Positions 1-64,000 of a stretch of DNA of 64,000 nt are shown here, one piece after another. The stretch covers positions 1 through 64,000 of the forward strand of contig JAEOUE010000197.1 of the NCBI GenBank assembly GCA_016839515.1. The letters run 5' to 3'. This DNA comes from Candidatus Hodarchaeum mangrovi (GTDB lineage: Archaea; Asgardarchaeota; Heimdallarchaeia; Hodarchaeales; Hodarchaeaceae). Under the pieces are notes generated by a model, which saw only the letters and a list, made by a program, of their open reading frames with translations, had not been told where the DNA came from and did not search any database. The position numbers and the translations under genes were made by a program. Every line of letters starts with the position of its first letter. The first letter of the stretch is position 1.

Positions 1-596
1 AAAACAAATTTATCCCAATTGAATAAATTTTCAATTCCTCCCCAATAGAATAATAAGGGAATTAGTGTAAATAGAAATACGGATGGGCTTAAGACGGCCC
101 ACGGTTGCTGAGAAAAGATTCCAAACGCAATTTTTATATTTTCAATCTCACCAAGAGCAACATTTATACCAATGAATGTTGACGCAAGAATACTAACTCC
201 TGTAATAAAATCCCCAATCTGTCGTAAATTGTTATTTGTTTCTTGAGTTGGTTCATATTTGCTCTTCCAAGAGGTTAAGAAGCCAATAAGATCTTGAAAT
301 AATCCAAAAGGGCATCCCCATGCGCAAAAAAGTCGTCCAAAAATTGATCCAATAATAAAAAATGAAGCTAATGGGATTAATGGTAGTAATCCTGTAGTTA
401 ACATTCTCTCTAACAAATAAAAAGCTCCTTCGGAGCTAGAAGTCAACATTTTTGGCATATCGACAGGTAATACTAACCATGTTGCTCCTATTCCAAAAAA
501 AGTAAGATTCATTAAAATAAACATGATAGTTTGAATAATTGTACGTAAAATCCGTAATTTCGTTAAATTTACCTTTGATTTCTTATGCCATGCCAT
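1..596 (-). CDS. Membrane-bound 4Fe-4S binding protein, NapH/MauN/polyferredoxin family (3' end runs off the window)
   Basis: Not in the ORF track. Manual translation from ATG at 596 gives MAWHKKSKVNLTKLRILRTIIQ...GRLFCAWGCPFGLFQD, with the CxxxCP motif and several TM helices. An AGGTGA RBS lies upstream. Confidence 0.8.
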   Translation of the reverse strand, partial: MAWHKKSKVNLTKLRILRTIIQTIMFILMNLTFFGIGATWLVLPVDMPKMLTSSSEGAFYLLERMLTTGLLPLIPLASFFIIGSIFGRLFCAWGCPFGLFQDLIGFLTSWKSKYEPTQETNNNLRQIGDFITGVSILASTFIGINVALGEIENIKIAFGIFSQQPWAVLSPSVFLFTLIPLLFYWGGIENLFNWDKFV

Positions 597-606
597 CTTT
601 ATTCAC

Positions 607-753
607 CTATGGTATAGGTATTCCTGCTGTTGCGCTCTCTGTGATTTCTACAATTAAATCTTTAATTAATTCGAACTGATTCGCTGATATTGCAAGTGTT
701 AAGAAAATAAATCCAAGACTTAAGGCAATAAAAGCTTTGGCATTACTCCTCAT
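607..753 (-). CDS. Small 48-aa single-TM protein upstream of the NapH-like gene
   Basis: Manual translation MRSNAKAFIALSLGFIFLTLAISANQFELIKDLIVEITESATAGIPIP*. The TAG stop overlaps the RBS of the downstream gene. Confidence 0.6.
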   Translation of the reverse strand: MRSNAKAFIALSLGFIFLTLAISANQFELIKDLIVEITESATAGIPIP

Positions 754-906
754 TGTATAAATTCCTTCTAATTATTTGAATATAGAAACAATAATGAAAT
801 CGATTATATTTTAGGCTTTTCAGCAAATCTTCTTATTTGTTGTCCTAGCTATTGTTATTTAGATAAGGGATATACAATATCCGTTGCTAGTTTTTTAGAA
901 ATAGTC

Positions 907-2148
907 TTAAAATCCCCAATCTCTACTTTTACTGAATCCATATGCAATTATTCGGGCGTTCCAAAATTTTTTTATCATTGAAGGTTTAGATAAAGCTTTA
1001 AATGATAATAGAAGTTTTTTCCAAATATTCATACGCGTTATATCCCAACCATCAATTAAGGATCCAAAATTCTCTAAGTCATTAGCAGTAAAATCTGAAT
1101 AAAGGATTTGATGAGCTTTTTGAATTATTGGGTCAGCATATGGCATCATTCGGCATTTATACTCATATTCTAACAATTTTTTCTTTGAAAAATTTTTAGA
1201 TTTACATGCTTCTATTGCAGTTTGTGCAGCTAGCCATCCTGAATGAATTCCTATTGCAATACCTCCATAAAAGATTGAATTTGTTAAGCCAGCTGCATCA
1301 CCAGCTACCATATAGTTATCAGTGCATAAATTTGGTATTGGTCCACTTGCAGGAATAATACCAGCAATCCTTTGGATAATATCTTCTTCTTTAACATCAT
1401 TAAAATGAAGATTCATGAATTTTTTAAGAATAGTGTTCGGATTTGAAGCAGGGTCAACAACAATTCCAATATTGGTTGAACTTTTTTTGGGAAAGACCCA
1501 TCCATAATGCATCTTTGGAAATCGATTGAAATCGAAATAAAAGTCTAGTGCATCGGTTAAAATTCCTTTAATATTAAATTCTACTCCTTGAACATATTCT
1601 GATGGTCCTTTGAGTCCTATCATTTTTACACTATGAGCTGAAGGTCCATCACACCCAATCACTAAATTTGCTCTATATGTTTGTGAAGTGGTTTTTACAA
1701 TTACAGAATTACCATCCCTTTTTACCTCATTTACTCGTGACTGTAGAGAAAGATCAACACCATTTTTTTGAGCTTCTTTAGCCATTAAATGATCAAATAA
1801 AGGCCGATTTATAGTTACTGTCTCTAATTGAGATGTAGCTACTCCCGATGTACCAAAAAAAAATCTTTGAGTGCTAAGAATCCGTTCAATCAAATAATTC
1901 TTACGATTTATTATAAAATCGTCGTAAGTTTCTTCTGAATTATATTTTGGCATATTTTCAACGGTTCGCATTTTATCAATAGATAATCCTTCACCGCATG
2001 CAAGGGGGTGACCAATTTTTGGATGTTCTTCAACTATAACAGCATTTAATCCTGCTTTAGCTACAGATATTCCAGTGGATAATCCTGTTGGTCCTCCACC
2101 AATTATTAGAACATCATATTGTTGCATTGCCGTCCAAGTACCTCTCAA
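907..2148 (-). CDS. Geranylgeranyl reductase-family FAD oxidoreductase (DGGR-like)
   Basis: YDVLIIGGGPTG FAD motif, CGEG, YGWVFPK and GDAAG motifs. The real start is probably the ATG of MQQYD. Confidence 0.85.
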   Translation of the reverse strand: MRGTWTAMQQYDVLIIGGGPTGLSTGISVAKAGLNAVIVEEHPKIGHPLACGEGLSIDKMRTVENMPKYNSEETYDDFIINRKNYLIERILSTQRFFFGTSGVATSQLETVTINRPLFDHLMAKEAQKNGVDLSLQSRVNEVKRDGNSVIVKTTSQTYRANLVIGCDGPSAHSVKMIGLKGPSEYVQGVEFNIKGILTDALDFYFDFNRFPKMHYGWVFPKKSSTNIGIVVDPASNPNTILKKFMNLHFNDVKEEDIIQRIAGIIPASGPIPNLCTDNYMVAGDAAGLTNSIFYGGIAIGIHSGWLAAQTAIEACKSKNFSKKKLLEYEYKCRMMPYADPIIQKAHQILYSDFTANDLENFGSLIDGWDITRMNIWKKLLLSFKALSKPSMIKKFWNARIIAYGFSKSRDWGF

Positions 2149-2242
2149 GGAATATATAGCATTCTGATCTCTTTAATTATATAATTTGTTAATTCATTTG
2201 AACCAAAAAGAAGTTTTATTTATTTACTACTAAATTGGTTAA

Positions 2243-2563
2243 ATGGGAAAATCAATGAATCATTCTCCAGTAAAAATTGGAACTTGCTTAAATAAAGCTC
2301 AAGGTAAGATAATTGTTCAATTAGAGGGGCCAAATTTACCTAAAATCGGTTCTTATGCTCAGATTAAGGAAAAAGGTCAATTTATCACAATTGGAGAGAT
2401 AACAGAGGCTATAGGATCAACTCAATCACCTTGGATTGTTATCTCGCCTTATAAAGATAGATTAAAAAAGGTGAATGAGATGGAGGAAATCTACAGCCAA
2501 GAGAATTATCGCTCAAAAATAAAGAATAAAAAAACCAAGTATCGGTATAAAAAGAGGGTTTGA
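2243..2563 (+). CDS. gar1: H/ACA RNP subunit Gar1
   Basis: PKIGS...IGEITEAIGSTQSPWIVI matches the Gar1/Naf1 beta-barrel pattern; basic tail; next to rps8e. Confidence 0.75.
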   Translation: MGKSMNHSPVKIGTCLNKAQGKIIVQLEGPNLPKIGSYAQIKEKGQFITIGEITEAIGSTQSPWIVISPYKDRLKKVNEMEEIYSQENYRSKIKNKKTKYRYKKRV

Positions 2564-2657
2564 TATATAAAACATTCGTTATATGCCTTTAAATGGTTAG
2601 TTTTGGCGTCTATAGCGATTTTTTCATTTTAAAAGAAATTATTAAGAGGTTAATCAT

Positions 2658-3035
2658 ATGGCAAGGTCACAGAGAAGATCTGTAAGGAAGGCAAGTGGTG
2701 GAAGATACCACATTAGTACTAAAAAGAAAAAAAGGGATTTAGCACGACCAGCAGCCCTGACAATGGTCGGAACAGTACGAAAGAAAGCAATAAGAACCCG
2801 TGGGGGGAATCAAAAAATACGTTTACTTAGCTCTACTTTTGCTAATGTTTCTTCTCTAGATGGAAAAGTGACAACAAAACTTGAGATTGAAGATGTTGAA
2901 GACAATCAAGCAAATAGAGACTTTGCACGAAGAAAAATTGTTACTAAAGGAGCAATCATTCGTACATCTAAAGGCAATGCCCGCGTAACTAGTCGACCAG
3001 GTCAAAATGGAACAGTTGAAGCTGTTTTATTCTAG
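2658..3035 (+). CDS. rps8e: 30S ribosomal protein eS8
   Basis: RKASGGRY, RTRGGNQK and VTSRPGQNG motifs. Confidence 0.97.
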   Translation: MARSQRRSVRKASGGRYHISTKKKKRDLARPAALTMVGTVRKKAIRTRGGNQKIRLLSSTFANVSSLDGKVTTKLEIEDVEDNQANRDFARRKIVTKGAIIRTSKGNARVTSRPGQNGTVEAVLF

Positions 3036-3106
3036 TAGAAATTAACTTCTTTTGATTCTAAAATTAATTCTTTTTACTTCTTTTGCAAAATAGGATAAAA
3101 TACTAA

Positions 3107-3955
3107 ATGGAAGAAAGTAAACCCCCTTTGACCCAAGAAAATTCTTCAGAATCGATTTTCAAGAAAAATGTTTCTAAACTTAAAATAGCTATAATACGAA
3201 CTTTTACTGGACATAGTAAAGGAACTTGGATATGGATTGGGGTCTTTTTCTTAATTTTAATTATTAGTGTCATAGTTTTAATTCTTCAGTCTCAAGATGA
3301 AACTTGGTTATTTGATAAAGTTATTAGATGGTTTGTTGGACCAATCCTAAGTTTAGAATTATTAGGACCATTTATTTTCATTATTTTCATGGGAATTCAA
3401 GGGATTATTGTTCCAATTCCTTCTGAATTGGTTTTATTATCAAGTGGTCTAATTTGGGGTATGATTGGAGGGAGTATAATTGGGATTATTGGTTCAATGA
3501 CCGCAGGTATAACCACGTATTATATTGCAATGTATGGTGGTAGACCTATTATTGAAAAATTCTTGGGTGAAGAAAATCTCCTTATTGTAGATAAATATCT
3601 TGATCGATATGGAATTTGGGCTATCGTTTTTGCTCGTGCTTTTCCTTTCATGGCCTTTGATCCTATATCCTATGCGTCTGGATTTTTGAAAATAAAATTG
3701 AGGGATTATCTATTAGCTACTTTCTTTGGTTCAATCATTCGGTGCACATTTTATGCTTGGTTAGGTTCAAATCTAGTAACCCAAACAGACATAAGCGAAT
3801 GGTTAAGGGATCCTGCAAAATATCAAAGTTTCATTAATCAATATTCTGCTAACTTCAATCTTGTACTATTTCTGCTAATTGTTGTTCTTGGACTAGCTTT
3901 TGTTGTATATCAATTCCTTTTATTCCCCTATTTAAAGAAAAAATCTCATGAATAA
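3107..3955 (+). CDS. TVP38/TMEM64 (DedA/VTT domain) membrane protein
   Basis: VPIPSELVLLSSG, ARAFPFMAFDPISYASG and YLLATFFGSIIR motifs. Confidence 0.9.
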   Translation: MEESKPPLTQENSSESIFKKNVSKLKIAIIRTFTGHSKGTWIWIGVFFLILIISVIVLILQSQDETWLFDKVIRWFVGPILSLELLGPFIFIIFMGIQGIIVPIPSELVLLSSGLIWGMIGGSIIGIIGSMTAGITTYYIAMYGGRPIIEKFLGEENLLIVDKYLDRYGIWAIVFARAFPFMAFDPISYASGFLKIKLRDYLLATFFGSIIRCTFYAWLGSNLVTQTDISEWLRDPAKYQSFINQYSANFNLVLFLLIVVLGLAFVVYQFLLFPYLKKKSHE

Positions 3956-4116
3956 AGAAAAAATGTAAAAAGAAAACTATTCCATCCTGAAAATTTTATT
4001 TCAAATAGACTCAATTGATTTAATATAGTAATATTTTTGATATAAGATGACTTTCAATATAACTAAAGAATTAATAAATTACATTCTTAGCTCAGTAAAA
4101 TCATGGAGTAAGATGA

Positions 4117-5784
4117 ATGAGTATTCATGAATCAATAAAAAAATCTTCGTCTTCGGAGGATTTGAATCATAAAATCCCTGAATGGTTAAGTGTAGATCAT
4201 TTTCCAGATGAGACAAGAGTTAATTTAACTCCTCGTGGACGTAGGTTTGTGTTTCAAAAAAGTCTAATCATGAAAAATCTTGAACATATTGTAAGTAGAG
4301 CACAGTGGTCTCGTTATCGTTCAAATCCAGAAATGTCGATTCCTGTATCCACACTTCGACTCCTTGTTGAGGATGAAAGAGAACTATTTATGACTTCATT
4401 TACTGTTACGAGTATAGGTAATAAGAAAATCCAATTACCTCTAAAATTACCTATACGAATTAGAAACAATTCTCTAGCGAAATTACTCGCGCTTTTAACC
4501 CTTTCGAAAAACGTCTTTCAAACAGGAACTTATCAAACAGATCAGAGGGAAAAAATTGAATATTTAATCGAAACATTTGACTCAATCTTTGATGTGAACT
4601 TGAGTCCTGATGAAGAAATTACTTATAATCAACGAGGGTATTATCTTAAGATACCACTTCAGATCTGCTCTGCTATTATTAAAGTTTTCACAGGCGAGTA
4701 TACTGCAAGTTTTCCACAGATTATTAGTTCGGTAGCAAAACTTGAAGATGAACAAGATATCTTAGATTTTGTTACAATGTGGTTGAAATTTTCTAGGGTA
4801 TATCGATTTGATAATAGTCAAGAAAACCTATTTATGTTTAGATATAATGATGAAACAAGGGAATTAGTGAAATTAATTGAAATGTTGGGTGTAAAATATG
4901 AAATGGGTTCGATAATAGATGGAGGTAACTTTGTCCCTGTTTACCGAATCCCTAATGTAGCAGATAATGAAATAATTCTTGGAACACCATCATTATTATC
5001 TCGGCTTAAAAGTAAAATAAGGAATCAAACCGCCCGAATTAATGAATTAGAAGCAATAAAGGATGATCTTGAGTCTAAACTAAGAGGAACCACTCGTGGT
5101 ATTGGAGAAAAAGTCACATGGTCTCGTGCAGTGGATGAAAGACTTGCAGAGGACCTTACTGAAAAGCTTGTTGAATTTGAGAGAATATTAATACAAACTC
5201 GGAATGAAAATGAAAAACTTAAGCGTCTTCTCAAAGACAGTGGTGCTATTTTAGAAGTTGAAGAGTCATTTTTTGTTGAAAATAGCAATGGGGAAAAAAT
5301 TGCTGAAGATATTAATCAATTAAGGGAAGAAGTAAATCAACTTAAAGAACGATTGGCAACATTAAATCAACCTACCCAAGGAAAAGAATTAAGCTATAAA
5401 GTAACAAAAGAAATAACAATGAAAGCAGATCATGCTCCTATAGGGATAGATATTGATTTACGTCTAATAATTAAAACTTTTCTTGCACATCCGGACAACT
5501 GGGTTTTATTTATTCTTGGGACTAATCAAAGTTTGACTAAAGAGCAAATTGGAAGAATATTAGGTTTTTCTGCTGATAGAAGGTTAGAATTGCAAAGATG
5601 CTTAAATGATTTCGTTAATCGTCATATTTTAAAAGTTACTGCATCGTCTCATGGTGAGGAAATCTATTCTTTGGATCGTTGGCATTGGTCTGATTTAATT
5701 GGTAGCTACACAACAACTTTATTGGGTGATAAGGATAATGTTCCCCTAGAAGTTCGCCAATTAGTACGAAGTGTTCTTAAATAA
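4117..5784 (+). CDS. Hypothetical protein: HTH + degenerate LAGLIDADG-like domain + coiled coil + C-terminal winged helix
   Basis: 555-aa ORF. Domain guesses come from pattern similarity only (see findings). Confidence 0.5.
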   Translation: MSIHESIKKSSSSEDLNHKIPEWLSVDHFPDETRVNLTPRGRRFVFQKSLIMKNLEHIVSRAQWSRYRSNPEMSIPVSTLRLLVEDERELFMTSFTVTSIGNKKIQLPLKLPIRIRNNSLAKLLALLTLSKNVFQTGTYQTDQREKIEYLIETFDSIFDVNLSPDEEITYNQRGYYLKIPLQICSAIIKVFTGEYTASFPQIISSVAKLEDEQDILDFVTMWLKFSRVYRFDNSQENLFMFRYNDETRELVKLIEMLGVKYEMGSIIDGGNFVPVYRIPNVADNEIILGTPSLLSRLKSKIRNQTARINELEAIKDDLESKLRGTTRGIGEKVTWSRAVDERLAEDLTEKLVEFERILIQTRNENEKLKRLLKDSGAILEVEESFFVENSNGEKIAEDINQLREEVNQLKERLATLNQPTQGKELSYKVTKEITMKADHAPIGIDIDLRLIIKTFLAHPDNWVLFILGTNQSLTKEQIGRILGFSADRRLELQRCLNDFVNRHILKVTASSHGEEIYSLDRWHWSDLIGSYTTTLLGDKDNVPLEVRQLVRSVLK

Positions 5785-5813
5785 AATAAAAATATTAAAA
5801 ATGGATTTATAAT

Positions 5814-6161
5814 TTATAAGTTATCAATAACTTTGAGTGCTTCTAATAAATCTTTAATTTCAGATGTTTTTTTAGATGACTGAACGATTTTTTCTCCCTC
5901 TTTTTTTCCCAAAAATTCTGATATTTGAATATTTGGACTTATTTGGGAATTATTTTCTTTTTTAGTTGATTCTAAAACTGAAATATCTGGGATTTGTTTA
6001 TCTGATGTAAGAGAATTCAATTGTTCTTTGATTTGATTCATTTCCTGTTCTAAACTTGATAATCGATCATTAAAGTCTTTGAATTTCGTTCCAATATCTT
6101 TTATAACTAGTTTTAATGCTTCCTTGACAAAATTTTTCATTTTCTCTTCAATTAAATCCAT
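5814..6161 (-). CDS. Hypothetical coiled-coil protein
   Basis: 115-aa ORF with heptad pattern (FNDRLSSLEQEMNQIKEQLNSL); GTGA-type RBS upstream. Confidence 0.6.
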   Translation of the reverse strand: MDLIEEKMKNFVKEALKLVIKDIGTKFKDFNDRLSSLEQEMNQIKEQLNSLTSDKQIPDISVLESTKKENNSQISPNIQISEFLGKKEGEKIVQSSKKTSEIKDLLEALKVIDNL

Positions 6162-6542
6162 ATAAAATCACTGTTTGTTCTTAAATTATAAATTTTGTCT
6201 AATTAGATATTTAAAATGTTCTATCTGTCTTTCTACAATATTTTTAATTGGATAATTTGCGTTATAAATTAAATTCAGCTTTTTTGTATTAAAAATGTTG
6301 GAAGATATAAATTATACAAAATCACTCATTGAAATAAAAAAAAGCCAAGACTTGAAAAAAGTTATATGAGACTGATCTCAATCTTCCTACCAAATGTAAT
6401 TCTTCTATTATTAATAGATAAAAATGAACAATTATTTTAATCAAGGCAAATGAATTCTCTTTCTAGTCTCAAAAACTAGAAATATTTCCTTCCTTTAAAT
6501 TAAAATTAATCAAATACAATATATAATGGGGAAATAAACCTA

Positions 6543-9095
6543 ATGAGTGAATTAAAATCCCAACATGATTACTTTCTATTAAGCACAGTTTATGATGCTG
6601 AATCAAATGGAGCTGGAATTAAATTATTTGATGTTTCTAGCCAAAAAGTAATTTATTTCTTAGATCCTTATGGGCATGAACCATATTGTTATAGTTTAGA
6701 ACCATTTTCAGATCTGAAAGCAATTGAAAAAGAATTTCCCCCTAATACAATCAAGAGAATAATTACTACTAATAAAAAGGATATCTTAAATAATACTATT
6801 ATCAATCCTACTCAGATTGTAACTGTTACCCCGAGCGAAGTACCTAAAGTTCGGGATATCTTAAAAACACATGGTTGGGAAACTTGGGAGTCAAGAATAA
6901 AATATCACCGAAATTGGTTATATGATACACAATTAGTTCCAGGGAGAAAGTATTGGTGGGATGAGGTTAATAGGAAATTTATTTCCCCTCAAAGTATAAG
7001 TGAGGGATTGGAGATACCTACTCCTGTTATAGAAAATTTAGCACAATATTCAGGATTAATCCAAGTATTTCAAGATGATTTTCTTCAAGAAATTCCTGAC
7101 CTTCCTATTGTAGCTTGTGATATAGAAACTGAGTATGAGGAAGGTCAGATTCCCCAATCTAGCGATCCTAAATTCCCAGTAATTTGCATTTGTATGTCTG
7201 ATAACAAAAATAATGAAATAGCTTTGATCCTTTCACGGAAAAACATAGAAAAAGGAGAAAGTTGGGTTGAGGTTTCACAAGATCTAAGGGTTGAGTCTTT
7301 TGATGATGAAAAATTACTTTTAAAACGAGCATTTGAGATATTAAAGAAATATTCTGTAATTTGTACTTTTAATGGTGATAATTTCGATTTTCCATATCTT
7401 CATGCAAGAGCAAGACATCTAAAGATTAGTAAATCGAGCCCCATTCTTTGGAACAGAAGAGCAAAAGAATGTAATTTTCGAAATGCTATTCATCTGGATT
7501 TATATCGTTTTTTTCATAATGTAGCAATAAAAACTTATGCGTTTGGAAATAGATATCAAGAAGAGACTTTAGATGCCGTTGCTTCAGCATTGCTAGGAGT
7601 TGGAAAAATTCCTCTGAATAAAGGAATAGCTGAATTAACAGAATGGGAGTTAATAAGATATTGTTTAAGAGACGCCCGAATAACAAGAGATCTCATCTTG
7701 TATGATAACAATACTCCATTAAATCTGATATTTATACTTGCTAGAATTTCAAGAATGCCAATTGATGATCTTGTACGTACAAGTGTTTCAAATTGGGTAC
7801 AAAGCCTATTTTACCATGAACACCGTCGAAGAGGTTATTTCATCCCCAATCAAAGTGATATTCATCTATTAAAAGGTGGTGGAACTAGTACAGAAGCAAT
7901 AATCAAGGGAAAGAAGTACAAAGGTGCTAAAGTAATAGATCCTGTTCCTGGTATTCATTTTAATGTTGCAGTATTGGACTTTGCTTCACTGTATCCCTCT
8001 ATTATTGGGACTAAAAACCTCAGCTATGAAACTTTACTATGCAATCATGTTGAATGTAAAGAAAATATAGTCCCACAAACTAGCTACTGGGTTTGTAATA
8101 AGAATCGTGGGATTATGGCTGACATAATTGGATTTATAAAAGATATTCGTGTGATGTGGCTTAAACCTGCTTCCAAGGAGGAATTGGGCCGAAAAAACTT
8201 TTTCCAAATACTCGAAAGGAGTCTGAAAGTTTTGATCAATGCCTCGTATGGTGTCCTAGGAAGTGATCGATTCCCGTTGTATTGTTTACCCGTTGCTGAC
8301 TCTACAACTGCTTTTGGTCGTGATGCAATAAACAAGACTATTGAAAAAGCTGAAAGTTTAAACATTACAGTTTTATATGGAGATACAGATTCAGTCTTTC
8401 TTCTTTCACCTCCTAAAAAGAAAATTAATGAGATTATACAATGGAGTAAAAAAGAATTAGAAGTAGGACTTGAAATGGAAAAAGTATACAAATATGTAGT
8501 CCTTTCTCAACGGAAAAAGAATTATTTCGGAGTTTATGAGGATGGAAGTGTTGAGGTTAAGGGATTAATGGGTAAAAAACGAAATACTCCTCCATTTTTA
8601 CAGGATGGATTTAATGAGGTATTGCATATATTATCTCAAGTAAATAATCTTGAAGAGTTTTCAAAGGCAAAAGAAAAAGTTAAAGGGTTAATAAAAACTA
8701 TTTATGTGAAATTGGATAAGAATCAATACTCTCCAGAGGATCTCTCAATAACTATGCAGCTTACTCAACCTTTAGGATCATACAAAGTAAATTCACAACA
8801 TGTAAAAGCAGCTCGTCAGCTAGAAAATCATTATCAATCTCGATTTATGTCAAAACACAATGGAAAAAAATATAATGAGGGATTTATCAAAGCAGGACAA
8901 TTAATTAGGTTTGTTAAAACAAAGGAAGGTGATCATGTAACTCCTGTTGAGTTAATGACGAAAGATATCAAACCTGATGTGAAAGCATACAAATCAATGA
9001 TTGAATCAACATTTGATCAGCTATTGGGAGCTCTAGATATAAATCTCGAAGAACTTGCTTCTGGTCAGATAAATCTGATGGAATTTTTTAACTAA
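6543..9095 (+). CDS. polB1: Family B DNA polymerase, PolB1 (TACK 'DNA polymerase I') type
   Basis: Exonuclease motifs DIET, FNGDNFDFPYL and YCLRDA; polymerase motifs DFASLYPS, KVLINASYG and YGDTDS. PolB1-type N-terminus (LLSTVYD, GHEPYCY, WESRIKY) and C-terminal PIP box QINLMEFF. Confidence 0.93.
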   Translation: MSELKSQHDYFLLSTVYDAESNGAGIKLFDVSSQKVIYFLDPYGHEPYCYSLEPFSDLKAIEKEFPPNTIKRIITTNKKDILNNTIINPTQIVTVTPSEVPKVRDILKTHGWETWESRIKYHRNWLYDTQLVPGRKYWWDEVNRKFISPQSISEGLEIPTPVIENLAQYSGLIQVFQDDFLQEIPDLPIVACDIETEYEEGQIPQSSDPKFPVICICMSDNKNNEIALILSRKNIEKGESWVEVSQDLRVESFDDEKLLLKRAFEILKKYSVICTFNGDNFDFPYLHARARHLKISKSSPILWNRRAKECNFRNAIHLDLYRFFHNVAIKTYAFGNRYQEETLDAVASALLGVGKIPLNKGIAELTEWELIRYCLRDARITRDLILYDNNTPLNLIFILARISRMPIDDLVRTSVSNWVQSLFYHEHRRRGYFIPNQSDIHLLKGGGTSTEAIIKGKKYKGAKVIDPVPGIHFNVAVLDFASLYPSIIGTKNLSYETLLCNHVECKENIVPQTSYWVCNKNRGIMADIIGFIKDIRVMWLKPASKEELGRKNFFQILERSLKVLINASYGVLGSDRFPLYCLPVADSTTAFGRDAINKTIEKAESLNITVLYGDTDSVFLLSPPKKKINEIIQWSKKELEVGLEMEKVYKYVVLSQRKKNYFGVYEDGSVEVKGLMGKKRNTPPFLQDGFNEVLHILSQVNNLEEFSKAKEKVKGLIKTIYVKLDKNQYSPEDLSITMQLTQPLGSYKVNSQHVKAARQLENHYQSRFMSKHNGKKYNEGFIKAGQLIRFVKTKEGDHVTPVELMTKDIKPDVKAYKSMIESTFDQLLGALDINLEELASGQINLMEFFN

Positions 9096-10465
9096 ACTTT
9101 CCACCCCAGTTTAAAAATACTGAAACCATCAGTTTGGGTTATATGTGGAAAGAGTCTTTGACCTAAAGGAAATTGAGGACTTGAAACACCAACTATGATT
9201 TTTTGAGGTTTTAGTTCAAAATTAGGGAAATTCTGTAGAAACCTATGGATTACATGCTCATTTTCAAGAGGGTGTAGTGAACATGTTGAGTAAACAATGA
9301 AACTATTAGAATCGTCTTTAAGAACAGTAGAAACATTTGAAAGGAGAGTATATTGAAGATCACTCAACCATTTTGTTTGGTGTCGGTCAACACGCCATTT
9401 TGAATCAGGTCGTGAGGAAAAAGTTCCAGATCCTGAACAAGGTGCGTCAATAAGGATTTTGTCGAATCTAAAACTGAAATTTGGATGGATTCTTAGATCA
9501 GATATAACAGGGTCTATGCTTTTTAGATCAAATAATTCAATTTTTTTCTTTAATTCTTTCATACGCCTTATGTTGTTATCAATAGCAATTATTCTACCTG
9601 AATCTTGTTGTAAAGAAGCAAGATGAGTTGTTTTCCCTCCTGGAGCTGCACATGCATCTAAAATTAGTTCATGGGGCCTTGGATCGATTATATGGGAAAC
9701 AAGAGCAGATCCTTTATTCTGAACGTAATAGAAATTTTTTTTAAAGGAATTAATACGGGGAATAGGAATTTTCCATGAGATGACCCTAATAACATCATCC
9801 AAATCAGGATCTTCTTTAAATTCAACCTCTTCAGAACTTAATCTTTCTAAAATTTCAGATTTATCATAATGTAATAAGTTTAATCTTAAATATAATGGGA
9901 GATTAAGATTTCCTGCCTTTATTATTTGTTTTGTGGTTTCTAATCCATAAAAATTGATATAGTCACGGACTAACCATGTTGGATGTGCAAATTCAACTCC
10001 TAGTCTTTCTTCTTTGTTTTGAATTAATTGTAAATAAGAATCCCTATCCCATTTTAAAAGATTGGAAATTAAATTTTCTAATAAATTAGTCAGTTGAGGA
10101 TGCTTTATTTTATCAATAATTTGTTTACATGATTGAATCCACTCTGAATCCTTCTTATAAGTATCTGAAATTAGAATATAGGTTATAACTTTTAATAAAT
10201 TTCGTATATACACTGGAATTTTAAAATTAATCCGTTTTTGAACGTACAAATGAATTAATCGATTAATAATATTTTGAAATCTGACTGTTTCAAAAACTAG
10301 CTGATGAACTTGGGAATAATTTTCCTGATTTCCATCCTCCCAGATAATAGAAAATATCTTCATTGCATTTCTTAATGAGACCTGATTTTTTTGATAGTAT
10401 AAGATGATCTTTGCCGCGTTTTCAATTAATAGCAATCTTATTCTTGAATCAATGCCCTGGCTCAA
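9092..10465 (-). CDS. RsmB/NOP2/Sun family RNA m5C methyltransferase
   Basis: LDACAAPGGKT, DAPCSGSG and YSTCSLHPLENE motifs. Confidence 0.93.
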   Translation of the reverse strand: MSQGIDSRIRLLLIENAAKIILYYQKNQVSLRNAMKIFSIIWEDGNQENYSQVHQLVFETVRFQNIINRLIHLYVQKRINFKIPVYIRNLLKVITYILISDTYKKDSEWIQSCKQIIDKIKHPQLTNLLENLISNLLKWDRDSYLQLIQNKEERLGVEFAHPTWLVRDYINFYGLETTKQIIKAGNLNLPLYLRLNLLHYDKSEILERLSSEEVEFKEDPDLDDVIRVISWKIPIPRINSFKKNFYYVQNKGSALVSHIIDPRPHELILDACAAPGGKTTHLASLQQDSGRIIAIDNNIRRMKELKKKIELFDLKSIDPVISDLRIHPNFSFRFDKILIDAPCSGSGTFSSRPDSKWRVDRHQTKWLSDLQYTLLSNVSTVLKDDSNSFIVYSTCSLHPLENEHVIHRFLQNFPNFELKPQKIIVGVSSPQFPLGQRLFPHITQTDGFSIFKLGWKV

Positions 10466-11589
10466 ATCCTAACACCTTTTTTCTCTTCAAAGACAAATTT
10501 TTGCTTCATGTTTCTAAAAACTATCCCATTAAACTTTATACCACTAAATTCATCACCTTCCTGAATATCTTCGATATAAAAAGTATCAATATAGGACAGA
10601 TCAAAAGATAACATGTCCATAATTTGTCCCAAATTTTCTTTTGGATCAATATTAATTAATTGATATTTTGTGAGATCTAAGTCTACCTTTTTAGGATTCC
10701 CTTCAATAAAGGATTTTATAGGAATTTTTTCTAATTTTTTCCTTTTAAAGTCCCAATACTCAATTTTTCCGTCTCCTGATGAAATTATTTGTAAAAAATT
10801 GTCATTAATAAGAATAAAATCACCAGTCTCAAAAGGAGGTAGATTAATAAGTACAACAGGTATTCTGGGATATTCTTTCCACTTTGATTTATCAAATCCC
10901 GAAAATTCTGTAGTGATACTTACTATTCCATTATAATTTTTAGCGAAGATTCTTCCAACATTGCTTGCAGAAGGTTTCGTTTGAAATAGAGCGTCTAAAC
11001 CATTTTTGACAAATAAAATTTTTGATAAAGGATTTTTACCATTGGATTGAGGGAAATTTGAACTCAAATTTTCAATTTCTGAGGCCCACTGTTTCAATGT
11101 GTTCTCAGACTCATCCTTTTGACTTCTTATTTGGATTTTAGAGGTATATACATCAGTGAATCTCTCACGACAATCAGGACAATCCCCCCAGTTTATATCA
11201 GCTTCAAAATTATCATTAAATTCTATTAAAGGACTAAATATGTCAGGGTTAGCGAAAAAATGAATTTTACCTATAATACTTATAGGAATATTGTCTTCAT
11301 TGAAGCTTAAATGGACATCTTCAAGAATTATATCTTTTGGACGATAATTAAATTTCCATTCTTTTACAATATATTTTGATAGAGCTGAATCTACTTTTTG
11401 GGAGCCAACATCTGCGAGGAAAAAACTTTTCCAATGTCCATTTATAAAAATTAACTCACAATGGATACAGGATACAATTTTAAGATTTATTTTTTCTCTT
11501 ATTAGTGTATTAGCCTCAATGTAACATTCTTTGCATTGGTGCTTAAAAAATTCTTCTTTTTTGCCACATATAATGCATTGAGAATCCAT
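10462..11589 (-). CDS. nmd3: NMD3 family large-subunit biogenesis protein
   Basis: N-terminal CxxC/CxxC/CxxC, later CPDC...YTSKIQIRS; typical NMD3-DUF424-aIF2beta gene order. Confidence 0.85.
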   Translation of the reverse strand: MDSQCIICGKKEEFFKHQCKECYIEANTLIREKINLKIVSCIHCELIFINGHWKSFFLADVGSQKVDSALSKYIVKEWKFNYRPKDIILEDVHLSFNEDNIPISIIGKIHFFANPDIFSPLIEFNDNFEADINWGDCPDCRERFTDVYTSKIQIRSQKDESENTLKQWASEIENLSSNFPQSNGKNPLSKILFVKNGLDALFQTKPSASNVGRIFAKNYNGIVSITTEFSGFDKSKWKEYPRIPVVLINLPPFETGDFILINDNFLQIISSGDGKIEYWDFKRKKLEKIPIKSFIEGNPKKVDLDLTKYQLINIDPKENLGQIMDMLSFDLSYIDTFYIEDIQEGDEFSGIKFNGIVFRNMKQKFVFEEKKGVRI

Positions 11590-11603
11590 TTAAATATCTT
11601 CCT

Positions 11604-11981
11604 TCACAAATATGGCATTGAAAAAATGAGAAGATGAGGCACTTTATCTCCATCTTTGGTTGAGAACCAAATCACTGCGTCTTCTGAGATCAGATTTTTC
11701 TCTAATCCTAGATTAATAACCGAACCAATTATATTAATATTGTTATAGCTTTTCATCAACTGGAGAGCTTCAAAAGCGCTAATTTCTGAGCCTTTATAAA
11801 ATTTTGAGGGGACTTGCATGGATGATTTTTCATTAAAAAGCGTTTTTCCTAAGATATTTTCGTCACAAATAGCTAAAATTTCATTCTTAGCTCTTCGATG
11901 AATTTTAAAAAAGACACGAGGACTATTATTTTTTTTTTCAGATTTATTATTTAACTGCGACACGGGCCCCACAGGCTTCAC
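11604..11981 (-). CDS. DUF424 family protein
   Basis: ILAICDENILGKT...FYKG motif. The true start is probably later than the ORF-track start. Confidence 0.85.
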   Translation of the reverse strand: MKPVGPVSQLNNKSEKKNNSPRVFFKIHRRAKNEILAICDENILGKTLFNEKSSMQVPSKFYKGSEISAFEALQLMKSYNNINIIGSVINLGLEKNLISEDAVIWFSTKDGDKVPHLLIFSMPYL

Positions 11982-12375
11982 ACACTTTTATAAGAATCCG
12001 CCCTTCCTTAACAAGTTTTGTATCAGGTTTGCTACATTCTTCACAAATAACGAATTCCTTCACATAAGTGGAAAGTTCCCTATTTATCATAGATCGAGAA
12101 AATTTACCTTGTAACATTAGACGTCCTCGTTCTTCAGTTGCAGATGTGGCGAAGTTTCCTGCAAGAGTCTTTGCTAAGTGATCCGCATCATTTTCACGGT
12201 TTATAACCTTTAATATTCGCCCCCAATCAGTGATCCAAGTTTTATTTCCTTCTTGAAAAACATCCGCTTGTGGTATTTCAAATCTGGATTTTTCGAATAT
12301 ATGTGCAGGTAGATTTTCTCTCGCACGTTTTAAAGAAGCTAAATAATCTTTTTCTGTTGTCATTTTAGTTATCAT
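11947..12375 (-). CDS. eif2b: Translation initiation factor 2 beta subunit
   Basis: RFEIP...GNKT and YVKEFVICEECSKPDT...CEACGA zinc ribbon. Confidence 0.95.
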   Translation of the reverse strand: MITKMTTEKDYLASLKRARENLPAHIFEKSRFEIPQADVFQEGNKTWITDWGRILKVINRENDADHLAKTLAGNFATSATEERGRLMLQGKFSRSMINRELSTYVKEFVICEECSKPDTKLVKEGRILIKVCEACGARVAVK

Positions 12376-12575
12376 CCTTATAATTAAGGCATTAGAAAAT
12401 TACTAATTAGTAATTTACTTAATTTAAGCATCATTTGCTTACCTAACACGTTGATTTACCTAAATTAAAATAAACTTAAATGACTTTGTTAAATGGAAAA
12501 TATGTTGGAAATAATTTTATCTCTGAATTGGTAGAAATTTAAAAATCAATAGATTTAGCATAATGGGTAGCTCAG

Positions 12576-13358
12576 ATGATTAGAAGGAAAAAAGAAATAA
12601 GACAAGTTTTTGAATTAATAAAGAATAGTGATCTTATTCTTGAGGTATTAGATTCTAGGATTCCAAATCTCACAAGAGTTTCTTCAATTGAGAAAGAAGC
12701 TAAAAAACAAAATATTCCATTAATCTTAGTTTTAAACAAATGTGATTTAATCCCCTATCAAATTAGCGAAAAAACCAAAAAGAAGTATAATCGTGAATTT
12801 CCGACATATTATATATCTTCAAGAGAGCGTCAAGGAACAAAAATATTTAGGAATGCAATCCCACGATATTTAAAAAAAAAGAAAGAAAATGTTTTATCCA
12901 TAGTTGGAGTACCAAATACAGGAAAAAGTAGTTTATTAAATATTCTTCGTGGAAAGCATGTTGCAGTTACAGGACAAAAACCAGGAGTAACTCGTAGTCC
13001 TCAGTTAATACGAATTTCACAACGGATCCTTATTTACGATACACCTGGAGTGATCCCTTTCGATTACCCTGAAGACGATCTACAAGTTTTTTTAGGAGCA
13101 TATTCAATCGATAATTTAGATGATCCTATTGGTACAGTAAATTTTTTTATAGATCGAATCCGAGAAAATTATAGCTCTGGGTTTGTCAATTATTACGGAA
13201 TTACTTCAATAAACTTATCTAATGAGGAAATTCTAAAGCAAATTGCAGCTTTAAGGGGCATGAAATCCAAGGGAGGGTTATTAAATCTTTTAGAAACTGC
13301 AAAATTGGTAATGAGGGAATTTACAGCTGGAAAAATCCAATATTGGGAGGAAGTTTGA
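12576..13358 (+). CDS. Circularly permuted GTPase, YlqF/RbgA (Lsg1/Nug1-like) family
   Basis: G4 NKCD precedes G1 GVPNTGKSS; PGVTR; DTPG. Confidence 0.92.
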   Translation: MIRRKKEIRQVFELIKNSDLILEVLDSRIPNLTRVSSIEKEAKKQNIPLILVLNKCDLIPYQISEKTKKKYNREFPTYYISSRERQGTKIFRNAIPRYLKKKKENVLSIVGVPNTGKSSLLNILRGKHVAVTGQKPGVTRSPQLIRISQRILIYDTPGVIPFDYPEDDLQVFLGAYSIDNLDDPIGTVNFFIDRIRENYSSGFVNYYGITSINLSNEEILKQIAALRGMKSKGGLLNLLETAKLVMREFTAGKIQYWEEV

Positions 13359-13537
13359 CAATTAATCATAGATTAATTTTTTTCATCACAATTTATTTTG
13401 CATAAATGAAAGTAAGATTCCAAATAATTTGATCAAACCTAATTAAATTATTTGATGAATCACTCCTTCCAATTAAATATAAATTAAATATCTAATTCAA
13501 TTTAATACTAGAAGCTTGATAATTAAAGGCGATTTCC

Positions 13538-15088
13538 GTGGATATAGACAAAGAAATGAAACTTTTTCTTGAAAAAATAATAGCCTATGCAAATAAAACT
13601 GGTATAGCACATTTGACTGGGAATATTTATGGAGGATTAGCAGGATTTTGGGATTATGGTCCTATAGGTGTGGAAATTAAAAACCGAATAAAGGAAGCTT
13701 GGTGGAACGATTTTGTAAGAAATCGAGAGGATATCGTGGGTTATGAAGGAGCTATTATAACTCATCCGAAGGTTTGGGAAGCTTCAGGACATGTTTCCAG
13801 CTTTAATGATCCCTTAGTATTTTGTCAGGGTAAATGTATGAAGAAACATCGTTTGGATCATCTTATTGAAGATCTATTAGATCTGAAAACTGAAAACTTA
13901 ACTGTTGATCAGATGTGGGTGATTGCTAAGGAAAAGAAGTTATATTGCCCTGAATGCAAGGGAACTTTAGGAGAGCCAGTTATTTTCAATCTAATGTTCA
14001 GTACACAGGTAGGTTCTACAGAAGACACTTCCTCAATCGCCTATTTAAGACCAGAAAACGCTCAGTTGATTTTTTCAGGATTTAAAAATGTTATTGATTC
14101 AACTAGGGTTAAAATGCCATTTGGAATAGCTCAATCAGGTATAGTTTTTAGAAATGAAATCTCACCTAGAAATTTCTTATTTAGAGTACGAGAATATGAA
14201 TTGATGGAATTTGAATATTTCACGAATCCAGATAAAATTAATGAGTGTCCTCAATTTGATGATATTAAAGGAAGAGAAATCAATATTCGTGATAAAATTG
14301 CTCAAGAAAAAGGGGATAAAGTTGAATTCAAGCGCTTAAACGCCCAAAAGGCATGGGAAAAAAAGATATTTAAAAATAAATGGCAAGCATATTGGCTCAC
14401 AATATTTTTTGAATGGTTTGTCAATAATTTAGCTATTACAGAAGAAAAATTACGTTTAAGACAACACATGGAGTCAGAACTTAGCCATTATGCGTTAGAT
14501 ACATGGGATATTGAATATAGATATCCTTTTGGGTGGAAAGAACTTTTAGGCTGTGCAAATCGAACTCAATATGATCTTCAACAACATAAGGAATATTCCA
14601 ATGTTAAAATAGAATTCATGGAAGATACTGAAGAAGGAATGCAAAGATATATTCCTTATGTAGTAGCTGAACCATCAGTTGGTTTAGGTAGAATATTACT
14701 TACTCTAATTGCAGATGGTTATCAGGAAGATATTGTTAAAGGTAGGAAACGAATAGTTTTGAAAATTCATCCAAGATTTGCTGCATATGATGTAGCAATC
14801 TTCCCATTACAAAAGAATGACAAAATTAATTTAATTGCACGAAAAATATATGAAAAACTAAAAGAAGAGCGATTCGTTGTATATTATGATGATAGCGGAT
14901 CGATAGGGAAACGTTATCGTCGTCAAGACGAAATAGGAACCCCTTATTGTGTTACGATTGATTTTGACACATTAGATGACAATCAAATCACTATTAGGAA
15001 CCGAGATTCAATGGAACAGAAACGAATACCGATTGCTAATCTTGTAAATGAGCTTAAGGATAATCGTGAGCATTATAATAGGCAATAA
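13538..15088 (+). CDS. glyS: Glycine--tRNA ligase (alpha2, archaeal/eukaryotic type)
   Basis: GFWDYGP, ASGHV, YLRPE, FRNEISPRN, EPSVGLGR and SGSIGKRYRRQDEIGTP motifs. Confidence 0.96.
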   Translation: MDIDKEMKLFLEKIIAYANKTGIAHLTGNIYGGLAGFWDYGPIGVEIKNRIKEAWWNDFVRNREDIVGYEGAIITHPKVWEASGHVSSFNDPLVFCQGKCMKKHRLDHLIEDLLDLKTENLTVDQMWVIAKEKKLYCPECKGTLGEPVIFNLMFSTQVGSTEDTSSIAYLRPENAQLIFSGFKNVIDSTRVKMPFGIAQSGIVFRNEISPRNFLFRVREYELMEFEYFTNPDKINECPQFDDIKGREINIRDKIAQEKGDKVEFKRLNAQKAWEKKIFKNKWQAYWLTIFFEWFVNNLAITEEKLRLRQHMESELSHYALDTWDIEYRYPFGWKELLGCANRTQYDLQQHKEYSNVKIEFMEDTEEGMQRYIPYVVAEPSVGLGRILLTLIADGYQEDIVKGRKRIVLKIHPRFAAYDVAIFPLQKNDKINLIARKIYEKLKEERFVVYYDDSGSIGKRYRRQDEIGTPYCVTIDFDTLDDNQITIRNRDSMEQKRIPIANLVNELKDNREHYNRQ

Positions 15089-15613
15089 TTTAATTAGTAT
15101 AAGTGATCTTAGAAAAAATGATAATCAAAAAAAGATTGGAATCATAATAATTAAATTTCAAACATGATAAAAACAATCATTATTTTATAATTATTTAATT
15201 CAAGAAAATAGAAGGGTTATACAGTGGAAAGAGATATTTTAAGGTTTTTCAGAAAGGATTATTTTATTGCAGATTACTTTGAAGAAGAATCTTTCCACCA
15301 AGGTTACCATAAATTCCAAAAAATTTCCCAGATATTAGAATTAGAAAAAATCTTTTTACCAAAAATTTCTGAGGATTCTTCAAAGGGATTTTTTCCAATC
15401 TATAAATGTATACCATGCTGATCGCAGTAAAAATAAAAAATTGTCAATTAAAGAACTTGAACAATAAATAAAGGTGGATTCTATAAGTTAATGAAGATGA
15501 TTCTTTAATAGGTAATAATTAAATAATCTAATGATCGAAATGAAGAATGTCTTAGATAGAAGTAAAAAAGCACTGGTTTATCAAATTAATACTTTTGAAA
15601 GGTGTATTAATTA

Positions 15614-16867
15614 ATGGTTACATGGAAAAGCGTATTTTCTCTAGGTGGTGTTGAGGATGAAATAATAGAACTTTTTGATGTTGCCTCAATTGTTGATTGG
15701 GATCCAGAATTTAAAGGAAGATATATTAAAGGCTTTTTTGAGACAATTTATACATGGATTATAGCCTTGAAAGAGGTAACACGCAATGAAGTTAATTATT
15801 TGCCATCAAATTTCCTAATGGTTGTTGGAAGAAAATGGGGTGACCAAAAACAAAAATCAATACCCCTTGGAGTTTTATTCGAATTCTCTGAAGGTGATCT
15901 GAACTTACGTGCAATTGGACCAAAAAGTTTGTCTGAAAAGGCGGGAGAAGACAGTAATCTTCTGTTAACTTATATTGATGAGTTATTTGATAAACCAAAC
16001 TTGTGGAGAAGTAAAATTATAATCTCCGCCAAAAGTAAAAGTGAATGGAAAATCTTAGCGGATAGCATCGAAGAAAGGCCATGGGATTTAATTGAACAGG
16101 GGAGAAAGCTTTCAGGAACAGATCCAAAAAGGGCTAGTGATAGTTTTAAGAAAGCGTTAAGTATTTTTGATGTTTTATCTGATAGCAATGGAAGATTCCA
16201 CGCCATTTTTGCATTAGCTGAATTATATTTACAATTGAAGAATTATGATGCTTCAAAAGAACAGCTAGATAAAGCTTGGGAATTAGCATCTCAATTAGGA
16301 GATCCTATGCTTGAGGAAAATGTACTAAGTACAGAAGGAGTTCTTTTGTATGAACAGAAATTTTTTGAACAGGCATCATCTAAATTTATTCAAGCTTTAG
16401 AAAGGGCTAGGAAAGCAAATAAACATAATTTTGTGGTGAATGCTTATTCAAATATTGGAGAATGTTATTATCGAATGAATATGATAGAACGAGCAATGGA
16501 AAATTTCGAGAAATCTCATTCTCTTTCTGAAGAAAGGAATGACAGAAAAAATTTAGCTCGGTCAAAAATAAACCTTGCAAAAACATTAAAAATATACTTC
16601 AAACAAGGGGACAGTTCTAGCCAATCGCAAGCAGAATGGTATTTGAAGGAAGCTATTGACCTCTCAGAAGAGGTTGGTGATAATTTAGGGGTAATGTGTG
16701 CTAGTGGAGAAATCGGGGAGATAGAGGAAATCGCACAGAATTATGAGGGTGCTCTCATGTATTATGAAGCTGCTGCTGAAAAAGCCCGACAAATAACTTC
16801 CCATCAATATCAGGAATATTATAGAAATAAGGCTCAACGAATGAAAAATATGCTATATGATGCATAA
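15614..16867 (+). CDS. TPR-repeat protein with an uncharacterised N-terminal domain
   Basis: About five 40-aa TPR-like repeats (AYSNIGECYYRMN, ALERARKAN) in the C-terminal half. Confidence 0.8.
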   Translation: MVTWKSVFSLGGVEDEIIELFDVASIVDWDPEFKGRYIKGFFETIYTWIIALKEVTRNEVNYLPSNFLMVVGRKWGDQKQKSIPLGVLFEFSEGDLNLRAIGPKSLSEKAGEDSNLLLTYIDELFDKPNLWRSKIIISAKSKSEWKILADSIEERPWDLIEQGRKLSGTDPKRASDSFKKALSIFDVLSDSNGRFHAIFALAELYLQLKNYDASKEQLDKAWELASQLGDPMLEENVLSTEGVLLYEQKFFEQASSKFIQALERARKANKHNFVVNAYSNIGECYYRMNMIERAMENFEKSHSLSEERNDRKNLARSKINLAKTLKIYFKQGDSSSQSQAEWYLKEAIDLSEEVGDNLGVMCASGEIGEIEEIAQNYEGALMYYEAAAEKARQITSHQYQEYYRNKAQRMKNMLYDA

Positions 16868-16893
16868 TAAAAACTTTGGATGATTAAGGAAAT

Positions 16894-17298
16894 TTATCCG
16901 AGAATTTCCCCTATTTTTCTTGCAGCTTCCTTTAAATCAAGGAACAATAATCCTAATTTGACAGTTCGATTTGCTGATGCAGTAAGGACAGCTTTTGTAC
17001 CAGCTTGTACTGAAATCAAATAACCACTGTCTCCTTCAACTAATATCCTACTCATTTCTCCTTTACCTGTTTCCATAACTGCTCTCTCTCCTAAACTCAA
17101 TATAGCGGCAGTCATTGCTGCAATACGAACATCATCTAATCCTTGTGGTAATATGGGAGGGAATGAAGAAATTGGTAATCCTTCTAAAGAAACTACACTG
17201 GCAAAATCGATAGCTGGGAGTTTACTAACAAAAGCTTCCAGTACCTCAATGATTTCTTTATGAATTTGGAGGTCTGTTTCAGAATCTGGGATATACAT
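16894..17298 (-). CDS. Roadblock/LC7 (MglB-like) protein
   Basis: ASVVSLEGLPI, RIAAMTAAILSLGER and KLGLLFLDLK motifs. Confidence 0.93.
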   Translation of the reverse strand: MYIPDSETDLQIHKEIIEVLEAFVSKLPAIDFASVVSLEGLPISSFPPILPQGLDDVRIAAMTAAILSLGERAVMETGKGEMSRILVEGDSGYLISVQAGTKAVLTASANRTVKLGLLFLDLKEAARKIGEILG

Positions 17299-17618
17299 CT
17301 TAATAACGCCTTTTAGTCAGATGGAAGTTCCTTTTTTACGTTTTAAAGGGTTTTATGAGTGATAATCTGAATCGAATCAATAAATTGAGATATGCAACTG
17401 CATTTTTCTCAATCTTCTATTTAACTATATCCATTTTCACCTAGAAGACCCTGTATAAATTATATACCTCTAGAATAATAATATAAAATAGCTGTGGAAT
17501 ATACTAATAATATTTGAAGATTAATAATACCATGGGCATTTATACTTTAGGAAAGCTATAAAAAAGAGTAAATATTTTTAGTTAAAATTTGGAAGCAACT
17601 TCAAATATGGGATTGTAA

Positions 17619-17879
17619 TTGAAAGAGATTAAGAAAGAAAGGAAATCCGAATTTACACAAGAACCAGTTCTATTTCAAATCGGAAAGAAAGGAATTACTG
17701 AAAACTTGATAGAAGAGCTAGAAGATCAATTGAAACAAAAAAAATCAGTGAAAGTAAGATTCTTAAAAAATTCGCCCTATAATAATCGTGAGGAAGCATT
17801 CGAAGTATTAAGACAAAGCTTACCTGCAATGGCAAAGATAATTGAAATAAAAGGTTGGACCGCTATAATCAATTCCTAG
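17619..17879 (+). CDS. YhbY/CRM RNA-binding protein
   Basis: QIGKKGITENLIEELEDQLK...VKVRFLK motif. Confidence 0.85.
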   Translation: MKEIKKERKSEFTQEPVLFQIGKKGITENLIEELEDQLKQKKSVKVRFLKNSPYNNREEAFEVLRQSLPAMAKIIEIKGWTAIINS

Positions 17880-17907
17880 GAAATTATCTGGATTTTTTTT
17901 AAATATT

Positions 17908-18498
17908 TTAATTTCCTTTTCTCTCAAAATAAATTTGTGTCATTAGAACTTCTCTTGCAAGAGATTGAAATGCTCTTTTTATACCAATACCTGTCGTAGC
18001 AACGGTTTCATAAATCGGAAAATTGTTCAATTCAAGTTTTTTTATGAGCTCAGTTTTTGAGACTGCATCTGGGACATCTCTTTTATTTAAAGCTATAATT
18101 AATGGTATATTTTTGCCAAGCTGATCATTTAAATGCATTTTTAGTTCTCTGAAGGATTCTATATTCTCATTGAGTTGTGAAGCACTCGAATCTACAACGA
18201 AAAGGACTCCATCAACTCCTTGAAGCACAATTTTACGCTGGTTTTTATGTCTCTCTTGTCCAGCTGTCGTATATACATCAAATACAACTCCTTTAGTTGC
18301 TTGCATTGGCACAAAATCAAAAAACAGCGTTCTTCCCATTGGATCTTCGATTTTTGTGAATTTTCCCTTCTCTAATCCATCAACCATTTTATATAACCAA
18401 GCAAGTGTGGTAGTTTTTCCACAGAGAGAAGGTCCATAGAAAACAATTTTAAATCTCTGTCGACCTTCAGCATCTTTTCGCATCCAAGTCTTCTCCAT
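17908..18498 (-). CDS. MglA-family small GTPase
   Basis: KIVFYGPSLCGKTT, GRTLFFDF, TTAGQ, VLQGVDGVLFVVDS and NKRD motifs. Confidence 0.92.
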   Translation of the reverse strand: MEKTWMRKDAEGRQRFKIVFYGPSLCGKTTTLAWLYKMVDGLEKGKFTKIEDPMGRTLFFDFVPMQATKGVVFDVYTTAGQERHKNQRKIVLQGVDGVLFVVDSSASQLNENIESFRELKMHLNDQLGKNIPLIIALNKRDVPDAVSKTELIKKLELNNFPIYETVATTGIGIKRAFQSLAREVLMTQIYFERKGN

Positions 18499-18528
18499 TA
18501 AGAAAAGGAGTAGATTAAAGAAGATTTT

Positions 18529-19023
18529 TCAGAATTTTTCTAATTCACGCAATGCTGCTTCTAATTCATCTTTTTCCAAGCTCGTACGAACCTCAGGAAC
18601 AGCAGAGGGTGTTCCTGTTATCTTTCGTGTTGGTCTTCCAGCCAAAAATTCATCTAAAATTGAACTTAGTTCCTCATTCGCCTTTCTCATTAGTAAGCGA
18701 ATCATACCAATATTTACGTCTGCATCCGAAATGATTGTTAAAATACCCCTACCACATGCGCTAGCAAAGATTTTGCCTGTATCAAATTCAGACGTAACAA
18801 TGTCTAATCCACCAATTGTTAGGTTTGATCCTTGTTCTGCTGAAGCCATAAATACTGCGGATGCGATGGCTCCGATCCCGTCTACATCAACTGAAACATA
18901 GCTGAATTTCGAAACATGAGCGATAGTGAGACCAGTTCGATCAACAAGAATAACTTTCTTAATACCTGGCTCGCTTTTTATGATCTTGCTTAGTACTGTG
19001 TCAAATCTCCTAGGATCAATCAA
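18529..19023 (-). CDS. Roadblock/LC7 (MglB-like) protein with C-terminal extension
   Basis: VILVDRTGLTI, GAIASAVF and VNIGMIRLLM motifs; directly upstream of the MglA-like gene. Confidence 0.9.
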   Translation of the reverse strand: MIDPRRFDTVLSKIIKSEPGIKKVILVDRTGLTIAHVSKFSYVSVDVDGIGAIASAVFMASAEQGSNLTIGGLDIVTSEFDTGKIFASACGRGILTIISDADVNIGMIRLLMRKANEELSSILDEFLAGRPTRKITGTPSAVPEVRTSLEKDELEAALRELEKF

Positions 19024-19196
19024 TAACTATAGCTCCTTGTAAATAACTTGCAAGTTAATTGTATAAACTCGCTTTTCATTTCCTTAAATTCATTTCAATA
19101 TTGAATATTAATAAATCTAGCTCATTAACATTTAAGGTTAGTTAATTTTGATTTAAGACCTGTTTAAATGGTATTATAAATTCGATCATAGATTTC

Positions 19197-20015
19197 TTAA
19201 GGGATTAAATAACTCAAAGTAATAAATAAGATGTTTCCAATAAGAATTTCTGTGATGAAGCCAAGTGTAAGGATTAGAATAAAGGGGTAGGATGGTTGAA
19301 CCCAGATAGTTTGTTTCTTTGTGTTTTTTATAGAAGTAATAATTAATTTTTTTCGTTTAAAATCATTTTCAGGATTATCTAAACCTAATCGAAATTTTAT
19401 TCTCCAACCAGTATCTTGATCATATTCTTCTAAAAAGTCAAAATGCCATGGCTTAGTTTCCATTTCAGTACTAATTTTAACCGTATTTCGTGGATATCCA
19501 ATAAATAAAACAGCTATTTTGTTTTTCAGAGATTCTTGTTTAAACTTATATAAATCAGACTGAATTAACAAATGAAAGCAATTATAGAAGAAAAGAATAA
19601 ATGGTACCGGTACAGTAAGCAAGATAGCATTTGACAATAAAGAAAAACTACGGGGTACTATTTTTATTAGTACTTCAACTCTATTATCACCTAGAATAAA
19701 AACAGGAACTGTCATTGGTGAACAAACAGCAATAGCTATTAATGCAAACATATCTGCACCTCCCCATAACCCTCCCAAAAGAAGAATTAGAGCGATTATA
19801 ATTGCAACGATTAAGTTTCCACTCCAGTTTATGAAATAATTAAAAAATGGTTCTTTATTAAGGATAAATGTAAGTATCTGTATTAAATGAAGAATAATCC
19901 CTCCAAAAATCATTATTAACCAAACCCAGTCCGCAACTTCGCGATATTTGATGTCAAAATAGGAAGCAATAAGGAGAAGGAATAATGAAAAGGATATAAG
20001 TATAATACCAATCAT
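19197..20015 (-). CDS. Prepilin/preflagellin peptidase (A24, PibD/FlaK-like)
   Basis: ASYFDIKYREVADWVW, GGAD aspartyl motif and C-terminal IWVQPSYPFI. Confidence 0.9.
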   Translation of the reverse strand: MIGIILISFSLFLLLIASYFDIKYREVADWVWLIMIFGGIILHLIQILTFILNKEPFFNYFINWSGNLIVAIIIALILLLGGLWGGADMFALIAIAVCSPMTVPVFILGDNRVEVLIKIVPRSFSLLSNAILLTVPVPFILFFYNCFHLLIQSDLYKFKQESLKNKIAVLFIGYPRNTVKISTEMETKPWHFDFLEEYDQDTGWRIKFRLGLDNPENDFKRKKLIITSIKNTKKQTIWVQPSYPFILILTLGFITEILIGNILFITLSYLIP

Positions 20016-20270
20016 CCGAGTTACCTTTTTAAAAAATTAAGAATAATTACCTTCCTTTACAATATTCTTTTTATTTCTTTAGCTAATGGATTTACTTTAA
20101 CATCCTTTTGTTCTCCTTATAATATTCGAGTAAAAAGAATTTAGAAGGACTAGAAAGAAGAGGACATAAGTTAAAGATTATTATTTAGTCACAATGGTTT
20201 TAAATGTGTAGGATGGGAGAGAGAATTAGAATAATTTTTACTAAAAAAGAATTTTTAGTACAGAACTTTA

Positions 20271-20376
20271 GCCACCGTGGCTTAGCTAGGTTATAGCGCC
20301 TCCTTGGTATTTGTTCCTAGCTTGGTAATGGCAAACAATCAGGAGGATGTCGCGAGTTCAAATCTCGCCGGTGGCT
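20271..20376 (+). tRNA. tRNA-Thr(GGU) with a 31-nt intron at 37/38 (20310-20340)
   Basis: Acceptor stem GCCACCG/CGGTGGC; anticodon stem CCTCC/GGAGG with loop TT-GGT-A|A; T arm GCGAG-TTCAAAT-CTCGC; U73 discriminator; CCA not encoded. Confidence 0.93.
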
Positions 20377-20543
20377 TCACTTTATACAATCATCAAAGGT
20401 TATAAATTATCATAAAAAAAGGATAATGTCTTAATATCTTAAAATAGAAGTAAAATCCTTAATTCAATAAAGATTATAATGAAATCATTCTTTTACTAAA
20501 TAATATTTTGAGGAGTCCTCTTTAATATTCTTGAAGTGATTGG

Positions 20544-21167
20544 ATGGATTATATCGATCTTTTAGACCTATGGCGAAAGGAGAGGAAAAGCCATTCGCTT
20601 CAAAAAATCCCCTCTGATTTTTATATTTCCATAGATAGTGAATTAGCTAAGATTTATAGAACTTCCTCTGAGGTACAATGGAGAGAATTAAATGATCTAA
20701 TTATTGAGCGATTCGAATTTTTACGTCAGGATCTTACCAAACTTAGACTTCAAAAAATATTAAATTCGATTATTAATGAATTACCAATAGAGACAGCTTA
20801 TTTAACTTGGGGAGAACAAAAATTAGTGGAGAATTTACAGAAATCGATTAATACATTAAGCATCGAGAAACCAAATTTTTATACTCAGGATATTTCTCTT
20901 AACATGAGTTTACAGGAAGATCCAGACCAAGATACAGATCAAATCGACAAAAATGGCGAGATTAATAATAATACTGTCACATACATAACAGTGAGAATTC
21001 TCGCTGATACTGACCAATTTATTGGTACAGATAATAGGCGGTATGGACCCTTAAAAAAGCATAATGTGGCATACCTACCATTAGAGAATGCAAAAGCATT
21101 AATTGCTAAATCTGTAGCTCGTATTATTGAAAATAACACAAGAACAACTTCAAGTGAAATACAATGA
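20544..21167 (+). CDS. GINS complex subunit, Gins15/Sld5-Psf1 type (A domain then B domain)
   Basis: ERKSHSLQKIPSDFY, LRLQKI, and B domain FIGTDNRRYGPLKKHNVAYLPLENAKALI; conserved position before rps27e. Confidence 0.85.
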   Translation: MDYIDLLDLWRKERKSHSLQKIPSDFYISIDSELAKIYRTSSEVQWRELNDLIIERFEFLRQDLTKLRLQKILNSIINELPIETAYLTWGEQKLVENLQKSINTLSIEKPNFYTQDISLNMSLQEDPDQDTDQIDKNGEINNNTVTYITVRILADTDQFIGTDNRRYGPLKKHNVAYLPLENAKALIAKSVARIIENNTRTTSSEIQ

Positions 21168-21352
21168 AGAAAAATTACGTCCCTCAACCTCGTAGTCGAT
21201 TCTTTAAAATTCAATGTGAATGTGGAAATGTTCAAGAGATTTTTTCTCATGCAACAACTTCAGTAGATTGCCGTGTATGCGGAAAGAAATTAACACAACC
21301 TCGTAGTGGAAAAGTTGAAATATTTGCAGAAATAATTGAGGTATTAGAGTAG
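21164..21352 (+). CDS. rps27e: 30S ribosomal protein eS27
   Basis: PRSRFFKIQCECGNVQEIFSHATTSVDCRVCG. Confidence 0.96.
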   Translation: MKKNYVPQPRSRFFKIQCECGNVQEIFSHATTSVDCRVCGKKLTQPRSGKVEIFAEIIEVLE

Positions 21353-21367
21353 AATAGGCGATATCGA

Positions 21368-22153
21368 ATGGAAGTTAATTTTCCTGCTGTCGATGAGCTT
21401 GTAATCGGAACATGTACTAAATTAACTCCTCATGGAGCTTATTTTGAAATATTTGATTATGAAAAATTAGGTTCAGAGGCAGGTTTTGTCCATATTTCTG
21501 AATTAAGTCGAACTTGGGTAAGAAATATTCGAAGTCACATACGAGAAGGACAAAAAGCAGTAGTTAAGATACTTCGGGTTGATGAAGCAAGGGGAGAGAT
21601 TGATATGTCAATACGAAGAGTCTCAGAACCCCAAAAACGAGCTAAACTGAATGAGTTCAAGCAAGAAAACCGTGCAAGAGGAATCGTCGCTGTAGCCTGT
21701 GAAAAATCCAACATTAAAACTGAAGAGATTGAAAAGCTAATAATGACCGAGTATGGTTCTATTTATGATGGTTTAATCAATGCCCGAGAAGGCAGTGTTG
21801 ACATTTTAACCAAAATAGGGATTCCAAAGGAAGCTGCAGAAGAGATTTACCAACTTGCAGTGAAAGAATTGGAACCACCCAAAGTTGAATTATTTGGGTA
21901 CATAGATATCACCTGTTACGAAGCTGATGGAGCGCTTCATATAAGAAATTTCTTCAAATCTTATGAAAAAAATTTCTCGAAAAAATTTAAAGGATCAAAT
22001 TTCTTAATTCAAATTATTTCTCCACCTGAATATCGCTGTGTAATTGAAAGTAATGATTGGAAATCAGCTGAAACAATTTGGAAAGACCTCCAAGATGGGG
22101 CTACGGAATTCTTTAAACAATATGATGCTGAAGTTTCCTTTAAACGAAAATAA
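21368..22153 (+). CDS. eif2a: Translation initiation factor 2 alpha subunit
   Basis: S1 domain HISELSRTWVRNIR...IDMSIRRV and C-terminal SPPEYR. Confidence 0.95.
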   Translation: MEVNFPAVDELVIGTCTKLTPHGAYFEIFDYEKLGSEAGFVHISELSRTWVRNIRSHIREGQKAVVKILRVDEARGEIDMSIRRVSEPQKRAKLNEFKQENRARGIVAVACEKSNIKTEEIEKLIMTEYGSIYDGLINAREGSVDILTKIGIPKEAAEEIYQLAVKELEPPKVELFGYIDITCYEADGALHIRNFFKSYEKNFSKKFKGSNFLIQIISPPEYRCVIESNDWKSAETIWKDLQDGATEFFKQYDAEVSFKRK

Positions 22154-22179
22154 TCTAACTCGAAACTAATGGGGTAAGA

Positions 22180-22356
22180 ATGCGACTCTTAAGAAAATGT
22201 GATTGCACATATACTATTAATCAATCAATAAAAATGTGTGAAAAATGCAAAACATATTTCAGAAGTGCATATCCCCCTAAATTTTCACTTCATGACAAAT
22301 ATGCTACTTATCGAAGGAAAATGAAAGAGATTGCTCGTGAAGGAGAAGAATTATGA
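22180..22356 (+). CDS. nop10: H/ACA RNP subunit Nop10
   Basis: Not in the ORF track. Manual translation MRLLRKCDCTYT...CEKC...SAYPPKFSLHDKYATYRRKMK...EEL*; canonical position after aIF2alpha; ATGA overlap with the next gene. Confidence 0.92.
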   Translation: MRLLRKCDCTYTINQSIKMCEKCKTYFRSAYPPKFSLHDKYATYRRKMKEIAREGEEL

Positions 22357-22853
22357 CCGAACAGACTCCAATACTGATTCAACAATTTCAGTTAAAAGAT
22401 TTGGATCAAGTTATTGAGATTAATAGAGAATGCTTACCAGAAAATTATCCAGAAAGATTCTTTCGAACAATTTATTCAGAATTACCGTCAGCATTCATAG
22501 TAGCTAAAATTGGGGAACAAGTAATTGGGTACACAATGGCACGCGTTGAAACTGGTTTAAGTCATTATTCGATTTTTCATAGGGGAAAAAAGGGGCATAC
22601 TGTTAGTATAGCAGTTAAACCTGAATATCGTCGAAAAGGAATAGCAAAAATGCTTTTAAAGCGGTCAATTGAAGCTATGGTAGAACATGGTGTTAATGAA
22701 TTATTTTTAGAAGTAAGAGTGTCAAATGATGCCGCAGTTAATCTTTATAAAAATTTTGGGTATGAAATTTTAAAAGAAATAAGAAATTATTATAGGGATT
22801 ATGAATCTGCATATCTAATGGCCAAAAAAGTACCAAAAGATAAATTGATTTGA
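22353..22853 (+). CDS. N-terminal acetyltransferase, Ard1/RimI (GNAT) family
   Basis: INRECLPENYP, KGHTVSIAVKPEYRRKGIA, LEVRVSN and NYYRDYESAY motifs. Confidence 0.92.
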   Translation: MTEQTPILIQQFQLKDLDQVIEINRECLPENYPERFFRTIYSELPSAFIVAKIGEQVIGYTMARVETGLSHYSIFHRGKKGHTVSIAVKPEYRRKGIAKMLLKRSIEAMVEHGVNELFLEVRVSNDAAVNLYKNFGYEILKEIRNYYRDYESAYLMAKKVPKDKLI

Positions 22854-23162
22854 AATCTGAATAAAGAAATTAATTTATCTCTTCAAAAGAAATCAGATTT
22901 AGTGAAAAGATTAAAGCTCACTACTTATTATTCTAATTATCGATAGTTCTCTAAAATGATATTCTAGAACTTATGGGTTTTTTTTAAGTTTGCTGAATTC
23001 TAAAATCATTATTTTAGTAATAAATCTCTTAGGTTCAATTAGAAGGGACCTAAATATAAAGCTTTAAAAAGAACGAAACGTTACCAAAGGTAAAATAAAC
23101 TTATCAGTAATAAAAACTTTTTAAATTATGCTGATAATTTCTGTTGTTCAATTTAATAAAAT

Positions 23163-24164
23163 ATGGTGATCATAAGAATGAAGGATTATCTGTTAAAGGC
23201 TAGTAATGCCTTAACTCAGTTAAATAATACTGTTTCTATTAATGCCCGAAGTATGGCTGACGTAGTTTTAAAGATTTATACTGAGTTCGAAGAATATAGG
23301 TATATTGCTGAAACTATTCCTGATTTTATAATTCGTCCAGATAATACAAAATCAAATCTTAAAGCAAGTGGTGAGATCCGAGTAGCACAGTTATTAACCT
23401 CTATTCTGTGTGATCGAATAACAGAATTGTCTTTAAAGTTATGTGAATCTCTTGAATTCAGAGAGGAAGAAGTTGATGTCAAATTAGAAATCAGGGAGAT
23501 AAAAGATCAAGTATTCCGATTAGGTGAAGTGATCCATGTCCAACAAAAACTAGCTGATGGTGCTCCTGTATCAACAGAGGCGATTCAAGATTTAAGTAAA
23601 CGTTACGAAGCTAGAATAATTCAGCTAGAACAAGAACTCCTTAAAAAAGAGGGACGCGCGTTAACAATTACTGCATTAGATGCCGTTAAAAAGCCTAAAA
23701 TATTTGGTAAAGAGAAATTCAAATCTTCACTAGGAGATCTTATTTTAAGTTTTGGAAAAAATCTTCGTGCTAGCTCTGGGGGGTATATATCTCTTGCAAA
23801 TCTTTATACTGCCCTTAAAGAGCAAGTTCCAGACATTAATTTTTCAACAAAGGATCTAGAAGAAGTTTGTAAGATTCTAGCTAAACAAGACCTAATTTCG
23901 GGTCTTACAAAAAGATCTGGGGTTAAAATAGTAGAATTTATACCTGTTAATTTAGGAGAAGATGCAAAGAAAATATTTTCTTTAGCATCAAAAAAAGGGT
24001 TTGTAACATATGAGGAGGTTATCCTGGGAACAAAATGGGATCAACCACGTGTTGATCGTGTCCTTGAAAGCCTTGTAAATCAGAAAATAGCTCGAAAAGT
24101 ATCTAGTCTTGATTCTGGGGATCAGTATTTCTTCCCTGGATTGTATGGAGAAGATAATTGGTAG
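23163..24164 (+). CDS. ESCRT-II Vps22/Vps36 (EAP30)-like tandem winged-helix protein with N-terminal helical/coiled-coil region
   Basis: GGYISLANLY...STKDLEEVCKIL and GFVTYEEV...KWDQPRVDRVLESLV...YFFPGL resemble the SNF8/Vps22 C-terminal winged-helix domains. Confidence 0.8.
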   Translation: MVIIRMKDYLLKASNALTQLNNTVSINARSMADVVLKIYTEFEEYRYIAETIPDFIIRPDNTKSNLKASGEIRVAQLLTSILCDRITELSLKLCESLEFREEEVDVKLEIREIKDQVFRLGEVIHVQQKLADGAPVSTEAIQDLSKRYEARIIQLEQELLKKEGRALTITALDAVKKPKIFGKEKFKSSLGDLILSFGKNLRASSGGYISLANLYTALKEQVPDINFSTKDLEEVCKILAKQDLISGLTKRSGVKIVEFIPVNLGEDAKKIFSLASKKGFVTYEEVILGTKWDQPRVDRVLESLVNQKIARKVSSLDSGDQYFFPGLYGEDNW

Positions 24165-24174
24165 GTAATGAAAA

Positions 24175-25059
24175 ATGACTGAAGTTGATACAGAAAGATT
24201 TGGTGGATTATTTCGTAAAATCGGGGATGCAGTTCATATTGGTACAAAAACGTTCAAAGGAAAGACAATTCTTGGCTCTCAATTTGGATCTGATGCTTTA
24301 ATATGGAGGATAAAATCTGATGATGTAGAAAATTTTCGTAAAATAGACGGATTCATCGTAAAAGATCCAGAAAATGCTATCCTCCTTCAATCAGGGACTC
24401 TCGTAGGCGTTGCTGGAAGCGGAATATATGAACTTGATAAAGATGCAAAAAAACCTGGTAGTGAAATTATCTGGGTTACAAAACGAGAATTTGTTATTAA
24501 ATGGGGTAGTCCTGGAGTTTATACAACTGATAATATTATGGTTGGATGTTTTGGCATCTCTCGTATGAGAGTAGTAAATCCTCGGAATTTTATTATGAAT
24601 ATTGTATCACATAAACAATATTATACTAGTGAAGAATTAAGAAACTGGGTTAAACAGACAATTACCTCTGCAGTTAAACATGTTATGTCACGTTATACCG
24701 TTCCTGAATTATTAAAGGAAAGAAGGACTTTAGCTATTCAAACGAAATCCGAACTAGCTCCTGAGACATCTAGATGGGGTTTAGAACTTGTAGGATTAGA
24801 TATTGGGGGTTTTAAAGTACCAGATGAGTACCAAGCCCTACTTTCATATGAGATTGAAAAACAGGTTTTAGAAACCCAAAAAGAATTGGATGAAGCACGT
24901 AAATCCATGAATGAAGTTTCTGAACTGATAAAGAAGTATGAACATATGATAGAACAAGCTGATGAAATGTTCTTATCAGGAAAATTATCAGAAGAACGAT
25001 ACAAAGAACTAACAGATAAATATTCAAAAAAATTAGCTAAACTAAAGGCTCAATTTTAA
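24175..25059 (+). CDS. SPFH/band-7 domain protein (YdjI-like) with C-terminal coiled coil and SHOCT-like motif
   Basis: LIWR...IVKDPENAILLQSG...GIYEL, IKWG, RWGLELVGLDIGG; C-terminal FLSGKLSEERYKEL. Confidence 0.8.
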   Translation: MTEVDTERFGGLFRKIGDAVHIGTKTFKGKTILGSQFGSDALIWRIKSDDVENFRKIDGFIVKDPENAILLQSGTLVGVAGSGIYELDKDAKKPGSEIIWVTKREFVIKWGSPGVYTTDNIMVGCFGISRMRVVNPRNFIMNIVSHKQYYTSEELRNWVKQTITSAVKHVMSRYTVPELLKERRTLAIQTKSELAPETSRWGLELVGLDIGGFKVPDEYQALLSYEIEKQVLETQKELDEARKSMNEVSELIKKYEHMIEQADEMFLSGKLSEERYKELTDKYSKKLAKLKAQF

Positions 25060-25069
25060 TAACCAGCCT

Positions 25070-26836
25070 TTACATTTTCCGAGTTTGGAGGGAACCTCCA
25101 CAATCTGGACATGTAGTTACCCCTACAGCTTTGATTTCCTCATAACAATTAGCACAGATATTATTTCTGCATGATATGCACTGAAATCCAATTGCTGAAT
25201 GATTAGCTAGATTACATATGCTACAATCGAACTTAAAACCAAGCTTTTCAAGAATGATAGAAGTAGATGGAATGTCAATATACCCATTTATCTCTCCATA
25301 AATAATTAAATCCTCAATTTCTCTTATTATATTAGATTCTGAATCTTTAATCTCTCTAAAAATCTCTTGAAGGGGAACTTTCCTTGTTTTTTTATCTTCT
25401 ATTAAAAATTTTAAATTGAAATTCAAACTAGGGGGCGAGTCAATTTTTGAAAATTCATCTAAATACCATCCATTTTTCAGTGGTCCTTTTTTGCAAAAAT
25501 AACACTGCTCAGCACTAACAAGGTTGAAAGAATGTGTATATGTTATTCTACAGTCAGGACAATTCCTAGGAAGGTCTATAATAAATGCAGCGATATTCCC
25601 GCAAAATGGACATTCATGTTTACTATTTAAGGGTCTGCAATCAGAACATACAATCCTTCGGCAATTTTGACACTCATAATAAAGATTTGGATCTGAATAA
25701 GAAGAAGTATCAATTTGACAAAATACTTCAAACTTCTTCACACCTCGAATGAGAAATGGAGAGGAACTTTCACCAGCAATAATACGAAAACCAAGGACTA
25801 AGGATAAATTTATGATTACATTTAATAATAAATCAGTATCTAAATTAAGATTTCGTGCAATTGATTCTACATCTATTCCTCTATCTAGCCAGATTTCTAA
25901 TCGCGGAGAAATATAGACATTCTCTCTAATAATCCCATCTAAACTTTTATTTATTTTATTTAAAAATGAAATAAACTCTAAATATTCAATATTAAAGCGT
26001 TGTAACCAGAATTCAATCGGAATATGACGATAAATATAGATATCAAAGAGTATTTGCGAAACCATATGGCTTATTGAGTATATATGTTGTTGATCAGAAG
26101 AAAAAAGGAAAGGTATTCCTTTACAATTTTCTTTTAACATTTTTTGGCATTTTTCAATATCAATTCTAAATAACCTGCTAAGAGTCTTTAGAGATATTTC
26201 TGGTTCAAGAATAAAGGTAGTATTGAGAAAACGTTCGAAAAACTTGATATCCTTCTCAATTTGGTTTGGAGTCGAAAAATCTAAAAAAGTTAGATTATAT
26301 ATACGATTATTTAATGGATCTATATATCCGTAAAAGGTTCCTTGTTGTGCCATTAAATCTAAAATGGCTTCTAAGTGTTCTTCGGACCAATTGATTTGTT
26401 TTAAAAGAAATTTGAGGTCTATACTTCCTGTTTTTCCTAGTATATTCTGCAGAAAAATCATAGCTCCATTTGGTGTAAAAAAATATCTTCGAATCCGGTC
26501 AAAGAATCCATCATATTTCTGAAGTGATTGAAACATCACAATCTCTAGGATCTCTCCAGGTAAATTGGTTGCATCAATCAAATCACAAATGTCTACATTT
26601 CCTTTTTGGGTTAAATTATGTTCAATTAATTCATTAATGTAAGAAAGCGGAATGTAAAAATCATCATCTGGTGTTAAAATTCCATTCAACACTTTTTCAC
26701 TAATGCTTTTTCTTATAAAGAGAGCGATTTTTTGAAGGTCTTCTGAGCTATCAAAAGATTGAAGAGACACAGGTTCTGTCAGTTTCTGAGCGAAATCTAG
26801 CCATTTATCCTCTTTTTTTCGAAACATATTATTCAT
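25070..26836 (-). CDS. Winged-helix/PCI-repeat protein (UFL1/DDRGK1-like) with RING-like Zn fingers; candidate E3 ligase
   Basis: PCI-type motifs GTFYGYIDP and IIYGEINGYID; UFL1-like N-terminal segment; internal and C-terminal four-pair Cys clusters (CSIC-CISC-CANC-CPDC). Confidence 0.6.
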   Translation of the reverse strand: MNNMFRKKEDKWLDFAQKLTEPVSLQSFDSSEDLQKIALFIRKSISEKVLNGILTPDDDFYIPLSYINELIEHNLTQKGNVDICDLIDATNLPGEILEIVMFQSLQKYDGFFDRIRRYFFTPNGAMIFLQNILGKTGSIDLKFLLKQINWSEEHLEAILDLMAQQGTFYGYIDPLNNRIYNLTFLDFSTPNQIEKDIKFFERFLNTTFILEPEISLKTLSRLFRIDIEKCQKMLKENCKGIPFLFSSDQQHIYSISHMVSQILFDIYIYRHIPIEFWLQRFNIEYLEFISFLNKINKSLDGIIRENVYISPRLEIWLDRGIDVESIARNLNLDTDLLLNVIINLSLVLGFRIIAGESSSPFLIRGVKKFEVFCQIDTSSYSDPNLYYECQNCRRIVCSDCRPLNSKHECPFCGNIAAFIIDLPRNCPDCRITYTHSFNLVSAEQCYFCKKGPLKNGWYLDEFSKIDSPPSLNFNLKFLIEDKKTRKVPLQEIFREIKDSESNIIREIEDLIIYGEINGYIDIPSTSIILEKLGFKFDCSICNLANHSAIGFQCISCRNNICANCYEEIKAVGVTTCPDCGGSLQTRKM

Positions 26837-27001
26837 CCAATAAGCTCGAGAACATCTTCAAGCAAATCGTCATCTATAATCATTTATATTTTGTTAATTA
26901 AATTCTAAATTATTCTGGATCAATTTTTTTGAATGAAGTTTTTATTTGAAATCTTTTATAAAACTGTAATACATTTTCAAGAATATCTTAGGTTTTGAAA
27001 T

Positions 27002-27322
27002 ATGAGTCATTCAGAATTTAGATGTATAAATTGTGGATATATTCCACATGAGTCTCCTGTATCAGGGAATTGGTATTGTCCCAAATGTGGAAAGCGATCA
27101 ACGATAAAAATTGAACAGCCTCTCCACGTTCGAAGTTATTTACGGCATAAAAGTGTTCATCAACGAAGTAAAGATGAAATATATAATGATATTTATAAAA
27201 AACTTACTCTAGAAGAAAAACAAGAATTGGGTTATAAAGAACCTTATATAAATCCAGTTCTATCTTCAGTAGAACCCAAAAAGAGGGAAACCATTCGTCT
27301 TTTCTTACCCTCTGATAATTAA
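27002..27322 (+). CDS. Small Zn-ribbon protein
   Basis: CINCG...CPKCG. Confidence 0.65.
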   Translation: MSHSEFRCINCGYIPHESPVSGNWYCPKCGKRSTIKIEQPLHVRSYLRHKSVHQRSKDEIYNDIYKKLTLEEKQELGYKEPYINPVLSSVEPKKRETIRLFLPSDN

Positions 27323-28560
27323 TTATTTTTTTTCTCAAATATAACTTTAATTCTTTTGTCTTTTTCACCATATAAGGGTGAAAAAGTTATTCGATCCCCA
27401 TTCGAGAGAATATCCTTTATTATATCTCCCTCATTCAGATGTTTATTTCCTCTAAATGCTAAGAATTCATCTTCATATTTATTATTTACTTCCTGAACAA
27501 TTTCTATGAATCTATTATCTGGATTTACATGGATCATTGATATTTGATCTGAATTTATTCCCCTATTTCCACAAACAAAACAATCGGGATCTGCTAATAG
27601 TTTAAAAGTGGAAAAAGTGCCTGTAAGTCCTGAATAAATAGTTAAAGAAGGAATCTGGAACCTCTCCGATTTTCGTAATCTTCTCAAGATTTTTTGATCT
27701 TTTCTTTTAAGAGAAGACCTTTTTTCAAAAAAAAGTGTGTTAATTATCAATTGAGATTGAATACCACTAATTACTGAATTGACAGTTATTATACTTGGAA
27801 TATGAGTAAGTATGAGTTGTTTTAATTCTTTGATATCATAACTAGGAAATTTGTGATTTTTTGTGCAATTATTTGCAATTTTCTGAAGAAATTTCATATC
27901 TTTATTAGAATTTTCTCTGGGCTCTCGATTATATCTTGTATAAAAGGAATAAAGAGCCTTCCAAGCACAATGTTCACGAATTCTCGGAGTTCCAACCAAT
28001 GTACATGGAGCTGTCCAAATATTTGTTTCATCTGGTGGGGGAGGATTGTCACATGCTAAACAAGATGAAAAATTCTTCTGAATATATTGAACTTGTCCAA
28101 TGTATCCATCAGTAGCAGAATCAATATATGGTTTAGATAATTCAATTGCTAATGAATTAATATATTGACGAGCTAAAAAATTATCGACGCATCCAGCAAT
28201 AATGTCAACTTCTTCAAAAATTTCAGTAGGGATGTCTTGGATTTTAATTGAAAATGCTTCAACATTTACTTGTTTATTGAACATCGTACTAATTCTATCT
28301 TTCGCAACTTCTGCTTTACTCTTTCCAATATCTGTTTCTCGAAAGAGCATTTGACGATTTAGATTTGAATATTCAATTGTATCAACATCAACCAAAATTA
28401 ATTTTCCAACGCCTAGGAGTGACAGATTTTTTATAACCTCACTTCCAGTGCCACCTATGCCCACAACAAGAACTGAACTATTCTGGATTAATTTTTGATC
28501 CCATAAAACTAATCGTTCTTGTCTATCATACCGCAAGTTATATTGATCTTCTTGTGACAT
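27319..28560 (-). CDS. Ubiquitin-like activating enzyme E1 (ThiF family, UBA2/UBA3-like)
   Basis: RYDRQ, GIGGTG, DVDTIEYSNLNRQ, catalytic-Cys segment PCTLVGTPRIREHC, Zn pairs CLAC/CFVC and a probable C-terminal ubiquitin-fold domain. Confidence 0.92.
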   Translation of the reverse strand: MSQEDQYNLRYDRQERLVLWDQKLIQNSSVLVVGIGGTGSEVIKNLSLLGVGKLILVDVDTIEYSNLNRQMLFRETDIGKSKAEVAKDRISTMFNKQVNVEAFSIKIQDIPTEIFEEVDIIAGCVDNFLARQYINSLAIELSKPYIDSATDGYIGQVQYIQKNFSSCLACDNPPPPDETNIWTAPCTLVGTPRIREHCAWKALYSFYTRYNREPRENSNKDMKFLQKIANNCTKNHKFPSYDIKELKQLILTHIPSIITVNSVISGIQSQLIINTLFFEKRSSLKRKDQKILRRLRKSERFQIPSLTIYSGLTGTFSTFKLLADPDCFVCGNRGINSDQISMIHVNPDNRFIEIVQEVNNKYEDEFLAFRGNKHLNEGDIIKDILSNGDRITFSPLYGEKDKRIKVIFEKKNN

Positions 28561-28593
28561 TGAAATAATCCTTTTAAATAAAAAGAAAAGGTA

Positions 28594-28923
28594 TTATCCA
28601 CCCTTAATCTGATCAGGGACAATCATAAGCATTGCATTTTCTTCAATGTTGTAACTTGATAAGCTATTTGATGGATTCATGCGTCTACCTTTGTATAATA
28701 GAGCAATTGGCACTACTTCAGGAATATTGAACGCATCACGAGCTGCTCCAATAGCTTGAAAAACGCTCCCATTCATATTGATATATTTTTCACGAACGTT
28801 TTGATCTGGAGGGAGCTGAGGATCTTTAAAACGTACTTTCACCATTTTTTCTATACTTGAATCGGAGGGACTTTTTCTGACTGAATTATCCCATATAACA
28901 TCTTTTTTAGACAATATTATCAC
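28594..28923 (-). CDS. Ubiquitin-like protein with exposed C-terminal GG and UFM1-like features (alternative start ATG 28845, 83 aa)
   Basis: LLYKGRRMNPSNSLSSYNIEENAMLMIVPDQIKGG* is a beta-grasp pattern; directly upstream of E1. Confidence 0.85.
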   Translation of the reverse strand: MIILSKKDVIWDNSVRKSPSDSSIEKMVKVRFKDPQLPPDQNVREKYINMNGSVFQAIGAARDAFNIPEVVPIALLYKGRRMNPSNSLSSYNIEENAMLMIVPDQIKGG

Positions 28924-28934
28924 CTTTTATTAAA

Positions 28935-29735
28935 TTAGACATATAGTAAACGTTCAATTTCGGATAGAGTTGTTAAAAGATCAATTCTACCTTTTGCATA
29001 ATCCTCTAAAGGACCTTTAATGAGCGGATATGTGTTTAGTAGTTCACTTTCGAGCCCTATCGGATAGTTCTTTTTTCTTTTGATAATTAAATTAATGATT
29101 TCCCCATCTTGTGCATAGAATTTTACAATAATATCTTTTGTACTAACCGTTGAATCATAGTTTGTAAGGATTTTTTTGATAAGTGGGTCTTTTTCATATT
29201 CAACTGTTGAAAATTCAGGTTTTTTTATGCTTACATCAACCTCCCCTAAGGCTTTTGGAATTTTATCCTCCGCAAGCTTGTAGATTTCTTCTAATACGTT
29301 GAGAATGCTTGAAGAATTAGGAGTCCAAGATTTCATCGACGGTAAATCGTTGAGTTCACAATCTAGAATTTCTCGAAGTTGACTGGGTCCATCGATATAT
29401 GGACGAGCAGGCAGATCATCTAAAACTACGAGCAATGGAAATGCATAGGCCCCTACTTGCATTTTGATTCTGATTTTTCCAATCTCATCCCCAATATATT
29501 CACCAGGAAAGTTTTCTAATACTTTTTGCCCTTCTTGGTAAATCAAATAGTAAGATTCAGCTTTTAATTCATCATCGACAATCGATTCATTTTCAGCTGT
29601 GAAAGAGGACCGTTTTATGTAATTTGTAAGATCACAATAATCACACTTCACAGGAAATTGAAAAATGGGTTTTTGAGAGAGAGGAGCACCACAACCATTA
29701 CACTGCGCAATATTACTCTGAATTTCGAAATCCAT
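28935..29735 (-). CDS. Zn-ribbon + UEV-like (inactive E2 fold) protein, Vps23/TSG101- or BRCC45-like
   Basis: CNGCGAPL...CDYC ribbon; LPSMKSWTPNSSSILNVLEEI resembles the end of a UEV domain; C-terminal KGRIDLLTTL resembles a steadiness box. Confidence 0.55.
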   Translation of the reverse strand: MDFEIQSNIAQCNGCGAPLSQKPIFQFPVKCDYCDLTNYIKRSSFTAENESIVDDELKAESYYLIYQEGQKVLENFPGEYIGDEIGKIRIKMQVGAYAFPLLVVLDDLPARPYIDGPSQLREILDCELNDLPSMKSWTPNSSSILNVLEEIYKLAEDKIPKALGEVDVSIKKPEFSTVEYEKDPLIKKILTNYDSTVSTKDIIVKFYAQDGEIINLIIKRKKNYPIGLESELLNTYPLIKGPLEDYAKGRIDLLTTLSEIERLLYV

Positions 29736-29983
29736 ACATTCTCACCAAAGATAATTTTATGTGTTTTTTACGGAAGCTAATTTTAAATCTTAATTAATTA
29801 TGACTAAGATATTGTTTTATTTAACTTACAGATTATAGATAGGGTTGAAGGATTTATTAATTAATTCATCTCGGATGAATACGATTCTTTGTATGATGAC
29901 TTAGAATACAGACCTTAAAAAGATAGCTCATTCTGGTGCAATTCAACCATAAATAAGGCAACCTTTTAAATATTGAGGACTGA

Positions 29984-30583
29984 ATGAGTGTTTTAAGAGA
30001 TCCATTATATCGAACTCTAAGTTATTACCGAAGTGAGATAGCTATGCAAGACCTGCATTCAAGAAGGTTAAGAGAAGAATTTAAGAGAATGTTAAAGATA
30101 TTTCCACCAAAATCCAGTCATATTAAATGGAAAATAATCGATAATGACCTTCATCATTATCGTGCGACTATTTTTGGTAAAACTGGGACACCATTTGAAG
30201 GTGGAAAATGGGATATTACAGTAGATTTACCACCCGAGTATCCGTTCAAACCTCCCATTGTTAACTTTATAACACCTATCTGGCATCCGAATATTGCTGT
30301 TGGAAAAACAAAATGGACTTGGGGATCTAATGTATGTTTAAGCTTGGTGAATTGGAATAATTTGGGGAAACCAGGCGGCTGGAAAGAAACGATTACTTTA
30401 CCCAGTGTATTTGAACATATTGAAATGATGTTGGATATATATGAAAGTGTTGATAATGCTGACTTTCCTGAGTATCTTGTTGATCCAGAGGATCCATTTA
30501 ATCCAGAAGCAGGAAAAGAGATGAAAGAAAACTTTCGGGCTTACTGGGAAAAAGCTTCCGATTGGACAAAGAAGCATAGCTGA
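29984..30583 (+). CDS. Ubiquitin-conjugating enzyme E2
   Basis: RRLREE, GTPFEGG, PEYPFKPP, HPNI, catalytic VCLSL and DPFNPEA motifs. Confidence 0.95.
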   Translation: MSVLRDPLYRTLSYYRSEIAMQDLHSRRLREEFKRMLKIFPPKSSHIKWKIIDNDLHHYRATIFGKTGTPFEGGKWDITVDLPPEYPFKPPIVNFITPIWHPNIAVGKTKWTWGSNVCLSLVNWNNLGKPGGWKETITLPSVFEHIEMMLDIYESVDNADFPEYLVDPEDPFNPEAGKEMKENFRAYWEKASDWTKKHS

Positions 30584-30599
30584 ACTAGAGGAAATTCGA

Positions 30600-31178
30600 A
30601 TGCCTTTAGAATCTAGCAACGAAAAAAATAATCAAAAAAATCATCTAAATGAGGTTAAGAAACCTTCATCAAAGAACAAAGACAAGAAAAAGATTGTTAA
30701 ATTAGATATTAAAGTAAAATCGGTTTCGATCTACTGGAAACACATTCAGAAGATGACCGATTTTTCCGTACGATCTATACCTAACGAAGCTATCGGTCTT
30801 CTCGGAGGGAGAGAAATTAGGAAAGGTGAACTTTTGGTAGAAAAAGTAATTCATATATCCACTGGCGACGAAGTCTCAGTATCTTTTTCAGATGATGATT
30901 TCAAGTCTTTTGAGGATCTTCTTAATGAAAATAATCATTGCATTGGATGGTGGCATTCTCATCCAGGATATGGATTGTTTCTTTCTCCAACTGATTTAAC
31001 AACTCATATTTATTCCTTTCAAGTTCATAATCCACTATCTGTGGCACTAGTTTTAGATCCAACAAGAATTAATAATCAATGTGCTGATTTTACATGTTAT
31101 CAAGTAAAAGGAGAAAATGGGATTTCACCCTTTATTTATAACGAAATAGCTAGCTATATCATAAAATCAAAAGACTAA
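30600..31178 (+). CDS. JAMM/MPN+ isopeptidase (Rpn11/CSN5-like)
   Basis: EAIGLLGG, GWWHSHPGYGLFLSPTD and ALVLDP motifs. Confidence 0.95.
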   Translation: MPLESSNEKNNQKNHLNEVKKPSSKNKDKKKIVKLDIKVKSVSIYWKHIQKMTDFSVRSIPNEAIGLLGGREIRKGELLVEKVIHISTGDEVSVSFSDDDFKSFEDLLNENNHCIGWWHSHPGYGLFLSPTDLTTHIYSFQVHNPLSVALVLDPTRINNQCADFTCYQVKGENGISPFIYNEIASYIIKSKD

Positions 31179-31237
31179 TTTAGGTTAAATATAAGTTGTT
31201 TCGAGATATTAATTGTTTTTCAAAGGAATAATAAAAA

Positions 31238-32050
31238 ATGGTGTCCACATCATTATCTTTTAGTTTTTATAAGCGTATTAGTGGTCAAATAGCTCATTTT
31301 TTCCTTCAAAGCGGTTCAGCAACTGATTATACAATAATTGACTATTTTTTTGTTTTTTTAGGTCCAGCTGCAGTACTTTTCTTTACGTTCTACCTTTGGT
31401 GGTCAGGAAAAAGGAAGAATCGCAAGATTATGAGGATAACACAGGAGTCTTTAATCCAAGTATTCTCAAAAGAGTTCGAAGATCTCATTATGGAGCAGAT
31501 GAGTTCAAATGGGGGCCTTTTATTTCCTAAATACAAAAAATCTACTGTAATTCCCTTTAAGGACTTTCGTGTTGTATTTGCTCTCGAAGAACGTCATTTA
31601 ATGCTATCTGTTATTATTTCTTGGTTTTCAGGAGCTAAAGATTATATTGCATTAGAAGCTAATCCTAAACGTGGAAAAACATCAACCAAAATTCAAATAA
31701 TTCCTAAGAAAGAAGAAGGACAAATTAAGAAACACCAAGATTTGCTATTTACTCTCGATGAAATAGAATTAGGGGTGAGACAGCTTGATGAGACATATAT
31801 TTGGAAAGCATCATCAAGCCGATCAGGATTGTATTTTCTTTCAGATAAAACTCTCCTGAAAAATATACATAAATTGCGAAACAATCTTGTTCGAATTTCT
31901 ATAGATTCCTCAGATGATCCTTCTATTCGAATATACGTCAAGATAAATAAGGATTTAGACCTTGAACAGTTATACATAACATTTATGGCTTTGTGTGAGA
32001 GGGTTGACCAAGTATTTGATAAAACTGTAATGAAAAAAACTCGAAATTAG
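31238..32050 (+). CDS. Single-pass membrane protein, CCDC47/DUF1682 (PAT complex subunit)-like
   Basis: TM helix followed by WWSGKRKNRKI...FSKEF and LEERHLMLSVIISWFSGAKDYIALE, resembling the recalled CCDC47 segments GKNKNSRL...ESNF and LKRQDLLNV...DQV. Confidence 0.6.
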   Translation: MVSTSLSFSFYKRISGQIAHFFLQSGSATDYTIIDYFFVFLGPAAVLFFTFYLWWSGKRKNRKIMRITQESLIQVFSKEFEDLIMEQMSSNGGLLFPKYKKSTVIPFKDFRVVFALEERHLMLSVIISWFSGAKDYIALEANPKRGKTSTKIQIIPKKEEGQIKKHQDLLFTLDEIELGVRQLDETYIWKASSSRSGLYFLSDKTLLKNIHKLRNNLVRISIDSSDDPSIRIYVKINKDLDLEQLYITFMALCERVDQVFDKTVMKKTRN

Positions 32051-32073
32051 ATCAGACGAGAAAATTTTAAATT

Positions 32074-32637
32074 CTATAGGGTTTCTAATTTTTCAGTTAC
32101 ACGTTGTCGAAGCCACTCAAGTCCTTCTTCAACATTGAATCCAGTTTTCGCTGAAGTTGGTACAATTGCATAAGAATGTGTGGTAACTTTGTGGAGATTG
32201 AGAGCTCGAGCTACTTCTCCTGCAGAACCAGCATTTTCTAAATCTTGTTTATTAGCTAAAACCAATATAGGAATATTTTGAACGCGATCATTGTTAAGAA
32301 CATACTTCCATAATTCCTTTCTTGCTTCTTCATATCGTGCTTTATCAGCTGAATCAATCACATACACTATTCCCATGGAACCTGCCATGTAACTTTCCCA
32401 CAATGATTCACGGAATGCTTCTTGCCCTCCAATGTCCCACGAAATAAACCTTACATTTCCCGAGCTGAATTCATCAACATTCATTCCGAGAGTTCTAAAT
32501 GTGCTACTGTCAAATTCACCCGATGTAATTCTTTTAACAATCGTTGTTTTACCTGCGTGATCTAGCCCTAACCATGCAATTTTGACTGTTAGACGTTCTT
32601 TGGCAAATTTTGCTCTAAGTTTGGTTAAAAAGCTCAT
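32074..32637 (-). CDS. Arf-family small GTPase with N-terminal amphipathic helix
   Basis: GLDHAGKTT, TLGMN, WDIGGQ, NKQD and TSAK motifs. Confidence 0.93.
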   Translation of the reverse strand: MSFLTKLRAKFAKERLTVKIAWLGLDHAGKTTIVKRITSGEFDSSTFRTLGMNVDEFSSGNVRFISWDIGGQEAFRESLWESYMAGSMGIVYVIDSADKARYEEARKELWKYVLNNDRVQNIPILVLANKQDLENAGSAGEVARALNLHKVTTHSYAIVPTSAKTGFNVEEGLEWLRQRVTEKLETL

Positions 32638-32647
32638 TTTTGGGCAC

Positions 32648-33199
32648 CTATTTGTTCTTCCGTGTTATTATAATGCGAAATCTTTCACTCATCCACTGCC
32701 ATGGTTCATCAACTCCTTCTCCTGTAAGTGCTGAACAAGGATATACTGCAAATGTCCTTGGTCGCATACTAATTTCTCTTTCTAACCCTAATGATTCAAT
32801 TATCTTCTCTAAAGGCATTGCTTCAGCTAAATCTTGTTTATTAGCTAGGAAAAGAAAAGCTGAGTCCTCTGGGGCCCATTTAATTACTTGTTGCAACCAT
32901 TTCCCTGCTTCTTCAACTTTTGATTTATCTGCTGAATCAAAAACAAACACAATTCCTACTGACTTGGTTACGAAAGGTTCCCATAAACTAGTTGGATATG
33001 TAACCTGACCCCCCAGATCAGCAGCCATGACCTCAATATCTCCAATTTTTAGTGTTTCAATATTCATACCCATCGTAGGAACAGTTTCTAGGTTATCTTG
33101 TCCTTTCAATCTTCTTACTAATGTTGTTTTCCCTGCATTAGCTAATCCAACGAAGGTCATCTGATTTTCTATTTCACGACCGAATATTTTTGTTGGCAT
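32648..33199 (-). CDS. Arf-family small GTPase
   Basis: GLANAGKTT, PTMGMN, DLGGQ, NKQD and CSALTGEG motifs. Confidence 0.93.
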   Translation of the reverse strand: MPTKIFGREIENQMTFVGLANAGKTTLVRRLKGQDNLETVPTMGMNIETLKIGDIEVMAADLGGQVTYPTSLWEPFVTKSVGIVFVFDSADKSKVEEAGKWLQQVIKWAPEDSAFLFLANKQDLAEAMPLEKIIESLGLEREISMRPRTFAVYPCSALTGEGVDEPWQWMSERFRIIITRKNK

Positions 33200-33432
33200 A
33201 CAAAATCTCCTTTTTTAATCAAAATAATAAATTAATCGATGAATTATTAAAGTAATTAGGTGCTTTACATTGTAAATTTTAAGCGAAATAGGTCGTTTTC
33301 TTGATTTTTTCTTCAATGATTAATGAATTAATCATTAAATAAAGTAAGAGTTTTGACTTAGTTTGTAATTAAGAAATTAAGTCCATCATTAAAAACTGTT
33401 TGTTTTAAAACTAGAAATTCTATCCTTATTTT

Positions 33433-35319
33433 TTATACCTCTCTGGTAAAAATCGGTTGTTTTGAAACCAATTTTGGGAAGACTCTTGCAATAATCGGTT
33501 TATCCTTCACTTGTTCTTTAATTTGCACTTCTAATGCCTTTAATGAAAGTGTTTCTTGTTTTTTCTTTTGACGAGATCTAACATTAACAGTTTTATCTTC
33601 AAATTCCTTTTTTCCAATAACAATTACATAAGGGGTCCAAAGCTTTTCCGCTGCTCTAATTTTTTTATTTAAAGAAAGATCTCTATCATCTATTTCAATA
33701 CGAATCCCTCGACTTTCAAGATACTCTGAGATCTCTAATGCATAAGAAGTAAGATCATCAGTCACAGGAATGATTCTAACTTGAATAGGTGCTAGCCACA
33801 AAGGAAATTGTGGTTTTTGGCCTTTTTCTATTCGTTTAATTTGTTCTTCAAGAATAGCATAAATAACTCGTTCTGTTGAACCAGATAATGAACAATGGAG
33901 TAGTAGAGGATAACTATCCTGCCCCTGATCATTTATATATTTGATATTGAACCTTTCAGCATTTTCAACATCGATCTGAACTGTTGATAATGCTGCTGCC
34001 TTTTTTTGTGCATCTACAACATTAAATTCAAACTTTAGAATAAAATAAGCATACCTAATGTTAAATAGCTCAAGTAATACTGGTTTATTCAGGCTTTGAA
34101 CCATTGCTTTAATCCAATCATGGTTTTCTTCATAGAAATCGTAAGTCATACGAAAGGCAGTCTCAAAAGTAATGTCAATGTCTTTCATATACTTAAAAGC
34201 CATTTTAAATTGTGTCTCGAATTCAGCTTTTGCCATGTCAATGTCTAAAGCGACCGTATGAAGATCAGGCATCGTGAAGGCCCGAAGACGGCGAATTCCC
34301 GCTAATTCTCCACGTTGTTCTCGTCTGAAAGATTGTGCAAGTTCAAAAATTTTAACAGGAAGCTGACGATAACTTATCAGAGCATCTGACAAAGTTAAGA
34401 ATTGACCAAAACAAGCAGCAAAACGTAGGAAGTAATCTTTATCACCAGATTTAACTACATATTGACGTGCAGGGAATCTTTCTAAATATTTTTTAAGAGA
34501 AGGATGTTCATAAGAGTACATTAAAGGTGTTTCAACAATCATAGCTCCATATTGAGCTGCTATCTTCAAAACTTGGTCTTCTATCAATCTTTTTACAACA
34601 AATCCTCTTGGAAGAATTCGAAAGTTTCCCGAATCACTTCCTGATTCATAATCGATTAATTCAAGTTTCTTCATCAGGTCCACATGTTTTGGAGGAGTAC
34701 TTATTGACCTATCTTTAGCAGTTTCATATTTCACAAAAACATCAAGTTCTTTATGTTGGTTATAATTAAAATCTCTGAAATTTACTTTTTCCCCAAATTC
34801 AGTAAGTATAAAAAATTCTGATTTTGTTTGATCTTCAGCTTCCAAAGCTTTGGTAACTTCAATTGAAGATTTAATATCTATATCGCCCAAAATCTCTTTT
34901 GAACGTTCTGCAAGGGCGTGTCCTTTGCAATTTATTGAAAAACTTTTATAGTAACCAAATGGAGCACGAATAATGTTCAGTTTTCGGTTTTTTATTTTTA
35001 TATTTGTAGTTAGTTCCCTTAACATCTCCAAAGCTTCTGATGACCTGGCTGGATTAGTTTTAGTTAGATGCACCCAAGGATAAATAATAACATTAGTTTC
35101 TTTTATATCGTTTAACGCATGTATGATCTCATCTGAACCTTGTAGAATTACTTTATCTCTATTTTTAGTGTCTTCGACTTCAACTGATATAAAGACAATT
35201 AAAACAGAACTCTCTGTACTGTATTCGCCTAAAACTTCATCTAATGGTTCAGGATCTTTGATAGCTTTTTCATTTATTTTCCAAGCAAAACCATGTGAAT
35301 GGATAAGTAAAAGTTGCAT
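33433..35319 (-). CDS. thrS: Threonine--tRNA ligase (archaeal type with N-terminal editing domain)
   Basis: MQLLLIHS, YPWVHL, APFGYYK, LRFAACFGQF, RLRAFTMPDLH and PLWLAPIQVR motifs. Confidence 0.97.
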   Translation of the reverse strand: MQLLLIHSHGFAWKINEKAIKDPEPLDEVLGEYSTESSVLIVFISVEVEDTKNRDKVILQGSDEIIHALNDIKETNVIIYPWVHLTKTNPARSSEALEMLRELTTNIKIKNRKLNIIRAPFGYYKSFSINCKGHALAERSKEILGDIDIKSSIEVTKALEAEDQTKSEFFILTEFGEKVNFRDFNYNQHKELDVFVKYETAKDRSISTPPKHVDLMKKLELIDYESGSDSGNFRILPRGFVVKRLIEDQVLKIAAQYGAMIVETPLMYSYEHPSLKKYLERFPARQYVVKSGDKDYFLRFAACFGQFLTLSDALISYRQLPVKIFELAQSFRREQRGELAGIRRLRAFTMPDLHTVALDIDMAKAEFETQFKMAFKYMKDIDITFETAFRMTYDFYEENHDWIKAMVQSLNKPVLLELFNIRYAYFILKFEFNVVDAQKKAAALSTVQIDVENAERFNIKYINDQGQDSYPLLLHCSLSGSTERVIYAILEEQIKRIEKGQKPQFPLWLAPIQVRIIPVTDDLTSYALEISEYLESRGIRIEIDDRDLSLNKKIRAAEKLWTPYVIVIGKKEFEDKTVNVRSRQKKKQETLSLKALEVQIKEQVKDKPIIARVFPKLVSKQPIFTREV

Positions 35320-35419
35320 AAGATCAACCCTAAATGGATTTATGAGGTATTTATAGTCATTTTATACTTATTTGTCAAATATTCAAAAGCTCTTGTCTCG
35401 TAAGATTACTAAGTTTCCC

Positions 35420-36019
35420 TCACAGAAAATTTTCAACAAAAAAGTTAACAGAAGAATCTGGGATTCCCAGTTCAAGAAATGTTGCCCATGCCCGAGTCTT
35501 ATCATATTGTTCAGAAAGTGTTCGTTCTGTCATAAATTCATAATATTCATGTGGAAAAACAACCCATTCAGTGGATTCCTCTACAAAATAGTCTGGTTTT
35601 ATCTTGGACCAAGGTTTATATAAAAGAGTGGCAATTCTTATTTCTTTTGGACTTTTAAGCTTTAAATATTCCAATGCAATTTCAAGACTTTCACCTGTAT
35701 CTGCTAAATCATCAACCAATAAGATTTTTTTATTATAAATATCAACACCAACATCTTGTGCTATTACAGGGCGAGTATGTGTTTCTGCTATTGCAGTATA
35801 AAATCTAATCTGCATTGTTGCTAGAATTGAAGTGCCTGTTTTTTTCTGGAGAGGAACCTCTGCTTCGAACATATCACTTAGTAATCTAGCTGGTATCCAT
35901 CCCCCTCTACTAATACCAATGATTATTTCTGGGTTGTATCCATCTTTTTTTATCAAATGAAAACACGTTCTTGCTAGTCTATCTATATCTTGCCACTTTA
36001 ATACTTTAAATTTCATCAT
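35420..36019 (-). CDS. Purine phosphoribosyltransferase (type I PRTase)
   Basis: GISRGGWIPA, LLVDDLADTGES and WVVFPHE motifs. Confidence 0.9.
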   Translation of the reverse strand: MMKFKVLKWQDIDRLARTCFHLIKKDGYNPEIIIGISRGGWIPARLLSDMFEAEVPLQKKTGTSILATMQIRFYTAIAETHTRPVIAQDVGVDIYNKKILLVDDLADTGESLEIALEYLKLKSPKEIRIATLLYKPWSKIKPDYFVEESTEWVVFPHEYYEFMTERTLSEQYDKTRAWATFLELGIPDSSVNFFVENFL

Positions 36020-36149
36020 GAGTTAAACCAGTGGTATATCTTAATTAATTTTGAAATACGTTTACTTATTTAATTGAATTTAAAATTGTGTTACATGATA
36101 AATTTCCACCTGAAAGTCCTGGAGTGGGTTAATTATAGCTTTATATATT

Positions 36150-36695
36150 TTGAAAAAAATACAAACATATTCAGTGCTAATTTTTGAAGGAGAATTGAAG
36201 TCCAAGATTGAGTTATATTCATTGGGACAAAAACTCAAGGAATTAAGCGACAATAACTCTCTTGTTGCAATCCAAATGCTGGATTCTTTAAATATTTGGA
36301 GCTTGGCGCACATTGAGTCAGCAGTTTGGCATTCGATAAATGCGCTTAAAAATAATCATCTAATTTCTAATACATTGGCAATTGAGTTATTATTATACCT
36401 CGCTGGTGAGAGGCAAATAAGTAAAGCTATTGAGGAGTATGGACTGAAGGAACGTACAAGAAAAGTACTAGGAATTATAATAGGTTCAAATCATCATAAT
36501 ATCCATTTAGCTTTTAATGAATTATTATCTTTATATAGTCTAGAATTAAATAAAAAAATCCTTAATCCCACAGCAGAAAAATATGAATACTTTTCAAAGA
36601 AATTCATCCAAGAAGGTTATATTAAGGATAATTTATCTTATCAGGGAATTGAAACTGTGTTATTGCAAAGAATAGCACTGTTAGCACTGGGATAA
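36150..36695 (+). CDS. cgi121: KEOPS complex subunit Cgi121
   Basis: IELLLYLAGERQISKAIEEYG motif. Confidence 0.9.
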   Translation: MKKIQTYSVLIFEGELKSKIELYSLGQKLKELSDNNSLVAIQMLDSLNIWSLAHIESAVWHSINALKNNHLISNTLAIELLLYLAGERQISKAIEEYGLKERTRKVLGIIIGSNHHNIHLAFNELLSLYSLELNKKILNPTAEKYEYFSKKFIQEGYIKDNLSYQGIETVLLQRIALLALG

Positions 36696-36707
36696 AGCCT
36701 TTTTATA

Positions 36708-37247
36708 CTAGATTCTTCTCAGATAATCTGAAGTCTTGATTTCTGTTTTTGGCTTCATCACACTTATTCCAGATAAATCTCGAATGATTTCTATTCGGAT
36801 TTCATAATCGGGGTCGGTAAGTTTAACAGTTCCCCATGTTATTTTATCAGCAACAGCTGAAATAACTTCCTTTGATCTAAGATTAGTTTGTCGCTTACGT
36901 AATACGATTGCCCAAGTATTTTCTCTTGTAACTTTCTTTTGGACTAATTCATAAGCATGATTAGTGATCTGTAAGATATCAGTCTTAAATAAATGTTCTA
37001 ACGGAGTTATTCTTAAACAGGCAATGAGTGGACCATTTTCTTCAATATATTCACGGATTTTTAAAACTACCTGAAATGGATGGATTTCCTCATCTTGAAG
37101 CGTGAGTAGCGATAAACCTGGTACACGTGATTTTAGAGGTTTTGTTTTATAATCTAAGACATCAGTAATCACATAATAGAGTTCCGAGAGCGCATCACGT
37201 TCTTGGTTTCTTTGTGAGCTAATTAAAAAGCTCATATTCGACACCAC
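36708..37247 (-). CDS. Stand-alone THUMP domain protein (Tan1-like)
   Basis: TWAIVLRKR...VKLTDPDYEIRIEII...GISV. Confidence 0.85.
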   Translation of the reverse strand: MVSNMSFLISSQRNQERDALSELYYVITDVLDYKTKPLKSRVPGLSLLTLQDEEIHPFQVVLKIREYIEENGPLIACLRITPLEHLFKTDILQITNHAYELVQKKVTRENTWAIVLRKRQTNLRSKEVISAVADKITWGTVKLTDPDYEIRIEIIRDLSGISVMKPKTEIKTSDYLRRI

Positions 37248-37253
37248 CCTAGG

Positions 37254-37424
37254 TTATTCACGAATTAACCAAGCAGAAGATATAAGATCTGTGGATCCAC
37301 ATTTTGGGCATGAAGGTTTGGTAATATAGATACCATCTTCCTCTAATGTTATAAATTCAGCTTTCTGGAATCTATTTTCACAATTTTTATTCTGACAAAT
37401 ATAAACATCAGGTTTTTCTACCAT
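37254..37424 (-). CDS. Small 56-aa Zn-ribbon protein
   Basis: Not in the ORF track. Manual translation MVEKPDVYICQNKNCENRF...SCPKCGSTDLISSAWLIRE*; GGTGG RBS upstream; fits the gap between the flanking same-strand genes. Confidence 0.75.
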   Translation of the reverse strand: MVEKPDVYICQNKNCENRFQKAEFITLEEDGIYITKPSCPKCGSTDLISSAWLIRE

Positions 37425-37441
37425 TTTTCCACCAACAATAT

Positions 37442-38143
37442 TTAGATTTGTTTATGACCAAATTCGAGAATATCTGTGATGTTAGCAACTCCTTTAGGTA
37501 AATTAAATATTTGATTATCCCAATCAGCAAGAATAAGACGCCTCCAAGAGGCGAATTGAAGCTGGGAAAGTACTTTATCTTCTGATTGCCGTAGATTTTG
37601 AGCTATATCTTTGAGATTGCCTGTTGAATGTTTAACTGCAAGAAGAACATCATAGTATTGTTTTATTGCATTTAAGACTATCATTCCTAGAGCACGTTCA
37701 ATATTTTCTCCAGATTTCGCAGAAGTTCCAATTACTGTAATTTTATCGGAATTTTTACCTAAAACAGCATTAGCTACTTCATCGGGAGTCTTAGCACCAA
37801 TTATATCTTGTTTGTTTGCACATAAAATTATAGGAACACTTGGAAGGATTTGATTTACCTCTAGTAATAATTTACTTGCCTCTTCAAAGGAGGCCACATT
37901 TACTGAATCGACTACAAATAAAACTCCATCTGCCCCCTTACTCAAGATCTTTCGAATTACTTCAAAACGCTGTAGTCCTGGTGTCCCAAATAAAAAGACT
38001 TTTACACCATAAATTTCGGTTTTACAGTGATCTAATGCAACAGTTGTACCACCATAATCAATAGAAATAGCTGATCCACCGCAAATCTGGTGTACTGTTG
38101 TTGATTTTCCACTGTTATAAGGACCTAATAGAACTATCTTCAT
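37442..38143 (-). CDS. Small GTPase (MglA/Rup-like) with C-terminal HTH-like extension
   Basis: GPYNSGKST, TTVALDH, FGTPGLQRF, NKQD and TSAK motifs. Confidence 0.85.
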   Translation of the reverse strand: MKIVLLGPYNSGKSTTVHQICGGSAISIDYGGTTVALDHCKTEIYGVKVFLFGTPGLQRFEVIRKILSKGADGVLFVVDSVNVASFEEASKLLLEVNQILPSVPIILCANKQDIIGAKTPDEVANAVLGKNSDKITVIGTSAKSGENIERALGMIVLNAIKQYYDVLLAVKHSTGNLKDIAQNLRQSEDKVLSQLQFASWRRLILADWDNQIFNLPKGVANITDILEFGHKQI

Positions 38144-38665
38144 TTTTCAGGGCCACGCAAATTTGACTGCATACGGAGATTTTTATATTCTAAGATCGTT
38201 ACTCTCTATAGCTAAGCAAGATTATTCATAGGGATTAAAGTAAATTAAATATACCTTTCCGATCAAAGACAAAAAGGAGGTCTTTGCTAAGCTTTGCCTA
38301 TTGACTAGTATTTCAATTACTTATAAAGATTCGCTTTCTTTCTTTATTTGCTTCCTTAATTCTTATTGTACCAAGTTTTAAAGGATTTAAGTTTCAAGTT
38401 TAGGATTTTGTATTTTAAAAATTCTGTTTAAAAATATTTTAAGGAATAAAACGTTATATTTTGGCAATACTTTTTGGAATCTGTTTTAATAAGATGGAAA
38501 AATCTTCCTTTAGGGGAATTAAACTTATTTTTAATAAAATTCTACAAAAAGATTTTAGTAAAAATAAAGTATTCGAGAAAACACAAAAGGTACATTCTAA
38601 AGTCGTCCATTATAGGCTCTTTTAATCTGAATGAGAAAATTTTCTTTTAAGAGGACAAGTATAAG

Positions 38666-39088
38666 ATGAAAGTTCTTTATCGAAATCTATGGGCTTCTAG
38701 AGATGCACGCACACTGATTCTGTCCAGTTTAATACTTACAATGTGTGTATTATTTGAATTTTCATTTCTTTTTTTTCCAGATATTCTTGAAAATACGATT
38801 TTCCAATTTATAATGGTGGAAATAATCCTTTTCGAAGGAAATTTTCAGCCATTGCTTGTTCTTCTTCATTTAGCTATTTGGGGAATAATGTTCTTCTCTA
38901 CTCTTCTGGTCTATACAAGTGTTAAAGAATATAGTGGGCGAAGAACAGGACTTTTAGAAATTGGGGCTATTCTAATAGCATTTTTAGTAACTTCGATTCT
39001 GATCTATGATCTATGGTTTACATTATTCCTGCTTTGTCTAAATGGTTTAATTCTTTTGTATTTATACATATTAATGCAGAATGAGTAG
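38666..39088 (+). CDS. Hypothetical membrane protein (about 4 TM)
   Basis: Hydrophobic 140-aa ORF with a GAGG upstream. Confidence 0.65.
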   Translation: MKVLYRNLWASRDARTLILSSLILTMCVLFEFSFLFFPDILENTIFQFIMVEIILFEGNFQPLLVLLHLAIWGIMFFSTLLVYTSVKEYSGRRTGLLEIGAILIAFLVTSILIYDLWFTLFLLCLNGLILLYLYILMQNE

Positions 39089-39255
39089 TATTTGCCAAAT
39101 TCTCAATAATTCAAGGGCAAAATTAAGAAATCTTTTATCTTTAAATCATGAATAATGTAGATTCATCTTTTTCAGGTTTTGTGGTTAACAATCTTAATTT
39201 AAAAATTAGATATACGGACTAAATTAAGTATAAATTTCTTTAAATTTAAGAATTT

Positions 39256-39327
39256 CCCTCAAAACACTCAGTCTGGGACGGTGTCATCAAAATCAGATTA
39301 GTAAGAATCATCATTGTGTTTTAAGGG
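39256..39327 (-). ncRNA. Box C/D guide sRNA, predicted to direct 23S rRNA Gm2251 (E. coli numbering)
   Basis: Minus strand: C box ATGATGA (39314-39308), 11-nt guide, D' CTGA (39296-39293), C' TGATGA (39289-39284), guide CACCGTCCCAGA, D CTGA (39271-39268). Closed by a 12-bp terminal stem CCCTTAAAACAC/GTGTTTTGAGGG. Confidence 0.9.
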
Positions 39328-39699
39328 TTCTTCTTGTGTGAGAAGGAGTTCTCGAAGGTTTGAATATATTATTTGGCTTTTAGGATTCTTTAAATATTCT
39401 TTACATTTTTTTAATGTTCCAGAAACATAATCTGAGAATGCATAAAGGTAACGATTATTATAATTGTGGATATAACAAAGTCCTACACGAACATGAGGTA
39501 TACAATTATGAGATGATCGAAAGATTCCAGTTTGAAGGTCAAAATCATAATACGATAGATAAAGTCCTACTCTAGCTGCGCCATAAACTCCATAAAGTTT
39601 CCGAATTTCTGAGGAAACTGCTTTCCATGCGTCCCGTTCATTCATAAGGCTGGAACTAATGAATCTGATAACAATGTAACGGGTACGTTCTTTTATCAC
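39298..39699 (-). CDS. rnp2: RNase P protein Pop5/Rpp14
   Basis: KERTRYIV, IRKLYGVYGAA and VSGTLKK motifs; in the rpl15e-rpp30-pop5 order. Confidence 0.88.
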   Translation of the reverse strand: MIKERTRYIVIRFISSSLMNERDAWKAVSSEIRKLYGVYGAARVGLYLSYYDFDLQTGIFRSSHNCIPHVRVGLCYIHNYNNRYLYAFSDYVSGTLKKCKEYLKNPKSQIIYSNLRELLLTQEEPLKHNDDSY

Positions 39700-39702
39700 G
39701 AT

Positions 39703-40446
39703 TTATTCTTCCTCGTTTTGATCAATATTAAAACGAAAAACACCTGGCATGATGTAATTTGAATCAATTTTTTTTAGATTGTGCTCTAAAAGCGTGTTTG
39801 GTATAGTACTTATGCCATCTAAAGCTTTCTGAGAGTCTAGACAAAGAATATGCCCCAAAGCGGCTAATTCAAGTGGATTTCGTTGATCAGTTGGTTTAGA
39901 ACCTGATGAATTAAATATAATAGGTATACCTTTTTTAACAGCTCTACTGAGCGCAAATCTTGTTTCGCGTATTATAGGGATATAAGTTCTTTCAGATGAG
40001 GCATATAAAGTTGATAGTGGTACTTCTAAAAATTTATTGAATTTTTGCATTAAATTTCCAACAGAAAGTGAAAAAAGTTTATTAAATTGAAGAACTGGAA
40101 ATTTTAATATATCAATACGATTGTCTTGAGCTGCCCAAGCTGCAATATCTGGAGTTGTACATTCAATACCAATAATAGGATATTTCCTTCTATTTTGCCT
40201 TAATAAATGGACAATATCCTCTTTATTTTCTTTTCTTGTGTCTAGATCAAGTCTTGGATAAATTAAAAAGTTCTTAGTTTGGTAATTTTTTTTGATTTGA
40301 TCAAATAGAGAAGTGGGTAAATTACTTAACCAAATCACTGAAAAATTAAATGCTCTAACCAATTTCACACAAGTAAGTAGTTCAGTTTCTGATGTATATT
40401 GGTTTGGATTTAAAGTGTCAACGAATACGCGAACCATTTTATACAC
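39703..40446 (-). CDS. rnp3: RNase P protein Rpp30
   Basis: AAQDNRIDIL, IIFNSSG...QRNPLELAAL and C-terminal IMPGV; gene context. Confidence 0.88.
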   Translation of the reverse strand: MYKMVRVFVDTLNPNQYTSETELLTCVKLVRAFNFSVIWLSNLPTSLFDQIKKNYQTKNFLIYPRLDLDTRKENKEDIVHLLRQNRRKYPIIGIECTTPDIAAWAAQDNRIDILKFPVLQFNKLFSLSVGNLMQKFNKFLEVPLSTLYASSERTYIPIIRETRFALSRAVKKGIPIIFNSSGSKPTDQRNPLELAALGHILCLDSQKALDGISTIPNTLLEHNLKKIDSNYIMPGVFRFNIDQNEEE

Positions 40447-40561
40447 TTTAATTAATGATCTTTCAGGGATCTTTTAAAAAAATTGACAACTATTTTTAAT
40501 TATATTTTTTAATTAAATGCTTTTACCTAAGTAATAGCTCGATAAAGAGTTATTTCTATAA

Positions 40562-41125
40562 TCAACGATCATAAGATGGTCTTAAATGTTCTGATCCTTT
40601 TCCTCTTCGCCTTAAACCTCGAGATTTTTTACCTGCAGAGGTTTTCCCTCGAAACACTCGCCCTTTATGACTCGAATTACATATCCAATTGATTTTAGAA
40701 TCTGAAATTATTTCTGGAGCATTCGGATCTACCATTATTACTTCAAACCATCGTGAAAGACCATCTTCATGTACTGGATAGCTGTTTAAAACTCTTAGAT
40801 TTCTAAAACGACGTGCAGCTCTTTCTTCAGCAATCCATTGTCTTGATTTTTTTGGAGTAAGGCGCTTAACACCCATTCGCTTTGAACGTCTTCCCATTAC
40901 AGGACGTGGTTTTCTTCTTCCACCTCTTGGAACTCGAGTACGAACCAAGATGAAACCTTTTTTCCGACGATATCCTAATGCACGAGCACGATCAACTCGT
41001 GTTGGGTGGTCAATTCTAACCAGACTTGGTTCCCTACGCCATTCGATTAGTCTTGCTATTCGTAATTGTTTAAAATCTTCTTTTTGTTCTTTCCAAAATT
41101 TTGACACATATTTATAAGCATTCAT
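40562..41125 (-). CDS. rpl15e: 50S ribosomal protein eL15
   Basis: [32 protein letters not shown] and [13 protein letters not shown] motifs. Start set at ATG 41125, after a GGAGG RBS. Confidence 0.97.
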
Positions 41126-41426
41126 TGAAAATCCTCCTTTAGGTTCTGCGAAAATGAGATTTGTGTTCTCTCCGCAACATTCCAAAGTGGAGATACTTTA
41201 AACTGGCGTTGTTTTGTAGTGTTTTAAACGCTTACTAAGTTTAATTAAAATTTATTATTTAATGATGGATAATGAATATATTTTGAATAAATACGAACAG
41301 ATTTCTTTCAAGCTTTAAAAAGATTAAATAACGTAGAAATATAAATGATTTAAGTTCTTTCTCGAAATCAGATAATTACAATATAAATAACTGTTAAAAA
41401 GATCTGCTCTTATAGGAGATATTAAA

Positions 41427-42374
41427 ATGAAGATATTAATAGCAGATGAAATCGCTAACTCTGCAGTAAAACTTCTTAAAGCTGATTATGACGTAGTAGT
41501 CCATCATTATTCTCCAAATGAATTAATAGATGAAATTTCTAAATTTCATGCACTAATTGTACGAAGCGCAACTAAAGTACCTCGGTTAGTAATTGAAAAA
41601 GGAACTAACCTAAAAGCTATAGGAAGAGCTGGTGTAGGAATAGACAATATCGATGTTGTAGCTGCTACAGAAAGGAAAATTGCTGTAGTTAATTCACCTC
41701 ACGCCTCAACGATTTCTGTTGCTGAAATGTCCCTTGGTTTTATGCTTGCATTAAGTCGTAAATTAGTTGATGCTAATTATCAAACAAAGCTTGGAAGATG
41801 GCCAAAAAATGCTTTAATGGGCACAGAATTATATGCAAAAACATTAGGATTTATAGGCTGTGGTAGGATTGGAGCTGAAGTTGCAAAACGGGCACAATCT
41901 TTTGGGATGAGATGTATTGCCTATGATCCTTATCTCCCTAAAGAAATAGCTAAATCAATTAATGTTGAACTTTTTGATGACCTCAATTATGTTCTTGCAA
42001 CTTCTGACTTTGTTTCAATCCATGCTCTATTGACTGATGAAACATACGGAATGATTGGTGAAAAAGAATTATCTATTATGAAATCCTCCTCTTTTATCAT
42101 AAATTGCGCTCGTGGAGGTATAATTGACGAAAAAGCTTTATATGAAGCTTTAATTGAGCGAAGAATAAAAGGAGTAGCTTTGGACGTATTTGAAATTGAA
42201 CCTGCCAAAGAAAATAAATTATTTGAGTTAGAAAATGTTTATGTATCTCCTCACATTGCTGCTTCAACCATAGAGGCTCAAGAAAGAGCTGGTGAAATTA
42301 TTGCTGAACAGATAAGATTTGTTCTACAAGGAAATCGTCCTGTATTTTGTGTTAATAATGAAATATTTGATTAA
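41427..42374 (+). CDS. serA: D-2-hydroxyacid dehydrogenase, short D-3-phosphoglycerate dehydrogenase type (no ACT domain)
   Basis: VRSATKV, GRAGVGIDNID, GCGRIG, INCARGGIIDE and SPHIAAST motifs. Confidence 0.8.
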   Translation: MKILIADEIANSAVKLLKADYDVVVHHYSPNELIDEISKFHALIVRSATKVPRLVIEKGTNLKAIGRAGVGIDNIDVVAATERKIAVVNSPHASTISVAEMSLGFMLALSRKLVDANYQTKLGRWPKNALMGTELYAKTLGFIGCGRIGAEVAKRAQSFGMRCIAYDPYLPKEIAKSINVELFDDLNYVLATSDFVSIHALLTDETYGMIGEKELSIMKSSSFIINCARGGIIDEKALYEALIERRIKGVALDVFEIEPAKENKLFELENVYVSPHIAASTIEAQERAGEIIAEQIRFVLQGNRPVFCVNNEIFD

Positions 42375-42395
42375 ATAATAATTGGAAGGATTTAA

Positions 42396-42896
42396 ATGGG
42401 AAGATCTCCTAAAAAAAAGGATTTCATAGAGAAAACGAATGAAAAAGATGACCTGGAGTTTGAAACTCTATCATTTGAACAAAAAATTCCTCTTGAAAAA
42501 CTCAAGGAGCATTTTCCTGCTCTTTATCAAGAAATCAATAAAGAAGTAATGAAAATAAAGATTGATGAACAAAGTGTTGAAACTAATGGCTTCAAAACTC
42601 AAAATGATTCAACATTTGATCCTTTTACTAATTACGAACCAGATATATTTGATTATTTGGCCAGAGCAAAAACAGAAGCTGAAGGAAACGAGTTAGTTGA
42701 CTTTCTAGAAAACCAAAAGAAAATTACTTCTCAAATTGCTACCGAAATAAGGGAAAAAATAAAAAAAGATGGAATTAGAAGCTTTGGACCTTTGAGAGGA
42801 CCTAATTATTATTTTCAGAAAGCAGGGGAAATATCTACCAAACATGTAATTAAAAAAAGATACTCTTTATCTAGAGACTTAGAAGAATTTGATTGA
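42396..42896 (+). CDS. DUF2095 family protein
   Basis: HFPALYQE, YEPDIFDYLARA and GIRSFGPLRGPNYY motifs. Confidence 0.8.
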   Translation: MGRSPKKKDFIEKTNEKDDLEFETLSFEQKIPLEKLKEHFPALYQEINKEVMKIKIDEQSVETNGFKTQNDSTFDPFTNYEPDIFDYLARAKTEAEGNELVDFLENQKKITSQIATEIREKIKKDGIRSFGPLRGPNYYFQKAGEISTKHVIKKRYSLSRDLEEFD

Positions 42897-42906
42897 ATTT
42901 TTTTTG

Positions 42907-44106
42907 TTATACTGCTGCAACAATACGAATTACATCTCCAAATTTAATCACAGATTTATCAGATAATTTTCTGTTTGTTTTAGCATCGACTCCGTAAATG
43001 AAGTTTTTGAACAAGTCTTGATGAATAATACCAGCAAGTTCCTTAACAGTCGTACCCTCTTTTACTAAAAAAACTTCCGGAAGGATACGGCCATCTTGAT
43101 CACTATAATGCGTGCTATCTGCCACAGGATAGACTGGGATTAATTTTAAAACATCAAAAACAGCCCTGTTAAGAGTCTCAAAAACACCTGTTGTTTTATA
43201 AGGAAGTAATATTTCTTTCTCAATCTTTAATATAATCTGCTGTTCTTTAGTAGATAATTCATCAATAATTTCTAATTTTCCACTTTCAGAGATGTAATTT
43301 ATCTTTCTTTGCGTATTTAAATTCTTTAAAACTAGATCAGTTAGAGCAGTAGTTGGAATAACAAAATTTCCAAACATATTTTGCAGATTTTCAAGATGAG
43401 ACTTGGAAGTTGGTTTATCTATTTTATTTGCTGCAATAAGTATTGGTTTTCCAATTTTTTGAACAGAATTACAAAGTTTAAGAATTTCTTCATCGGTCCA
43501 ATTCTGAACGTTCTTTAAGTCTAAATTTGATTCATTAACTGCGTGTAAAATGTCCGATTTGGTAATTTTTAACCCCGTGAATTTTTCAGTGATAAAATCT
43601 ATTATATTCTTTTGTTCAGTTTGAGCCTTTCTAATAGCCCGATTCCAATCTTTTTTGAGTATTCCGTTCATCCATTGGGTGATTTCATCTTCCAAAAAAG
43701 AAATATCAATCATTGGATCGTGACTTCCTGGTTCTACATTTTCTCCTTCTTCATTAAGAGAACCTGAAGCATCTACTACATGAATTAGGATATCAGCTTG
43801 AGCAAGATCTGCAAGAAACTGATTACCCATCCCCCTTCCTTTATAAGCACCTGGAACTAATCCTGCTACGTCAATAAGTTTTATTGGAATTTTTCGAATT
43901 CTGTCTATACATTCAGAATTTCTAGGTTGACAAGTAACATTTAATTCATTACATACACAGGGTGTTGTGACAAAACCAACTCCTTGGTTTGGATCAATCG
44001 TCGTAAAGGGGTAATCTCCTGTTTTTGCTGATGTCCCACATAATGCATTTAAAAAAGTCGTTTTTCCACTAGACGGTTTTCCTACTATCCCTATTAAGAC
44101 ACCCAT
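42907..44106 (-). CDS. ychF: Archaeal YchF/Obg-family translation-associated GTPase with TGS domain
   Basis: GKPSSGKTT, YPFTTIDPN, DVAGLVPGA, NKID and IHQDL (TGS) motifs. Confidence 0.9.
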   Translation of the reverse strand: MGVLIGIVGKPSSGKTTFLNALCGTSAKTGDYPFTTIDPNQGVGFVTTPCVCNELNVTCQPRNSECIDRIRKIPIKLIDVAGLVPGAYKGRGMGNQFLADLAQADILIHVVDASGSLNEEGENVEPGSHDPMIDISFLEDEITQWMNGILKKDWNRAIRKAQTEQKNIIDFITEKFTGLKITKSDILHAVNESNLDLKNVQNWTDEEILKLCNSVQKIGKPILIAANKIDKPTSKSHLENLQNMFGNFVIPTTALTDLVLKNLNTQRKINYISESGKLEIIDELSTKEQQIILKIEKEILLPYKTTGVFETLNRAVFDVLKLIPVYPVADSTHYSDQDGRILPEVFLVKEGTTVKELAGIIHQDLFKNFIYGVDAKTNRKLSDKSVIKFGDVIRIVAAV

Positions 44107-44257
44107 TAGAATTAGTTCTCCTTTTACTTTTTTTTTTCTAAATTATTTTGAAGCTAATATTTTACTTTTTAAATACCCTTTATTCGATACAATTTAACTC
44201 AATGTAAAAAATAAAAAAATTATACTGAATTCACTTTACATTGATAGATACGTATAA

Positions 44258-46033
44258 TTGTACGTTAAGGTTTATATTTATTCTCTCATAACGGAAATTG
44301 TGAAAAGTTCTCAAGAAATACCATCTGAAATAGCTCTCATCTTAAATCGATTAACCGATAAGTGGAAAAAAACATTATTGAATAAGAATCGAGAATATTT
44401 CAAGAATGAAATAAAAAATGATTTACTTTCGTGGTATAAATTCCTAAATTACCTAATTTTTAATCATGATTCTTTACCACAAGAGATATGGGCAGCATTA
44501 ATCAAAACTGCGTGGTTGTTTGCTGATATTGAATTTTTCAAAGAATATGGGCAAAAAATTAATACAGAATTAACTGATTCAATATCCTTAATTTATTATG
44601 GGATTGCACAAACTGAATTTTTCAATTTCCAAGATGGGTTTACGTTAATTGAGCAAAATATTGACGTTTTAAATGAAAAAAATGATTGGTTAGGGCTACT
44701 CGAAGTTTCGACGGCTTATGCATTAATTCTCAATAATTCAGAAAAGATTGATCAATTAATTTCATTCAAAAACCAAATAGATGAAATTTTTCTTCAAAAA
44801 TTTCATGGAAATAAAATTTATCAACATTTAACAATCCCAATCACCCAATTTATGCATAAAAAGGATAAAAAAATAATAATCGATGAAGAATTGGATTACT
44901 TGACCATTGCTATTGAAGGAAAGGACAATTTAATTATTGGATTGACATATATATACTATGCAAATCTCCATGAGGATACCAATTATATAGATAATATGAA
45001 AAAAGCAATATATCACTTTAATAAAATTAATGCAAAGCAGCGATTACTAATTGCTTATACAAACTTGGCAAGTCATTACTCGACGAAGCAGTCTCTAGAA
45101 ATGTTACAAGAATATACTAACAAAGCTATAAATTTAGCAGATGAGATTTCACCTGAAGAAAAGAGGTCTCAGCATCTCTATCCGTATTTAATGAAAGGTT
45201 ACATTGAATTAAGAATGGGTCATTTACATAGTTCAGAAGCTTTATTCAAAACAGTTATCATCATTGCTGAAAAATGTTCAAGTAAAATATACCTGGTAAA
45301 ATCATATCATGGATTAGCTCAAGTTTATTTTCTATTAAACCAAAATAAATTAGCAATTGATCAGGCAGAGACTGCTTTTTCTTATTGTACAAATTTTAAA
45401 GACGGTCATTTCTATAAATATTATTTAATTGAGCATATCGATCTTTTAATTGAACTAAATCATTTGGACAATATCAATAACTACCTGAATGAAATTAATC
45501 TTTATATCTCTGATTTAGATTCTTGTATCCAGATTTACTTTAATTTTGTAAAATCGAAATTTGAACTGAAGAAACGAAATATTGGAACAGCTAAAGAAAT
45601 AATTTCTACTTTAATACCTGAATTAAATAAGTGTAAAAAATTACATTCAACAATATTATTAGAATATGGTGAAATATTATTACATGAATTTCGACTCTCT
45701 GAAGATCATGATTTATTATTAGAGGCACAAAAAGTTATTGAAAGGGGTTTAGAGAGAATTGAAGATATACCAAGTCGTATTAAGGGAGAATATTTGTCTG
45801 CTATCCTATTTACTGCTCAAAAAAGATATGATGAAGCAGAAGATTTATTAGAATCACTTATTTCTAATACAAAGGAATCTGTGCCAAGGTTTTTAATTCT
45901 TGCAGAGAAATTATTGGATAATATTCGTGATACCCGTTCTGCAGGAACACCGGTTTCCCCAATGAGTAATCTCAAAGAGGTAATTCAATATCTTCAAGAT
46001 GCTAAATCTGTAACTGAATCACAACCTAGATAG
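44258..46033 (+). CDS. Large TPR/alpha-solenoid protein
   Basis: Repeated TPR-like helices (AYTNLASHY, SYHGLAQVY). Start uncertain. Confidence 0.7.
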   Translation: MYVKVYIYSLITEIVKSSQEIPSEIALILNRLTDKWKKTLLNKNREYFKNEIKNDLLSWYKFLNYLIFNHDSLPQEIWAALIKTAWLFADIEFFKEYGQKINTELTDSISLIYYGIAQTEFFNFQDGFTLIEQNIDVLNEKNDWLGLLEVSTAYALILNNSEKIDQLISFKNQIDEIFLQKFHGNKIYQHLTIPITQFMHKKDKKIIIDEELDYLTIAIEGKDNLIIGLTYIYYANLHEDTNYIDNMKKAIYHFNKINAKQRLLIAYTNLASHYSTKQSLEMLQEYTNKAINLADEISPEEKRSQHLYPYLMKGYIELRMGHLHSSEALFKTVIIIAEKCSSKIYLVKSYHGLAQVYFLLNQNKLAIDQAETAFSYCTNFKDGHFYKYYLIEHIDLLIELNHLDNINNYLNEINLYISDLDSCIQIYFNFVKSKFELKKRNIGTAKEIISTLIPELNKCKKLHSTILLEYGEILLHEFRLSEDHDLLLEAQKVIERGLERIEDIPSRIKGEYLSAILFTAQKRYDEAEDLLESLISNTKESVPRFLILAEKLLDNIRDTRSAGTPVSPMSNLKEVIQYLQDAKSVTESQPR

Positions 46034-46047
46034 CAAGAAAAGATTTT

Positions 46048-47529
46048 TTATTTTTGATAATTTGATTTAAAAAACTCTATAGGGTTACCTTTAAGGATCT
46101 TTTTCCATGATTGAAGAGTGCCACCATTATTAGCTACTGAAGATAATATTGGTGTCAATTCTGGACCTCCTAAAGATAAAATTGCTTGGATTGTAGCCCA
46201 TTCGATTGGAAATGTTTTAAATTGATGTTTAGATTTTAACTTTAATTTTAGATACTCAAGACCCTCTTGAATTGAAGAATAATTAACTGGATGTGAACTA
46301 AGTTTTGTCCCTAATTTAGGAATTAATGGATTAACTGATAATTTGAATCTAATAGAAGGAAAAAGATCCACGAGTTCTTGTGTAAAATCTGCTATTTGTT
46401 GTCCCTCTATTACTGGGTCTTCCGATAATCCTATAATATAATAAAATTTTAGTTCTCTTATTCCATTGCGTTCAGCATTCGTTATAAAATCTTTGATCTG
46501 CTGATTCGACAGATTTTTTCCTATTTTTTTTCGTAATATTTCAGAACCTGTTTCAGGAGCAACAGAAAGATTTTTTTGGCCTGAATAATTTAATTTTTCT
46601 AAAAGTTTTATTCCTGAATCCATTCTAATACTTGGTAAAGTAAATTTTAACTTTTTAGAAGAAAAAAAATCAATTAATTGGTCAATTTTGCTATATTCCG
46701 CTGTACTTGATCCAATAAGAGAAAAAAAATTAGTTTGTGTTTCTATACTTCCTTTATTAATAATTAATTCAAGATTTGCTAAAGAACGTTCTCTCATTGG
46801 ACGAAAAGCTTTTCCAATTAAACAGAAATGACATCCATGCGGACAACCCCTTGTTATTTGCAAAAAAAACCCATTTAAACTACCTTTCTTCTTCTCTTTT
46901 ACTAAAGGTCTAACTTGAGCTGTAGGAAAGGGTACTTTATCAAGATCAGGTGTAATTACTGGAAACCATTTCTCAAATTTAATATCAGGGTAATAAAAAC
47001 CAGATATAGAGGAAATTGAATCCCTTAAACTTTTAAATTTGCTGTTAACAATTGTTTGAAGAAATTCAAGGACAACACTTTCAATTTCCCCTATAAAGAA
47101 AAGATCAAAAATTTTAAGCAGTGGTCCTGGATTTATGGTAACCGTGGGTCCTCCTGCAATAAGAATAGGATAAGATGAAGATCTATCATGTAACAGAATT
47201 GGTATTTTAGACTGTTGAAGCATTCGTATTGCATTAATATAATCCAATTCAAACTGAAACGTGAAAGCAAGGATATCAAATTGATGAAGGTTTTTTTTCG
47301 TTTCTAAGGAAGTGGGCAATCTTGGATCCTTAGCTGAGTAAAATATTCTTTCTGTACTAATATTTGGGTGTTGATTAAGTAAAGAATAAAGTAGCTTAAT
47401 CGTTAGTCCTGACATTCCAACTTGATACGAATTTGGATATACTAGCCCTATTCGCCATTGTATTGATGATTTGGGTTTTTGAATTACATTTATTTCTTTA
47501 ATTTTACTTGTCATTTCTGCTCTTACCAA
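46048..47529 (-). CDS. Radical SAM protein with a B12-binding-like N-terminal domain
   Basis: YPNSYQVGMSGL, IAGGP, RGCPHGCHFC, LPSIRMD and APETGSE motifs. Confidence 0.9.
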   Translation of the reverse strand: MVRAEMTSKIKEINVIQKPKSSIQWRIGLVYPNSYQVGMSGLTIKLLYSLLNQHPNISTERIFYSAKDPRLPTSLETKKNLHQFDILAFTFQFELDYINAIRMLQQSKIPILLHDRSSSYPILIAGGPTVTINPGPLLKIFDLFFIGEIESVVLEFLQTIVNSKFKSLRDSISSISGFYYPDIKFEKWFPVITPDLDKVPFPTAQVRPLVKEKKKGSLNGFFLQITRGCPHGCHFCLIGKAFRPMRERSLANLELIINKGSIETQTNFFSLIGSSTAEYSKIDQLIDFFSSKKLKFTLPSIRMDSGIKLLEKLNYSGQKNLSVAPETGSEILRKKIGKNLSNQQIKDFITNAERNGIRELKFYYIIGLSEDPVIEGQQIADFTQELVDLFPSIRFKLSVNPLIPKLGTKLSSHPVNYSSIQEGLEYLKLKLKSKHQFKTFPIEWATIQAILSLGGPELTPILSSVANNGGTLQSWKKILKGNPIEFFKSNYQK

Positions 47530-48793
47530 GTTTTTTTATCATTAAACCCTTTTTCGTATCAAAATAATAAATGGTATTTGCTGGAACATCAGTAGTAACG
47601 AGTGTATGAGCTCCAATCTGAGAATTTTCTCCTAAAATAACACCAGGCATTAGGGAGGCATTGATTCCAGTACTAACCCCGTCACCCATGATAATACCTA
47701 GTTTTCTATGACCAGTTTGAAGTCTTTCCCCTTTTATATTCATTTTAATTTCGTTTTTTTCAAGCTTTAAATTTGCCACCTTAGTTCCAGCACCAAAATT
47801 GCAATTTCGACCAATAACCGAATCTCCAATATAGGTGAGATGTCCAATAGTTGTATTATCAAGAATAATACTATTTTTTATTTCTACAGCGTTACCAATT
47901 TTTACATGCTTTCCAATGTAAGAATACGGTCTAATATAACAATTAGGGCCAATAAAGGCACCTTCGTCAATGCATACAGGCCCTTGAATGTAGACACCAG
48001 GTTTTAAATCGACATGATTCTTGATTTCAACTGGACCTTCGATATTTACTCCATTCAATTTAGGTTCGAGAGTTCTTTGAACTAATTCTTTCATAGAAGC
48101 TTCATTAGCTTCTAAAATATGCCAGGGGTATCCAATATCAGTCCAATGCTCTTTGATAAGGAACACTGAAAACTCAAATCCTTTTAAAATGGCCATATTA
48201 ACTATATCAGGTAATTCAATTTCCCCTCTTGGAGAAACTGCAATTCTGGGATATAAATCGAAAATAGCTCTAGGAAGGGTCATAATTCCTGCATTGATCA
48301 TGTTACTAATAGGTTTTGGACTTTTTTCATGTATTTTAACTAATAAATCGTTCTTAAACTCAAGACACCCATAAATTTCTGGATTGGGGACTTTAGCCGC
48401 AGCAAATGTTCCAAGTTTAGGCGCATTTTTTACTGATACTTCAAGGAAGGAAGAAATATCTTTTGAAAGTGCAAAAATATCCCCATAAAACATAAAAAAC
48501 ATTTCTGAATTTATTAAATTTTTACATATTTGTACTGCATGTCCTGTACCAAGTTGTTCTTTCTGATTAACCCATTCGATTTTAAATGGGAAATCGTACT
48601 TTTCCACTCTTCTTTGAATTTGATCTGCCTCAAACCCAATGACTAATATTACCTTATCAACATGGTTTTTGAGATTGTCAAGAATGTGAAATAGAATTGG
48701 TTTCCCACCAATGGGTATCAATGGTTTAGGAAATTTATTTGTGATTGGATTTAATCTCGTCCCTTTCCCCGCTGTAAGGATTAATGCTTCCAA
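47504..48793 (-). CDS. glmU: Bifunctional sugar-1-phosphate nucleotidyltransferase/acetyltransferase (archaeal GlmU-like)
   Basis: LTAGKGTRL, PKPL, QLGTGHA and WTDIGYPW motifs plus hexapeptide repeats (HLTYIGDSVIG). Confidence 0.88.
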   Translation of the reverse strand: MEALILTAGKGTRLNPITNKFPKPLIPIGGKPILFHILDNLKNHVDKVILVIGFEADQIQRRVEKYDFPFKIEWVNQKEQLGTGHAVQICKNLINSEMFFMFYGDIFALSKDISSFLEVSVKNAPKLGTFAAAKVPNPEIYGCLEFKNDLLVKIHEKSPKPISNMINAGIMTLPRAIFDLYPRIAVSPRGEIELPDIVNMAILKGFEFSVFLIKEHWTDIGYPWHILEANEASMKELVQRTLEPKLNGVNIEGPVEIKNHVDLKPGVYIQGPVCIDEGAFIGPNCYIRPYSYIGKHVKIGNAVEIKNSIILDNTTIGHLTYIGDSVIGRNCNFGAGTKVANLKLEKNEIKMNIKGERLQTGHRKLGIIMGDGVSTGINASLMPGVILGENSQIGAHTLVTTDVPANTIYYFDTKKGLMIKKLGKSRNDK

Positions 48794-49402
48794 TTTTTCA
48801 GCCTCAGAACTATTTTACTAATAATCTGAAAGTAGAATTAGTATTGTATTAGTAAAGTTGATCAAATTTTGTAATTCTTTTCTACTACTTCTTTGCTAGA
48901 TTTTAGATATAAAGAAATCGTTCATTCAGTTTAATTGTTAAGAATTAAATAATGAAGATTTAGGAGGTATTTTTAGATTGGAAAACAAATTTCTTAGAAT
49001 AGAACAAAACATTCTATTTTTTTGATTGAAAATATTTTGGAAAATCATTCCACAATATTAGTTAAAATATTATTTAGAGGAGAAAGAAAAAGATTTAGTA
49101 GGATTTAGAGTTTTTTTACAATTTTAAGGATTTCAGTGTCTCTTTTCTAATTTAAAAGTAGATATGTAGAGAAACAATGAAGAAGATCTATTGTTTTAAA
49201 ATGAATTTAGCTGGTTAAAAGAATATAAATTGTAATTATCAGTTTCGTTTTAGAAAGTTTTTTATGTGAACATGATTCAATATTACATGCATATATCACG
49301 GTGTTATAGTCTTTTCAGATATTTTATGCTAAATAAACTTTGATTCAAATTACTGGTCATCCAGTCTTTCGACATATAACAAACCAATAGGAGTGCTTTG
49401 GA

Positions 49403-49930
49403 TTGAACAACACCGAATATCGTACCTCTACTTCTGTATCATCCGAAATAAATCGGTTGGTACGCGATATAGATAAACATCGTGCCATTGCTTCCGATTT
49501 TTATGAGGAATTACTAGGGCACGCTTCCTTCTTTAAATCATCCAAAGAAGGTTCAAATGACTCCGATGAAAGAAAACGTCGTTTTAAACGCATGGGAGTG
49601 ATTTTAGAAGAATTAAAAGAAGAATATTGGGAAATCTGTGATTTAATACTTGAATTAAATGGTGTTGAATTGTTTGAGAGCAAATCAACGGAAGAAGGGC
49701 TACGAATCTCACGAGAATTAATTGAATTTCTTACACAACTTGAACCAACTGTAAGAAATGCTCATAAAACATTACGATCTAATGAACTGGGAACAGTTGG
49801 TTCTGATCTATTATCTAGTATCAAAAATCAGAAATTCTTCACATTAAATGAGGTTCTGCAAAATATATTTACTGAAATAAATGCCTTAAGCGAACAATTC
49901 AAAGATTTACGACAAAAGAGAATAATGTAA
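49403..49930 (+). CDS. Hypothetical all-helical protein
   Basis: 175-aa ORF with TTG start and AGGAG RBS. Confidence 0.65.
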   Translation: MNNTEYRTSTSVSSEINRLVRDIDKHRAIASDFYEELLGHASFFKSSKEGSNDSDERKRRFKRMGVILEELKEEYWEICDLILELNGVELFESKSTEEGLRISRELIEFLTQLEPTVRNAHKTLRSNELGTVGSDLLSSIKNQKFFTLNEVLQNIFTEINALSEQFKDLRQKRIM

Positions 49931-49952
49931 AAGGGGAAATCCCCTTTTTTTT
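49929..49952. terminator. Probable bidirectional hairpin/U-tract terminator between convergent genes
   Basis: AAAAGGGG-AAAT-CCCCTTTTTTTT lies between the stops at 49930 and 49955. Confidence 0.65.
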
Positions 49953-49954
49953 AT

Positions 49955-50551
49955 TTATTCTATAACCAGTTCTCCACATTTAGGACAAGAGAAAGCTCCA
50001 GGAGGTATTTTTTCACCACATTTATTACAAATCCATATCTTCTTTGTACTATCCGTTGACCAAATTTTCCGTGTTGGGACTGATTTTGGTACTGGCTTTT
50101 TAACTTTTGTTGCAGAACCTGTTGCATAAGCTGTTATTGTTGCAACAATAGCACATGAAATTGTTCCAAATATAAACTCTGATATTGCACCTAATTCAAT
50201 TGTTGGAACATTTACAATTAAAAGAAATGCTGCTCCTAGTATAGTACCAAAGAATCCAGCGAATCCTCCCCAAAACCCTGATTTAGCCCTTATACCAGCA
50301 ATCAAGCCTGAAATGGCCCAAGCAACGAGAACAGCCCAAAATGAATATAATGTAGTAGCATTTAAGTTCATGCCATAAAACATTTGTTGAATTACGGCAT
50401 TAAAGTCTAAGGCTGTAAGGGAAGCGGCATGACTTGGATCAAATATTAACTGAGTAAGTTCTAATGCTGATAATCCTATGCTCAACACCAATATTGTGTT
50501 TATTATTGGATTTGTAGTTTTATTTGACGAATTTTGTGACATTAATGACAT
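49955..50551 (-). CDS. Membrane protein (about 4 TM) with C-terminal Zn ribbon
   Basis: Gly-rich TM helices; WICNKCG...CPKCG. Confidence 0.75.
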   Translation of the reverse strand: MSLMSQNSSNKTTNPIINTILVLSIGLSALELTQLIFDPSHAASLTALDFNAVIQQMFYGMNLNATTLYSFWAVLVAWAISGLIAGIRAKSGFWGGFAGFFGTILGAAFLLIVNVPTIELGAISEFIFGTISCAIVATITAYATGSATKVKKPVPKSVPTRKIWSTDSTKKIWICNKCGEKIPPGAFSCPKCGELVIE

Positions 50552-50780
50552 CCTTCTATTAAATTAATGAATTTAGAGGGGAAATTAAAAAGCAAGTTTA
50601 CAGATTAAAGCTTTCTATGACAATTATTAAATTATATTGAATTAAGGTTAATATTTAGATAGAAGTAAATTTACTGTGATTAGACTAGAATAGTCCAAAA
50701 TTAGAGTTTAAAACCCAATGTCTACAAATAAAACAGTTAAGATCTTTTGATTTGATTTATCAAAGAGTTGTCATACAAAA

Positions 50781-52805
50781 ATGAATAAAATGTCAAATTT
50801 AGATGTATATGCGATTTCAAAGGAACTCCAAGCTCTTGTTGGATATAGAGTAGATAATATTTATCGTGATTCATCGGATAGTTTTTATTTGTTTAAATTT
50901 AAAGGAACTGGGAGTTTTAAAAATCCAATATTATTGATAGAACCAGGAGTCCGTTTTCATTTAACAGAATACAAACATGAAGTACCTCAGCGTCCAACGG
51001 AGAAGATTATGGCAGTAAGAAAACATTTAAAGGGTTCAGAATTAGTTAAAATTTGTCAAGTTGAATTTGATAGAATTATAGAGATGACATTGGTAGGAAA
51101 GCAGAAGTATCGAGTTTATGTTGAGCTTTTTGGGACAAAACCAAATTTTGTTATTGTGGGAGAGGAGAATAAGGTAATTTCAGCTTTGTGGTATAGAAAA
51201 ATGCGTCATCGCGATCTTTTACCAGGTAAGGAGTTTGAATTACCTCCAAGTAGTGGAAAGTCAATATTTCAACTTAGTCTTGAGGAATTAAAATCAAACC
51301 TAGCTTCCAGTGAATATCAAAACGAGGAAATTGTTAGAGTATTAGTACGTAAATTTGGGGGAGGAGGGGGCCTTATGGAAGAAATTTTATACAGAGCTGG
51401 GATTTTAAAATCAATTCACTGCTCTGAAATAACAGAAAAAGAAATTATGACTTTTTTATCTATTTTCAAAGAAATAGAAATAGAATTAATCAACTTAAAT
51501 CCTTCTGTAATTCTTGATAAAGACAATAAACCAGTTTTATATCAACCAATAACTCTAAGATCAATAGATGGTTTTTTAAGAAAGTTTGATACTTTTTCTG
51601 CTGCTATGGACTATTATTACTCTTCTACTCTTCCTCAGATTTCCACAAGTATAATATCAATTGATCGAAAGCGGAAAAAGATACTAGCAATAAAGGAGAA
51701 ACAGGAAAAAGCAATTAAAGAGTTTACAGCGAAGGAAATGAGATACAAATTGCTTGGAGACCGAATTTACGAGAATTTTCATTTAATTGATGATTTATTA
51801 AGTACAATAATGCAGGCACGTAAAAAGAATATATCCTGGGAGGAGATTATGAAAAAATTTGAAAGTGCAGGAACTCACAGCTTTCCTTCTTTGAAAATTC
51901 TCAAAGAAATAGTTCCCGAAAAAGGAAAAATTATTCTAATATTGGATTCAGAAGAAGTTGAAATCGATTTTCGAAAATCTGCTTCAAATATAGCTAATGA
52001 TTTCTATGAAAATGCCAAAAAAGTATCAAGGAAAATTGTACCAGCCCAAGAAGCTCTTGAAAAAACAATTGAGAGACTAAATAACCTATCAGAGGAACTT
52101 ACTATTCAAAAAGAAGCTGCATCGTTGAATTTAAAGAGACGAAAAAGAAAATGGTATGAAAAATTTCATTGGACTTATTCAAAAAATAATTTTCTAATTA
52201 TTGGAGGAAAAGATATTTCAGGAAATGAAGAGTTAGCTAAACGGCGATTAAATGAGACTGACCTATTTTTTCATGCTGAGCTTCAAGGTGCTCCTTATAC
52301 TATATTGAAACGAGAATCCAATGATTTGGATCCTTCAGAAGAAGACATTAAAACTGCTGCTCAATTAGCTGCTTGTTTTTCAAGTGGTTGGAAAGTTGGA
52401 TATGGTGCAGTAGATGTCTATTATGTAACTGGTTCAAATGTGAGTTTTTCAGCACCAAGTGGTGAATATATACCAAAGGGGGGAATAATGATTAAAGGAA
52501 CTAGGAATTATATCAGGGGAGTTGAATTAATTCTAGCAATCGGTATAGAATTTGATGAATATTCCGCTAGAATAATTTATGGAAATGAAGAAAAAATAAA
52601 ACTAGTAAGCCAAAATTACATTTTGATCAAACCTGGTTCCGAACCAAAAGGAAAATTAGCAAAAAAAATCCAAAAAGTCTTTATTGAGAATGCTAACTCA
52701 TCTGAAGAGCAAGCAAAAATACGTGCGATAGATTTGAACGAATTTGTTCACGCCATACCACATAATTCAGTGATCTATAATGTTTTCTTTTCTAAATCAG
52801 TCTAA
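50781..52805 (+). CDS. rqcH: Ribosome quality-control factor Rqc2/NEMF (NFACT, RqcH) homolog
   Basis: MSNLDV, RKHL, FDRI, KWYEKFHW, IGGKD, HAELQGAP and APSGEYIPKG motifs. Confidence 0.92.
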   Translation: MNKMSNLDVYAISKELQALVGYRVDNIYRDSSDSFYLFKFKGTGSFKNPILLIEPGVRFHLTEYKHEVPQRPTEKIMAVRKHLKGSELVKICQVEFDRIIEMTLVGKQKYRVYVELFGTKPNFVIVGEENKVISALWYRKMRHRDLLPGKEFELPPSSGKSIFQLSLEELKSNLASSEYQNEEIVRVLVRKFGGGGGLMEEILYRAGILKSIHCSEITEKEIMTFLSIFKEIEIELINLNPSVILDKDNKPVLYQPITLRSIDGFLRKFDTFSAAMDYYYSSTLPQISTSIISIDRKRKKILAIKEKQEKAIKEFTAKEMRYKLLGDRIYENFHLIDDLLSTIMQARKKNISWEEIMKKFESAGTHSFPSLKILKEIVPEKGKIILILDSEEVEIDFRKSASNIANDFYENAKKVSRKIVPAQEALEKTIERLNNLSEELTIQKEAASLNLKRRKRKWYEKFHWTYSKNNFLIIGGKDISGNEELAKRRLNETDLFFHAELQGAPYTILKRESNDLDPSEEDIKTAAQLAACFSSGWKVGYGAVDVYYVTGSNVSFSAPSGEYIPKGGIMIKGTRNYIRGVELILAIGIEFDEYSARIIYGNEEKIKLVSQNYILIKPGSEPKGKLAKKIQKVFIENANSSEEQAKIRAIDLNEFVHAIPHNSVIYNVFFSKSV

Positions 52806-53429
52806 ATCTTCATTAGAGGTGTCATCCTCAAGATTTGCTTTTATACAATCCGAACATAATGTATAACCATTAGTTACATTTAGAAATTCGGAATAATTAC
52901 CACAATCATCACAAAAGCCTTTAAGTTTTGGGTATTCTAATTCATTTGTTGTATTTTCTATTAAAAGTTGTTCTAGTCTAATTCTCATAAGACCAGGTGC
53001 AAATTTTAAAATATCATTAGTTGACACTATTCCAAGTGGTTTGGATAAATCATTGTTTTCAACAACAAGAATTCGTTCAATATTTCGTTTAGCCATATAT
53101 AACATACAATTCTCCAATGTTTCATCAGATGAAACATAAGCAATTGGATGGGTCATCACATCTTCAACTAAAATTATGCCAGGATCAAGAGCACAGCCAA
53201 CAACTCGATTTATAATATCACCTTTGGTAATAATTCCTAGGATCTGTTCATTTTTTATGACTACTGATCCTACATTATGTTCTTTCATTAGTTTAGCAGC
53301 TTCTGCAACGGGTTGATTTCTTGGCATTGAAATAATCCTAGATTCTTTTTTTAGTAAATGCTTAATTATTACCTCATTTTCTCTTTGAATCACAGTATAA
53401 AGACACTCCTTGATTTCATGATAACTCAT
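52797..53429 (-). CDS. CBS-pair protein with C-terminal Zn-binding motif
   Basis: AAKLMKEHNVGSVV, GIITKGDI and VEDVMT; GFCDDCG...LCSDC. Confidence 0.88.
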   Translation of the reverse strand: MSYHEIKECLYTVIQRENEVIIKHLLKKESRIISMPRNQPVAEAAKLMKEHNVGSVVIKNEQILGIITKGDIINRVVGCALDPGIILVEDVMTHPIAYVSSDETLENCMLYMAKRNIERILVVENNDLSKPLGIVSTNDILKFAPGLMRIRLEQLLIENTTNELEYPKLKGFCDDCGNYSEFLNVTNGYTLCSDCIKANLEDDTSNEDLD

Positions 53430-53825
53430 CGTAAAAATATAATAGTTTTAATCCCAAAAAAAGGTTTGCATCTATTGTCAACATCTGGACTAATTTTGGT
53501 TATTTGATATAATACTATTGTAATACTTAAAATATTTGAATTATTAATGTTCACAATATAAAGAAAGACATAAAGAAGGTAAAAAGTTGAAAATTTAATC
53601 AAAGAAGGGTCAAAACTATGTGAAGTACCATTTAAATACTGTATTTTAAAATAAGATATTATTTTTATTCAAAAAATAAACGAAAATGTATTAAATTTAT
53701 CATTTTTAATAATATGGTAAAAAAAATATCTTCATGAATGAAATGACCCATTAGATTATTAAAAACTATTCTCATTTGCTATTATAACTTGATTGATATG
53801 ATATTTAATTTTAAGATTTCATCAG

Positions 53826-56800
53826 TTAGAAAAGAGTTGTAGGACGTAATCCAATCTCAAATACCTGACGCTTATTTATTTCTAGTAATTTTATCCAAGA
53901 GTCTAAATATTGCGAAATACTTGAAGCATAATTTTCTTCTAGTTGCGTTATAATTTGTGTGTATCGCAATACCCAGCCTTCAGAAAGAGTTAACCCGATC
54001 TTTTCTTGTCCACAGGATGAACATTTACCTGATAGAGGGATACGTCGGAAGTTTCGGTTACATCTTAGACATCTAAAAGGTTGAGAGAAGAATTTTTCTA
54101 AAGAAGAGTTATATTTTTCTAAAAAATCGTTTTCTAATATTTTTTCAACAAACTCACTCTCTTGAGTACCCTGAATTTTTTTAAGGATTGAAAGACTTGA
54201 TTGAATCTTTGAAATAAGTTTACTCTGTTTAAGCGGATTACTAATATTAAATCCTGAGATGTTGTCAATCTTATGAATTTTTGGATAAGAGTAATTTAAA
54301 TTAGAAATTTTGTAGACCAGAAGATCTTTTTTGGTAGGATTACTTTTTAATTCTCTGAAAAATAGTAGATTCATAGGAATGGATTCACTCATTGCATAGA
54401 ATGACAAATCTTCCCAAGAATCTGGCATATTCAAAACCATAGGGACATCCATTGTTCCCCCTCTAGTAGTGGGAATAAATTCTTCAGAAAAATTAATTAA
54501 AACATCAAGTAGAAGAGTAAACGAGTCTATGTCTCCATTACAGTTACGTCCCTTTAATTTATGCCAAACTGGATGTGCATAAAGAACATCAGTTGTGGTA
54601 GAACCAATAATTCGTCCGATCACTCCAACCTTAGAAAAAGGGGAAATTCCGACAATCAAAGAACCCATTAGATCTTGGAAGGATTTTAATCTGAAATAGG
54701 CTGGCAAATCGTAAAATTCAGTTAATTCATCATCAATAAATTTAGTTAGTTTTAAAAGAAATTTTTCAGATGACTTACTAATAATAACATCATATGGAAA
54801 GAGTTCTATTAATTGATTTTCATTTTCTAGCTGCTTTCCTTCAATATCATGGTCATAACCAAGACGGATAAGATCTTCAATCGATGTTCCTACTTCCAGA
54901 GGTTTGAAACATAATAAGGGGGCATTTGTAGTATCAAACCGACTAGTTCCATCTTTATAGACATATATATCATGTCTTGCTCTCAAAACACCTTTGTTGA
55001 GATTCTCTGGAATTTTATTTTTAGTATTAAGATAAGAAACCGCTTTAAATTTTTCTAAATTTGAAATATCACTTTTATTTACCTTTAGCAGTTCCTCAAA
55101 GGCTACAGAATGTGGTTTAGAAGGAACACCATAATTTCCACATACAGGACAATTTTTTGTTTCAAAAGTATGGTTATTTCTGCACAAAAGTTTTTGAGTT
55201 GTTTCTTGATTACAGTCTGGGCAGTAAACATAATAAACTGTTTTTTGACAGGACGAACAGTATCGGTTCGAAAGGTTAAGAATTACTGCCTTTTCTTTTA
55301 TTACTTTTAATAAATTTCTTTGAGACCCTCCTAAGGATCCGATGGGAAAAAGAACGTGAGATGGAGGATTTATATGACGAGGTTCAGCTTTTTCTACTCG
55401 AACTATCTGAGTACCAAGTCTACGTTTTGATTTTGATCTTATTGGTACTCCGATTAATTTAGATACAATTTCCTCAGTCTCATCCTCAATGGAGAGATTA
55501 TTTATTATTTGATCTAAATCAAGATTTTCATCTTTTAAACGAGTTAAAATGTGCTGAAAATTATCAAATTCAATCCTTTCATTACTAACAGAAAAAGGAA
55601 CACCTAAAAAACTTAGAATCCTTTTCATTTCATCATTATTGGGAATTTTTGGTTCTTCATTCTTAATAATATGGTCTAATAAAAGAATTAAATCACTAAT
55701 AGCTATATTATTCCAATTAAAAGAAAATTTAGGGTGCAAAGGCACTTTTGTTAATTTAGATATCAAATAAACTTTTTCAGGATTCAATTTAAAGACTGAT
55801 GGATTATCAAGACAACTTTTTAAAATATTGAAGTCAACAGATAAAGCTCGTGCTAAATTTTGAATCGAACCAAATTTCCTTATTGAGGCATTAATCACCT
55901 CCATTGCCCACCATTCCTCGGTCCAGGAAGATATATCAAAAGCTTCCTGATCAGGAATATCATCAGGACAAAGTAATAATTCTCCTAATTCCCAGATTTG
56001 TATGATTCTATTTTCATATTCTTTAAATGTTTCAATATTGTCAATCCGTACTAAAGAGCCATCTTCAATTGTTACTAAAGGACCTGTTAAACTAGAAACA
56101 GGAAGTGTTATTAAATTTCGTTCTATTAAGTCAATTTTTATTGACGTTCCTGGCGAAATGATTTTTAAAAGCATCATTGTCGCTGGATTTACACCAACTG
56201 AACCAAATCCAGTATTACGTGTGCGTCCATACCTTAATTGAAACCCCCCTGGACCAGATGATTTTGATAACAATGGTTGAGTACCTCGAATTTCTCGATC
56301 ACCAAAAACTAGTTTATTCTTTTTTACAAAATGAAAACTTCTATCTAACCAGTTCCATTCTGGAATTTCAGCTAAAATTTTATATCGAGTAATCAGGTTT
56401 ATATTATCCATAAAACGTTCTAATGCTACACACATTCCCATTCTTAATTGGTTTGATAGAGGTGGAAGATTTCTATATTTAACAACCTCAATTCTTTCAT
56501 AGGATTCACCTGAGATTTCAATACCAATATTTTGGAGTATTAATTTCGCTAAATCCTTTTTCAAATCAGGAATTCGATCACTTAGCTCATAATAAAGCTC
56601 TAATTCCTCAATATATCTTCCTATCATTTCAGGTGTAGCGTTAAATCGATTTAGATGCAAGATTCTGCGTAGGTAATCCGCAATTAGAACAACTAATCCT
56701 ATTACTTCCCCAGGGACATAACGAATAGTATTGGAAAAAAAAATTGTCAAATGTGAAGTCTTTTCTGAAATAGCTATTTTTGGAATAGCCTCTTCGGGAA

Positions 56801-57146
56801 CAGAAATCAATCCTTGACTTAAGATAACACATGCGCTTTGGAGTGCAATTAGAATTAGCTCCTCTCGAGGCAATTTTAAATAATAACCGTTTACTATCTG
56901 TTTGGCTATTTCTGCTGCAAGTAAAAGTGAGTTCTCATGGAAAACGATGTTTGATGGCAAATTTTCTTCTAAACCAGCAATATTTATGATTGAGGAAATT
57001 CTTAACTTTACAGAATATGTTATTATCGATTCTACGTTACATCTTGGGTCATATTTCCGATTTCGTGCTTGTTGTGCTAAAGAAAATTGATTGTTCAATG
57101 ATTTTTTTATCTGTGTAACATAATTGGTGAATTCTGGAAAAATCAT
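53826..57146 (-). CDS. polC: DNA polymerase D large subunit DP2 homolog, probably catalytically inactive
   Basis: GGFQLRYGRTRNTG, YKDGTSRFD, RGGTMDVP and FRCLRCNRNFRRIPLSGKC are present, but the catalytic motif reads RNCNGDID. Confidence 0.9.
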   Translation of the reverse strand: MIFPEFTNYVTQIKKSLNNQFSLAQQARNRKYDPRCNVESIITYSVKLRISSIINIAGLEENLPSNIVFHENSLLLAAEIAKQIVNGYYLKLPREELILIALQSACVILSQGLISVPEEAIPKIAISEKTSHLTIFFSNTIRYVPGEVIGLVVLIADYLRRILHLNRFNATPEMIGRYIEELELYYELSDRIPDLKKDLAKLILQNIGIEISGESYERIEVVKYRNLPPLSNQLRMGMCVALERFMDNINLITRYKILAEIPEWNWLDRSFHFVKKNKLVFGDREIRGTQPLLSKSSGPGGFQLRYGRTRNTGFGSVGVNPATMMLLKIISPGTSIKIDLIERNLITLPVSSLTGPLVTIEDGSLVRIDNIETFKEYENRIIQIWELGELLLCPDDIPDQEAFDISSWTEEWWAMEVINASIRKFGSIQNLARALSVDFNILKSCLDNPSVFKLNPEKVYLISKLTKVPLHPKFSFNWNNIAISDLILLLDHIIKNEEPKIPNNDEMKRILSFLGVPFSVSNERIEFDNFQHILTRLKDENLDLDQIINNLSIEDETEEIVSKLIGVPIRSKSKRRLGTQIVRVEKAEPRHINPPSHVLFPIGSLGGSQRNLLKVIKEKAVILNLSNRYCSSCQKTVYYVYCPDCNQETTQKLLCRNNHTFETKNCPVCGNYGVPSKPHSVAFEELLKVNKSDISNLEKFKAVSYLNTKNKIPENLNKGVLRARHDIYVYKDGTSRFDTTNAPLLCFKPLEVGTSIEDLIRLGYDHDIEGKQLENENQLIELFPYDVIISKSSEKFLLKLTKFIDDELTEFYDLPAYFRLKSFQDLMGSLIVGISPFSKVGVIGRIIGSTTTDVLYAHPVWHKLKGRNCNGDIDSFTLLLDVLINFSEEFIPTTRGGTMDVPMVLNMPDSWEDLSFYAMSESIPMNLLFFRELKSNPTKKDLLVYKISNLNYSYPKIHKIDNISGFNISNPLKQSKLISKIQSSLSILKKIQGTQESEFVEKILENDFLEKYNSSLEKFFSQPFRCLRCNRNFRRIPLSGKCSSCGQEKIGLTLSEGWVLRYTQIITQLEENYASSISQYLDSWIKLLEINKRQVFEIGLRPTTLF

Positions 57147-57850
57147 GAAAGAATCCTAATCCCATTAGGTAAAGTTACGTTAAGTATACCAATATTATTT
57201 ATTGAAGTAAGTTTATCGAAATAGAACACTCCAGTTTGGTTTAAATATGGATTGGGTATCAATGGTATAGTTCCATTTAAAATAAAGATACTATAGGGAT
57301 TTGTTGGCTGAAAAGATTCTCTTCGTTTACTAAAAATAAAGATCTGATTATCAAATACTTCAACACGAGCATGGAATACTAAATTAAATATCTCTTCTAT
57401 AGTTAGGGAAGTCGTCAAGCTTGTTAATTTTAATTTAAAGTTTGCTGAAACTTCACTAGAATAAATATTTCCATTGGTCACATTTGTATATGGTGGTTGT
57501 TTTGCATTCATTTGAAAAGTTTCTTCAATAAATGAGAATTCCGCTAGTATACCTCTGGTTATTGCCAAATATTCTAAATTTTTCAAAAAATCTTTAATAG
57601 ACAGTTTAGCATTTTCTTGAGACATTCCTGAGTTATTTTGCGTGTATTTGGATAAAATATATTCTAAAAAGTTTTGAATTTCCCTTTTAGAGTCGAAATA
57701 TGGTTCTGAGAGAGATTCTCTATTAAATTCAAGTTGATTTACTTGTATGTTCATTAAAGCTGCAGCCATTGAAACAATATAAATCGCTATAAGCATTGTT
57801 GCTAAAATAAACATTTGCCCCTGTCTTGATTTATTAAATAACTTCTGCAT
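57143..57850 (-). CDS. Pilin-like protein with class III signal peptide
   Basis: KSRQG|QMFILATMLIAIYIV. Confidence 0.75.
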   Translation of the reverse strand: MQKLFNKSRQGQMFILATMLIAIYIVSMAAALMNIQVNQLEFNRESLSEPYFDSKREIQNFLEYILSKYTQNNSGMSQENAKLSIKDFLKNLEYLAITRGILAEFSFIEETFQMNAKQPPYTNVTNGNIYSSEVSANFKLKLTSLTTSLTIEEIFNLVFHARVEVFDNQIFIFSKRRESFQPTNPYSIFILNGTIPLIPNPYLNQTGVFYFDKLTSINNIGILNVTLPNGIRILS

Positions 57851-58372
57851 CTATATTTTCTCCCATAAATAAAGTTTAACTAAATAGCCATTCTGAAATT
57901 GACCATATTCTGCAGATGTGTATGATCCAAGATGATAATTAATAATTACTCCCTCTCCTCCAGTTTGAAGTGCTGCAATATCTGCAGCTGAGCCTAAAAT
58001 CGTGTTATATGAATCAGAAGGCACTCCATTGACTAAATCATGAGCAATAAGTATAAAACCATAATTATCACTCAAAATAGAAGTAATATAGGCATCTAGA
58101 AGACTAAGAAAATAGGTTGCTTCATCTGAATAAATAGGATTGAATTTAAGATAAATAGAAGGTCTAAGATAGCCTGCTTCGTCAGCTGTGCTTAAAATGT
58201 CATAGCCAGTTCGATCTAGAAATTTATATGATTGAGGAGGATTTAAGCTTTGGTCCGCAGCATTAATAAGCAATAGAGCGAGAACTAACATTAAAGAAAC
58301 AGCTACCAATGTTTCAGCAATTTGTAACTGACCACGCTGTCTCCTTTTTTTTAAATATTTCATTTTACTCAC
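57851..58372 (-). CDS. Pilin-like protein with class III signal peptide
   Basis: KKRRQRG|QLQIAETLVAVSLML. Confidence 0.8.
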   Translation of the reverse strand: MSKMKYLKKRRQRGQLQIAETLVAVSLMLVLALLLINAADQSLNPPQSYKFLDRTGYDILSTADEAGYLRPSIYLKFNPIYSDEATYFLSLLDAYITSILSDNYGFILIAHDLVNGVPSDSYNTILGSAADIAALQTGGEGVIINYHLGSYTSAEYGQFQNGYLVKLYLWEKI

Positions 58373-59537
58373 TCCAAAGAGTTATTTGACATCGCATTAA
58401 TAAACCACGGACAATCACAGGATAAGTTTTACTCAATAAAGCTTTGATTCTAATATTATCACTTATATGACCCAAAGTATTATAATACTGTCCTTGTTCC
58501 TCTGTTTTATCCAAAATAGCTGGATAAGTTCCAATACCAACTCTATAATAATCCGTATATTGTGAAATACTAAGAAGTATGACAAGGCCAGTTTCTGGTA
58601 GTAATATTGTTTCATTTCCATCCCAAGATATAGACCCTAAATCTAGAAAATGTGATGAATATGAATGTAATGTATCTTTGTAGATTATCGAAATGAAATG
58701 ATTAACAGGTGTATCTGTTGTAGGTAAAGTATCGCTTACAAGCAAAGCTGAAGAATTAATGCCACCTCCCCAAATAGTCGTACTTGAAGAAGATCCGATA
58801 AAAGCTTGAGGAAAAACAGAGTCTATGCTTCCCCAATTTACACCCCAAAGAACACCTGTCTCGGCTACTACCAAGATGACATGTTGTCCATCTGGATCAT
58901 TAAAATGCGGAATCTCATACGTATAAGAACTCCCTCCAGTAGAATTCGTGAGTAGATCCTCTCCGTATAGCAATTGTGCATCTTTTAAGTTAACAACTAT
59001 TACTTTAGAATTAGCTTTAGGGATTGGAGTATTGTAAGGATTTGTAACAACAAATTCTACTCTATTATGGGTTTGATTTACACTGATTAGAGTAAGAGAT
59101 ATCTTTAGGCTTTGTTGAAGGGAGATTTGAAATTCTCTCTTTCCAGATAATTTTATAACATCTTTCAAAGTTTCATAATCATAATTATTCATTCCAGAGA
59201 TAGTAGAAATTCCCGTTCCACTAATAAGACGAGCAATTTTGGCAGCATCCAGAGCAAAATATCCATAATAATGACTAGTGGCTAAACCGAAATTATTAGG
59301 TAAATTTTTTAGATATCCCCAATCATCTGTTCCTGATTCCTGTAATATCATACGGCTAAAATTGTCGAGATCATCATATGAGATTGTCCCTACATCAGTA
59401 CGATTAATATTAGATTGAATGTTAATTATAATAAGGAGTAATTGTGAAAGCATTAACAAGAAAAGGAAAAGACTGATGACAAAGTCCACAGCTCTCATTT
59501 GTCCTTTTCGTTTTTTGTTTAAAAGTTGAAATATCAT
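58365..59537 (-). CDS. Large minor pilin-like protein with class III signal peptide
   Basis: KKRKG|QMRAVDFVISLFLFL; later SGTDDWG...FGLA. Confidence 0.8.
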   Translation of the reverse strand: MIFQLLNKKRKGQMRAVDFVISLFLFLLMLSQLLLIIINIQSNINRTDVGTISYDDLDNFSRMILQESGTDDWGYLKNLPNNFGLATSHYYGYFALDAAKIARLISGTGISTISGMNNYDYETLKDVIKLSGKREFQISLQQSLKISLTLISVNQTHNRVEFVVTNPYNTPIPKANSKVIVVNLKDAQLLYGEDLLTNSTGGSSYTYEIPHFNDPDGQHVILVVAETGVLWGVNWGSIDSVFPQAFIGSSSSTTIWGGGINSSALLVSDTLPTTDTPVNHFISIIYKDTLHSYSSHFLDLGSISWDGNETILLPETGLVILLSISQYTDYYRVGIGTYPAILDKTEEQGQYYNTLGHISDNIRIKALLSKTYPVIVRGLLMRCQITLWSE

Positions 59538-59579
59538 TTATGCTTCCCATCATATTGTGATAATTTGTTAATTAACATC

Positions 59580-60026
59580 CTAAGAAATATCATCGGTTGA
59601 TCCAACATTAGAAACTTCTAGCTGAATTACAATTTCCTCCAATTTATCCTTTAATTCAAGTAAGGTGGTTTCTAATTCAGTTAGCTGTAATCCTTTCTCT
59701 AAAAGAGTTGTTGCTTGAGCAATTAACTCATCTGCTTTTTCAGCTTTCTCTGATCTTATATTTGAAGTGATCTCTGATAGTGTATTCACTTTTAAAGTTA
59801 ATTCAGAGATATTTTTTTCCATAATTCCTAATCTTCCTTCAATTGGTGCAAAATCGACTTCTACAGGGCCAACTGCAACATTAGGAGCTGAAGAAGAGAT
59901 TGGTTTTGGTAATGAACCCCCTGAACCCATGCCTTGGACAAGTAGAAATTCCATATTAGTAAGTTTGTCTTCCAAACTAGATATTTTTTCTAATATTTCT
60001 GTTAATACCTTTTCATCTTTACCCAT
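59580..60026 (-). CDS. Cytoplasmic coiled-coil accessory protein of the pilus operon
   Basis: Heptad repeats; embedded in the operon. Confidence 0.65.
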   Translation of the reverse strand: MGKDEKVLTEILEKISSLEDKLTNMEFLLVQGMGSGGSLPKPISSSAPNVAVGPVEVDFAPIEGRLGIMEKNISELTLKVNTLSEITSNIRSEKAEKADELIAQATTLLEKGLQLTELETTLLELKDKLEEIVIQLEVSNVGSTDDIS

Positions 60027-60042
60027 TATATCACCATTTATC

Positions 60043-60999
60043 CTAGAAAAGCAGAACAGTTATTTTAAAGAAAGCATAGGAGATAATCAATAGAATACAT
60101 GAATGTCTCAAGCCTATTTTAGCATCTCCTTCACCCATTTTTCCTGAAATTAATCCAGCAAATATTGCTTCAATAATCATAAGGTGGAAAAAGAGTAATT
60201 GAAGTCCTGCAACATTCGATGGGAGTTTTGCAGTTGCTACTTGTCCAGCTGAAACAGCATCAACTATTTGAACTGCAAGGGTTTGGAAGAAGGAATAAAG
60301 TAAGATAATCATTACAATCGCAAATACAATGAAAGAGGCATATATTATCCAAGTATAAGGTTTCATTGCTGAAAGTCTTTCCCGTTTTAAACCTAAAATC
60401 TCAGAAACATGGTTATGTGCAGATTCAAATACATCTTCAATGGCTCCACCTGATCGTTCAGCCTCTAAAATCAACAGCGAGGTTCGCTTCATTAAAGGAG
60501 TGTCTGCAGTTTCAGTTAAACTTCGAAGAGCTTTGCTAAAAGGTATTCCCCAACTTATTTTAGCGGCCATTTTTTTTAATTCTGGTGTAAGAGCTCCATA
60601 TTGATGCTTTGAGGATTCCATTATTGCTCTAGGTAATGGTAAACCTGTTTTTTGAGCATCAGAAATCTCTCTAAGAAGAGAAGGAATGTGGTCATCAATA
60701 TTATCCCGCCATTTTTGATTCGAATGATAAGCTAGAGCAGGTATTAAAAGGAGAGCTAGAGCTAGTAATACTGTAATATCTAAAACATCAAAAAACTTGA
60801 AGATAGGATCTAAAGAGACCTCACGTATAGTGAATAAGTAAGGATCATTTTCAATAGGAGGATAAACAGGTTCTGTTCTTTCAACAATATGCTGAATAAC
60901 TGGACTATAGAAAAATAATGAAATCACTAATGTAACAAGAAACAAAAATATTGAGAGTATCCAAATCCTTTGTTCACCTTTTGTAGTAAGTTTTCCCAT
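60043..60999 (-). CDS. Type IV pilus/T2SS F-family (TadC/PilC-like) membrane platform protein
   Basis: IPSLLREIS...TGLPL, ERSGG and GLISGKMGEG motifs. Confidence 0.9.
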   Translation of the reverse strand: MGKLTTKGEQRIWILSIFLFLVTLVISLFFYSPVIQHIVERTEPVYPPIENDPYLFTIREVSLDPIFKFFDVLDITVLLALALLLIPALAYHSNQKWRDNIDDHIPSLLREISDAQKTGLPLPRAIMESSKHQYGALTPELKKMAAKISWGIPFSKALRSLTETADTPLMKRTSLLILEAERSGGAIEDVFESAHNHVSEILGLKRERLSAMKPYTWIIYASFIVFAIVMIILLYSFFQTLAVQIVDAVSAGQVATAKLPSNVAGLQLLFFHLMIIEAIFAGLISGKMGEGDAKIGLRHSCILLIISYAFFKITVLLF

Positions 61000-61015
61000 T
61001 CTTTCTTGCCTCCAT

Positions 61016-61939
61016 TTAAATTTCTCGTGATATTGTTGAAATTAGTAAAAGCATCACTGTTAATAGGATTGGCATCAAAAAATAGGTAAGTAGAACCATA
61101 ATTATTCCACCTACAGTTGCATCCTTAGTGATAACAGCTAAAATAGCAATAATAACAACAAAGAAAAGAGGTGAAACTACTCCGATGATCATAAAAATTT
61201 CTGATAAAACCCCTAATTGTTCAATAAACTCTTTTGTTTCTTCTTCTTTAAGTTTCATTAGCGCTTTACTCTCAGCTGTTAAGAAAAAAGTTAAATCACC
61301 ACCGCTAGTCACTGTTGCAGACATACCATCAAGAAATTTGGAGAATCTTTCTGAAGGAGACCGTTCGCTCGCAGTTCTAAGTGCTTTTAAAATATCATAA
61401 CCAAAAATTTCAATATCACGTGTTATACGTTTACTCTCCTTGGAAATTTCAGGAGCGACTGATTCTTCACCTGCAAGTGAGTAGAATAATCTATCTGGGG
61501 GAACTCCAGAACTTGACATAGCAGACAGATAAGAAGCGGTTGATGGTAAACCAGCTTCAATAAGAATTTTACGATCAGCAGCCTTCATTTGAGGCCAATA
61601 TATGAATGGAATATAGGTTATTATGGCAAAAAATATTCCTAGTATTATGCCTATAATAATACTCAATAATAATTGTCCATTGGCGTTGATTTGAGGAGTT
61701 AATGATTGAACAAGTATTAATACTAATCCTGTACTAAAAAATAAGACTAATAATCCAACAATAATTGAACTGAGTATTGCACTTCCAAGATATGCACGAA
61801 CAGAAATGTCTATTCCTGCTTTTTTTAAACTTCGACCTAATCGCTTAAACTTTCCCCCTTCAATCCATGGTTCTAGATACCTCCCAAAACGGAGATAACC
61901 AACTCGCCTTATAAACTTACTCAAAGTAAAACGCTCCAC
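61016..61939 (-). CDS. Type IV pilus/T2SS F-family (TadB/TadC-like) membrane platform protein
   Basis: LPSTASYLSAMSSSG, FGYDILKAL...SPSERF and SGGDL motifs. Confidence 0.9.
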   Translation of the reverse strand: MERFTLSKFIRRVGYLRFGRYLEPWIEGGKFKRLGRSLKKAGIDISVRAYLGSAILSSIIVGLLVLFFSTGLVLILVQSLTPQINANGQLLLSIIIGIILGIFFAIITYIPFIYWPQMKAADRKILIEAGLPSTASYLSAMSSSGVPPDRLFYSLAGEESVAPEISKESKRITRDIEIFGYDILKALRTASERSPSERFSKFLDGMSATVTSGGDLTFFLTAESKALMKLKEEETKEFIEQLGVLSEIFMIIGVVSPLFFVVIIAILAVITKDATVGGIIMVLLTYFLMPILLTVMLLLISTISREI

Positions 61940-61947
61940 AACGATTT

Positions 61948-63456
61948 TTAGACAGCTTTTAGTTCTCTTTTTGCTCGATCTACAGTTTCTAAAGGATTTT
62001 GATAATAATTGTTAATAACTTCAGCAACTTGTGTGTAATGGGCCAATTTTTTCTTTACTTGCCATCTTAAAATGGTTTTTCGCCTCTCAATTTCTTCATA
62101 AACTTGGGAATCTGTCAATCCTTGGCCTTCTTGTATTCCTTCAAGAATATAAGACCTTCCATAATTGATAAAGGCGTCTTCGCGTGCATTCCAACCAAAA
62201 ACTTTATTTGTTATTAACTCTGTGGTTACCGGATCAATTCCCACGATTTCTGTCGCCTCAATAACCCTTCTTACTTGCTTATCCCCACGTCGAACCTTTC
62301 GAAGGACAATAAGCAGATTTAGAGTTTGAATTAATGTTCGAGGAATATTCATGGGTTCATTTTCAAGTCGACGTATAGTTCCTGTAACACTATCTCCGTG
62401 TATTGTACCCATTCCTGTATGTCCTGTTGCCATGGCTTGGAAAAGGTTATAAGCTTCCGAACCACGAACTTCACCAACAAATAAATAATCAGGCCTTTGT
62501 CGCAATGCAGCACGAAGTAGATCATACATTGATACTTCCCCACGTCTAGATCCATCTATTTCTCGTCCACCATATCCTTCTCGAGCCACGGCTGGAATCC
62601 AATTTTCATGTGGTAAATGAAGTTCTGCAGTATCTTCAATAGATACTATTTTCATTCCTGGTCGAATAAACATTGCTAAACTATTAAGAAGTGAAGTTTT
62701 ACCTGCAGCTGTACCTCCAGCGATAACTACTGAATTTCTATTCTCTAAAGCATACCAAAGAAACGCTGCAAGATCTTCATCAATTGTATTGAATGTTATC
62801 ATATCAGTTATGGTTAGTGGATCAGAACGAAATTTTCTGATTGTAAAAGTACTACCCCTTTGAGTAACTTCTCTACCATATGTTAACTGCAGACGACTCC
62901 CATCAGCAAGAGCTGCATCTAATAAAGGTCGTGCAACACTAATATGACGTCCTGAACGCTGAGCAAGCTTAATAATAAAGGCATCCAGATCATCTTCGTT
63001 ATCAAATTTTATATTAGTTTGAATACTTTCAAATTTTCGGTGCCAGATATAAACAGGAATTCCAACCCCATCACACGAAATGTCTTCAACATTATGGTCC
63101 TTTAGCATTGCATCTATAGGTCCAAATCCCACAAAATCTCGTGTTATATGATAATTGATTTTGTCAAATGTTTTCTCATCTAATTTTAAACCGTAATTTT
63201 TAGCAATACCGATGACTTTCTGTCTTAAGTAATCTCGAGCAACCTCAGGGTTTTTAAGAACATTAAAGTCGACATCTAATTCTTCTTCTAATGTACTCTT
63301 GATCATATCCAAAATTTCTTTCTCTTTAGCACTAAGAGGAACTTCAACGACGGTATATTTAGTTTGTTTTGATTCTGGGTCAGTTGCAACTAGTGCGTAA
63401 CTAAATGGGGGGATTAAAGGATATGTTTCACGAATTAAACTACTCGATTCGGACAT
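61948..63456 (-). CDS. Type IV pilus assembly ATPase (VirB11/TadA/PilB-FlaI-like)
   Basis: EDISCDG, FTIRKF, GGTAAGKTS, SIEDTAEL, LRQRPDYLFVGEVRG and TGH motifs. Confidence 0.95.
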   Translation of the reverse strand: MSESSSLIRETYPLIPPFSYALVATDPESKQTKYTVVEVPLSAKEKEILDMIKSTLEEELDVDFNVLKNPEVARDYLRQKVIGIAKNYGLKLDEKTFDKINYHITRDFVGFGPIDAMLKDHNVEDISCDGVGIPVYIWHRKFESIQTNIKFDNEDDLDAFIIKLAQRSGRHISVARPLLDAALADGSRLQLTYGREVTQRGSTFTIRKFRSDPLTITDMITFNTIDEDLAAFLWYALENRNSVVIAGGTAAGKTSLLNSLAMFIRPGMKIVSIEDTAELHLPHENWIPAVAREGYGGREIDGSRRGEVSMYDLLRAALRQRPDYLFVGEVRGSEAYNLFQAMATGHTGMGTIHGDSVTGTIRRLENEPMNIPRTLIQTLNLLIVLRKVRRGDKQVRRVIEATEIVGIDPVTTELITNKVFGWNAREDAFINYGRSYILEGIQEGQGLTDSQVYEEIERRKTILRWQVKKKLAHYTQVAEVINNYYQNPLETVDRAKRELKAV

Positions 63457-63600
63457 TTATTCCTAACCTTCTATTTATTAATTAATTAATGGAGTTAAAA
63501 ATTTCTCATTAGGTTAACAATTTTATTTAGATTTTAATTTAATTATTTATGTATTTGATTTTTTAGATGTGATTATTAGGATTATGTAATATCTCAAATA

Positions 63601-64000
63601 TTAAGTTATCTGGATATTAAGATCCAGCCCAATCTTTCCTATAGATAAAATAAGTATCTCATTGACGCTTTGAAAAGCTGTATTTGCCACAATAAGGTTG
63701 AATTTACTGTTGATCATGAACGATTGTATACGATTTACTTCATATTTCGTGGTAAAGCCATGAAGTTGGATTTCATTATTAGATACATTAGTTATTTCAA
63801 TAGAATAACGAAGTCCTTGACCAAGTAGCGATGGGAGATTTATATATTGGTTTATTGTAATATTTCCAGAGTCACAAAGTTGCAATGATTGCTGGATTTG
63901 ACTTTGCAGAAATTCGAGAATTTCTCGCATTTCTAGATTAGCTAAATTATCCCGAAATTCTTCACTTAAAGTAAGAAACATTGAATTAGTCAAAATCACT
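63601..64000 (-). CDS. Probable pilin-like/secreted protein (5' end outside the window)
   Basis: Open frame to the window edge; INLPSLLG...YSIEI resembles archaeal pilin-like accessory proteins; upstream of the pilus ATPase. Confidence 0.5.
   Translation of the reverse strand, partial: VILTNSMFLTLSEEFRDNLANLEMREILEFLQSQIQQSLQLCDSGNITINQYINLPSLLGQGLRYSIEITNVSNNEIQLHGFTTKYEVNRIQSFMINSKFNLIVANTAFQSVNEILILSIGKIGLDLNIQIT

Follow-up and report, generated by a model that had tools for sequence, protein, structure and literature searches.

Does the gene cluster at 23163..33199 of the DNA analysed here (the window, 64,000 nucleotides) encode an ancestral form of the UFM1 system, a branch of the ubiquitin machinery that the same genome carries elsewhere, or a ubiquitin-like (Ubl) system of its own? 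An earlier note had taken the first view, proposing an ancestral or mosaic UFM1-like system in which a UFL1/DDRGK1-like ligase tags membrane-bound ribosomes and a CCDC47-like protein marks the translocon. As described below, the cluster is a full gene set for ubiquitin-like tagging in an Asgard archaeon, of the Hodarchaeales type by the labels of related contigs, and we lean slightly towards the last view, namely an additional, self-contained Ubl conjugation system separate from the canonical ubiquitin-ESCRT locus of the same genome. Its identity as a UFM1 system is rejected, and its putative ligase is UFL1-like in scaffold yet equipped with zinc fingers that are probably of RING type.

Gene content of the cluster

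The genes of the cluster are as follows.

23163..24164, plus strand: EAP30 (Vps22/Vps36-like, ESCRT-II type) winged-helix protein, 333 aa; Pfam EAP30 7.5e-9 over residues 173-307
24175..25059, plus strand: SPFH/Band 7 protein, 294 aa; Pfam Band_7 1e-17, Band_7_1 1.5e-13
25070..26836, minus strand: putative E3, a winged-helix/RING-like protein, 588 aa; AF2 model and motif scan
27002..27322, plus strand: small zinc-ribbon protein, 106 aa; CxxC at residues 8 and 26, weak Pfam DUF5055 match (7.3e-4)
27319..28560, minus strand: E1 activating enzyme of UBA1/UBA2/UBA3 type, 413 aa; Pfam ThiF 9.4e-53
28594..28923, minus strand: Ubl modifier, 109 aa; Pfam Rad60-SLD 4.2e-5, ubiquitin 1.6e-4
28935..29735, minus strand: p266, 266 aa, with an N-terminal zinc ribbon (CxxC...CxxC); sequence motif, no Pfam match
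29984..30583, plus strand: E2 conjugating enzyme, UBC fold, 199 aa; Pfam UQ_con 4.7e-24
30600..31178, plus strand: JAMM/MPN+ metalloprotease, 192 aa; Pfam Prok-JAB 4.5e-10, JAB 2.8e-8
31238..32050, plus strand: CCDC47-like single-pass membrane protein, 270 aa; hydrophobic stretch and model
32074..32637, minus strand: Arf-family small GTPase 1, 187 aa; Pfam Arf 1.5e-47
32648..33199, minus strand: Arf-family small GTPase 2, 183 aa; Pfam Arf 5.3e-38, SRPRB 2.8e-13

The ORFs lie at the stated coordinates, and nine of the ten gene kinds named in the earlier note were confirmed, the exception being a UEV protein. The enzyme set is complete with its motifs intact (Ubl, E1, E2 and JAMM; Pfam and motif scan), and the coordinates leave short gaps between p266 and Ubl (11 bp), Ubl and E1 (33 bp), and E2 and JAMM (16 bp). 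The EAP30 protein has an N-terminal extension of ~170 aa, and the SPFH gene starts 10 bp past the EAP30 gene; its product, 73-81% identical in 21 related loci, has a coiled-coil-like tail at the C-terminus, and its sequence gives no clear sign of a TM segment. Also, the gene of Arf GTPase 2 lies 10 bp upstream of that of Arf GTPase 1, whose identity among relatives is 89-93%.

The modifier and its enzymes

In the Ubl, a conserved extension of ~25 aa at the N-terminus precedes a beta-grasp core of ~83 aa, and the C-terminus (...QIKGG-stop) places GG immediately before the stop codon. Its orthologues are 82-89% identical and end in GG in 16 of 17 cases, with one extra residue in the other, while more distant relatives carry 1-10 residues beyond GG. 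Mature UFM1, in contrast, exposes a single Gly. Pfam matched Rad60-SLD and ubiquitin in all 28 members of the Ubl family and Ufm1 in one (E 0.13), a profile search of the PDB gave only ubiquitin-type chains among the best 60 of 233 matches, and PF03671 had no match at E<=1 genome-wide. Judged from these profiles, the modifier would be ubiquitin/SUMO-like rather than a member of the Ufm1 family, and the resemblance to UFM1 suggested in the earlier note probably does not hold.

The enzymes likewise argue against a UFM1-like system. In the E1, the GxGGxG motif of a nucleotide loop occurs at residue 34, CxxC pairs occur at 167 and 327, and the PDB search with this protein ranked UBA1 (1.3e-37), SAE2 (3e-34) and UBA3 (3.4e-28) ahead of ThiF (2.5e-22) and UBA5 (1e-17); a non-canonical, UBA5-type E1 was hence rejected, given that UBA5 ranks under ThiF/MoeB. 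The E2, with its UQ_con match, has HPN at residue 101 and the catalytic Cys118, both invariant in 11 sequences, and was not assigned to the UFC1 type (PF08694), which is devoid of HPN. Both enzymes are therefore canonical, as the earlier note had recognised. Indeed, the Pfam families of UFC1, the UFSP peptidase (Peptidase_C78) and Ufm1 had no match at E<=1 in this 91%-complete genome, in which DDRGK (PF09756) hit only a generic AsnC-type wHTH protein on another contig (E 0.06), and the protease of the cluster is of the JAMM type. The motif H-x-H-x7-S-xx-D of this protease is intact (HSHPGYGLFLSPTD at residue 119), and the protein is probably the de-conjugating and processing enzyme.

The remaining gene of this group, p266, is the first of the p266-Ubl-E1 unit and corresponds to the protein labelled as a UEV. 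Its family profile found nothing meaningful in the PDB, the ESM Atlas gave no usable match, and profile-profile comparison (hhalign) with the E2 family returned a probability of 0.4%; together with the lack of a Pfam match, these searches leave the UEV label unconfirmed, though not refuted, and we do not retain it. Only the zinc ribbon at the N-terminus is recognisable, and the C-terminal part is without an assignment.

The putative ligase

The 588-aa protein is composed of the following parts.

25739-26836, minus strand (residues 1-366): six-winged-helix (WH), UFL1-like array; AF2 model
25445-25729, minus strand (residues 370-464): Cys-rich stretch with five CxxC pairs; low model confidence
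25250-25420, minus strand (residues 473-529): seventh WH; AF2 model
25082-25231, minus strand (residues 536-585): C4C4 RING-like finger; four CxxC pairs

When its family profile was compared with the PDB, the best four matches were all UFL1 (E 7e-7 to 6e-6), aligned to UFL1 residues ~20-250; Foldseek gave UFL1 at 1e-9, and both Foldseek and VIA ranked UFL1 first. The score on the Pfam UFL1 family (PF09743), 18.1 bits, is under the 23.2-bit cut-off, but the UFL1 likeness of the ligase is real at the levels of both sequence and structure, as the earlier note had claimed. The likeness to DDRGK1 claimed along with it was not borne out: the best match in the PDB profile search had E 0.35 and covered one WH domain, and no DDRGK Pfam match occurs within the window.

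The finger at the C-terminus contains four CxxC pairs at residues 538-579, of which 8/8 Cys residues are invariant in 35 sequences, and has weak profile matches to the RING fingers of UHRF1, MAT1, BRE1, NOT4 and TRIM proteins (E 0.007-0.25). It is modelled with pLDDT of 68-89, while the middle Cys-rich region stays below 50. From the Cys pattern and these matches, we regard the finger as putatively RING-like. To our knowledge, UFL1 has no RING; it acts together with UFC1, UBA5 and UFM1, and DDRGK1 serves as its membrane anchor and completes its partial WH, whereas the partners here are a canonical E1, a canonical E2 and a GG-ended Ubl. Compared with the UFL1-DDRGK1 complex (PDB 8ohd, 8qfc, 8b9x and 8c0d), the tandem winged-helix scaffold is common to UFL1 and the ligase, but in the latter it is fused to RING-like fingers, and in the model a single chain forms the whole of the first WH. 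The specifically UFL1-like array favours a UFM1-like system; the fingers count against it, and so does a paralogue elsewhere in the genome, which fits Pfam UFL1 better than the ligase does (23.7 bits, above the cut-off).

The CCDC47-like membrane protein

The 270-aa protein has a short N-terminus and one TM helix at ~residues 33-55 (window 31334-31402) followed by basic residues; in its model, a long helix (residues 33-75) leads into a globular domain (~residues 60-267) annotated as cytosolic. Structural alignment identified the CCDC47 fold, i.e., one TM helix plus a cytosolic globular domain. On Pfam PF07946, whose cut-off is 27.7 bits, the protein scored 18.9 bits with a match to positions 10-263 of the 326 in the profile; the best value among 34 orthologues was E 8.8e-6, and the best distant member reached 26.8 bits. 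Profiles of the family did not retrieve CCDC47 from the PDB, nor did they retrieve eukaryote-length proteins among 1.84 billion representatives. The CCDC47 likeness noted earlier is thus real at the fold level and marginal at the sequence level, so that of three separate resemblances to the UFM1 pathway and translocon, those to UFL1 and CCDC47 stand, as more than generic matches, and that to UFM1 does not.

CCDC47 itself belongs to the PAT complex of two ribosome-bound translocons, the multipass and the SND3 type (PDB 7tut, 7tm3, 6w6l and 9i78); its identity to the window protein is 8-11%, and the latter has neither the sizeable N-terminal lumenal part nor the latch helices by which CCDC47 contacts Sec61 and the tunnel exit of the ribosome. 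In fact, the protein stops at residue 270, and the alignment ends at residue 372 of 9i78_4, where the latch helices (371-447) start. The protein may also be related to mycobacterial TtfA (PDB 6t84) and Pfam DUF3137, which are bacterial and unconnected with ubiquitin-like systems; such a relation points to a broader fold family in prokaryotes, with CCDC47 perhaps as its branch in eukaryotes.

Conservation of the gene order

Within the limits of the contigs, 22 related loci show an identical order of the cluster, but the housekeeping flanks (GINS, eIF2-alpha, GNAT, ThrRS and PRTase) are equally syntenic in the same loci, and genus-level synteny therefore carries no functional signal. The full order is kept only within one genus-level group. 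In a sister family (G078), EAP30, SPFH, ligase, zinc-ribbon and small GTPase genes are co-stranded with gaps of 6, 0, 20 and 52 bp, EAP30 being the first gene of the operon; p266 (match E 2e-67), Ubl and E1 lie together on a separate contig, and neither an E2 nor a JAMM gene was found in G078. A distant lineage (G119) keeps Ubl-E1-E2-JAB together, and metagenome contigs with 52-55% Ubl identity show Ubl-E1-E2 and JAB-Ubl arrangements. At the thresholds used, Ubl orthologues were found in 23 of 400 Asgard genomes (its own, 20 of 21 of the same genus, G078 and G119) and ligase orthologues also in 23 of 400 (its own, 21 of 21 of the same genus, and G078). The two ranges are narrow and nearly coincide, but as the genomes are kin this counts for no more than one or two events in evolution. 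Co-conservation across Asgard genomes is hence confined to close kin, and the CCDC47-like gene is the extreme case: outside the genus-level group, none of 20 Asgard loci has it beside Ubl-system genes, its neighbours are unrelated, and in the sister family it lies on a contig other than that of the EAP30-SPFH-ligase-zinc-ribbon operon.

It could then be asked if only Ubl-E1-E2-JAMM, perhaps with p266, is functional, the other genes being bystanders in a vertically inherited, slowly rearranging housekeeping region. The flanks as syntenic as the cluster in 22 of 22 loci within contig reach, the distant lineages that retain only Ubl-E1-E2-JAB and the unrelated neighbours of the CCDC47-like gene would all be accounted for. 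We nonetheless consider this distinctly unlikely; in the sister family, the EAP30-SPFH-ligase-zinc-ribbon genes are closely packed in one direction as an operon despite their separation from the Ubl genes, the ligase occurs over the same narrow phyletic range as the Ubl, and E1/E2 systems generally require an E3.

The same data bear on quality control of membrane-bound ribosomes or the translocon, the role that the earlier note had assigned to the locus. An Asgard origin of UFL1 and DDRGK1 has been published (PMC10183829), and Ufm1 homologues in nine Asgard clades were obtained by structure-based searches (PMC12962969). The window is also rich in translation genes, with an NFACT/NEMF homologue 18 kb off, and the gene for the CCDC47-like protein, which has the TM-plus-globular fold of CCDC47, is on the same strand as E2-JAMM and starts 59 bp after the latter. 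The translocon reading is weakened, however, because the latch helices are absent, the CCDC47-like linkage is genus-confined, the flanks are co-syntenic and a better UFL1 match exists elsewhere; no Sec61, SRP or uL24 gene occurs within the cluster. With the ubiquitin-like modifier and the canonical enzymes also against it, an ancestral or mosaic UFM1-like system is very unlikely, and a ribosome or translocon role for the locus, including translocon quality control, is unsupported. Of the outcomes that the earlier note had named as refuting its view, a generic, ubiquitin-like modifier and a lack of co-conservation past close kin were observed, while the matches to UFL1 and CCDC47 are more than generic.

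Relation to known ubiquitin systems

Other Ubl genes are present in the genome: contig C304 carries a further Ubl-E1-E2-JAB set, and contig C153 the canonical ubiquitin-ESCRT locus with two Snf7 genes, EAP30, a UEV-like E2 variant, E1, ubiquitin and E2. We count the system in the window as additional because that canonical locus is separate. Could the window nonetheless hold a paralogous branch of the ordinary machinery, its Ubl being a second ubiquitin that feeds the ESCRT pathway of C153 with the Vps22/36-like protein as reader? A search of the own genome found two EAP30 genes, the cluster copy and a paralogue at C153:13239-13895, and Pfam groups the Ubl with ubiquitin. InterPro entry IPR018611 stands for the UFL1 family. 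Published evidence is also compatible with such a branch: Asgard ubiquitin-ESCRT clusters include an E3 catalogued under IPR018611 (Hatano et al. 2022, PMC9192718), and SPFH proteins have been linked by context to archaeal ESCRT systems (PMC10936438). Snf7 genes, however, were found by the own-genome search on C153 only, and the cluster has no gene for ESCRT-III, Vps4, Vps25 or Vps28. It contains its own E1, E2 and protease, from which insulation from canonical ubiquitin is argued; the Ubl scores 20 bits on PF00240 versus 52 bits for the canonical ubiquitin of C153, and a UEV reader is unconfirmed. We thus regard such a branch as rather unlikely. As an Asgard ubiquitin-ESCRT locus proper (ubiquitin genes with ESCRT-I, -II, -III and Vps4), the cluster was rejected: EAP30 is present, but Snf7 and a confirmed UEV are not.

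The archaeal ubiquitin operon of the Caldiarchaeum type, for which Hennell James 2017 is a reference, offers a second comparison. The Caldiarchaeum subterraneum-type operon (PMC6043591) reportedly resembles the cluster in its compact set of Ub, E1, E2, RING-type E3 and JAMM protease (Rpn11), the last of which processes the precursor too. Its E3 is a small RING protein, whereas in the ligase of the cluster a UFL1-like WH scaffold of 470 residues bears the RING-like finger, and for most orthologues of the window Ubl no processing is required. The clusters of Hatano et al. 2022 (PMC9192718) have in common with this one a eukaryote-like Ub/Ubl, the E1 and E2, a protease of the JAMM type, an E3 catalogued through a UFL1-type InterPro entry and ESCRT-II-type winged-helix proteins; compared with them, the cluster analysed here lacks ESCRT-III, Vps4, Vps25 and Vps28, has a divergent Ubl as modifier and a ligase made of a WH array with two Cys-rich modules, and is adjoined by SPFH, CCDC47-like and Arf genes. 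The locus is a variant among known Asgard ubiquitin systems.

Proposed mechanism

For an additional, self-contained Ubl system, the data establish the identities of the domains, the catalytic motifs, the separation from the canonical ubiquitin locus and the operon structure in two families, while we infer who binds whom, on which substrates and where. The p266-Ubl-E1 and E2-JAMM sub-modules would provide a divergent modifier ending in GG and a cascade of canonical type, in which the UBA1/2/3-type E1 would adenylate the C-terminal Gly of the Ubl and hand it to Cys118 of the E2, and the JAMM protease would strip conjugates and probably also trim the precursor in relatives with extra residues past GG. 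The EAP30-SPFH-ligase-zinc-ribbon sub-module might supply the E3 and its membrane-side partners; by analogy with ordinary RING E3s, the C4C4 RING-like finger would most likely recruit the charged E2, and the WH array could grip a substrate or an adaptor. The neighbouring genes suggest a membrane placement of the system, with the SPFH and Vps22/36-like proteins locating the reaction there for ESCRT-related sorting or membrane-protein turnover. The SPFH-ESCRT link in print (PMC10936438) speaks for an additional system of this kind as well. The CCDC47-like protein and the two Arf GTPases, neighbours only in the genus-level group, are perhaps local additions or substrates, and in the window one transcript may span E2-JAMM and the CCDC47-like gene.

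A minor observation is that the small zinc-ribbon gene at 27002-27322 (plus strand), missing from the gene list of the earlier note, travels with the ligase gene: the two are neighbours at 21 related loci and in the operon of the sister family.

Gene composition of the cluster

Twelve tightly spaced genes were found at 23163-33199, and nine of the twelve are identified by Pfam. The 588-aa protein among them is called the ligase here, and the ubiquitin-like protein is called Ubl.

Table. Genes of the cluster and their Pfam matches (E-values)
EAP30/Vps36-family protein: 7.5e-9
SPFH/Band 7 protein: 1e-17
25070-26836, minus strand, 588-aa ligase: PCI-type winged helix, 8.8e-6
106-aa zinc-ribbon protein: weak DUF5055 match only, 7.3e-4
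E1, ThiF family: 9.4e-53
28594-28923, minus strand, Ubl with a GG C-terminus: Rad60-SLD, 4.2e-5; ubiquitin, 1.6e-4
28935-29735, minus strand, 266-aa protein (p266): family match absent in Pfam
E2, UQ_con: 4.7e-24
JAB/MPN protease: 4.5e-10
31238-32050, plus strand, 270-aa membrane protein: CCDC47 only, sub-threshold (E 9.3e-4, 18.9 bits; cut-off 27.7)
Two Arf GTPases: 1.5e-47 and 5.3e-38

The catalytic signatures are intact in E2 (HPN at residue 101 and Cys118), as is the JAMM motif at residue 119 of the protease, and E1 is equipped with the glycine loop and two CxxC pairs. All but one of the gene labels given in the earlier note were confirmed; the exception is p266, which had been called a UEV protein and showed no E2/UEV signal in the PDB profile, E2-family and Atlas comparisons. 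It possesses a zinc ribbon at its N-terminus. The PDB profile search gave only a spurious SUMO2 repeat match (0.022), and hhalign against the E2 family returned a probability of 0.4% at a low alignment diversity; a usable match was also absent in the Atlas. Sequencing runs matching 24175-33199 include 20 DNA holders from 7 studies, with no RNA holder listed.

A UFL1-like scaffold with RING-like fingers

The ligase has 62 relatives at E<=1e-3 with 39-99% identity over the aligned part, of which 57 are 560-591 aa in length and five are shorter fragments (329-466 aa); the named ones are labelled as MAGs of Hodarchaeales, Hodarchaeota, Heimdallarchaeota or Promethearchaeota. By itself, the ligase shows a sub-threshold match with Pfam E3_UFM1_ligase (E 0.0023, 18.1 bits; cut-off 23.2), and nothing significant was hit in a PDB search with the single sequence, the signal coming only from the family profile or the structure. 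When a profile of 35 relatives was searched against all PDB sequences, the best four of the 45 matches at E<=10 were UFL1 or a DDRGK1-UFL1 chimera (6.7e-7, 5.9e-6, 5.9e-6 and 6.3e-6), and residues ~21-169 were aligned to the N-terminal winged-helix (WH) domains of UFL1. RING fingers of UHRF1, MAT1, BRE1, NOT4 and TRIM ranked next (E 0.007-0.25, residues 521-582). DDRGK1 alone reached an E-value of only 0.35, and the likeness to DDRGK1, which had been proposed together with that to UFL1, was hence not borne out. Among the 35 family members, Pfam detected PCI in 27, E3_UFM1_ligase in 17 (best 3e-6) and C1_2 in 16.

The AF2 model of the ligase (mean pLDDT 77.9) is composed of the following regions.

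Residues 1-366: six consecutive winged helices (AF2 model)
Residues 370-464: Cys-rich stretch with five CxxC pairs (AF2 model, poorly modelled)
Residues 473-529: seventh WH (AF2 model)
Residues 536-585: finger with four CxxC pairs, all eight Cys invariant (AF2 model and alignment)

In Foldseek with this model, UFL1 chains occupied ranks 1-5 (1.3e-9 to 1.4e-6), followed by SelB (2.5e-4) and then by ESCRT-II and PCI proteins (~1e-2); the structure searches gave the same ranking, with a differing margin of UFL1 over the others. The likeness to UFL1 was accordingly upheld by both the profile and the structure, and we conclude that the ligase is genuinely related to the UFL1 scaffold and carries, in the same chain, RING-like zinc fingers absent from UFL1. 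The ligase is not necessarily the orthologue of UFL1; a 915-aa paralogue on another contig of the same genome (C194) exceeds the Pfam UFL1 cut-off with 23.7 bits. This paralogue has a weak RING/ZZ-like finger at its C-terminal end. A further PF09743-like paralogue is encoded on C179.

Ubl and its E1 and E2

Ubl, whose last residues are KGG, was proposed to resemble UFM1. Its 17 orthologues at the related loci are 82-89% identical and have a conserved N-terminal extension in common; 16 of them end in GG, and the other has one extra residue. The extension (28846-28923, minus strand) places ~25 residues with an invariant Trp-Asp ahead of the beta-grasp core, and some database entries of 83 aa begin at the core only. 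The wider family consists of 53 proteins with labels from several Asgard classes and shows strong conservation in the first-hairpin motif and the C-terminal tail, distant members having 1-10 residues past GG. Rad60-SLD and ubiquitin were matched in all of 28 family members by Pfam and Ufm1 in only one (E 0.13), which speaks against the proposed likeness. Among the best 60 of 233 PDB matches of the Ubl profile, only ubiquitin-type chains were found; the single-domain E-values are weak (0.007-0.14), and the lower values of polyubiquitin reflect a repeat effect. The Atlas, searched at the level of sequence, placed Ubl only in unnamed or ubiquitin/Rad60-SLD clusters. Furthermore, PF03671 (Ufm1) had no match at E<=1 in this genome and none over the cut-off across 400 Asgard genomes, 10 of which gave weak partial matches within large proteins.

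E1 is closest to UBA1 (1.3e-37), SAE2 (3e-34) and UBA3 (3.4e-28), and UBA5 (1e-17) falls below ThiF. Neither UFC1 nor the UFSP peptidase was found in the genome, which is 91% complete. Among the features defining UFMylation, the scaffold likeness alone is present. The last strand of Ubl contains Pro, which we take to be reminiscent of UFM1, as a lead and not as a test. In the literature, Ufm1 homologues in nine Asgard clades are mentioned in a structure-based study (PMC12962969), and one Lokiarchaeales model is named UFM1-like in its supplement.

The CCDC47-like membrane protein

The 270-aa membrane protein has 65 relatives of 48-91% identity, all of which are of archaeal length and, where named, carry the same MAG labels as those of the ligase (Hodarchaeales, Hodarchaeota, Heimdallarchaeota and Promethearchaeota). 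Nothing significant was found in the PDB with the single sequence, and neither of the two family profiles retrieved CCDC47 from the PDB at E<=10; against 1.84 billion representatives, one of them (A2) gave 26 matches of 58-281 aa, with none of the length of eukaryotic CCDC47. PF07946 was matched at E<=0.1 in 17 of 34 orthologues (best 8.8e-6) and in five of 22 distant relatives (best 26.8 bits, below the cut-off of 27.7). Three of these 22 matched bacterial DUF3137, one exceeding its cut-off. Kinship with CCDC47 is suggested by the sequences, with support that is marginal but recurrent.

In Foldseek with the AF2 model (pLDDT 71.2), the top three matches were chains of ribosome-translocon entries, namely 7tm3_4 (5.7e-6, TM 0.54), 9i78_4 (1.7e-5, TM 0.56) and 6w6l_7 (2.5e-4). 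The match with 9i78 covers chain residues 76-372, and the docking of CCDC47 as three bodies (residues 76-370, 371-417 and 417-447) is mentioned in the 9i78 paper (PMC12572126); from these ranges, chain 4 is taken as CCDC47. We take residues 76-370 of CCDC47 to be the TMD and the globular domain, and residues 371-447 to be the latch region. The modelled structure is decisive for the fold, which is predicted to be of the CCDC47 type. The membrane protein stops at residue 270, exactly the point where the latch would start, and only ~30 residues precede its TM helix. While the membrane-anchored globular module is common to both proteins, the latch, which is the part making CCDC47 a ribosome/translocon factor, is thus missing. 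The likeness to CCDC47 claimed in the earlier note stands for the fold but not for the latch, with the sequence match below the Pfam cut-off.

A second CCDC47-like paralogue of 273 aa (E 5e-60 to the family profile) is encoded on another contig of the genome (C147:5185-6006, locus L100) between unannotated ORFs and permeases, and two copies are found in many genomes of the same genus.

Synteny and distribution across Asgards

The gene order is identical in 22 related loci from species-representative genomes. Fifteen of these are complete from EAP30 through to the second Arf gene, and the other seven end at contig ends with no deviation. The flanking genes (GINS, eIF2-alpha, GNAT, ThrRS and PRTase) are equally conserved, and this synteny therefore represents kinship and not function. 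The same cluster and flanks as in Hodarchaeota-labelled contigs were also noticed in contigs labelled as Hermodarchaeota or Thorarchaeota (L020, L034 and others); some MAG labels look unreliable, because whole-genome searches put all orthologues in one genus-level group.

Table. Genomes with a match among 400 Asgard genomes searched in full
Ligase: 23/400; this genome, 21/21 genomes of its genus, and one sister-family genome (G078)
Ubl: 23/400; this genome, 20/21 genomes of its genus, G078, and one genome of another family (G119)
CCDC47-like: 111/400; many families

The sister-family genome G078 is the most informative case. Here, a single operon on one strand comprises the genes for EAP30, SPFH, the ligase, the zinc ribbon and a small GTPase, separated by 6, 0, 20 and 52 bp, while p266-Ubl-E1 and the CCDC47-like gene are located on two further contigs, respectively. 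Distant lineages retain Ubl-E1-E2-JAB only. From the G078 operon and these distant sets, the robust units are considered to be Ubl-E1-E2-JAMM with p266, and EAP30-SPFH-ligase-zinc ribbon. Only in the genus-level group of the window are the CCDC47-like and Arf genes joined to these units, and the CCDC47-like gene lies there 59 bp past the JAMM gene on the same strand; in other families, it was beside Ubl, E1, E2, JAB or ligase genes in none of 20 loci. Co-conservation of the whole cluster across Asgards, which the earlier note named as a check, does not hold beyond close kin, given this lack of linkage and the three contigs of G078.

Neighbours of the CCDC47-like gene in those 20 loci are Ras/Arf-type GTPases (4), KaiC-like ATPases (4), CstA (4) and NAD(P)HX dehydratase (5). 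In another sister-family genome (G079; L113, C166, 2235-9112), the gene is located amid the proteostasis genes zf-AN1, M50-type and YhfC-type membrane proteases, GrpE and Hsp70; an M50 protease adjoins it also in L077. In locus L114 (G119:C139, 127-6418), the gene next to Ubl-E1-E2-JAB encodes 946 aa with TRAP_beta (5.3e-14), CARDB and zinc-ribbon domains; its product is a probable surface protein containing an Ig-like domain, though the Pfam name is translocon-related.

Other Ubl loci in the same genome

Contig C153 has a canonical ubiquitin-ESCRT locus composed of two Snf7 genes, EAP30, a UEV-like E2 variant, E1, ubiquitin (52 bits against PF00240) and E2. At C304:171-3481, two ubiquitin-like ORFs, E1, E2 and a JAB protease are consecutively arranged as a third eukaryote-like set, and the E1, E2 and JAB of this set are closer to the window enzymes than any other paralogues in the genome (E 2e-78, 5e-22 and 1e-15). 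Contig C139 (L101:8419-11441) carries a compact operon in which a JAB-like gene and E1 (ThiF 3.6e-26) are accompanied by an ORF of 144 aa and by a short E2-like gene (UQ_con 6.2e-7), where HPN is replaced by HPK; this operon is similar to prokaryote-type Ubl/E1/E2/JAB sets. Given these three loci, the window cluster is an additional, insulated system. The C139 operon was also considered as the true UFM1-like system of the genome; this was rejected, because the faint DDRGK match nearby belongs to a generic wHTH protein of the AsnC type, and the operon itself has the look of a compact prokaryote-type set. One genome is hence equipped with at least three separate eukaryote-like Ubl cascades (C153, C304 and the window contig), which goes part of the way to the multiple Ubl pathways that eukaryotes run in parallel.

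Possible roles and relation to UFMylation

The individual elements have already been published, in papers or in supplements: UFL1-like proteins are known from Asgards and from the ubiquitin clusters of these archaea, and CCDC47-like proteins and Asgard Ufm1-like folds have likewise been listed. The entry IPR018611 is presumably that of UFL1. It is mentioned as the E3 marker for Ub-ESCRT co-location in Asgards (PMC9192718), and Asgard multidomain proteins were reported to contain E3 UFM1-ligase domains (preprint 10.1101/2020.10.19.343400). The supplement of PMC12962969 includes a protein from Hodarchaeales with a UFL1 match across residues 12-356; CCDC47-like proteins are also given there among the eukaryotic signature proteins, with credit to Liu et al. 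2021. In full-text literature, "CCDC47" was found together with neither "Asgard" nor "TtfA". We found no description of a fusion of WH domains with RING, of an operon joining the EAP30, SPFH and ligase genes, of a system set apart from the canonical ubiquitin locus, or of the missing latch of the CCDC47-like protein, parts of which supplements may contain.

In the mechanism that we infer, at every interaction step, the divergent GG-ended Ubl would be charged by the canonical E1-E2 cascade, and E2~Ubl would be recruited by the RING-like finger of the UFL1-type scaffold. Membrane targets might be selected by the WH array together with the Vps22/36-like and SPFH proteins, and the mark would be reversed by the JAMM enzyme. 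A contextual link between SPFH and ESCRT has precedent (PMC10936438).

The earlier note read the cluster as a system for quality control of membrane-bound ribosomes and translocons. The CCDC47-type fold would fit such a role, but we regard this reading as quite improbable, because the latch is missing, Ubl is ubiquitin-like with a canonical E1, and the CCDC47-like gene is not linked beyond the genus-level group (0/20). Alternatively, the cluster might preserve a pre-UFM1 state of the UFL1 ligase, in which a RING-bearing WH-scaffold E3 works with a canonical E1, an HPN E2 and a GG-ended Ubl at the membrane with SPFH, ESCRT-II-like and possibly CCDC47-like proteins; taken together with the later steps to UFMylation, this scenario is unlikely. 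If true, UFMylation would have emerged as the scaffold was retained, the RING was lost and the first WH was divided between UFL1 and DDRGK1, with UBA5 and UFC1 recruited on the way and the ribosome-binding latch acquired by CCDC47 later.

UFL1 is an odd E3, being a scaffold that lacks both RING and HECT domains. Hodarchaeales have been proposed to be among the archaea most closely related to eukaryotes, and cultured strains of this order are reported in a preprint (10.1101/2025.02.26.640444). A UFL1-like scaffold with RING-like fingers, beside canonical E1, E2, Ubl and JAMM, thus offers a concrete and testable intermediate for the origin of UFL1, and all parts of the system are small soluble proteins amenable to in vitro reconstitution.

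Other genes in the window

NFACT/NEMF (Rqc2) is an archaeal ribosome quality-control factor, and its homologue is encoded at 50781-52805 (plus strand; NFACT_N 3.8e-55, NFACT-R_1 6.9e-28), 18 kb from the cluster. Eukaryotic NEMF is seen on the 60S subunit with the UFL1 complex, according to the title of PDB 9gy4. A VTT-domain membrane protein of the VMP1/TMEM41/DedA family (3107-3955, plus strand; 1.4e-22) and an NMD3 homologue (10462-11589, minus strand; 2.1e-23) are located amid many translation genes, namely those for eS8, eIF2-beta, eL15, RNase P subunits and Obg-like GTPases. At 16894-19023 (minus strand), a small Arf/Ras-type GTPase lies between two Roadblock/LC7 proteins, an arrangement similar to a Rag/Ragulator or MglA/MglB module.

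Follow-up and report, generated by a model that had tools for sequence, protein, structure and literature searches.

A UFL1-like winged-helix protein with RING-like zinc fingers beside a ubiquitin-type gene set in Hodarchaeales

UFL1 is described as a scaffold-type E3 that lacks a RING and every other hallmark of known E3 ligases, and its ability to activate its E2 without a known E3 domain is presented as a long-standing puzzle (PMC9627666). The presence of UFL1 and DDRGK1 homologues in Asgard archaea that lack UFC1 is likewise unexplained (PMC10183829). The gene discussed here raises the question of what a UFL1-like scaffold might do when it carries RING-like zinc fingers and stands beside genes for an E1, an E2 and a ubiquitin-like protein. 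In the window (the whole stretch of 64,000 nucleotides of Candidatus Hodarchaeum mangrovi DNA that was analysed), it is a single ORF of the minus strand (25070..26836; 588 aa in the window ORF list), in which a UFL1-like winged-helix array is followed by a first cysteine finger, a Zn ribbon, a PCI-type winged helix and a second finger. Orthologues begin at its fourth residue, M4 (window 26827), and the true protein may therefore be 585 aa long. A sequence-only reading had presented it as a UFL1/DDRGK1-like scaffold fused to RING-like fingers, possibly a new E3 architecture, and the ORF and all the strings it quoted are indeed found in the translation: GILTPDDDF...DATNL at residues 52-92, GTFYGYIDP at 166-174 and YGEINGYID at 513-521.

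Kinship of the winged helices

The array is preceded by a short conserved segment (residues 1-19; 26780..26836, minus strand, as are all the parts of the protein given below), in which W12 is invariant and K8 nearly so in the alignment of 32 orthologues. Two UFL1-like winged helices, WH_N1 and WH_N2, come next (residues 20-185; 26282..26779) and end in the PCI-type hairpin GTFYGYIDP; they are followed by two more helical or winged-helix-like segments, WH3 and WH4 (residues 190-360; 25757..26269). When the family profile was compared with the PDB, the top four matches were all UFL1 chains (8b9x, 8c0d_A, 8qfc_B and 8ohd_A; E 7.6e-7 to 7.8e-6), spanning profile positions 21-169 and UFL1 residues about 20-250, while the next match, which is not a UFL1 chain, had an E of only 0.0062. 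The UFL1 segment with which the sequence-only reading had compared the protein is the very stretch that HMMER aligns to this region of the profile in solved UFL1 chains. The Pfam family PF09743 matches the window protein at 18.1 bits (E 0.0023), under the curated cut-off of 23.2 bits, and is found at E<=0.1 in 15 of the 32 orthologues, with P0039 best at 27.5 bits. The family also aligns to Asgard proteins in which PF09743 is clear: hhalign aligns it colinearly over 38-447 with P0084 (probability 95.4%, E 1.8e-8), which has PF09743 at 72.8 bits together with the same finger and ribbon, and with a Lokiarchaeial family of ~790 aa (probability 93.1%, E 3.1e-7), which carries PF09743 at 56-62 bits. 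Homology of the N-terminal part to UFL1-type arrays is thus shown, and the PDB matches of the profile support a relationship of this part to UFL1 in particular, beyond that of a generic winged helix. The best 120 matches listed in a sequence search were Asgard proteins only.

The PCI character of the winged-helix ends, proposed from the hairpin motifs, proved real, since PF01399 matches residues 135-179 at 26.3 bits (cut-off 22) and also matches 24 of the 32 orthologues. WH_N2, WH3 and the C-terminal winged helix (residues 471-532; 25241..25426), which ends in YGEINGYID, are mutually alike (probability 85% and 68%, the latter for WH3 and the C-terminal winged helix in hhalign); for WH4, sequence comparison gave no recognisable family. 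By these matches, the protein carries a tandem array of PCI-type winged helices.

How far does the likeness to UFL1 extend? In both proteins, a short conserved segment precedes an array of PCI-type winged helices in the N-terminal part. In the profile alignment, residue 21/22 stands opposite UFL1 residue 20, which places residues 1-19 where UFL1 has its E2-binding helix alpha1, to which they may be equivalent. UFL1 also has a partial winged helix that a partner completes. It is reported to have 794 aa and five winged helices and to bind the ribosome through its C-terminal domain (PMC10937380). The archaeal protein, of 588 aa, has no counterpart of this ribosome-binding region and instead ends in zinc fingers, two of them RING-like, along with the Zn ribbon, whereas UFL1 has no RING. 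Moreover, UFL1 requires DDRGK1/UFBP1 and works with UFC1 and UFM1, whereas the archaeal gene adjoins a cascade of ubiquitin type. No Pfam match to Ufm1 or UFC1 was found in the source genome (91% complete), whose best match to DDRGK scores 14 bits against a cut-off of 27.8.

It is the DDRGK1 half of the earlier description that found no support. The protein and DDRGK1/UFBP1 have in common a PCI-type winged helix, present once in DDRGK1/UFBP1, with a hairpin motif like '...G.I.G.ID', but the DDRGK1 chain 8c0d_B matches the family profile at an E of 0.37, which is not significant, PF09756 is absent from the protein and all 32 orthologues, and there is no transmembrane anchor. The C-terminal winged helix aligns with a PCI winged helix in the UFL1-like region of Loki-type proteins (probability 84.8%) and hardly with their DDRGK region (4.8%), and is of a generic PCI type. 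The UFL1 half of the description is supported by the four best PDB matches.

Winged helices joined to a Zn ribbon are a common make-up of archaeal transcription factors. The protein recalls this make-up, and one alternative is that it is a regulator that binds ribosomes or nucleic acids, its winged helices and zinc ribbons contacting RNA, DNA or ribosomal proteins, with no role as a ligase. Many genes of the window serve translation (S27e, eIF2-alpha, S8e, L15e, NMD3 and NFACT), and winged-helix domains of UFL1 are reported to contact the 60S subunit (PMC10937380). However, the net charge of the winged-helix segments runs from -10 to +1, acidic to neutral, in contrast to winged helices that bind DNA, and these segments are of the PCI type (PF01399), described as a protein-contact type (PMC9627666). 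The C-terminal domain with which UFL1 enters the tRNA sites is also the part left without a counterpart, the profile covering only UFL1 residues about 20-250. We therefore regard this alternative as quite unlikely.

The cysteine fingers and the neighbouring E2

The C-terminal half contains finger 1 (residues 366-420; 25577..25741), with ligand pairs C373-Q-I-D376, C389-x2-C392, C397-x2-C400 and C409-x2-C412, the Zn ribbon (residues 421-458; 25463..25576), with C426-x2-C429 and C445-x2-C448, and finger 2 (residues 533-582; 25091..25240), whose eight cysteines (C538-x2-C541, C553-x2-C556, C561-x2-C564 and C576-x2-C579) have the C4C4 RING-like spacing C-x2-C-x11-C-x2-C-x4-C-x2-C-x11-C-x2-C. Finger 1 has the spacing pattern of finger 2 with Asp as its second ligand, and each finger offers eight metal ligands in four pairs, a spacing compatible with a RING. 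All 19 cysteines and D376 are invariant in 32/32 orthologues, which are 39-86% identical to the window protein, and a Cys occupies the position of D376 in a sister family. The clusters are more than a chance occurrence of cysteines, and the two RING-like clusters and the ribbon that the sequence-only reading had picked out are all present. Finger 1 and the ribbon show the highest conservation in the protein (on average 71% identical to the window protein), and the ribbon cysteines stay invariant however distant the relative. When the two fingers are aligned (probability 74%, E 2.8e-5), D376 falls opposite C541; judged from this alignment, one finger is a duplicate of the other.

The kind of finger is harder to tell. 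The best PDB match of a finger-2 profile (16 sequences) was the C4C4 RING of CNOT4 (1e4u_A, E 9e-4), aligned at all eight ligand positions, followed by the RINGs of MAT1 and TRIM32; finger 2 resembles the CNOT4 RING (1e4u, 1ur6) in its eight cysteines, their four pairs and their spacing. The same profile matched the FYVE domain of EEA1 (E 0.0064) and the ZZ domain of PRT1 (E 0.013) at nearly the level of RINGs, and the Pfam matches of the fingers, all under their curated cut-offs, are scattered over C1_2, FYVE_2, B-box, ZZ and RING families. The preference for C4C4 RINGs is thus borderline. Finger 2 also keeps residues that are found in CNOT4 and other RINGs: a hydrophobic residue two positions after the first cysteine (C1+2; V/I/L in 32/32 orthologues), another four after the sixth (C6+4; M/I/L in 32/32) and a Pro at C7+1 (28/32). 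Placed from the RING consensus, C1+2 and C6+4 would be the counterparts of I30 and W58, which are reported to matter in an archaeal RING E3 (PMC5654768). On the other hand, the linchpin position after the last cysteine (C8+1) holds Gly, Ser or Asn in 32/32 orthologues and never Arg or Lys, in which finger 2 differs from RING E3 domains. Finger 1, although better conserved, has no hydrophobic residue at C6+4, and its linchpin position holds Arg or Lys in only 3/32 orthologues.

In a complex prediction, residues 362-588 were paired with the E2 encoded nearby, giving ipSAE values of 0.59, 0.63 and 0.60 (median 0.60), against 0.00 for the best of three controls; at least 58% of the contacts agreed between runs, and the pLDDT of the partner was at least 73. 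Of 157 solved complexes, 116 reach the mark used, as do 2 of 215 mismatched pairs; among these passes, just 18 of the solved complexes but both mismatches lie at 0.60 or under. Since RING-E2 complexes have already been solved, a pass may reflect likeness only. By this calibration, the prediction weakly suggests that the finger half binds this E2. A cross-brace RING that binds the E2 is favoured by the spacing, the CNOT4 match and this weak prediction; the missing linchpin speaks against it.

Another explanation is that the protein has no catalytic role and serves as scaffold or adaptor in a module linked to the membrane, together with the Vps22/EAP30-like and SPFH proteins encoded next to it. 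Its fingers would then recognise proteins, ubiquitin-like tags or lipids rather than an E2, after the manner of FYVE, ZZ, B-box and PHD fingers. The near-RING scores of FYVE and ZZ domains, the scattered Pfam hints and the missing linchpin all fit this explanation. So does the use made of the module elsewhere: winged helix, finger and ribbon also terminate many membrane proteins with large extracellular domains, and small paralogues with winged helix and finger are not adjacent to an E1 or E2. Nevertheless, the best match of the finger is a bona fide E2-binding RING, the hydrophobic positions of E2 contact are kept in finger 2, the complex prediction passed its controls, albeit weakly, and UFL1, to which the scaffold is closest among characterised proteins, is described as an E3 (PMC9627666).

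The gene neighbourhood

On the E1 side of the gene lie a 106-aa Zn-ribbon protein (27002..27322, plus strand), an E1 of the ThiF family (27319..28560, minus), a ubiquitin-like protein of 109 aa with a Gly-Gly end (28594..28923, minus) and a 266-aa protein with an N-terminal Zn ribbon, p266 (28935..29735, minus), whose gene forms a conserved operon with those of the Ubl and the E1. The plus strand then encodes an E2 (29984..30583), the canonical E2 announced by the sequence-only reading and borne out by a UQ_con match of 85 bits, an HPN motif and the catalytic Cys118, and a JAB/MPN deubiquitinase-like protein (30600..31178). The best PDB matches of the E1 are to Uba1 (E 1.3e-37, 132.8 bits), with UBA5 only at 1e-17; from such matches, the cascade is of ubiquitin type and not of UFM1 type. 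It was also considered whether p266 might be RWD- or E2-like, but PDB searches with its sequence and with a profile of 13 sequences gave no match (best E 0.4). On the other side, an EAP30/Vps22-like protein (23163..24164) and an SPFH protein (24175..25059) are encoded on the plus strand. The gene of interest points away from the Zn-ribbon gene and towards the SPFH gene, and is not co-transcribed with the cascade.

Proteins with the full-length architecture were found in 22/22 genomes of the same genus-level clade (that of the source included) and in one of two genomes of the sister family, and only there among 400 Asgard genomes. Of 22 related loci, 19 have the E1 next to the gene; in the other three, the flank on the E1 side measures no more than 788 bases. 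The adjacency holds in one genus-level clade, and in one of the two families examined, and carries little weight there because the whole region is syntenic within the genus. In the sister-family genome, G078, the orthologue follows EAP30 and SPFH on the same strand, with 13 bases between it and SPFH; no E1, E2, Ubl or JAB gene is found on its 15.5-kb contig, and the p266-Ubl-E1 operon sits on a different one. The EAP30-like and SPFH genes are thus the only neighbours kept beside the gene in both families, and in G078 they are co-directional with it, which favours the membrane-linked module; on that explanation, synteny would account for the nearby ubiquitin-type genes in one genus. On balance, we consider this explanation possible but somewhat doubtful. 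Within the source genome, which has three full-length E2s, five UQ_con matches and three ubiquitin-type clusters mean that the partner E2 is not fixed.

Genes for an E1, an E2, a JAB protease and a Ubl grouped in this way resemble bacterial Ubl defence cassettes. The gene could thus belong to an antiviral ubiquitin-like cassette of the Bil/CBASS type, and PADLOC did return generic matches for the E1 (62.7 bits) and the JAB protein (28.3 bits). It gave none, however, for the protein itself, the Ubl, the E2 or p266, the E1 is far closer to eukaryotic Uba1 (132.8 bits), and the surroundings of the locus in every related genome are conserved, syntenic and of housekeeping type rather than a variable island, so that such a role appears far-fetched.

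Evidence of expression is slight. A 174-base contig from one RNA library matches 26437-26610 without a difference, which hints at transcription of the gene but is not proof of it; the rest of an 8.1-kb stretch had no cover in two RNA libraries, which is uninformative on expression. A scan for promoters and terminators of bacterial type found fewer promoter-like sites than in shuffled sequences and is uninformative as well, the model being bacterial and the host archaeal.

A candidate ligase and its possible origin

With a distant UFL1 relative that bears RING-like fingers and is encoded beside E1, E2 and tag genes, a role as ligase or adaptor of that gene set suggests itself. The reading that we favour, and hold with about even confidence, is that the protein is a Hodarchaeales-specific member of an Asgard UFL1-like winged-helix superfamily that has acquired RING-like zinc modules, and most likely an E3 ligase or E3-like adaptor of the adjoining cascade. 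It would serve the E1, the Ubl with its Gly-Gly end, the canonical E2 and the JAB protease encoded alongside; one of its fingers would grip the charged E2 in the manner of a RING, and the acidic winged-helix array would be a scaffold for protein binding, choosing or placing the substrate like the array of UFL1.

The srfp protein of Caldiarchaeum (PMC5654768) and a Helarchaeial RING E3 (preprint 10.1101/2023.07.25.550441) are likewise candidate E3s encoded beside archaeal ubiquitin, E1, E2 and JAB genes. As far as these sources describe them, they are small proteins with a single RING-H2 domain and a linchpin, and their activity has been demonstrated, whereas the putative ligase discussed here is large and combines a winged-helix scaffold with C4C4-type fingers.

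Another parallel is provided by the Loki-type proteins of ~790 aa, which, like it, join a homologous winged-helix array to Cys-rich fingers and a Zn ribbon. Their order differs, however, the fingers being N-terminal and followed by clear DDRGK (46-51 bits) and PF09743 regions, a GAE-like hint and a VPS28 C-terminal domain, and the relationship of their N-terminal finger to finger 2 depends on the profile, the probability in hhalign falling from 90% with 5 sequences to 7% with 16. Searches for further relatives added little. For the whole protein, the ESM Atlas had no usable match, and for residues 362-588 only leads under 0.8; a search for longer fused forms of these residues (1030-2940 aa) found none, which is weak evidence; and a metagenome scan with the single protein P0065, a distant full-length relative, yielded no relative.

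The novelty of the architecture has to be qualified. Homologues of UFL1 in Asgard archaea have already been published (PMC10183829, PMC9192718), as have their fusions with other domains (PMC10183829; PMC9192718; preprint 10.1101/2020.10.19.343400), the fusions of 'E3 UFM1-protein ligase 1' being those of the Liu et al. 2020 preprint (10.1101/2020.10.19.343400). What was not found described in the literature is the fusion of a UFL1-like array with RING-like fingers, and it is only in this respect that the proposed E3 architecture would be new.

A further conjecture, which we regard as unlikely, concerns the origin of UFL1: the ancestral UFL1 scaffold would have been an archaeal RING-bearing E3 working with a canonical E2 and a ubiquitin-like tag, the RING-less mechanism of eukaryotes would have arisen by loss of the finger upon recruitment to UFC1/UFM1, and the Hodarchaeales protein would be a living representative of the ancestral state. 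If this were true, the paralogue with a membrane anchor would be the counterpart of eukaryotic DDRGK1 in its role of tethering to the ER. A UFL1-family scaffold with RING-like fingers beside a canonical E1, E2 and Ubl makes the hypothesis that UFL1-type scaffolds began as RING-assisted ubiquitin ligases directly testable, and biochemical reconstitution is feasible because every component is a small, soluble protein and all the genes lie within 6 kb. Should the fingers bind no E2, the protein would still define a widespread Hodarchaeales module of winged helix, finger and Zn ribbon that is also found at the end of membrane receptors.

A finger-bearing protein on a UFL1-type scaffold

The protein is encoded by a single ORF of 588 aa on the minus strand (25070..26836), whose true start is probably M4 (26827) since orthologues begin at the fourth ORF residue. 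The window is low in GC (about 32%), and proteins akin to this one are labelled Hodarchaeales or Heimdallarchaeota, i.e. Asgard archaea. Its most likely role, which we hold with roughly even confidence, would be to serve the neighbouring ubiquitin-type cascade as a putative E3 ligase, or as an E3-like adaptor, built on a UFL1-type scaffold. The protein and the cascade are compact enough for this to be tested directly.

The N-terminus is a short conserved segment (residues 1-19) with an invariant W12. A helical winged-helix (WH) region comes next, reaching to about residue 360, and is followed by a first Cys finger (C373/D376, C389/C392, C397/C400 and C409/C412), a Zn ribbon (C426/C429 and C445/C448), a variable linker, a C-terminal WH (residues 471-532) and a second finger (C538/C541, C553/C556, C561/C564 and C576/C579). 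All the motifs from which a sequence-only reading had proposed UFL1-like winged helices, two RING-like clusters and a Zn ribbon are present in the ORF where that reading had placed them. The Cys clusters are real and far beyond chance: across an alignment of 32 orthologues, which share 39-86% identity with the window protein, neither Asp376 nor any of the 19 cysteines that make up the three clusters varies. Compared by hhalign, the two fingers match one another (probability 74%, E 2.8e-5), D376 facing C541, and the sister family has a Cys at the position of D376, which supports Asp376 as a metal ligand. Two segments of the N-terminal region, WH_N2 (106-185) and WH3 (190-262), resemble the C-terminal WH with probabilities of 85% and 68%, respectively; WH_N1 and WH4 cannot be recognized as repeats from sequence. 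Finger 1 and the ribbon are best conserved (mean identity to the window protein of 71%, as against 38% for finger 2 and 28-54% for the WH segments, which are acidic to neutral in charge).

The protein evolves much faster than its neighbours: across loci L001-L022, median identity to the counterpart in the window is 45% for the protein itself, 55% for the E1, 70% for the EAP30-like protein, 76% for the E2, 77% for SPFH and 80% for the ubiquitin-like protein (Ubl). Despite this fast evolution of the whole, finger 1 and the ribbon have stayed nearly fixed. DNA near-identical to 25070..26836 occurs in 19 public runs, one of which may be where the window came from; they belong to seven studies of metagenomes from sediment, marine sediment and soil.

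Judged by sequence profiles, the protein is UFL1-like. Among Pfam families, PCI matches residues 135-179 with 26.3 bits (cut-off 22) and E3_UFM1_ligase (PF09743) scores 18.1 bits, under its cut-off of 23.2; at E<=0.1, PCI matches 24 of the 32 orthologues and PF09743 matches 15, with a top score of 27.5 bits. The proposed resemblance to UFL1 winged helices is borne out by the family profile, whose four best matches among solved structures are UFL1 chains (8b9x, 8c0d_A, 8qfc_B and 8ohd_A; E 7.6e-7 to 7.8e-6), the best non-UFL1 match having an E of 0.0062 and the first other WH protein an E of 0.08. The profile is also colinear over 38-447 with P0084 (probability 95.4%, E 1.8e-8), a relative of 605 aa that scores 72.8 bits for PF09743 and ends in the same finger and ribbon, and it matches the PF09743 region of a Lokiarchaeial family of ~790-aa proteins (probability 93.1%, E 3.1e-7). 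The likeness to DDRGK1 in particular, put forward together with that to UFL1, finds no support: the DDRGK1 chain 8c0d_B matches the family profile with an E of 0.37, PF09756 has no Pfam match in the protein or its 32 orthologues, and the C-terminal WH has its counterpart in the Loki-type proteins in a PCI-type WH of the UFL1-like region (probability 84.8%) rather than in the DDRGK region (4.8%).

The fingers as RING candidates

In finger 2, the cysteines are spaced C-x2-C-x11-C-x2-C-x4-C-x2-C-x11-C-x2-C, which is compatible with cross-brace domains. When 16 finger-2 sequences from orthologues and paralogues are combined into one profile, its best match is the C4C4 RING of CNOT4 (1e4u_A, E 9e-4), with all eight ligand positions aligned, followed by the RINGs of MAT1, CNOT4 (1ur6_B) and TRIM32; FYVE (E 0.0064) and ZZ (E 0.013) are close behind. 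Pfam matches to the fingers are all below cut-offs and mixed: C1_2 (15/32), FYVE_2, RING, B-box, ZZ and Prok-RING. In the archaeal RING E3 of Caldiarchaeum, I30, W58 and the linchpin R69 have been shown to be important (PMC5654768). At the presumed counterparts in finger 2, as placed from the RING consensus, all 32 sequences have V/I/L for I30, M/I/L for W58 and Gly/Ser/Asn at the linchpin, and a Pro follows the seventh Cys in 28 of them. Finger 1 is without the hydrophobic helix residue.

Prediction of a complex between residues 362-588 and the neighbouring E2, both supplied as alignments, gave a result classed as ‘weak support’ (ipSAE 0.59, 0.63 and 0.60, median 0.60; best of three controls 0.00), with a contact agreement between runs of at least 58% and a partner pLDDT of at least 73. 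In calibration, 116 of 157 solved complexes reached this mark, as did two of 215 mismatched pairs; only 18 of the 157, but both passing mismatches, lay at <=0.60. Since RING-E2 complexes are solved, the prediction may reflect likeness rather than binding.

The neighbouring cascade and the pair of Vps22-like and SPFH genes

Upstream on the minus strand lie p266 (28935..29735), a 109-aa Ubl ending in Gly-Gly (28594..28923) and an E1 (27319..28560), and on the plus strand a canonical E2 (29984..30583) and a JAB protease (30600..31178). The canonical E2 to which the sequence-only reading had linked the fingers is indeed there, keeps its HPN motif and catalytic Cys, and matches UBE2K, UBE2T and UBE2D. 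To judge from its best matches the cascade is of ubiquitin type, the E1 matching Uba1 (E 1.3e-37; UBA5 only 1e-17) and the Ubl matching ubiquitin. In the organism's own genome (91% complete), Pfam finds neither Ufm1 nor UFC1, and DDRGK reaches only 14 bits.

The main rival reading, which we consider possible and clearly less probable, is that of a non-catalytic scaffold tied to the EAP30/Vps22-like gene (23163..24164) and the SPFH gene after it (24175..25059), both on the plus strand. The ORF is a transcription unit of its own, divergent from a 106-aa Zn-ribbon gene (27002..27322, plus strand) and convergent with SPFH. E1 adjoins it in 19 of 22 related loci, and in the remaining three the flank on that side is no longer than 788 bases; SPFH is found in all 22 and the EAP30-like gene in 21. 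All these loci come from the window's genus-level clade, within which the entire 17-kb region is syntenic, so adjacency to the cascade says little. In G078, the one sister-family genome with the gene, the orthologue starts 13 bases after SPFH, on the same strand as EAP30-SPFH, and is followed by GTPase and Roadblock genes, with no ubiquitin-system gene on its 15.5-kb contig; a p266-Ubl-E1 operon lies on a different contig (10.9 kb), without E2, JAB or the orthologue. Of the two families, only one thus shows the link to the cascade, whereas both show that to EAP30-SPFH.

The p266-Ubl-E1 operon is conserved in 17 of 22 loci and in G078. p266 itself (266 aa) has an N-terminal Zn ribbon followed by about 220 residues without known family, and no match in Pfam, NCBIfam or PDB, even with a 13-sequence profile. 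Unlike the window's Ubl, which ends at Gly-Gly, the G078 orthologue (L086, G078:C473, 6291..6632, plus strand) has six residues beyond it and is thus a pro-form that would have to be processed. Directly after JAB, a 270-aa membrane protein (31238..32050, plus strand) weakly matches CCDC47, an ER translocon factor (PF07946, E 9.3e-4, 18.9 bits, below the 27.7-bit cut-off). Further away are an NFACT/Rqc2-type ribosome quality-control protein (50781..52802, plus strand, 24 kb from the ORF) and an NMD3 homologue (10465..11589, minus strand, 14 kb).

Relatives in Asgard archaea

A search of 400 Asgard genomes with the family profile gave matches of any kind in 167. The full-length architecture is present in 22/22 genomes of the window's genus (its own included) and in one of two sister-family genomes, while elsewhere the N-terminal WH region alone matches, mostly in ORFs of ~790 aa. 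In these, N-terminal Cys fingers are followed by DDRGK (46-51 bits), PF09743 (56-62 bits), PCI, a hint of a GAE-like part and VPS28, which is C-terminal in the Lokiarchaeial proteins (L049-L052, P0090 and relatives). DDRGK and UFL1 are thus naturally fused in the Loki type, as in the engineered crystallization construct 8b9x, and these proteins appear to be the fusions described in a preprint by Liu et al. (10.1101/2020.10.19.343400).

We take IPR018611 to be the UFL1 family. Asgard UFL1 homology is already published; one study used IPR018611 as its marker for the Asgard ‘E3’ (Hatano et al. 2022, PMC9192718). Nine Asgard clades are reported to have Ufm1 homologues (Koestlbacher et al. 2026, PMC12962969), and in Helarchaeia a small RING E3 has been shown to be active (Lu et al., preprint 10.1101/2023.07.25.550441). 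In a full-text literature search, no UFL1-like scaffold carrying RING-like fingers came up; this search did not extend to figures, to bioRxiv supplements or to Picchianti's Appendix Fig. S1, which may bear on it. Term look-up was likewise negative for Eme 2023, Makarova 2024, a 2026 structural-clustering preprint and a Hodarchaeales culture preprint.

Two further PF09743-like proteins are encoded in the own genome, which totals six finger matches, five matches to UQ_con (the Pfam E2 family) and three ubiquitin-type clusters. One, of 915 aa (L053, G000:C194:3584-6701, ORF 214..2961, minus strand), is a multi-pass membrane protein whose transmembrane helices take up about 370 residues; it also has a WH array resembling PF09743 (23.7 bits) and two finger-ribbon modules, and so repeats the design of the ORF in membrane-anchored form; the other has HEAT and WH segments without fingers. 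In sister genomes, membrane proteins combine a large extracellular WD40 or beta-helix part with one transmembrane helix, one WH, a finger and a ribbon (L071, L076, L078 and L079, in G070, G076, G061 and G057), an arrangement suggestive of a receptor whose output module is RING-like. Small WH-finger paralogues are not adjacent to E1 or E2. Recurring in such varied proteins, the unit of WH, finger and ribbon is thus a mobile module in Hodarchaeales.

A second cluster of the own genome (L090, G000:C304:1-7000) encodes two Ubl, E1, E2 and JAB, followed by a 370-aa multi-pass membrane protein that has no Pfam match and whose C-terminus reads RING-H2-like as a sequence pattern only (Cys/His pairs and a helix Trp). 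An ordinary ubiquitin-ESCRT cluster (L087, G000:C153:11000-30999) comprises two Snf7, EAP30 (79 bits), Vps28, a UEV/E2-like protein, a Rab-like GTPase, Yip1, E1, an 82-aa ubiquitin and a separate E2. Given the EAP30 in this cluster, the EAP30-like gene of the window (333 aa, 36 bits) is a second, divergent Vps22-like paralogue.

Follow-up and report, generated by a model that had tools for sequence, protein, structure and literature searches.

The DP2 large subunit of PolD (the DNA polymerase of family D) encoded by Candidatus Hodarchaeum mangrovi carries an asparagine in place of the first catalytic aspartate of its acidic motif. This altered acidic-motif state is fixed across the order Hodarchaeales, and the DP2 gene is under strong purifying selection and is not decaying. 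The explanation that we favour, and consider probable, is that this DP2 has lost DNA-polymerase catalysis and has been kept under selection as a non-catalytic subunit, that is to say a pseudo-polymerase. Such a role had been suggested in an initial annotation made from the DNA letters, and it is now supported by several motif losses, by selection and by a model of the complex with DP1, inactivity itself being judged from the mutagenesis of homologues. The core fact, an inactive DP2, has been in print, in brief, since 2020 (PMC7544198). What is new here is the breadth of the observation, the losses in the basic (b) and selectivity (s) motifs and in the PIP box, the progressive loss of the second Asp, the dN/dS values, a GEH motif in DP1 and the synteny with a pilus-like cluster; Supplementary Figures S15/S16 of PMC7544198 may already show these motif states. 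Throughout, the window is the whole 64,000-nucleotide stretch that was analysed, and its features are collected in Table 1.

Table 1. Features of the window that bear on the DP2 homologue and on the family B polymerase.
Feature	Position	Strand	Basis
PolB1-type family B polymerase, 850 aa, YGDTDS, C-terminal QINLMEFFN	6543..9095	+	PDB 1s5j_A E 2.2e-163; NF004417 825 bits, cut-off 780
Homologue of DP2, the large subunit of PolD; 1106 aa in an intact frame	53826..57146	-	ORF list, Pfam, TIGR00354, PDB matches
C-terminal domain, residues 985-1106, Zn-III (C1026, C1029, C1042, C1045), predicted DP1-binding, no PIP-like box	53829..54194	-	invariant Cys, complex model
Acidic (a) motif in degenerate form, residues 865-872, reading K G R N C N G D vs canonical K R R N C D G D	54531..54554	-	alignments
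Codon AAT = Asn870, at the position of the essential Asp956 of P. abyssi	54537..54539	-	codon read-out, phmmer alignment
Selectivity (s) motif in degenerate form, residues 833-838, reading G I S P F S vs canonical G L A P H T; steric-gate His = Phe	54633..54650	-	alignments
Zn-I (C630, C633, C642, C645) and Zn-II (C655, H659, C666, C669) modules	55140..55259	-	clade alignment
Basic (b) motif in degenerate form, residues 337-343, reading K I D L I E R vs canonical [KR] T E R P G K	56118..56138	-	alignments

Identity and active-site motifs of the DP2 homologue

The protein is a PolD DP2 by descent, with homology over the N-terminal, central and catalytic domains. Pfam recovers DP2_N (PF03833, 2.4e-38), DP2_central (PF24844, 3.2e-73) and DP2_cat (PF24846, 2.3e-79), TIGR00354 scores 710.1 bits (cut-off 702.15), and phmmer aligns the protein with P. 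abyssi DP2 (6hms_B) at an E-value of 4.4e-160. The match to the Pfam catalytic domain covers profile positions 3-215 of 299 only and reaches 267 bits; canonical Asgard DP2s with an uninterrupted match score 430-490 bits. The intact frame that had been described at first is borne out both by the ORF, which has zero internal stops over its 1106 aa, and by the purifying selection reported below. An AF2 model of DP2 built on a 17-row clade alignment was set aside as unusable (mean pLDDT 50.3, pTM 0.32).

The acidic motif of PolD is N-x-D-G-D, with two catalytic Asp (PMC7708050); in the window DP2 we read N-C-N-G-D. Its minus-strand codons, cat aaa tta aag gga cgt aac tgt AAT gga gac ata gac, translate as H K L K G R N C N G D I D, and in the alignment to 6hms_B, whose motif row is free of gaps, N870 falls on D956 and D872 on D958, a pairing that was counted from the printed start of the phmmer alignment. 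The AAT codon and the replacement of the first catalytic Asp by Asn, as the initial annotation had them, are confirmed by this read-out and by the alignment. Read two residues later, the stretch N870-G-D872-I-D874 mimics the canonical N-x-D-x-D spacing. As for the DP2 consensus against which the motif had first been compared, the motif of 16 among 21 canonical Asgard DP2s is identical to HAAKRRNCDGDED, and Asp stands at both positions in every one of the 21. This consensus holds, with the correction that the last D of DGDED lies outside the acidic motif (PMC7708050) and varies among canonical DP2s.

Three independent assemblies, together with the 20 relatives of family f1 described below, exclude a single sequencing error, already judged unlikely at that stage. 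Contigs from three runs of three studies span the Asn870 codon and, in this contig-level check, none lists a difference there. We also searched a library of 1.84 billion proteins and took the best 150 of 886 matches, in 144 of which the motif was readable by a regular expression: the first-Asp position holds D in 138, N in 5 and G in 1. All five N-bearing sequences among these best 150 are representatives of the Hodarchaeales clade, with at least 40% identity to the window DP2.

The likely consequence for catalysis can be judged from mutagenesis of homologues. D956 and D958 are described as invariant and critical, with reference to an alanine scan (PMC4996933), and in 9degN PolD the D964A and D966A substitutions abolish synthesis while R960A lowers activity (PMC7708050). 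The window DP2 has N at the D964 position and G at the R960 position, and by this standard its catalysis would be lost. H858, H862, K865 and R867, around the acidic loop, are still invariant in the clade alignment (17 members), a point against the loss of catalysis.

As judged from the alignments, each of the three PolD active-site motifs that experiments have defined is altered in the window DP2. In the basic motif, K398A of 9degN PolD severely reduces extension and nearly abolishes it (PMC7708050); the positions of K392, R395 and K398 are occupied in the window by K337, L340 and R343, and at the K398 position 12 of the 17 clade members have R and one has K. Arg for K398 is a conservative change, which also speaks against the loss of catalysis. 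The PHT of the selectivity motif is reported as 'invariable across all PolDs' (PMC7708050); the window has GISPFS, and among the 17 clade members the His is replaced by F in 13, by T in 3 and by I in 1. Finally, many of the 21 canonical Asgard DP2s end in a PIP-like QxxLx[ED]FF, and a C-terminal PIP-like box for PCNA is absent in 17/17 clade members, the window DP2 included, so that the PCNA tether appears to be gone. The initial annotation had overlooked these losses in the b-motif, the s-motif and the PIP box.

The Zn modules are retained, as had been proposed, including the C-terminal finger predicted to bind DP1, whose Zn-III Cys are invariant. All eight Zn-I and Zn-II ligands are invariant in the 17 clade members, one Zn-II Cys having given way to His: this clade has C-x3-H where canonical DP2s have CxxC, and the His replacement is itself invariant. 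Among 228 columns that are near-invariant in canonical DP2s, 118 are kept and 67 have been lost. The idea that losses are concentrated in the catalytic domain was rejected (N-terminal 15/47, central 20/72, catalytic 12/71, C-terminal 14/31); at the level of aligned columns, divergence spans the whole protein, beyond the active site.

Distribution in the order and selection

In the 20 relatives of family f1 with a DP2 match, the first Asp is N in 19 and S in one. The second catalytic Asp has also been lost in six of them (N, A, A, A, V, V), two of which are 96% identical to each other; D872 and D874 are both kept in the window DP2 and in 14/20. In family f2, of the same order, the DP2s of both genomes are more decayed than those of f1: G023 reads NGDID and G022 is without any Asp left. 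Sister families have kept NCDGDED. In the tree, the DP2s of the clade are monophyletic (support 1.0), with a root-to-tip length of 3.13 versus 1.53 for canonical DP2s, about twofold.

The dN/dS of DP2 lies between 0.089 and 0.138 in 11 pairs (dS 0.36-1.29), a range to be read on its own since no pair with dS 0.2-1.3 exists among the 21 canonical DP2s for comparison. For the ex-catalytic domain, it is 0.065-0.117 in five of the six pairs tested by domain (those with dS of at least 0.36). Within 25 residues on either side of the acidic loop, constraint is as strong as in the rest of the gene, which indicates that the acidic-loop surface still matters for something.

DP1, family B polymerases and the probable role of DP2

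A search of the organism's own genome for a second DP2 found none: there is a single DP2 match, in an assembly that is 91% complete with 6% contamination and therefore leaves some room for another copy. One DP1 gene is present, adjoining Cdc6/Orc1. The model of DP1 with the DP2 C-terminal domain scored 0.76 versus 0.00 for the best control, a mark reached by 58/80 solved complexes and by 2/110 mismatched pairs; contact agreement between runs was at least 68% and partner pLDDT at least 63. This pass may reflect likeness to solved PolD, DP1 and DP2 being a textbook pair for which a solved like complex exists. Binding of DP1 by the DP2 C-terminal domain, as in a DP1-DP2 holoenzyme, is thus supported by the model.

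Polymerases that could take over synthesis are at hand. The family B inventory of the genome comprises PolB1, a PolB3-like enzyme and a Pol-epsilon-like PolB. The intact PolB1 with a PIP box that had been noticed in the window proves to be of the PolB1 type by both its PDB and NF004417 matches, and does end in QINLMEFFN. The best PDB matches of the Pol-epsilon-like PolB are Pol epsilon catalytic subunits (1.4e-59 versus about 1e-14 for archaeal PolBs), and it has ELDTDG and a C-terminal CxxC..CxxC. It occurs in 20/21 genomes of f1 and 2/2 of f2, and in 0/17 of sister families.

In the explanation that we favour, DP2 most likely still uses its Zn-III C-terminal domain to pair with DP1 and would serve, by analogy, as a structural or DNA-binding partner in the replisome, a scaffold, while synthesis would be carried by PolB1, the PolB3-like enzyme and the order-specific Pol-epsilon-like PolB. 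This complex might not be purely structural and may be an enzymatic nuclease, because the DP1 of this genome keeps four of the five nuclease motifs, with GEH for GNH. Across the clade, the nuclease (PDE) motifs I, II, IV and V are kept in 19/19 DP1s; motif III reads GEH in 18 of them and GER in the other, versus GNH in 11/11 sister-family DP1s.

An alternative that we regard as unlikely, but as the strongest of the competitors, is that DP1-DP2 has been kept solely for nuclease activity, such as that of a 3'-5' exonuclease working in trans, in repair or in primer processing, with DP2 contributing DNA binding only. It overlaps with the pseudo-polymerase explanation, from which it is set apart by the function under selection, here DP1 catalysis. 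The four motifs kept in every clade DP1 and the constrained DNA-binding surface of DP2 are consistent with it, and the carboxylate of GEH could still bind metal. The Asn of GNH is, however, a conserved metal ligand in the DP1 nuclease fold, and its clade-wide loss may equally mark inactivation of DP1. In addition, DP1 was not found in the f2 genomes G022 (85% complete) and G023 (80%) with three queries (the DP1 protein, PF04042 and an A2 profile), yet DP2 persists there. Among previously described relatives, the DP1 of LC3 is reported as very divergent and that of B3 as possibly active (PMC7544198), the latter in favour of a surviving nuclease.

More specific, and rather doubtful in our view, is the proposal that the dead DP2-DP1 pair constitutes the scaffold and B-subunit module of a composite replicase in which the Pol-epsilon-like PolB would be catalytic, a living intermediate in the PolD-to-PolB transition. 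A yeast two-hybrid assay reported no interaction between the C-terminal domain of a Hodarchaeal Pol-epsilon-like PolB and DP1 (PMC12680538), which would fit an association of this PolB with DP2 rather than DP1. If true, such a composite replicase would be the functional counterpart, in split genes, of eukaryotic Pol epsilon with its active N-half, inactive C-half and B-subunit.

Other explanations

It is improbable that DP2 remains a DNA or RNA polymerase by means of a re-registered metal site (N870-x-D872-x-D874) or of an Asn-tolerant two-metal site. The N-G-D-[IV]-D of the window and of 14/20 f1 relatives does have the canonical N-x-D-x-D spacing, the acidic loop is strongly constrained, and PolD natively has an Asn at the first position of its triad, the N962D form of 9degN PolD being active (PMC7708050). 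Nonetheless, in the shifted register the Gly between the two Asp would become Ile or Val, with no indel in the flanking sequence, and six of the 20 f1 relatives as well as G022 of f2 are unable to form such a site while their frames are full-length. Moreover, D964A alone abolishes the activity of 9degN PolD (PMC7708050), and here the b-motif, the s-motif, R960 and the PIP box have been lost too.

The neighbourhood of DP2 invites another reading, that the inactive protein was recruited to DNA handling by the adjacent type-IV-pilus-like apparatus, for example in DNA uptake or exchange, and we consider it very improbable. The last pilin-like gene and DP2 share an ATGA in which stop and start overlap, DP2 directly adjoins the two neighbouring pilin-like genes in 18/19 f1 loci, and the whole 8-gene cluster is collinear in 4/4 further genomes; it is absent upstream of the canonical DP2 in four sister-family genomes, and also in f2. 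Gene order alone is, however, weak ground, and the inactive DP2s of f2 are without this linkage, which indicates that inactivation preceded the pilus linkage or was independent of it. Lastly, although the sequence comes from one MAG only (348 contigs, 6% contamination), an artefact, whether through faulty sequencing or assembly or through pseudogene decay, is refuted by the codon agreement in contigs of three independent studies, by the state common to all 20 f1 relatives, and by an intact frame with a dN/dS of about 0.1.

Significance and comparison with known systems

In most archaea, PolD is considered to be the essential replicase. In eukaryotes, its catalytic part has been replaced by PolBs, and DP1-like B-subunits and a DP2-like Zn C-terminal domain have been kept. 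Here, in an order proposed to be closest to eukaryotes, a full-length and apparently dead DP2 is maintained under selection beside a Pol-epsilon-like PolB. The Hodarchaeales are thus a natural system for studying the role of the non-catalytic body of a replicase and the order of events in the PolD-to-PolB handover. The relevance to eukaryogenesis claimed in the initial annotation stands; it is not new, having been drawn together with the inactive DP2 of a Heimdall subgroup in PMC7544198. With the core fact previously published, the value of the present work lies in breadth and detail.

Compared with canonical DP2 (P. abyssi 6hms/6t8h, T. kodakarensis 6knb), the window DP2 has the same domain order (N-terminal, central, two-barrel catalytic, Zn-III C-terminal), can be aligned end to end (E about 1e-160), retains the Zn ligands and has a DP1 partner gene in its genome. 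It differs by its altered a-, b- and s-motifs and by the absence of the C-terminal PIP-like box.

The closest known system is the Heimdall_B3/LC3-like group, two MAGs (LC3, B3) reported in NAR 2020 with an inactive DP2 and a divergent DP1, together with a B10 PolB (PMC7544198). In our literature search, only this article touches on inactive DP2 in the group, with the supplementary figures named above as a possible source of motif states. The window DP2 belongs to the same clade, that of B3_Heim being 46% identical to it, and the same combination is found, with no active DP2 and a co-occurring PolEpsilonN-like PolB that has a C-terminal Zn motif (PMC7544198). By lineage, lack of an active DP2 and a B10-like PolB, present in 22/23 relatives of the order and in 0/17 sister-family genomes, our organism falls within this group, to which we add a further species and 22 relatives.

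A last comparison, by analogy only, is with the C-terminal half of Pol epsilon and with inactive B-subunits. The C-half of eukaryotic Pol epsilon is non-catalytic and has a structural role. In both cases, an inactivated polymerase module stands beside an active PolB, and a Zn C-terminal domain binds a subunit of the DP1 family, here as predicted by the model. The eukaryotic module, however, has a family B fold that was inactivated and is joined to the active half by fusion, whereas that of the Hodarchaeales is a two-barrel family D protein encoded by a separate gene.

Results

Active site and C-terminus of the Hodarchaeal DP2

As the initial annotation had it, the window protein is a full-length DP2: its frame is uninterrupted and all three Pfam DP2 domains (N-terminal, central and catalytic) are matched. 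It scores 710.1 bits against TIGR00354 (polC; cut-off 702.15) and 789.8 against NF003103, under the cut-off of 1269, and among solved structures P. abyssi DP2 matches it best (6hms_B, E 4.4e-160). The minus-strand codons translate as H-K-L-K-G-R-N-C-N-G-D-I-D and, in the ungapped alignment row with 6hms_B, N870 falls on D956 and D872 on D958, two residues described as invariant and critical for catalysis with reference to the alanine scan of Shen et al. (PMC4996933). The claim that the first catalytic Asp is Asn thus stands.

Three active-site motifs were defined in Thermococcus sp. 9degN PolD (PMC7708050). Its a-motif is K959 R960 R961 N962 C963 D964 G965 D966; D964A and D966A each abolish synthesis, and R960A and R961A hold products to about 10 nt. 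The window protein reads K-G-R-N-C-N-G-D, with Gly also replacing R960, and among 17 members of the clade (taken here to be the order Hodarchaeales, the LC3/B3 Heimdall subgroup) the D964 position is N in 16 and S in 1. The b-motif (K392, R395, K398 in 9degN, where K398A extends <15% of primers by 1 nt) becomes K337, L340 and R343, the K398 position being R in 12 and K in one of the 17. The third, the s-motif, is GISPFS in the window protein against canonical GLAPHT, and its His position is F in 13, T in 3 and I in 1 of the 17. More broadly, 228 columns are near-invariant in 21 canonical DP2s (with both catalytic Asp); the 17 members keep 118, partly keep 43 and lose 67, the lost columns being scattered across all DP2 domains with no concentration in the catalytic one. 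Finally, many of the 21 canonical DP2s terminate in a Q-x-x-L-x-[ED]-F-F-like PIP box. A C-terminal PIP-like box is absent from all 17 clade members, which end earlier, in a ...NKRLLFDKGPRPTTL[IF]-like sequence.

Features of the DP2 locus and of the replication genes on other contigs
Feature	Location	Strand	Description
DP2 ORF	53826-57146	minus	1106 aa
Codon AAT (Asn870)	54539-54537	minus	minus-strand codon reading
NFACT (RqcH-like) protein	50781-52805	plus	downstream flank of DP2
CBS-pair protein	52797-53429	minus	downstream flank of DP2; C-terminal Cys-rich tail
Type-IV-pilus-like cluster	57143-63456	minus	complete, directly upstream of DP2; with ORF 63601-63999 (minus)
PilB/T2SSE ATPase	61948-63456	minus	pilus-like cluster
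T2SSF platform genes, two	61016-61939, 60043-60999	minus	pilus-like cluster
Pilin-like ORFs, four		minus	pilus-like cluster; N-terminal K-G-Q-hydrophobic signals; no Pfam match
DP1-family gene	C295, L002:694-2280	plus	528 aa from first TTG; adjoins Cdc6/Orc1 gene
PolB3-like enzyme	C41		YGDTDS
PolB2-like gene	C47:6468-10325	minus	1285 aa, large intein, degenerate motif C
Pol-epsilon-like PolB	C34:28244-32566	minus	1440 aa, motif C ELDTDG, C-terminal CxxC..CxxC

Distribution and history of the altered motif

A DP2 match was found in 39 of 41 related genomes and in 20 of 21 relatives from the genome's own family, the exception being a 1.4-Mb, 71%-complete assembly. The first Asp is missing in all 20 of these family proteins (N in 19, S in 1). 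The second is kept in 14; the other six, two of which are 96% identical to each other, carry N, A, A, A, V and V. In the second family of the order, one DP2 (G023) reads R-T-A-N-G-D-I-D and has a degenerate C-terminus, and another (G022) has a loop devoid of Asp (L-G-A-V-H), but its frame still runs to 1194 aa and its C-terminal CxxC..CxxC is retained.

Both Asp are present in 21/21 aligned canonical Asgard DP2s. In sister families outside the order, an intein directly after RRNC interrupts five of nine loci, and the motif reading covers the remaining four, which show a contiguous HAAKRRN[CA]DGDED. In a representative library of 1.84 billion proteins, 144 of the best 150 of 886 matches were motif-readable by regex: the first position is D in 138, N in 5 and G in 1, all five N-bearing proteins being clade representatives. 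In a FastTree phylogeny of 43 sequences, the DP2s of the two families are monophyletic (support 1.0, stem 0.58), with a median root-to-tip distance of 3.13 vs 1.53 for canonical DP2s. Most simply, DP2 would have been inactivated once, no later than the common ancestor of the order, and would then have decayed further in individual sublineages.

One library representative, P0087 (1152 aa, 30% identity to the query), is sister to the clade in this tree and reads R-N-C-G-G-E-V-D, with neither catalytic Asp; it may represent a further lineage whose DP2 is dead. Separately, a DP2 catalytic-domain match was found in 0/4 genomes of one family of the phylum sample (labelled f19); this count is in keeping with the report of Baldrarchaeia without DP2 (PMC12680538).

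Selection and zinc modules

The proposed dN/dS measurement among relatives (Nei-Gojobori, own script) gave 0.089 to 0.138 in 11 clade pairs (dS 0.36-1.29). In five of six domain-tested pairs (dS at least 0.36), values are 0.065-0.117 for the ex-catalytic domain and 0.036-0.109 for the loop with 25 residues on either side; the sixth, near-identical pair (dS 0.06) gives 0.221 in the ex-catalytic domain. All values describe clade pairs, the canonical set having given no pair at unsaturated dS for comparison. The clade DP2 is still a working gene. Its Zn modules, C-terminal finger included, are kept as first noted: Zn-I and Zn-III cysteines are invariant across the 17 members, and Zn-II is C-x3-H...C-x2-C, an invariant His replacing one Cys of the canonical CxxC.

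Polymerase inventory

The search for a second DP2 found none: the assembly (4.0 Mb, completeness 91.3%, contamination 6.1%) holds a single match. Four PolB genes are present. The PolB1 reported in the same window is borne out (1s5j_A, 2.2e-163; NF004417, 825 bits vs 780; YGDTDS; C-terminal QINLMEFFN). The PolB2-like gene, on a contig with a GC of 0.345 (genome range 0.30-0.37), is apparently a second inactive polymerase homologue.

The best solved matches of the Pol-epsilon-like PolB are Pol epsilon catalytic subunits (1.4e-59 vs about 1e-14 for archaeal PolBs). This type occurs in 20/21 relatives of the genome's own family, in 2/2 of the second family and in 0/17 genomes of three families outside the order (E <=1e-20). 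It is the B10 group of PMC7544198, then known from LC3 and B3 only, and a Pol-epsilon subunit has been described as restricted to Hodarchaeales (PMC10307638). In several relatives its frames reach 1900-2020 aa and the match falls into two parts, a pattern suggestive of inteins.

Discussion

The most economical reading is that the order's ancestor gave up DP2 polymerase catalysis as it gained the Pol-epsilon-like PolB, and that DP2 would thereafter have been retained for a non-catalytic job. The non-catalytic role suggested in the initial annotation is thereby favoured, a partnership with DP1 being only probable.

A genome search for DP1 found one gene. Its product matches T. kodakarensis DP1 (6knb_A, 1.4e-45) with nuclease motifs I, II, IV and V intact; motif III is GEH, not GNH, a Glu replacing the conserved Asn. 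In the genome's own family motif III is GEH in 18/19 DP1s and GER in 1/19, and sister families have GNH in 11/11. The GER-bearing genome is also the one whose DP2 reads SGNID. A model of DP1 residues 120-517 with DP2 residues 985-1106, using the clade alignment for each, scored 0.76 (best control 0.00), at least 68% of contacts agreeing between runs and partner pLDDT being at least 63; the mark was reached by 58/80 solved complexes and 2/110 mismatched pairs. As PolD complexes are already solved, this predicted pairing shows likeness to them rather than binding by this copy. A DP1-DP2 complex acting as a nuclease only, which overlaps the main reading, is a minority prospect.

It is improbable that a register-shifted N-x-D-x-D site restores activity: N-G-D-I-D in the window protein fits this pattern, but such a site is impossible in six relatives of the same family and in G022.

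A link between DP2 and the adjacent pilus-like cluster is quite unlikely. The last stop of the cluster overlaps the DP2 start (ATGA), two adjoining cluster genes abut DP2 in 18/19 loci of the family (the CBS gene is next to it in 17/19), and all 8 cluster genes are collinear in 4/4 further genomes. Among relatives, identity is 90-92% for the ATPase vs 46-55% for DP2, and the cluster is not upstream of DP2 in four sister-family genomes with canonical DP2 or in the second family.

Finally, that an artefact explains the degenerate motif is scarcely credible. At least 75% of sampled words of the gene are present in 20 public runs from seven studies, and contigs from three of these, all spanning the bin that holds the codon at depths of 6.3, 8.8 and 4.4, differ at seven positions only, all outside the acidic motif. 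Given also the consistent loss of the first Asp in the family, a single sequencing error is, as initially argued, unlikely.

An inactive DP2 in this group is already implicit in published work on two MAGs (PMC7544198), which gives the details in its supplements. The same paper also credits some Heimdallarchaea, AB125 for example, with active DP2 and DP1. Besides that paper, we found no other published treatment, and the available portion of a 2025 replisome survey (PMC12680538) does not mention it. Our work adds useful detail to this existing claim.

Replisome-hub and primase-binding roles are plausible selected functions of DP2. In that same survey, yeast two-hybrid assays gave no interaction between the C-terminal domain of the Hodarchaeal Pol-epsilon-like PolB and DP1, and a Heimdallarchaeal primase interacted with the DP2 C-terminal domain. 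Published abstracts describe Thermococcus PolD as a hub that contacts GINS via DP1 and links primase to the helicase.
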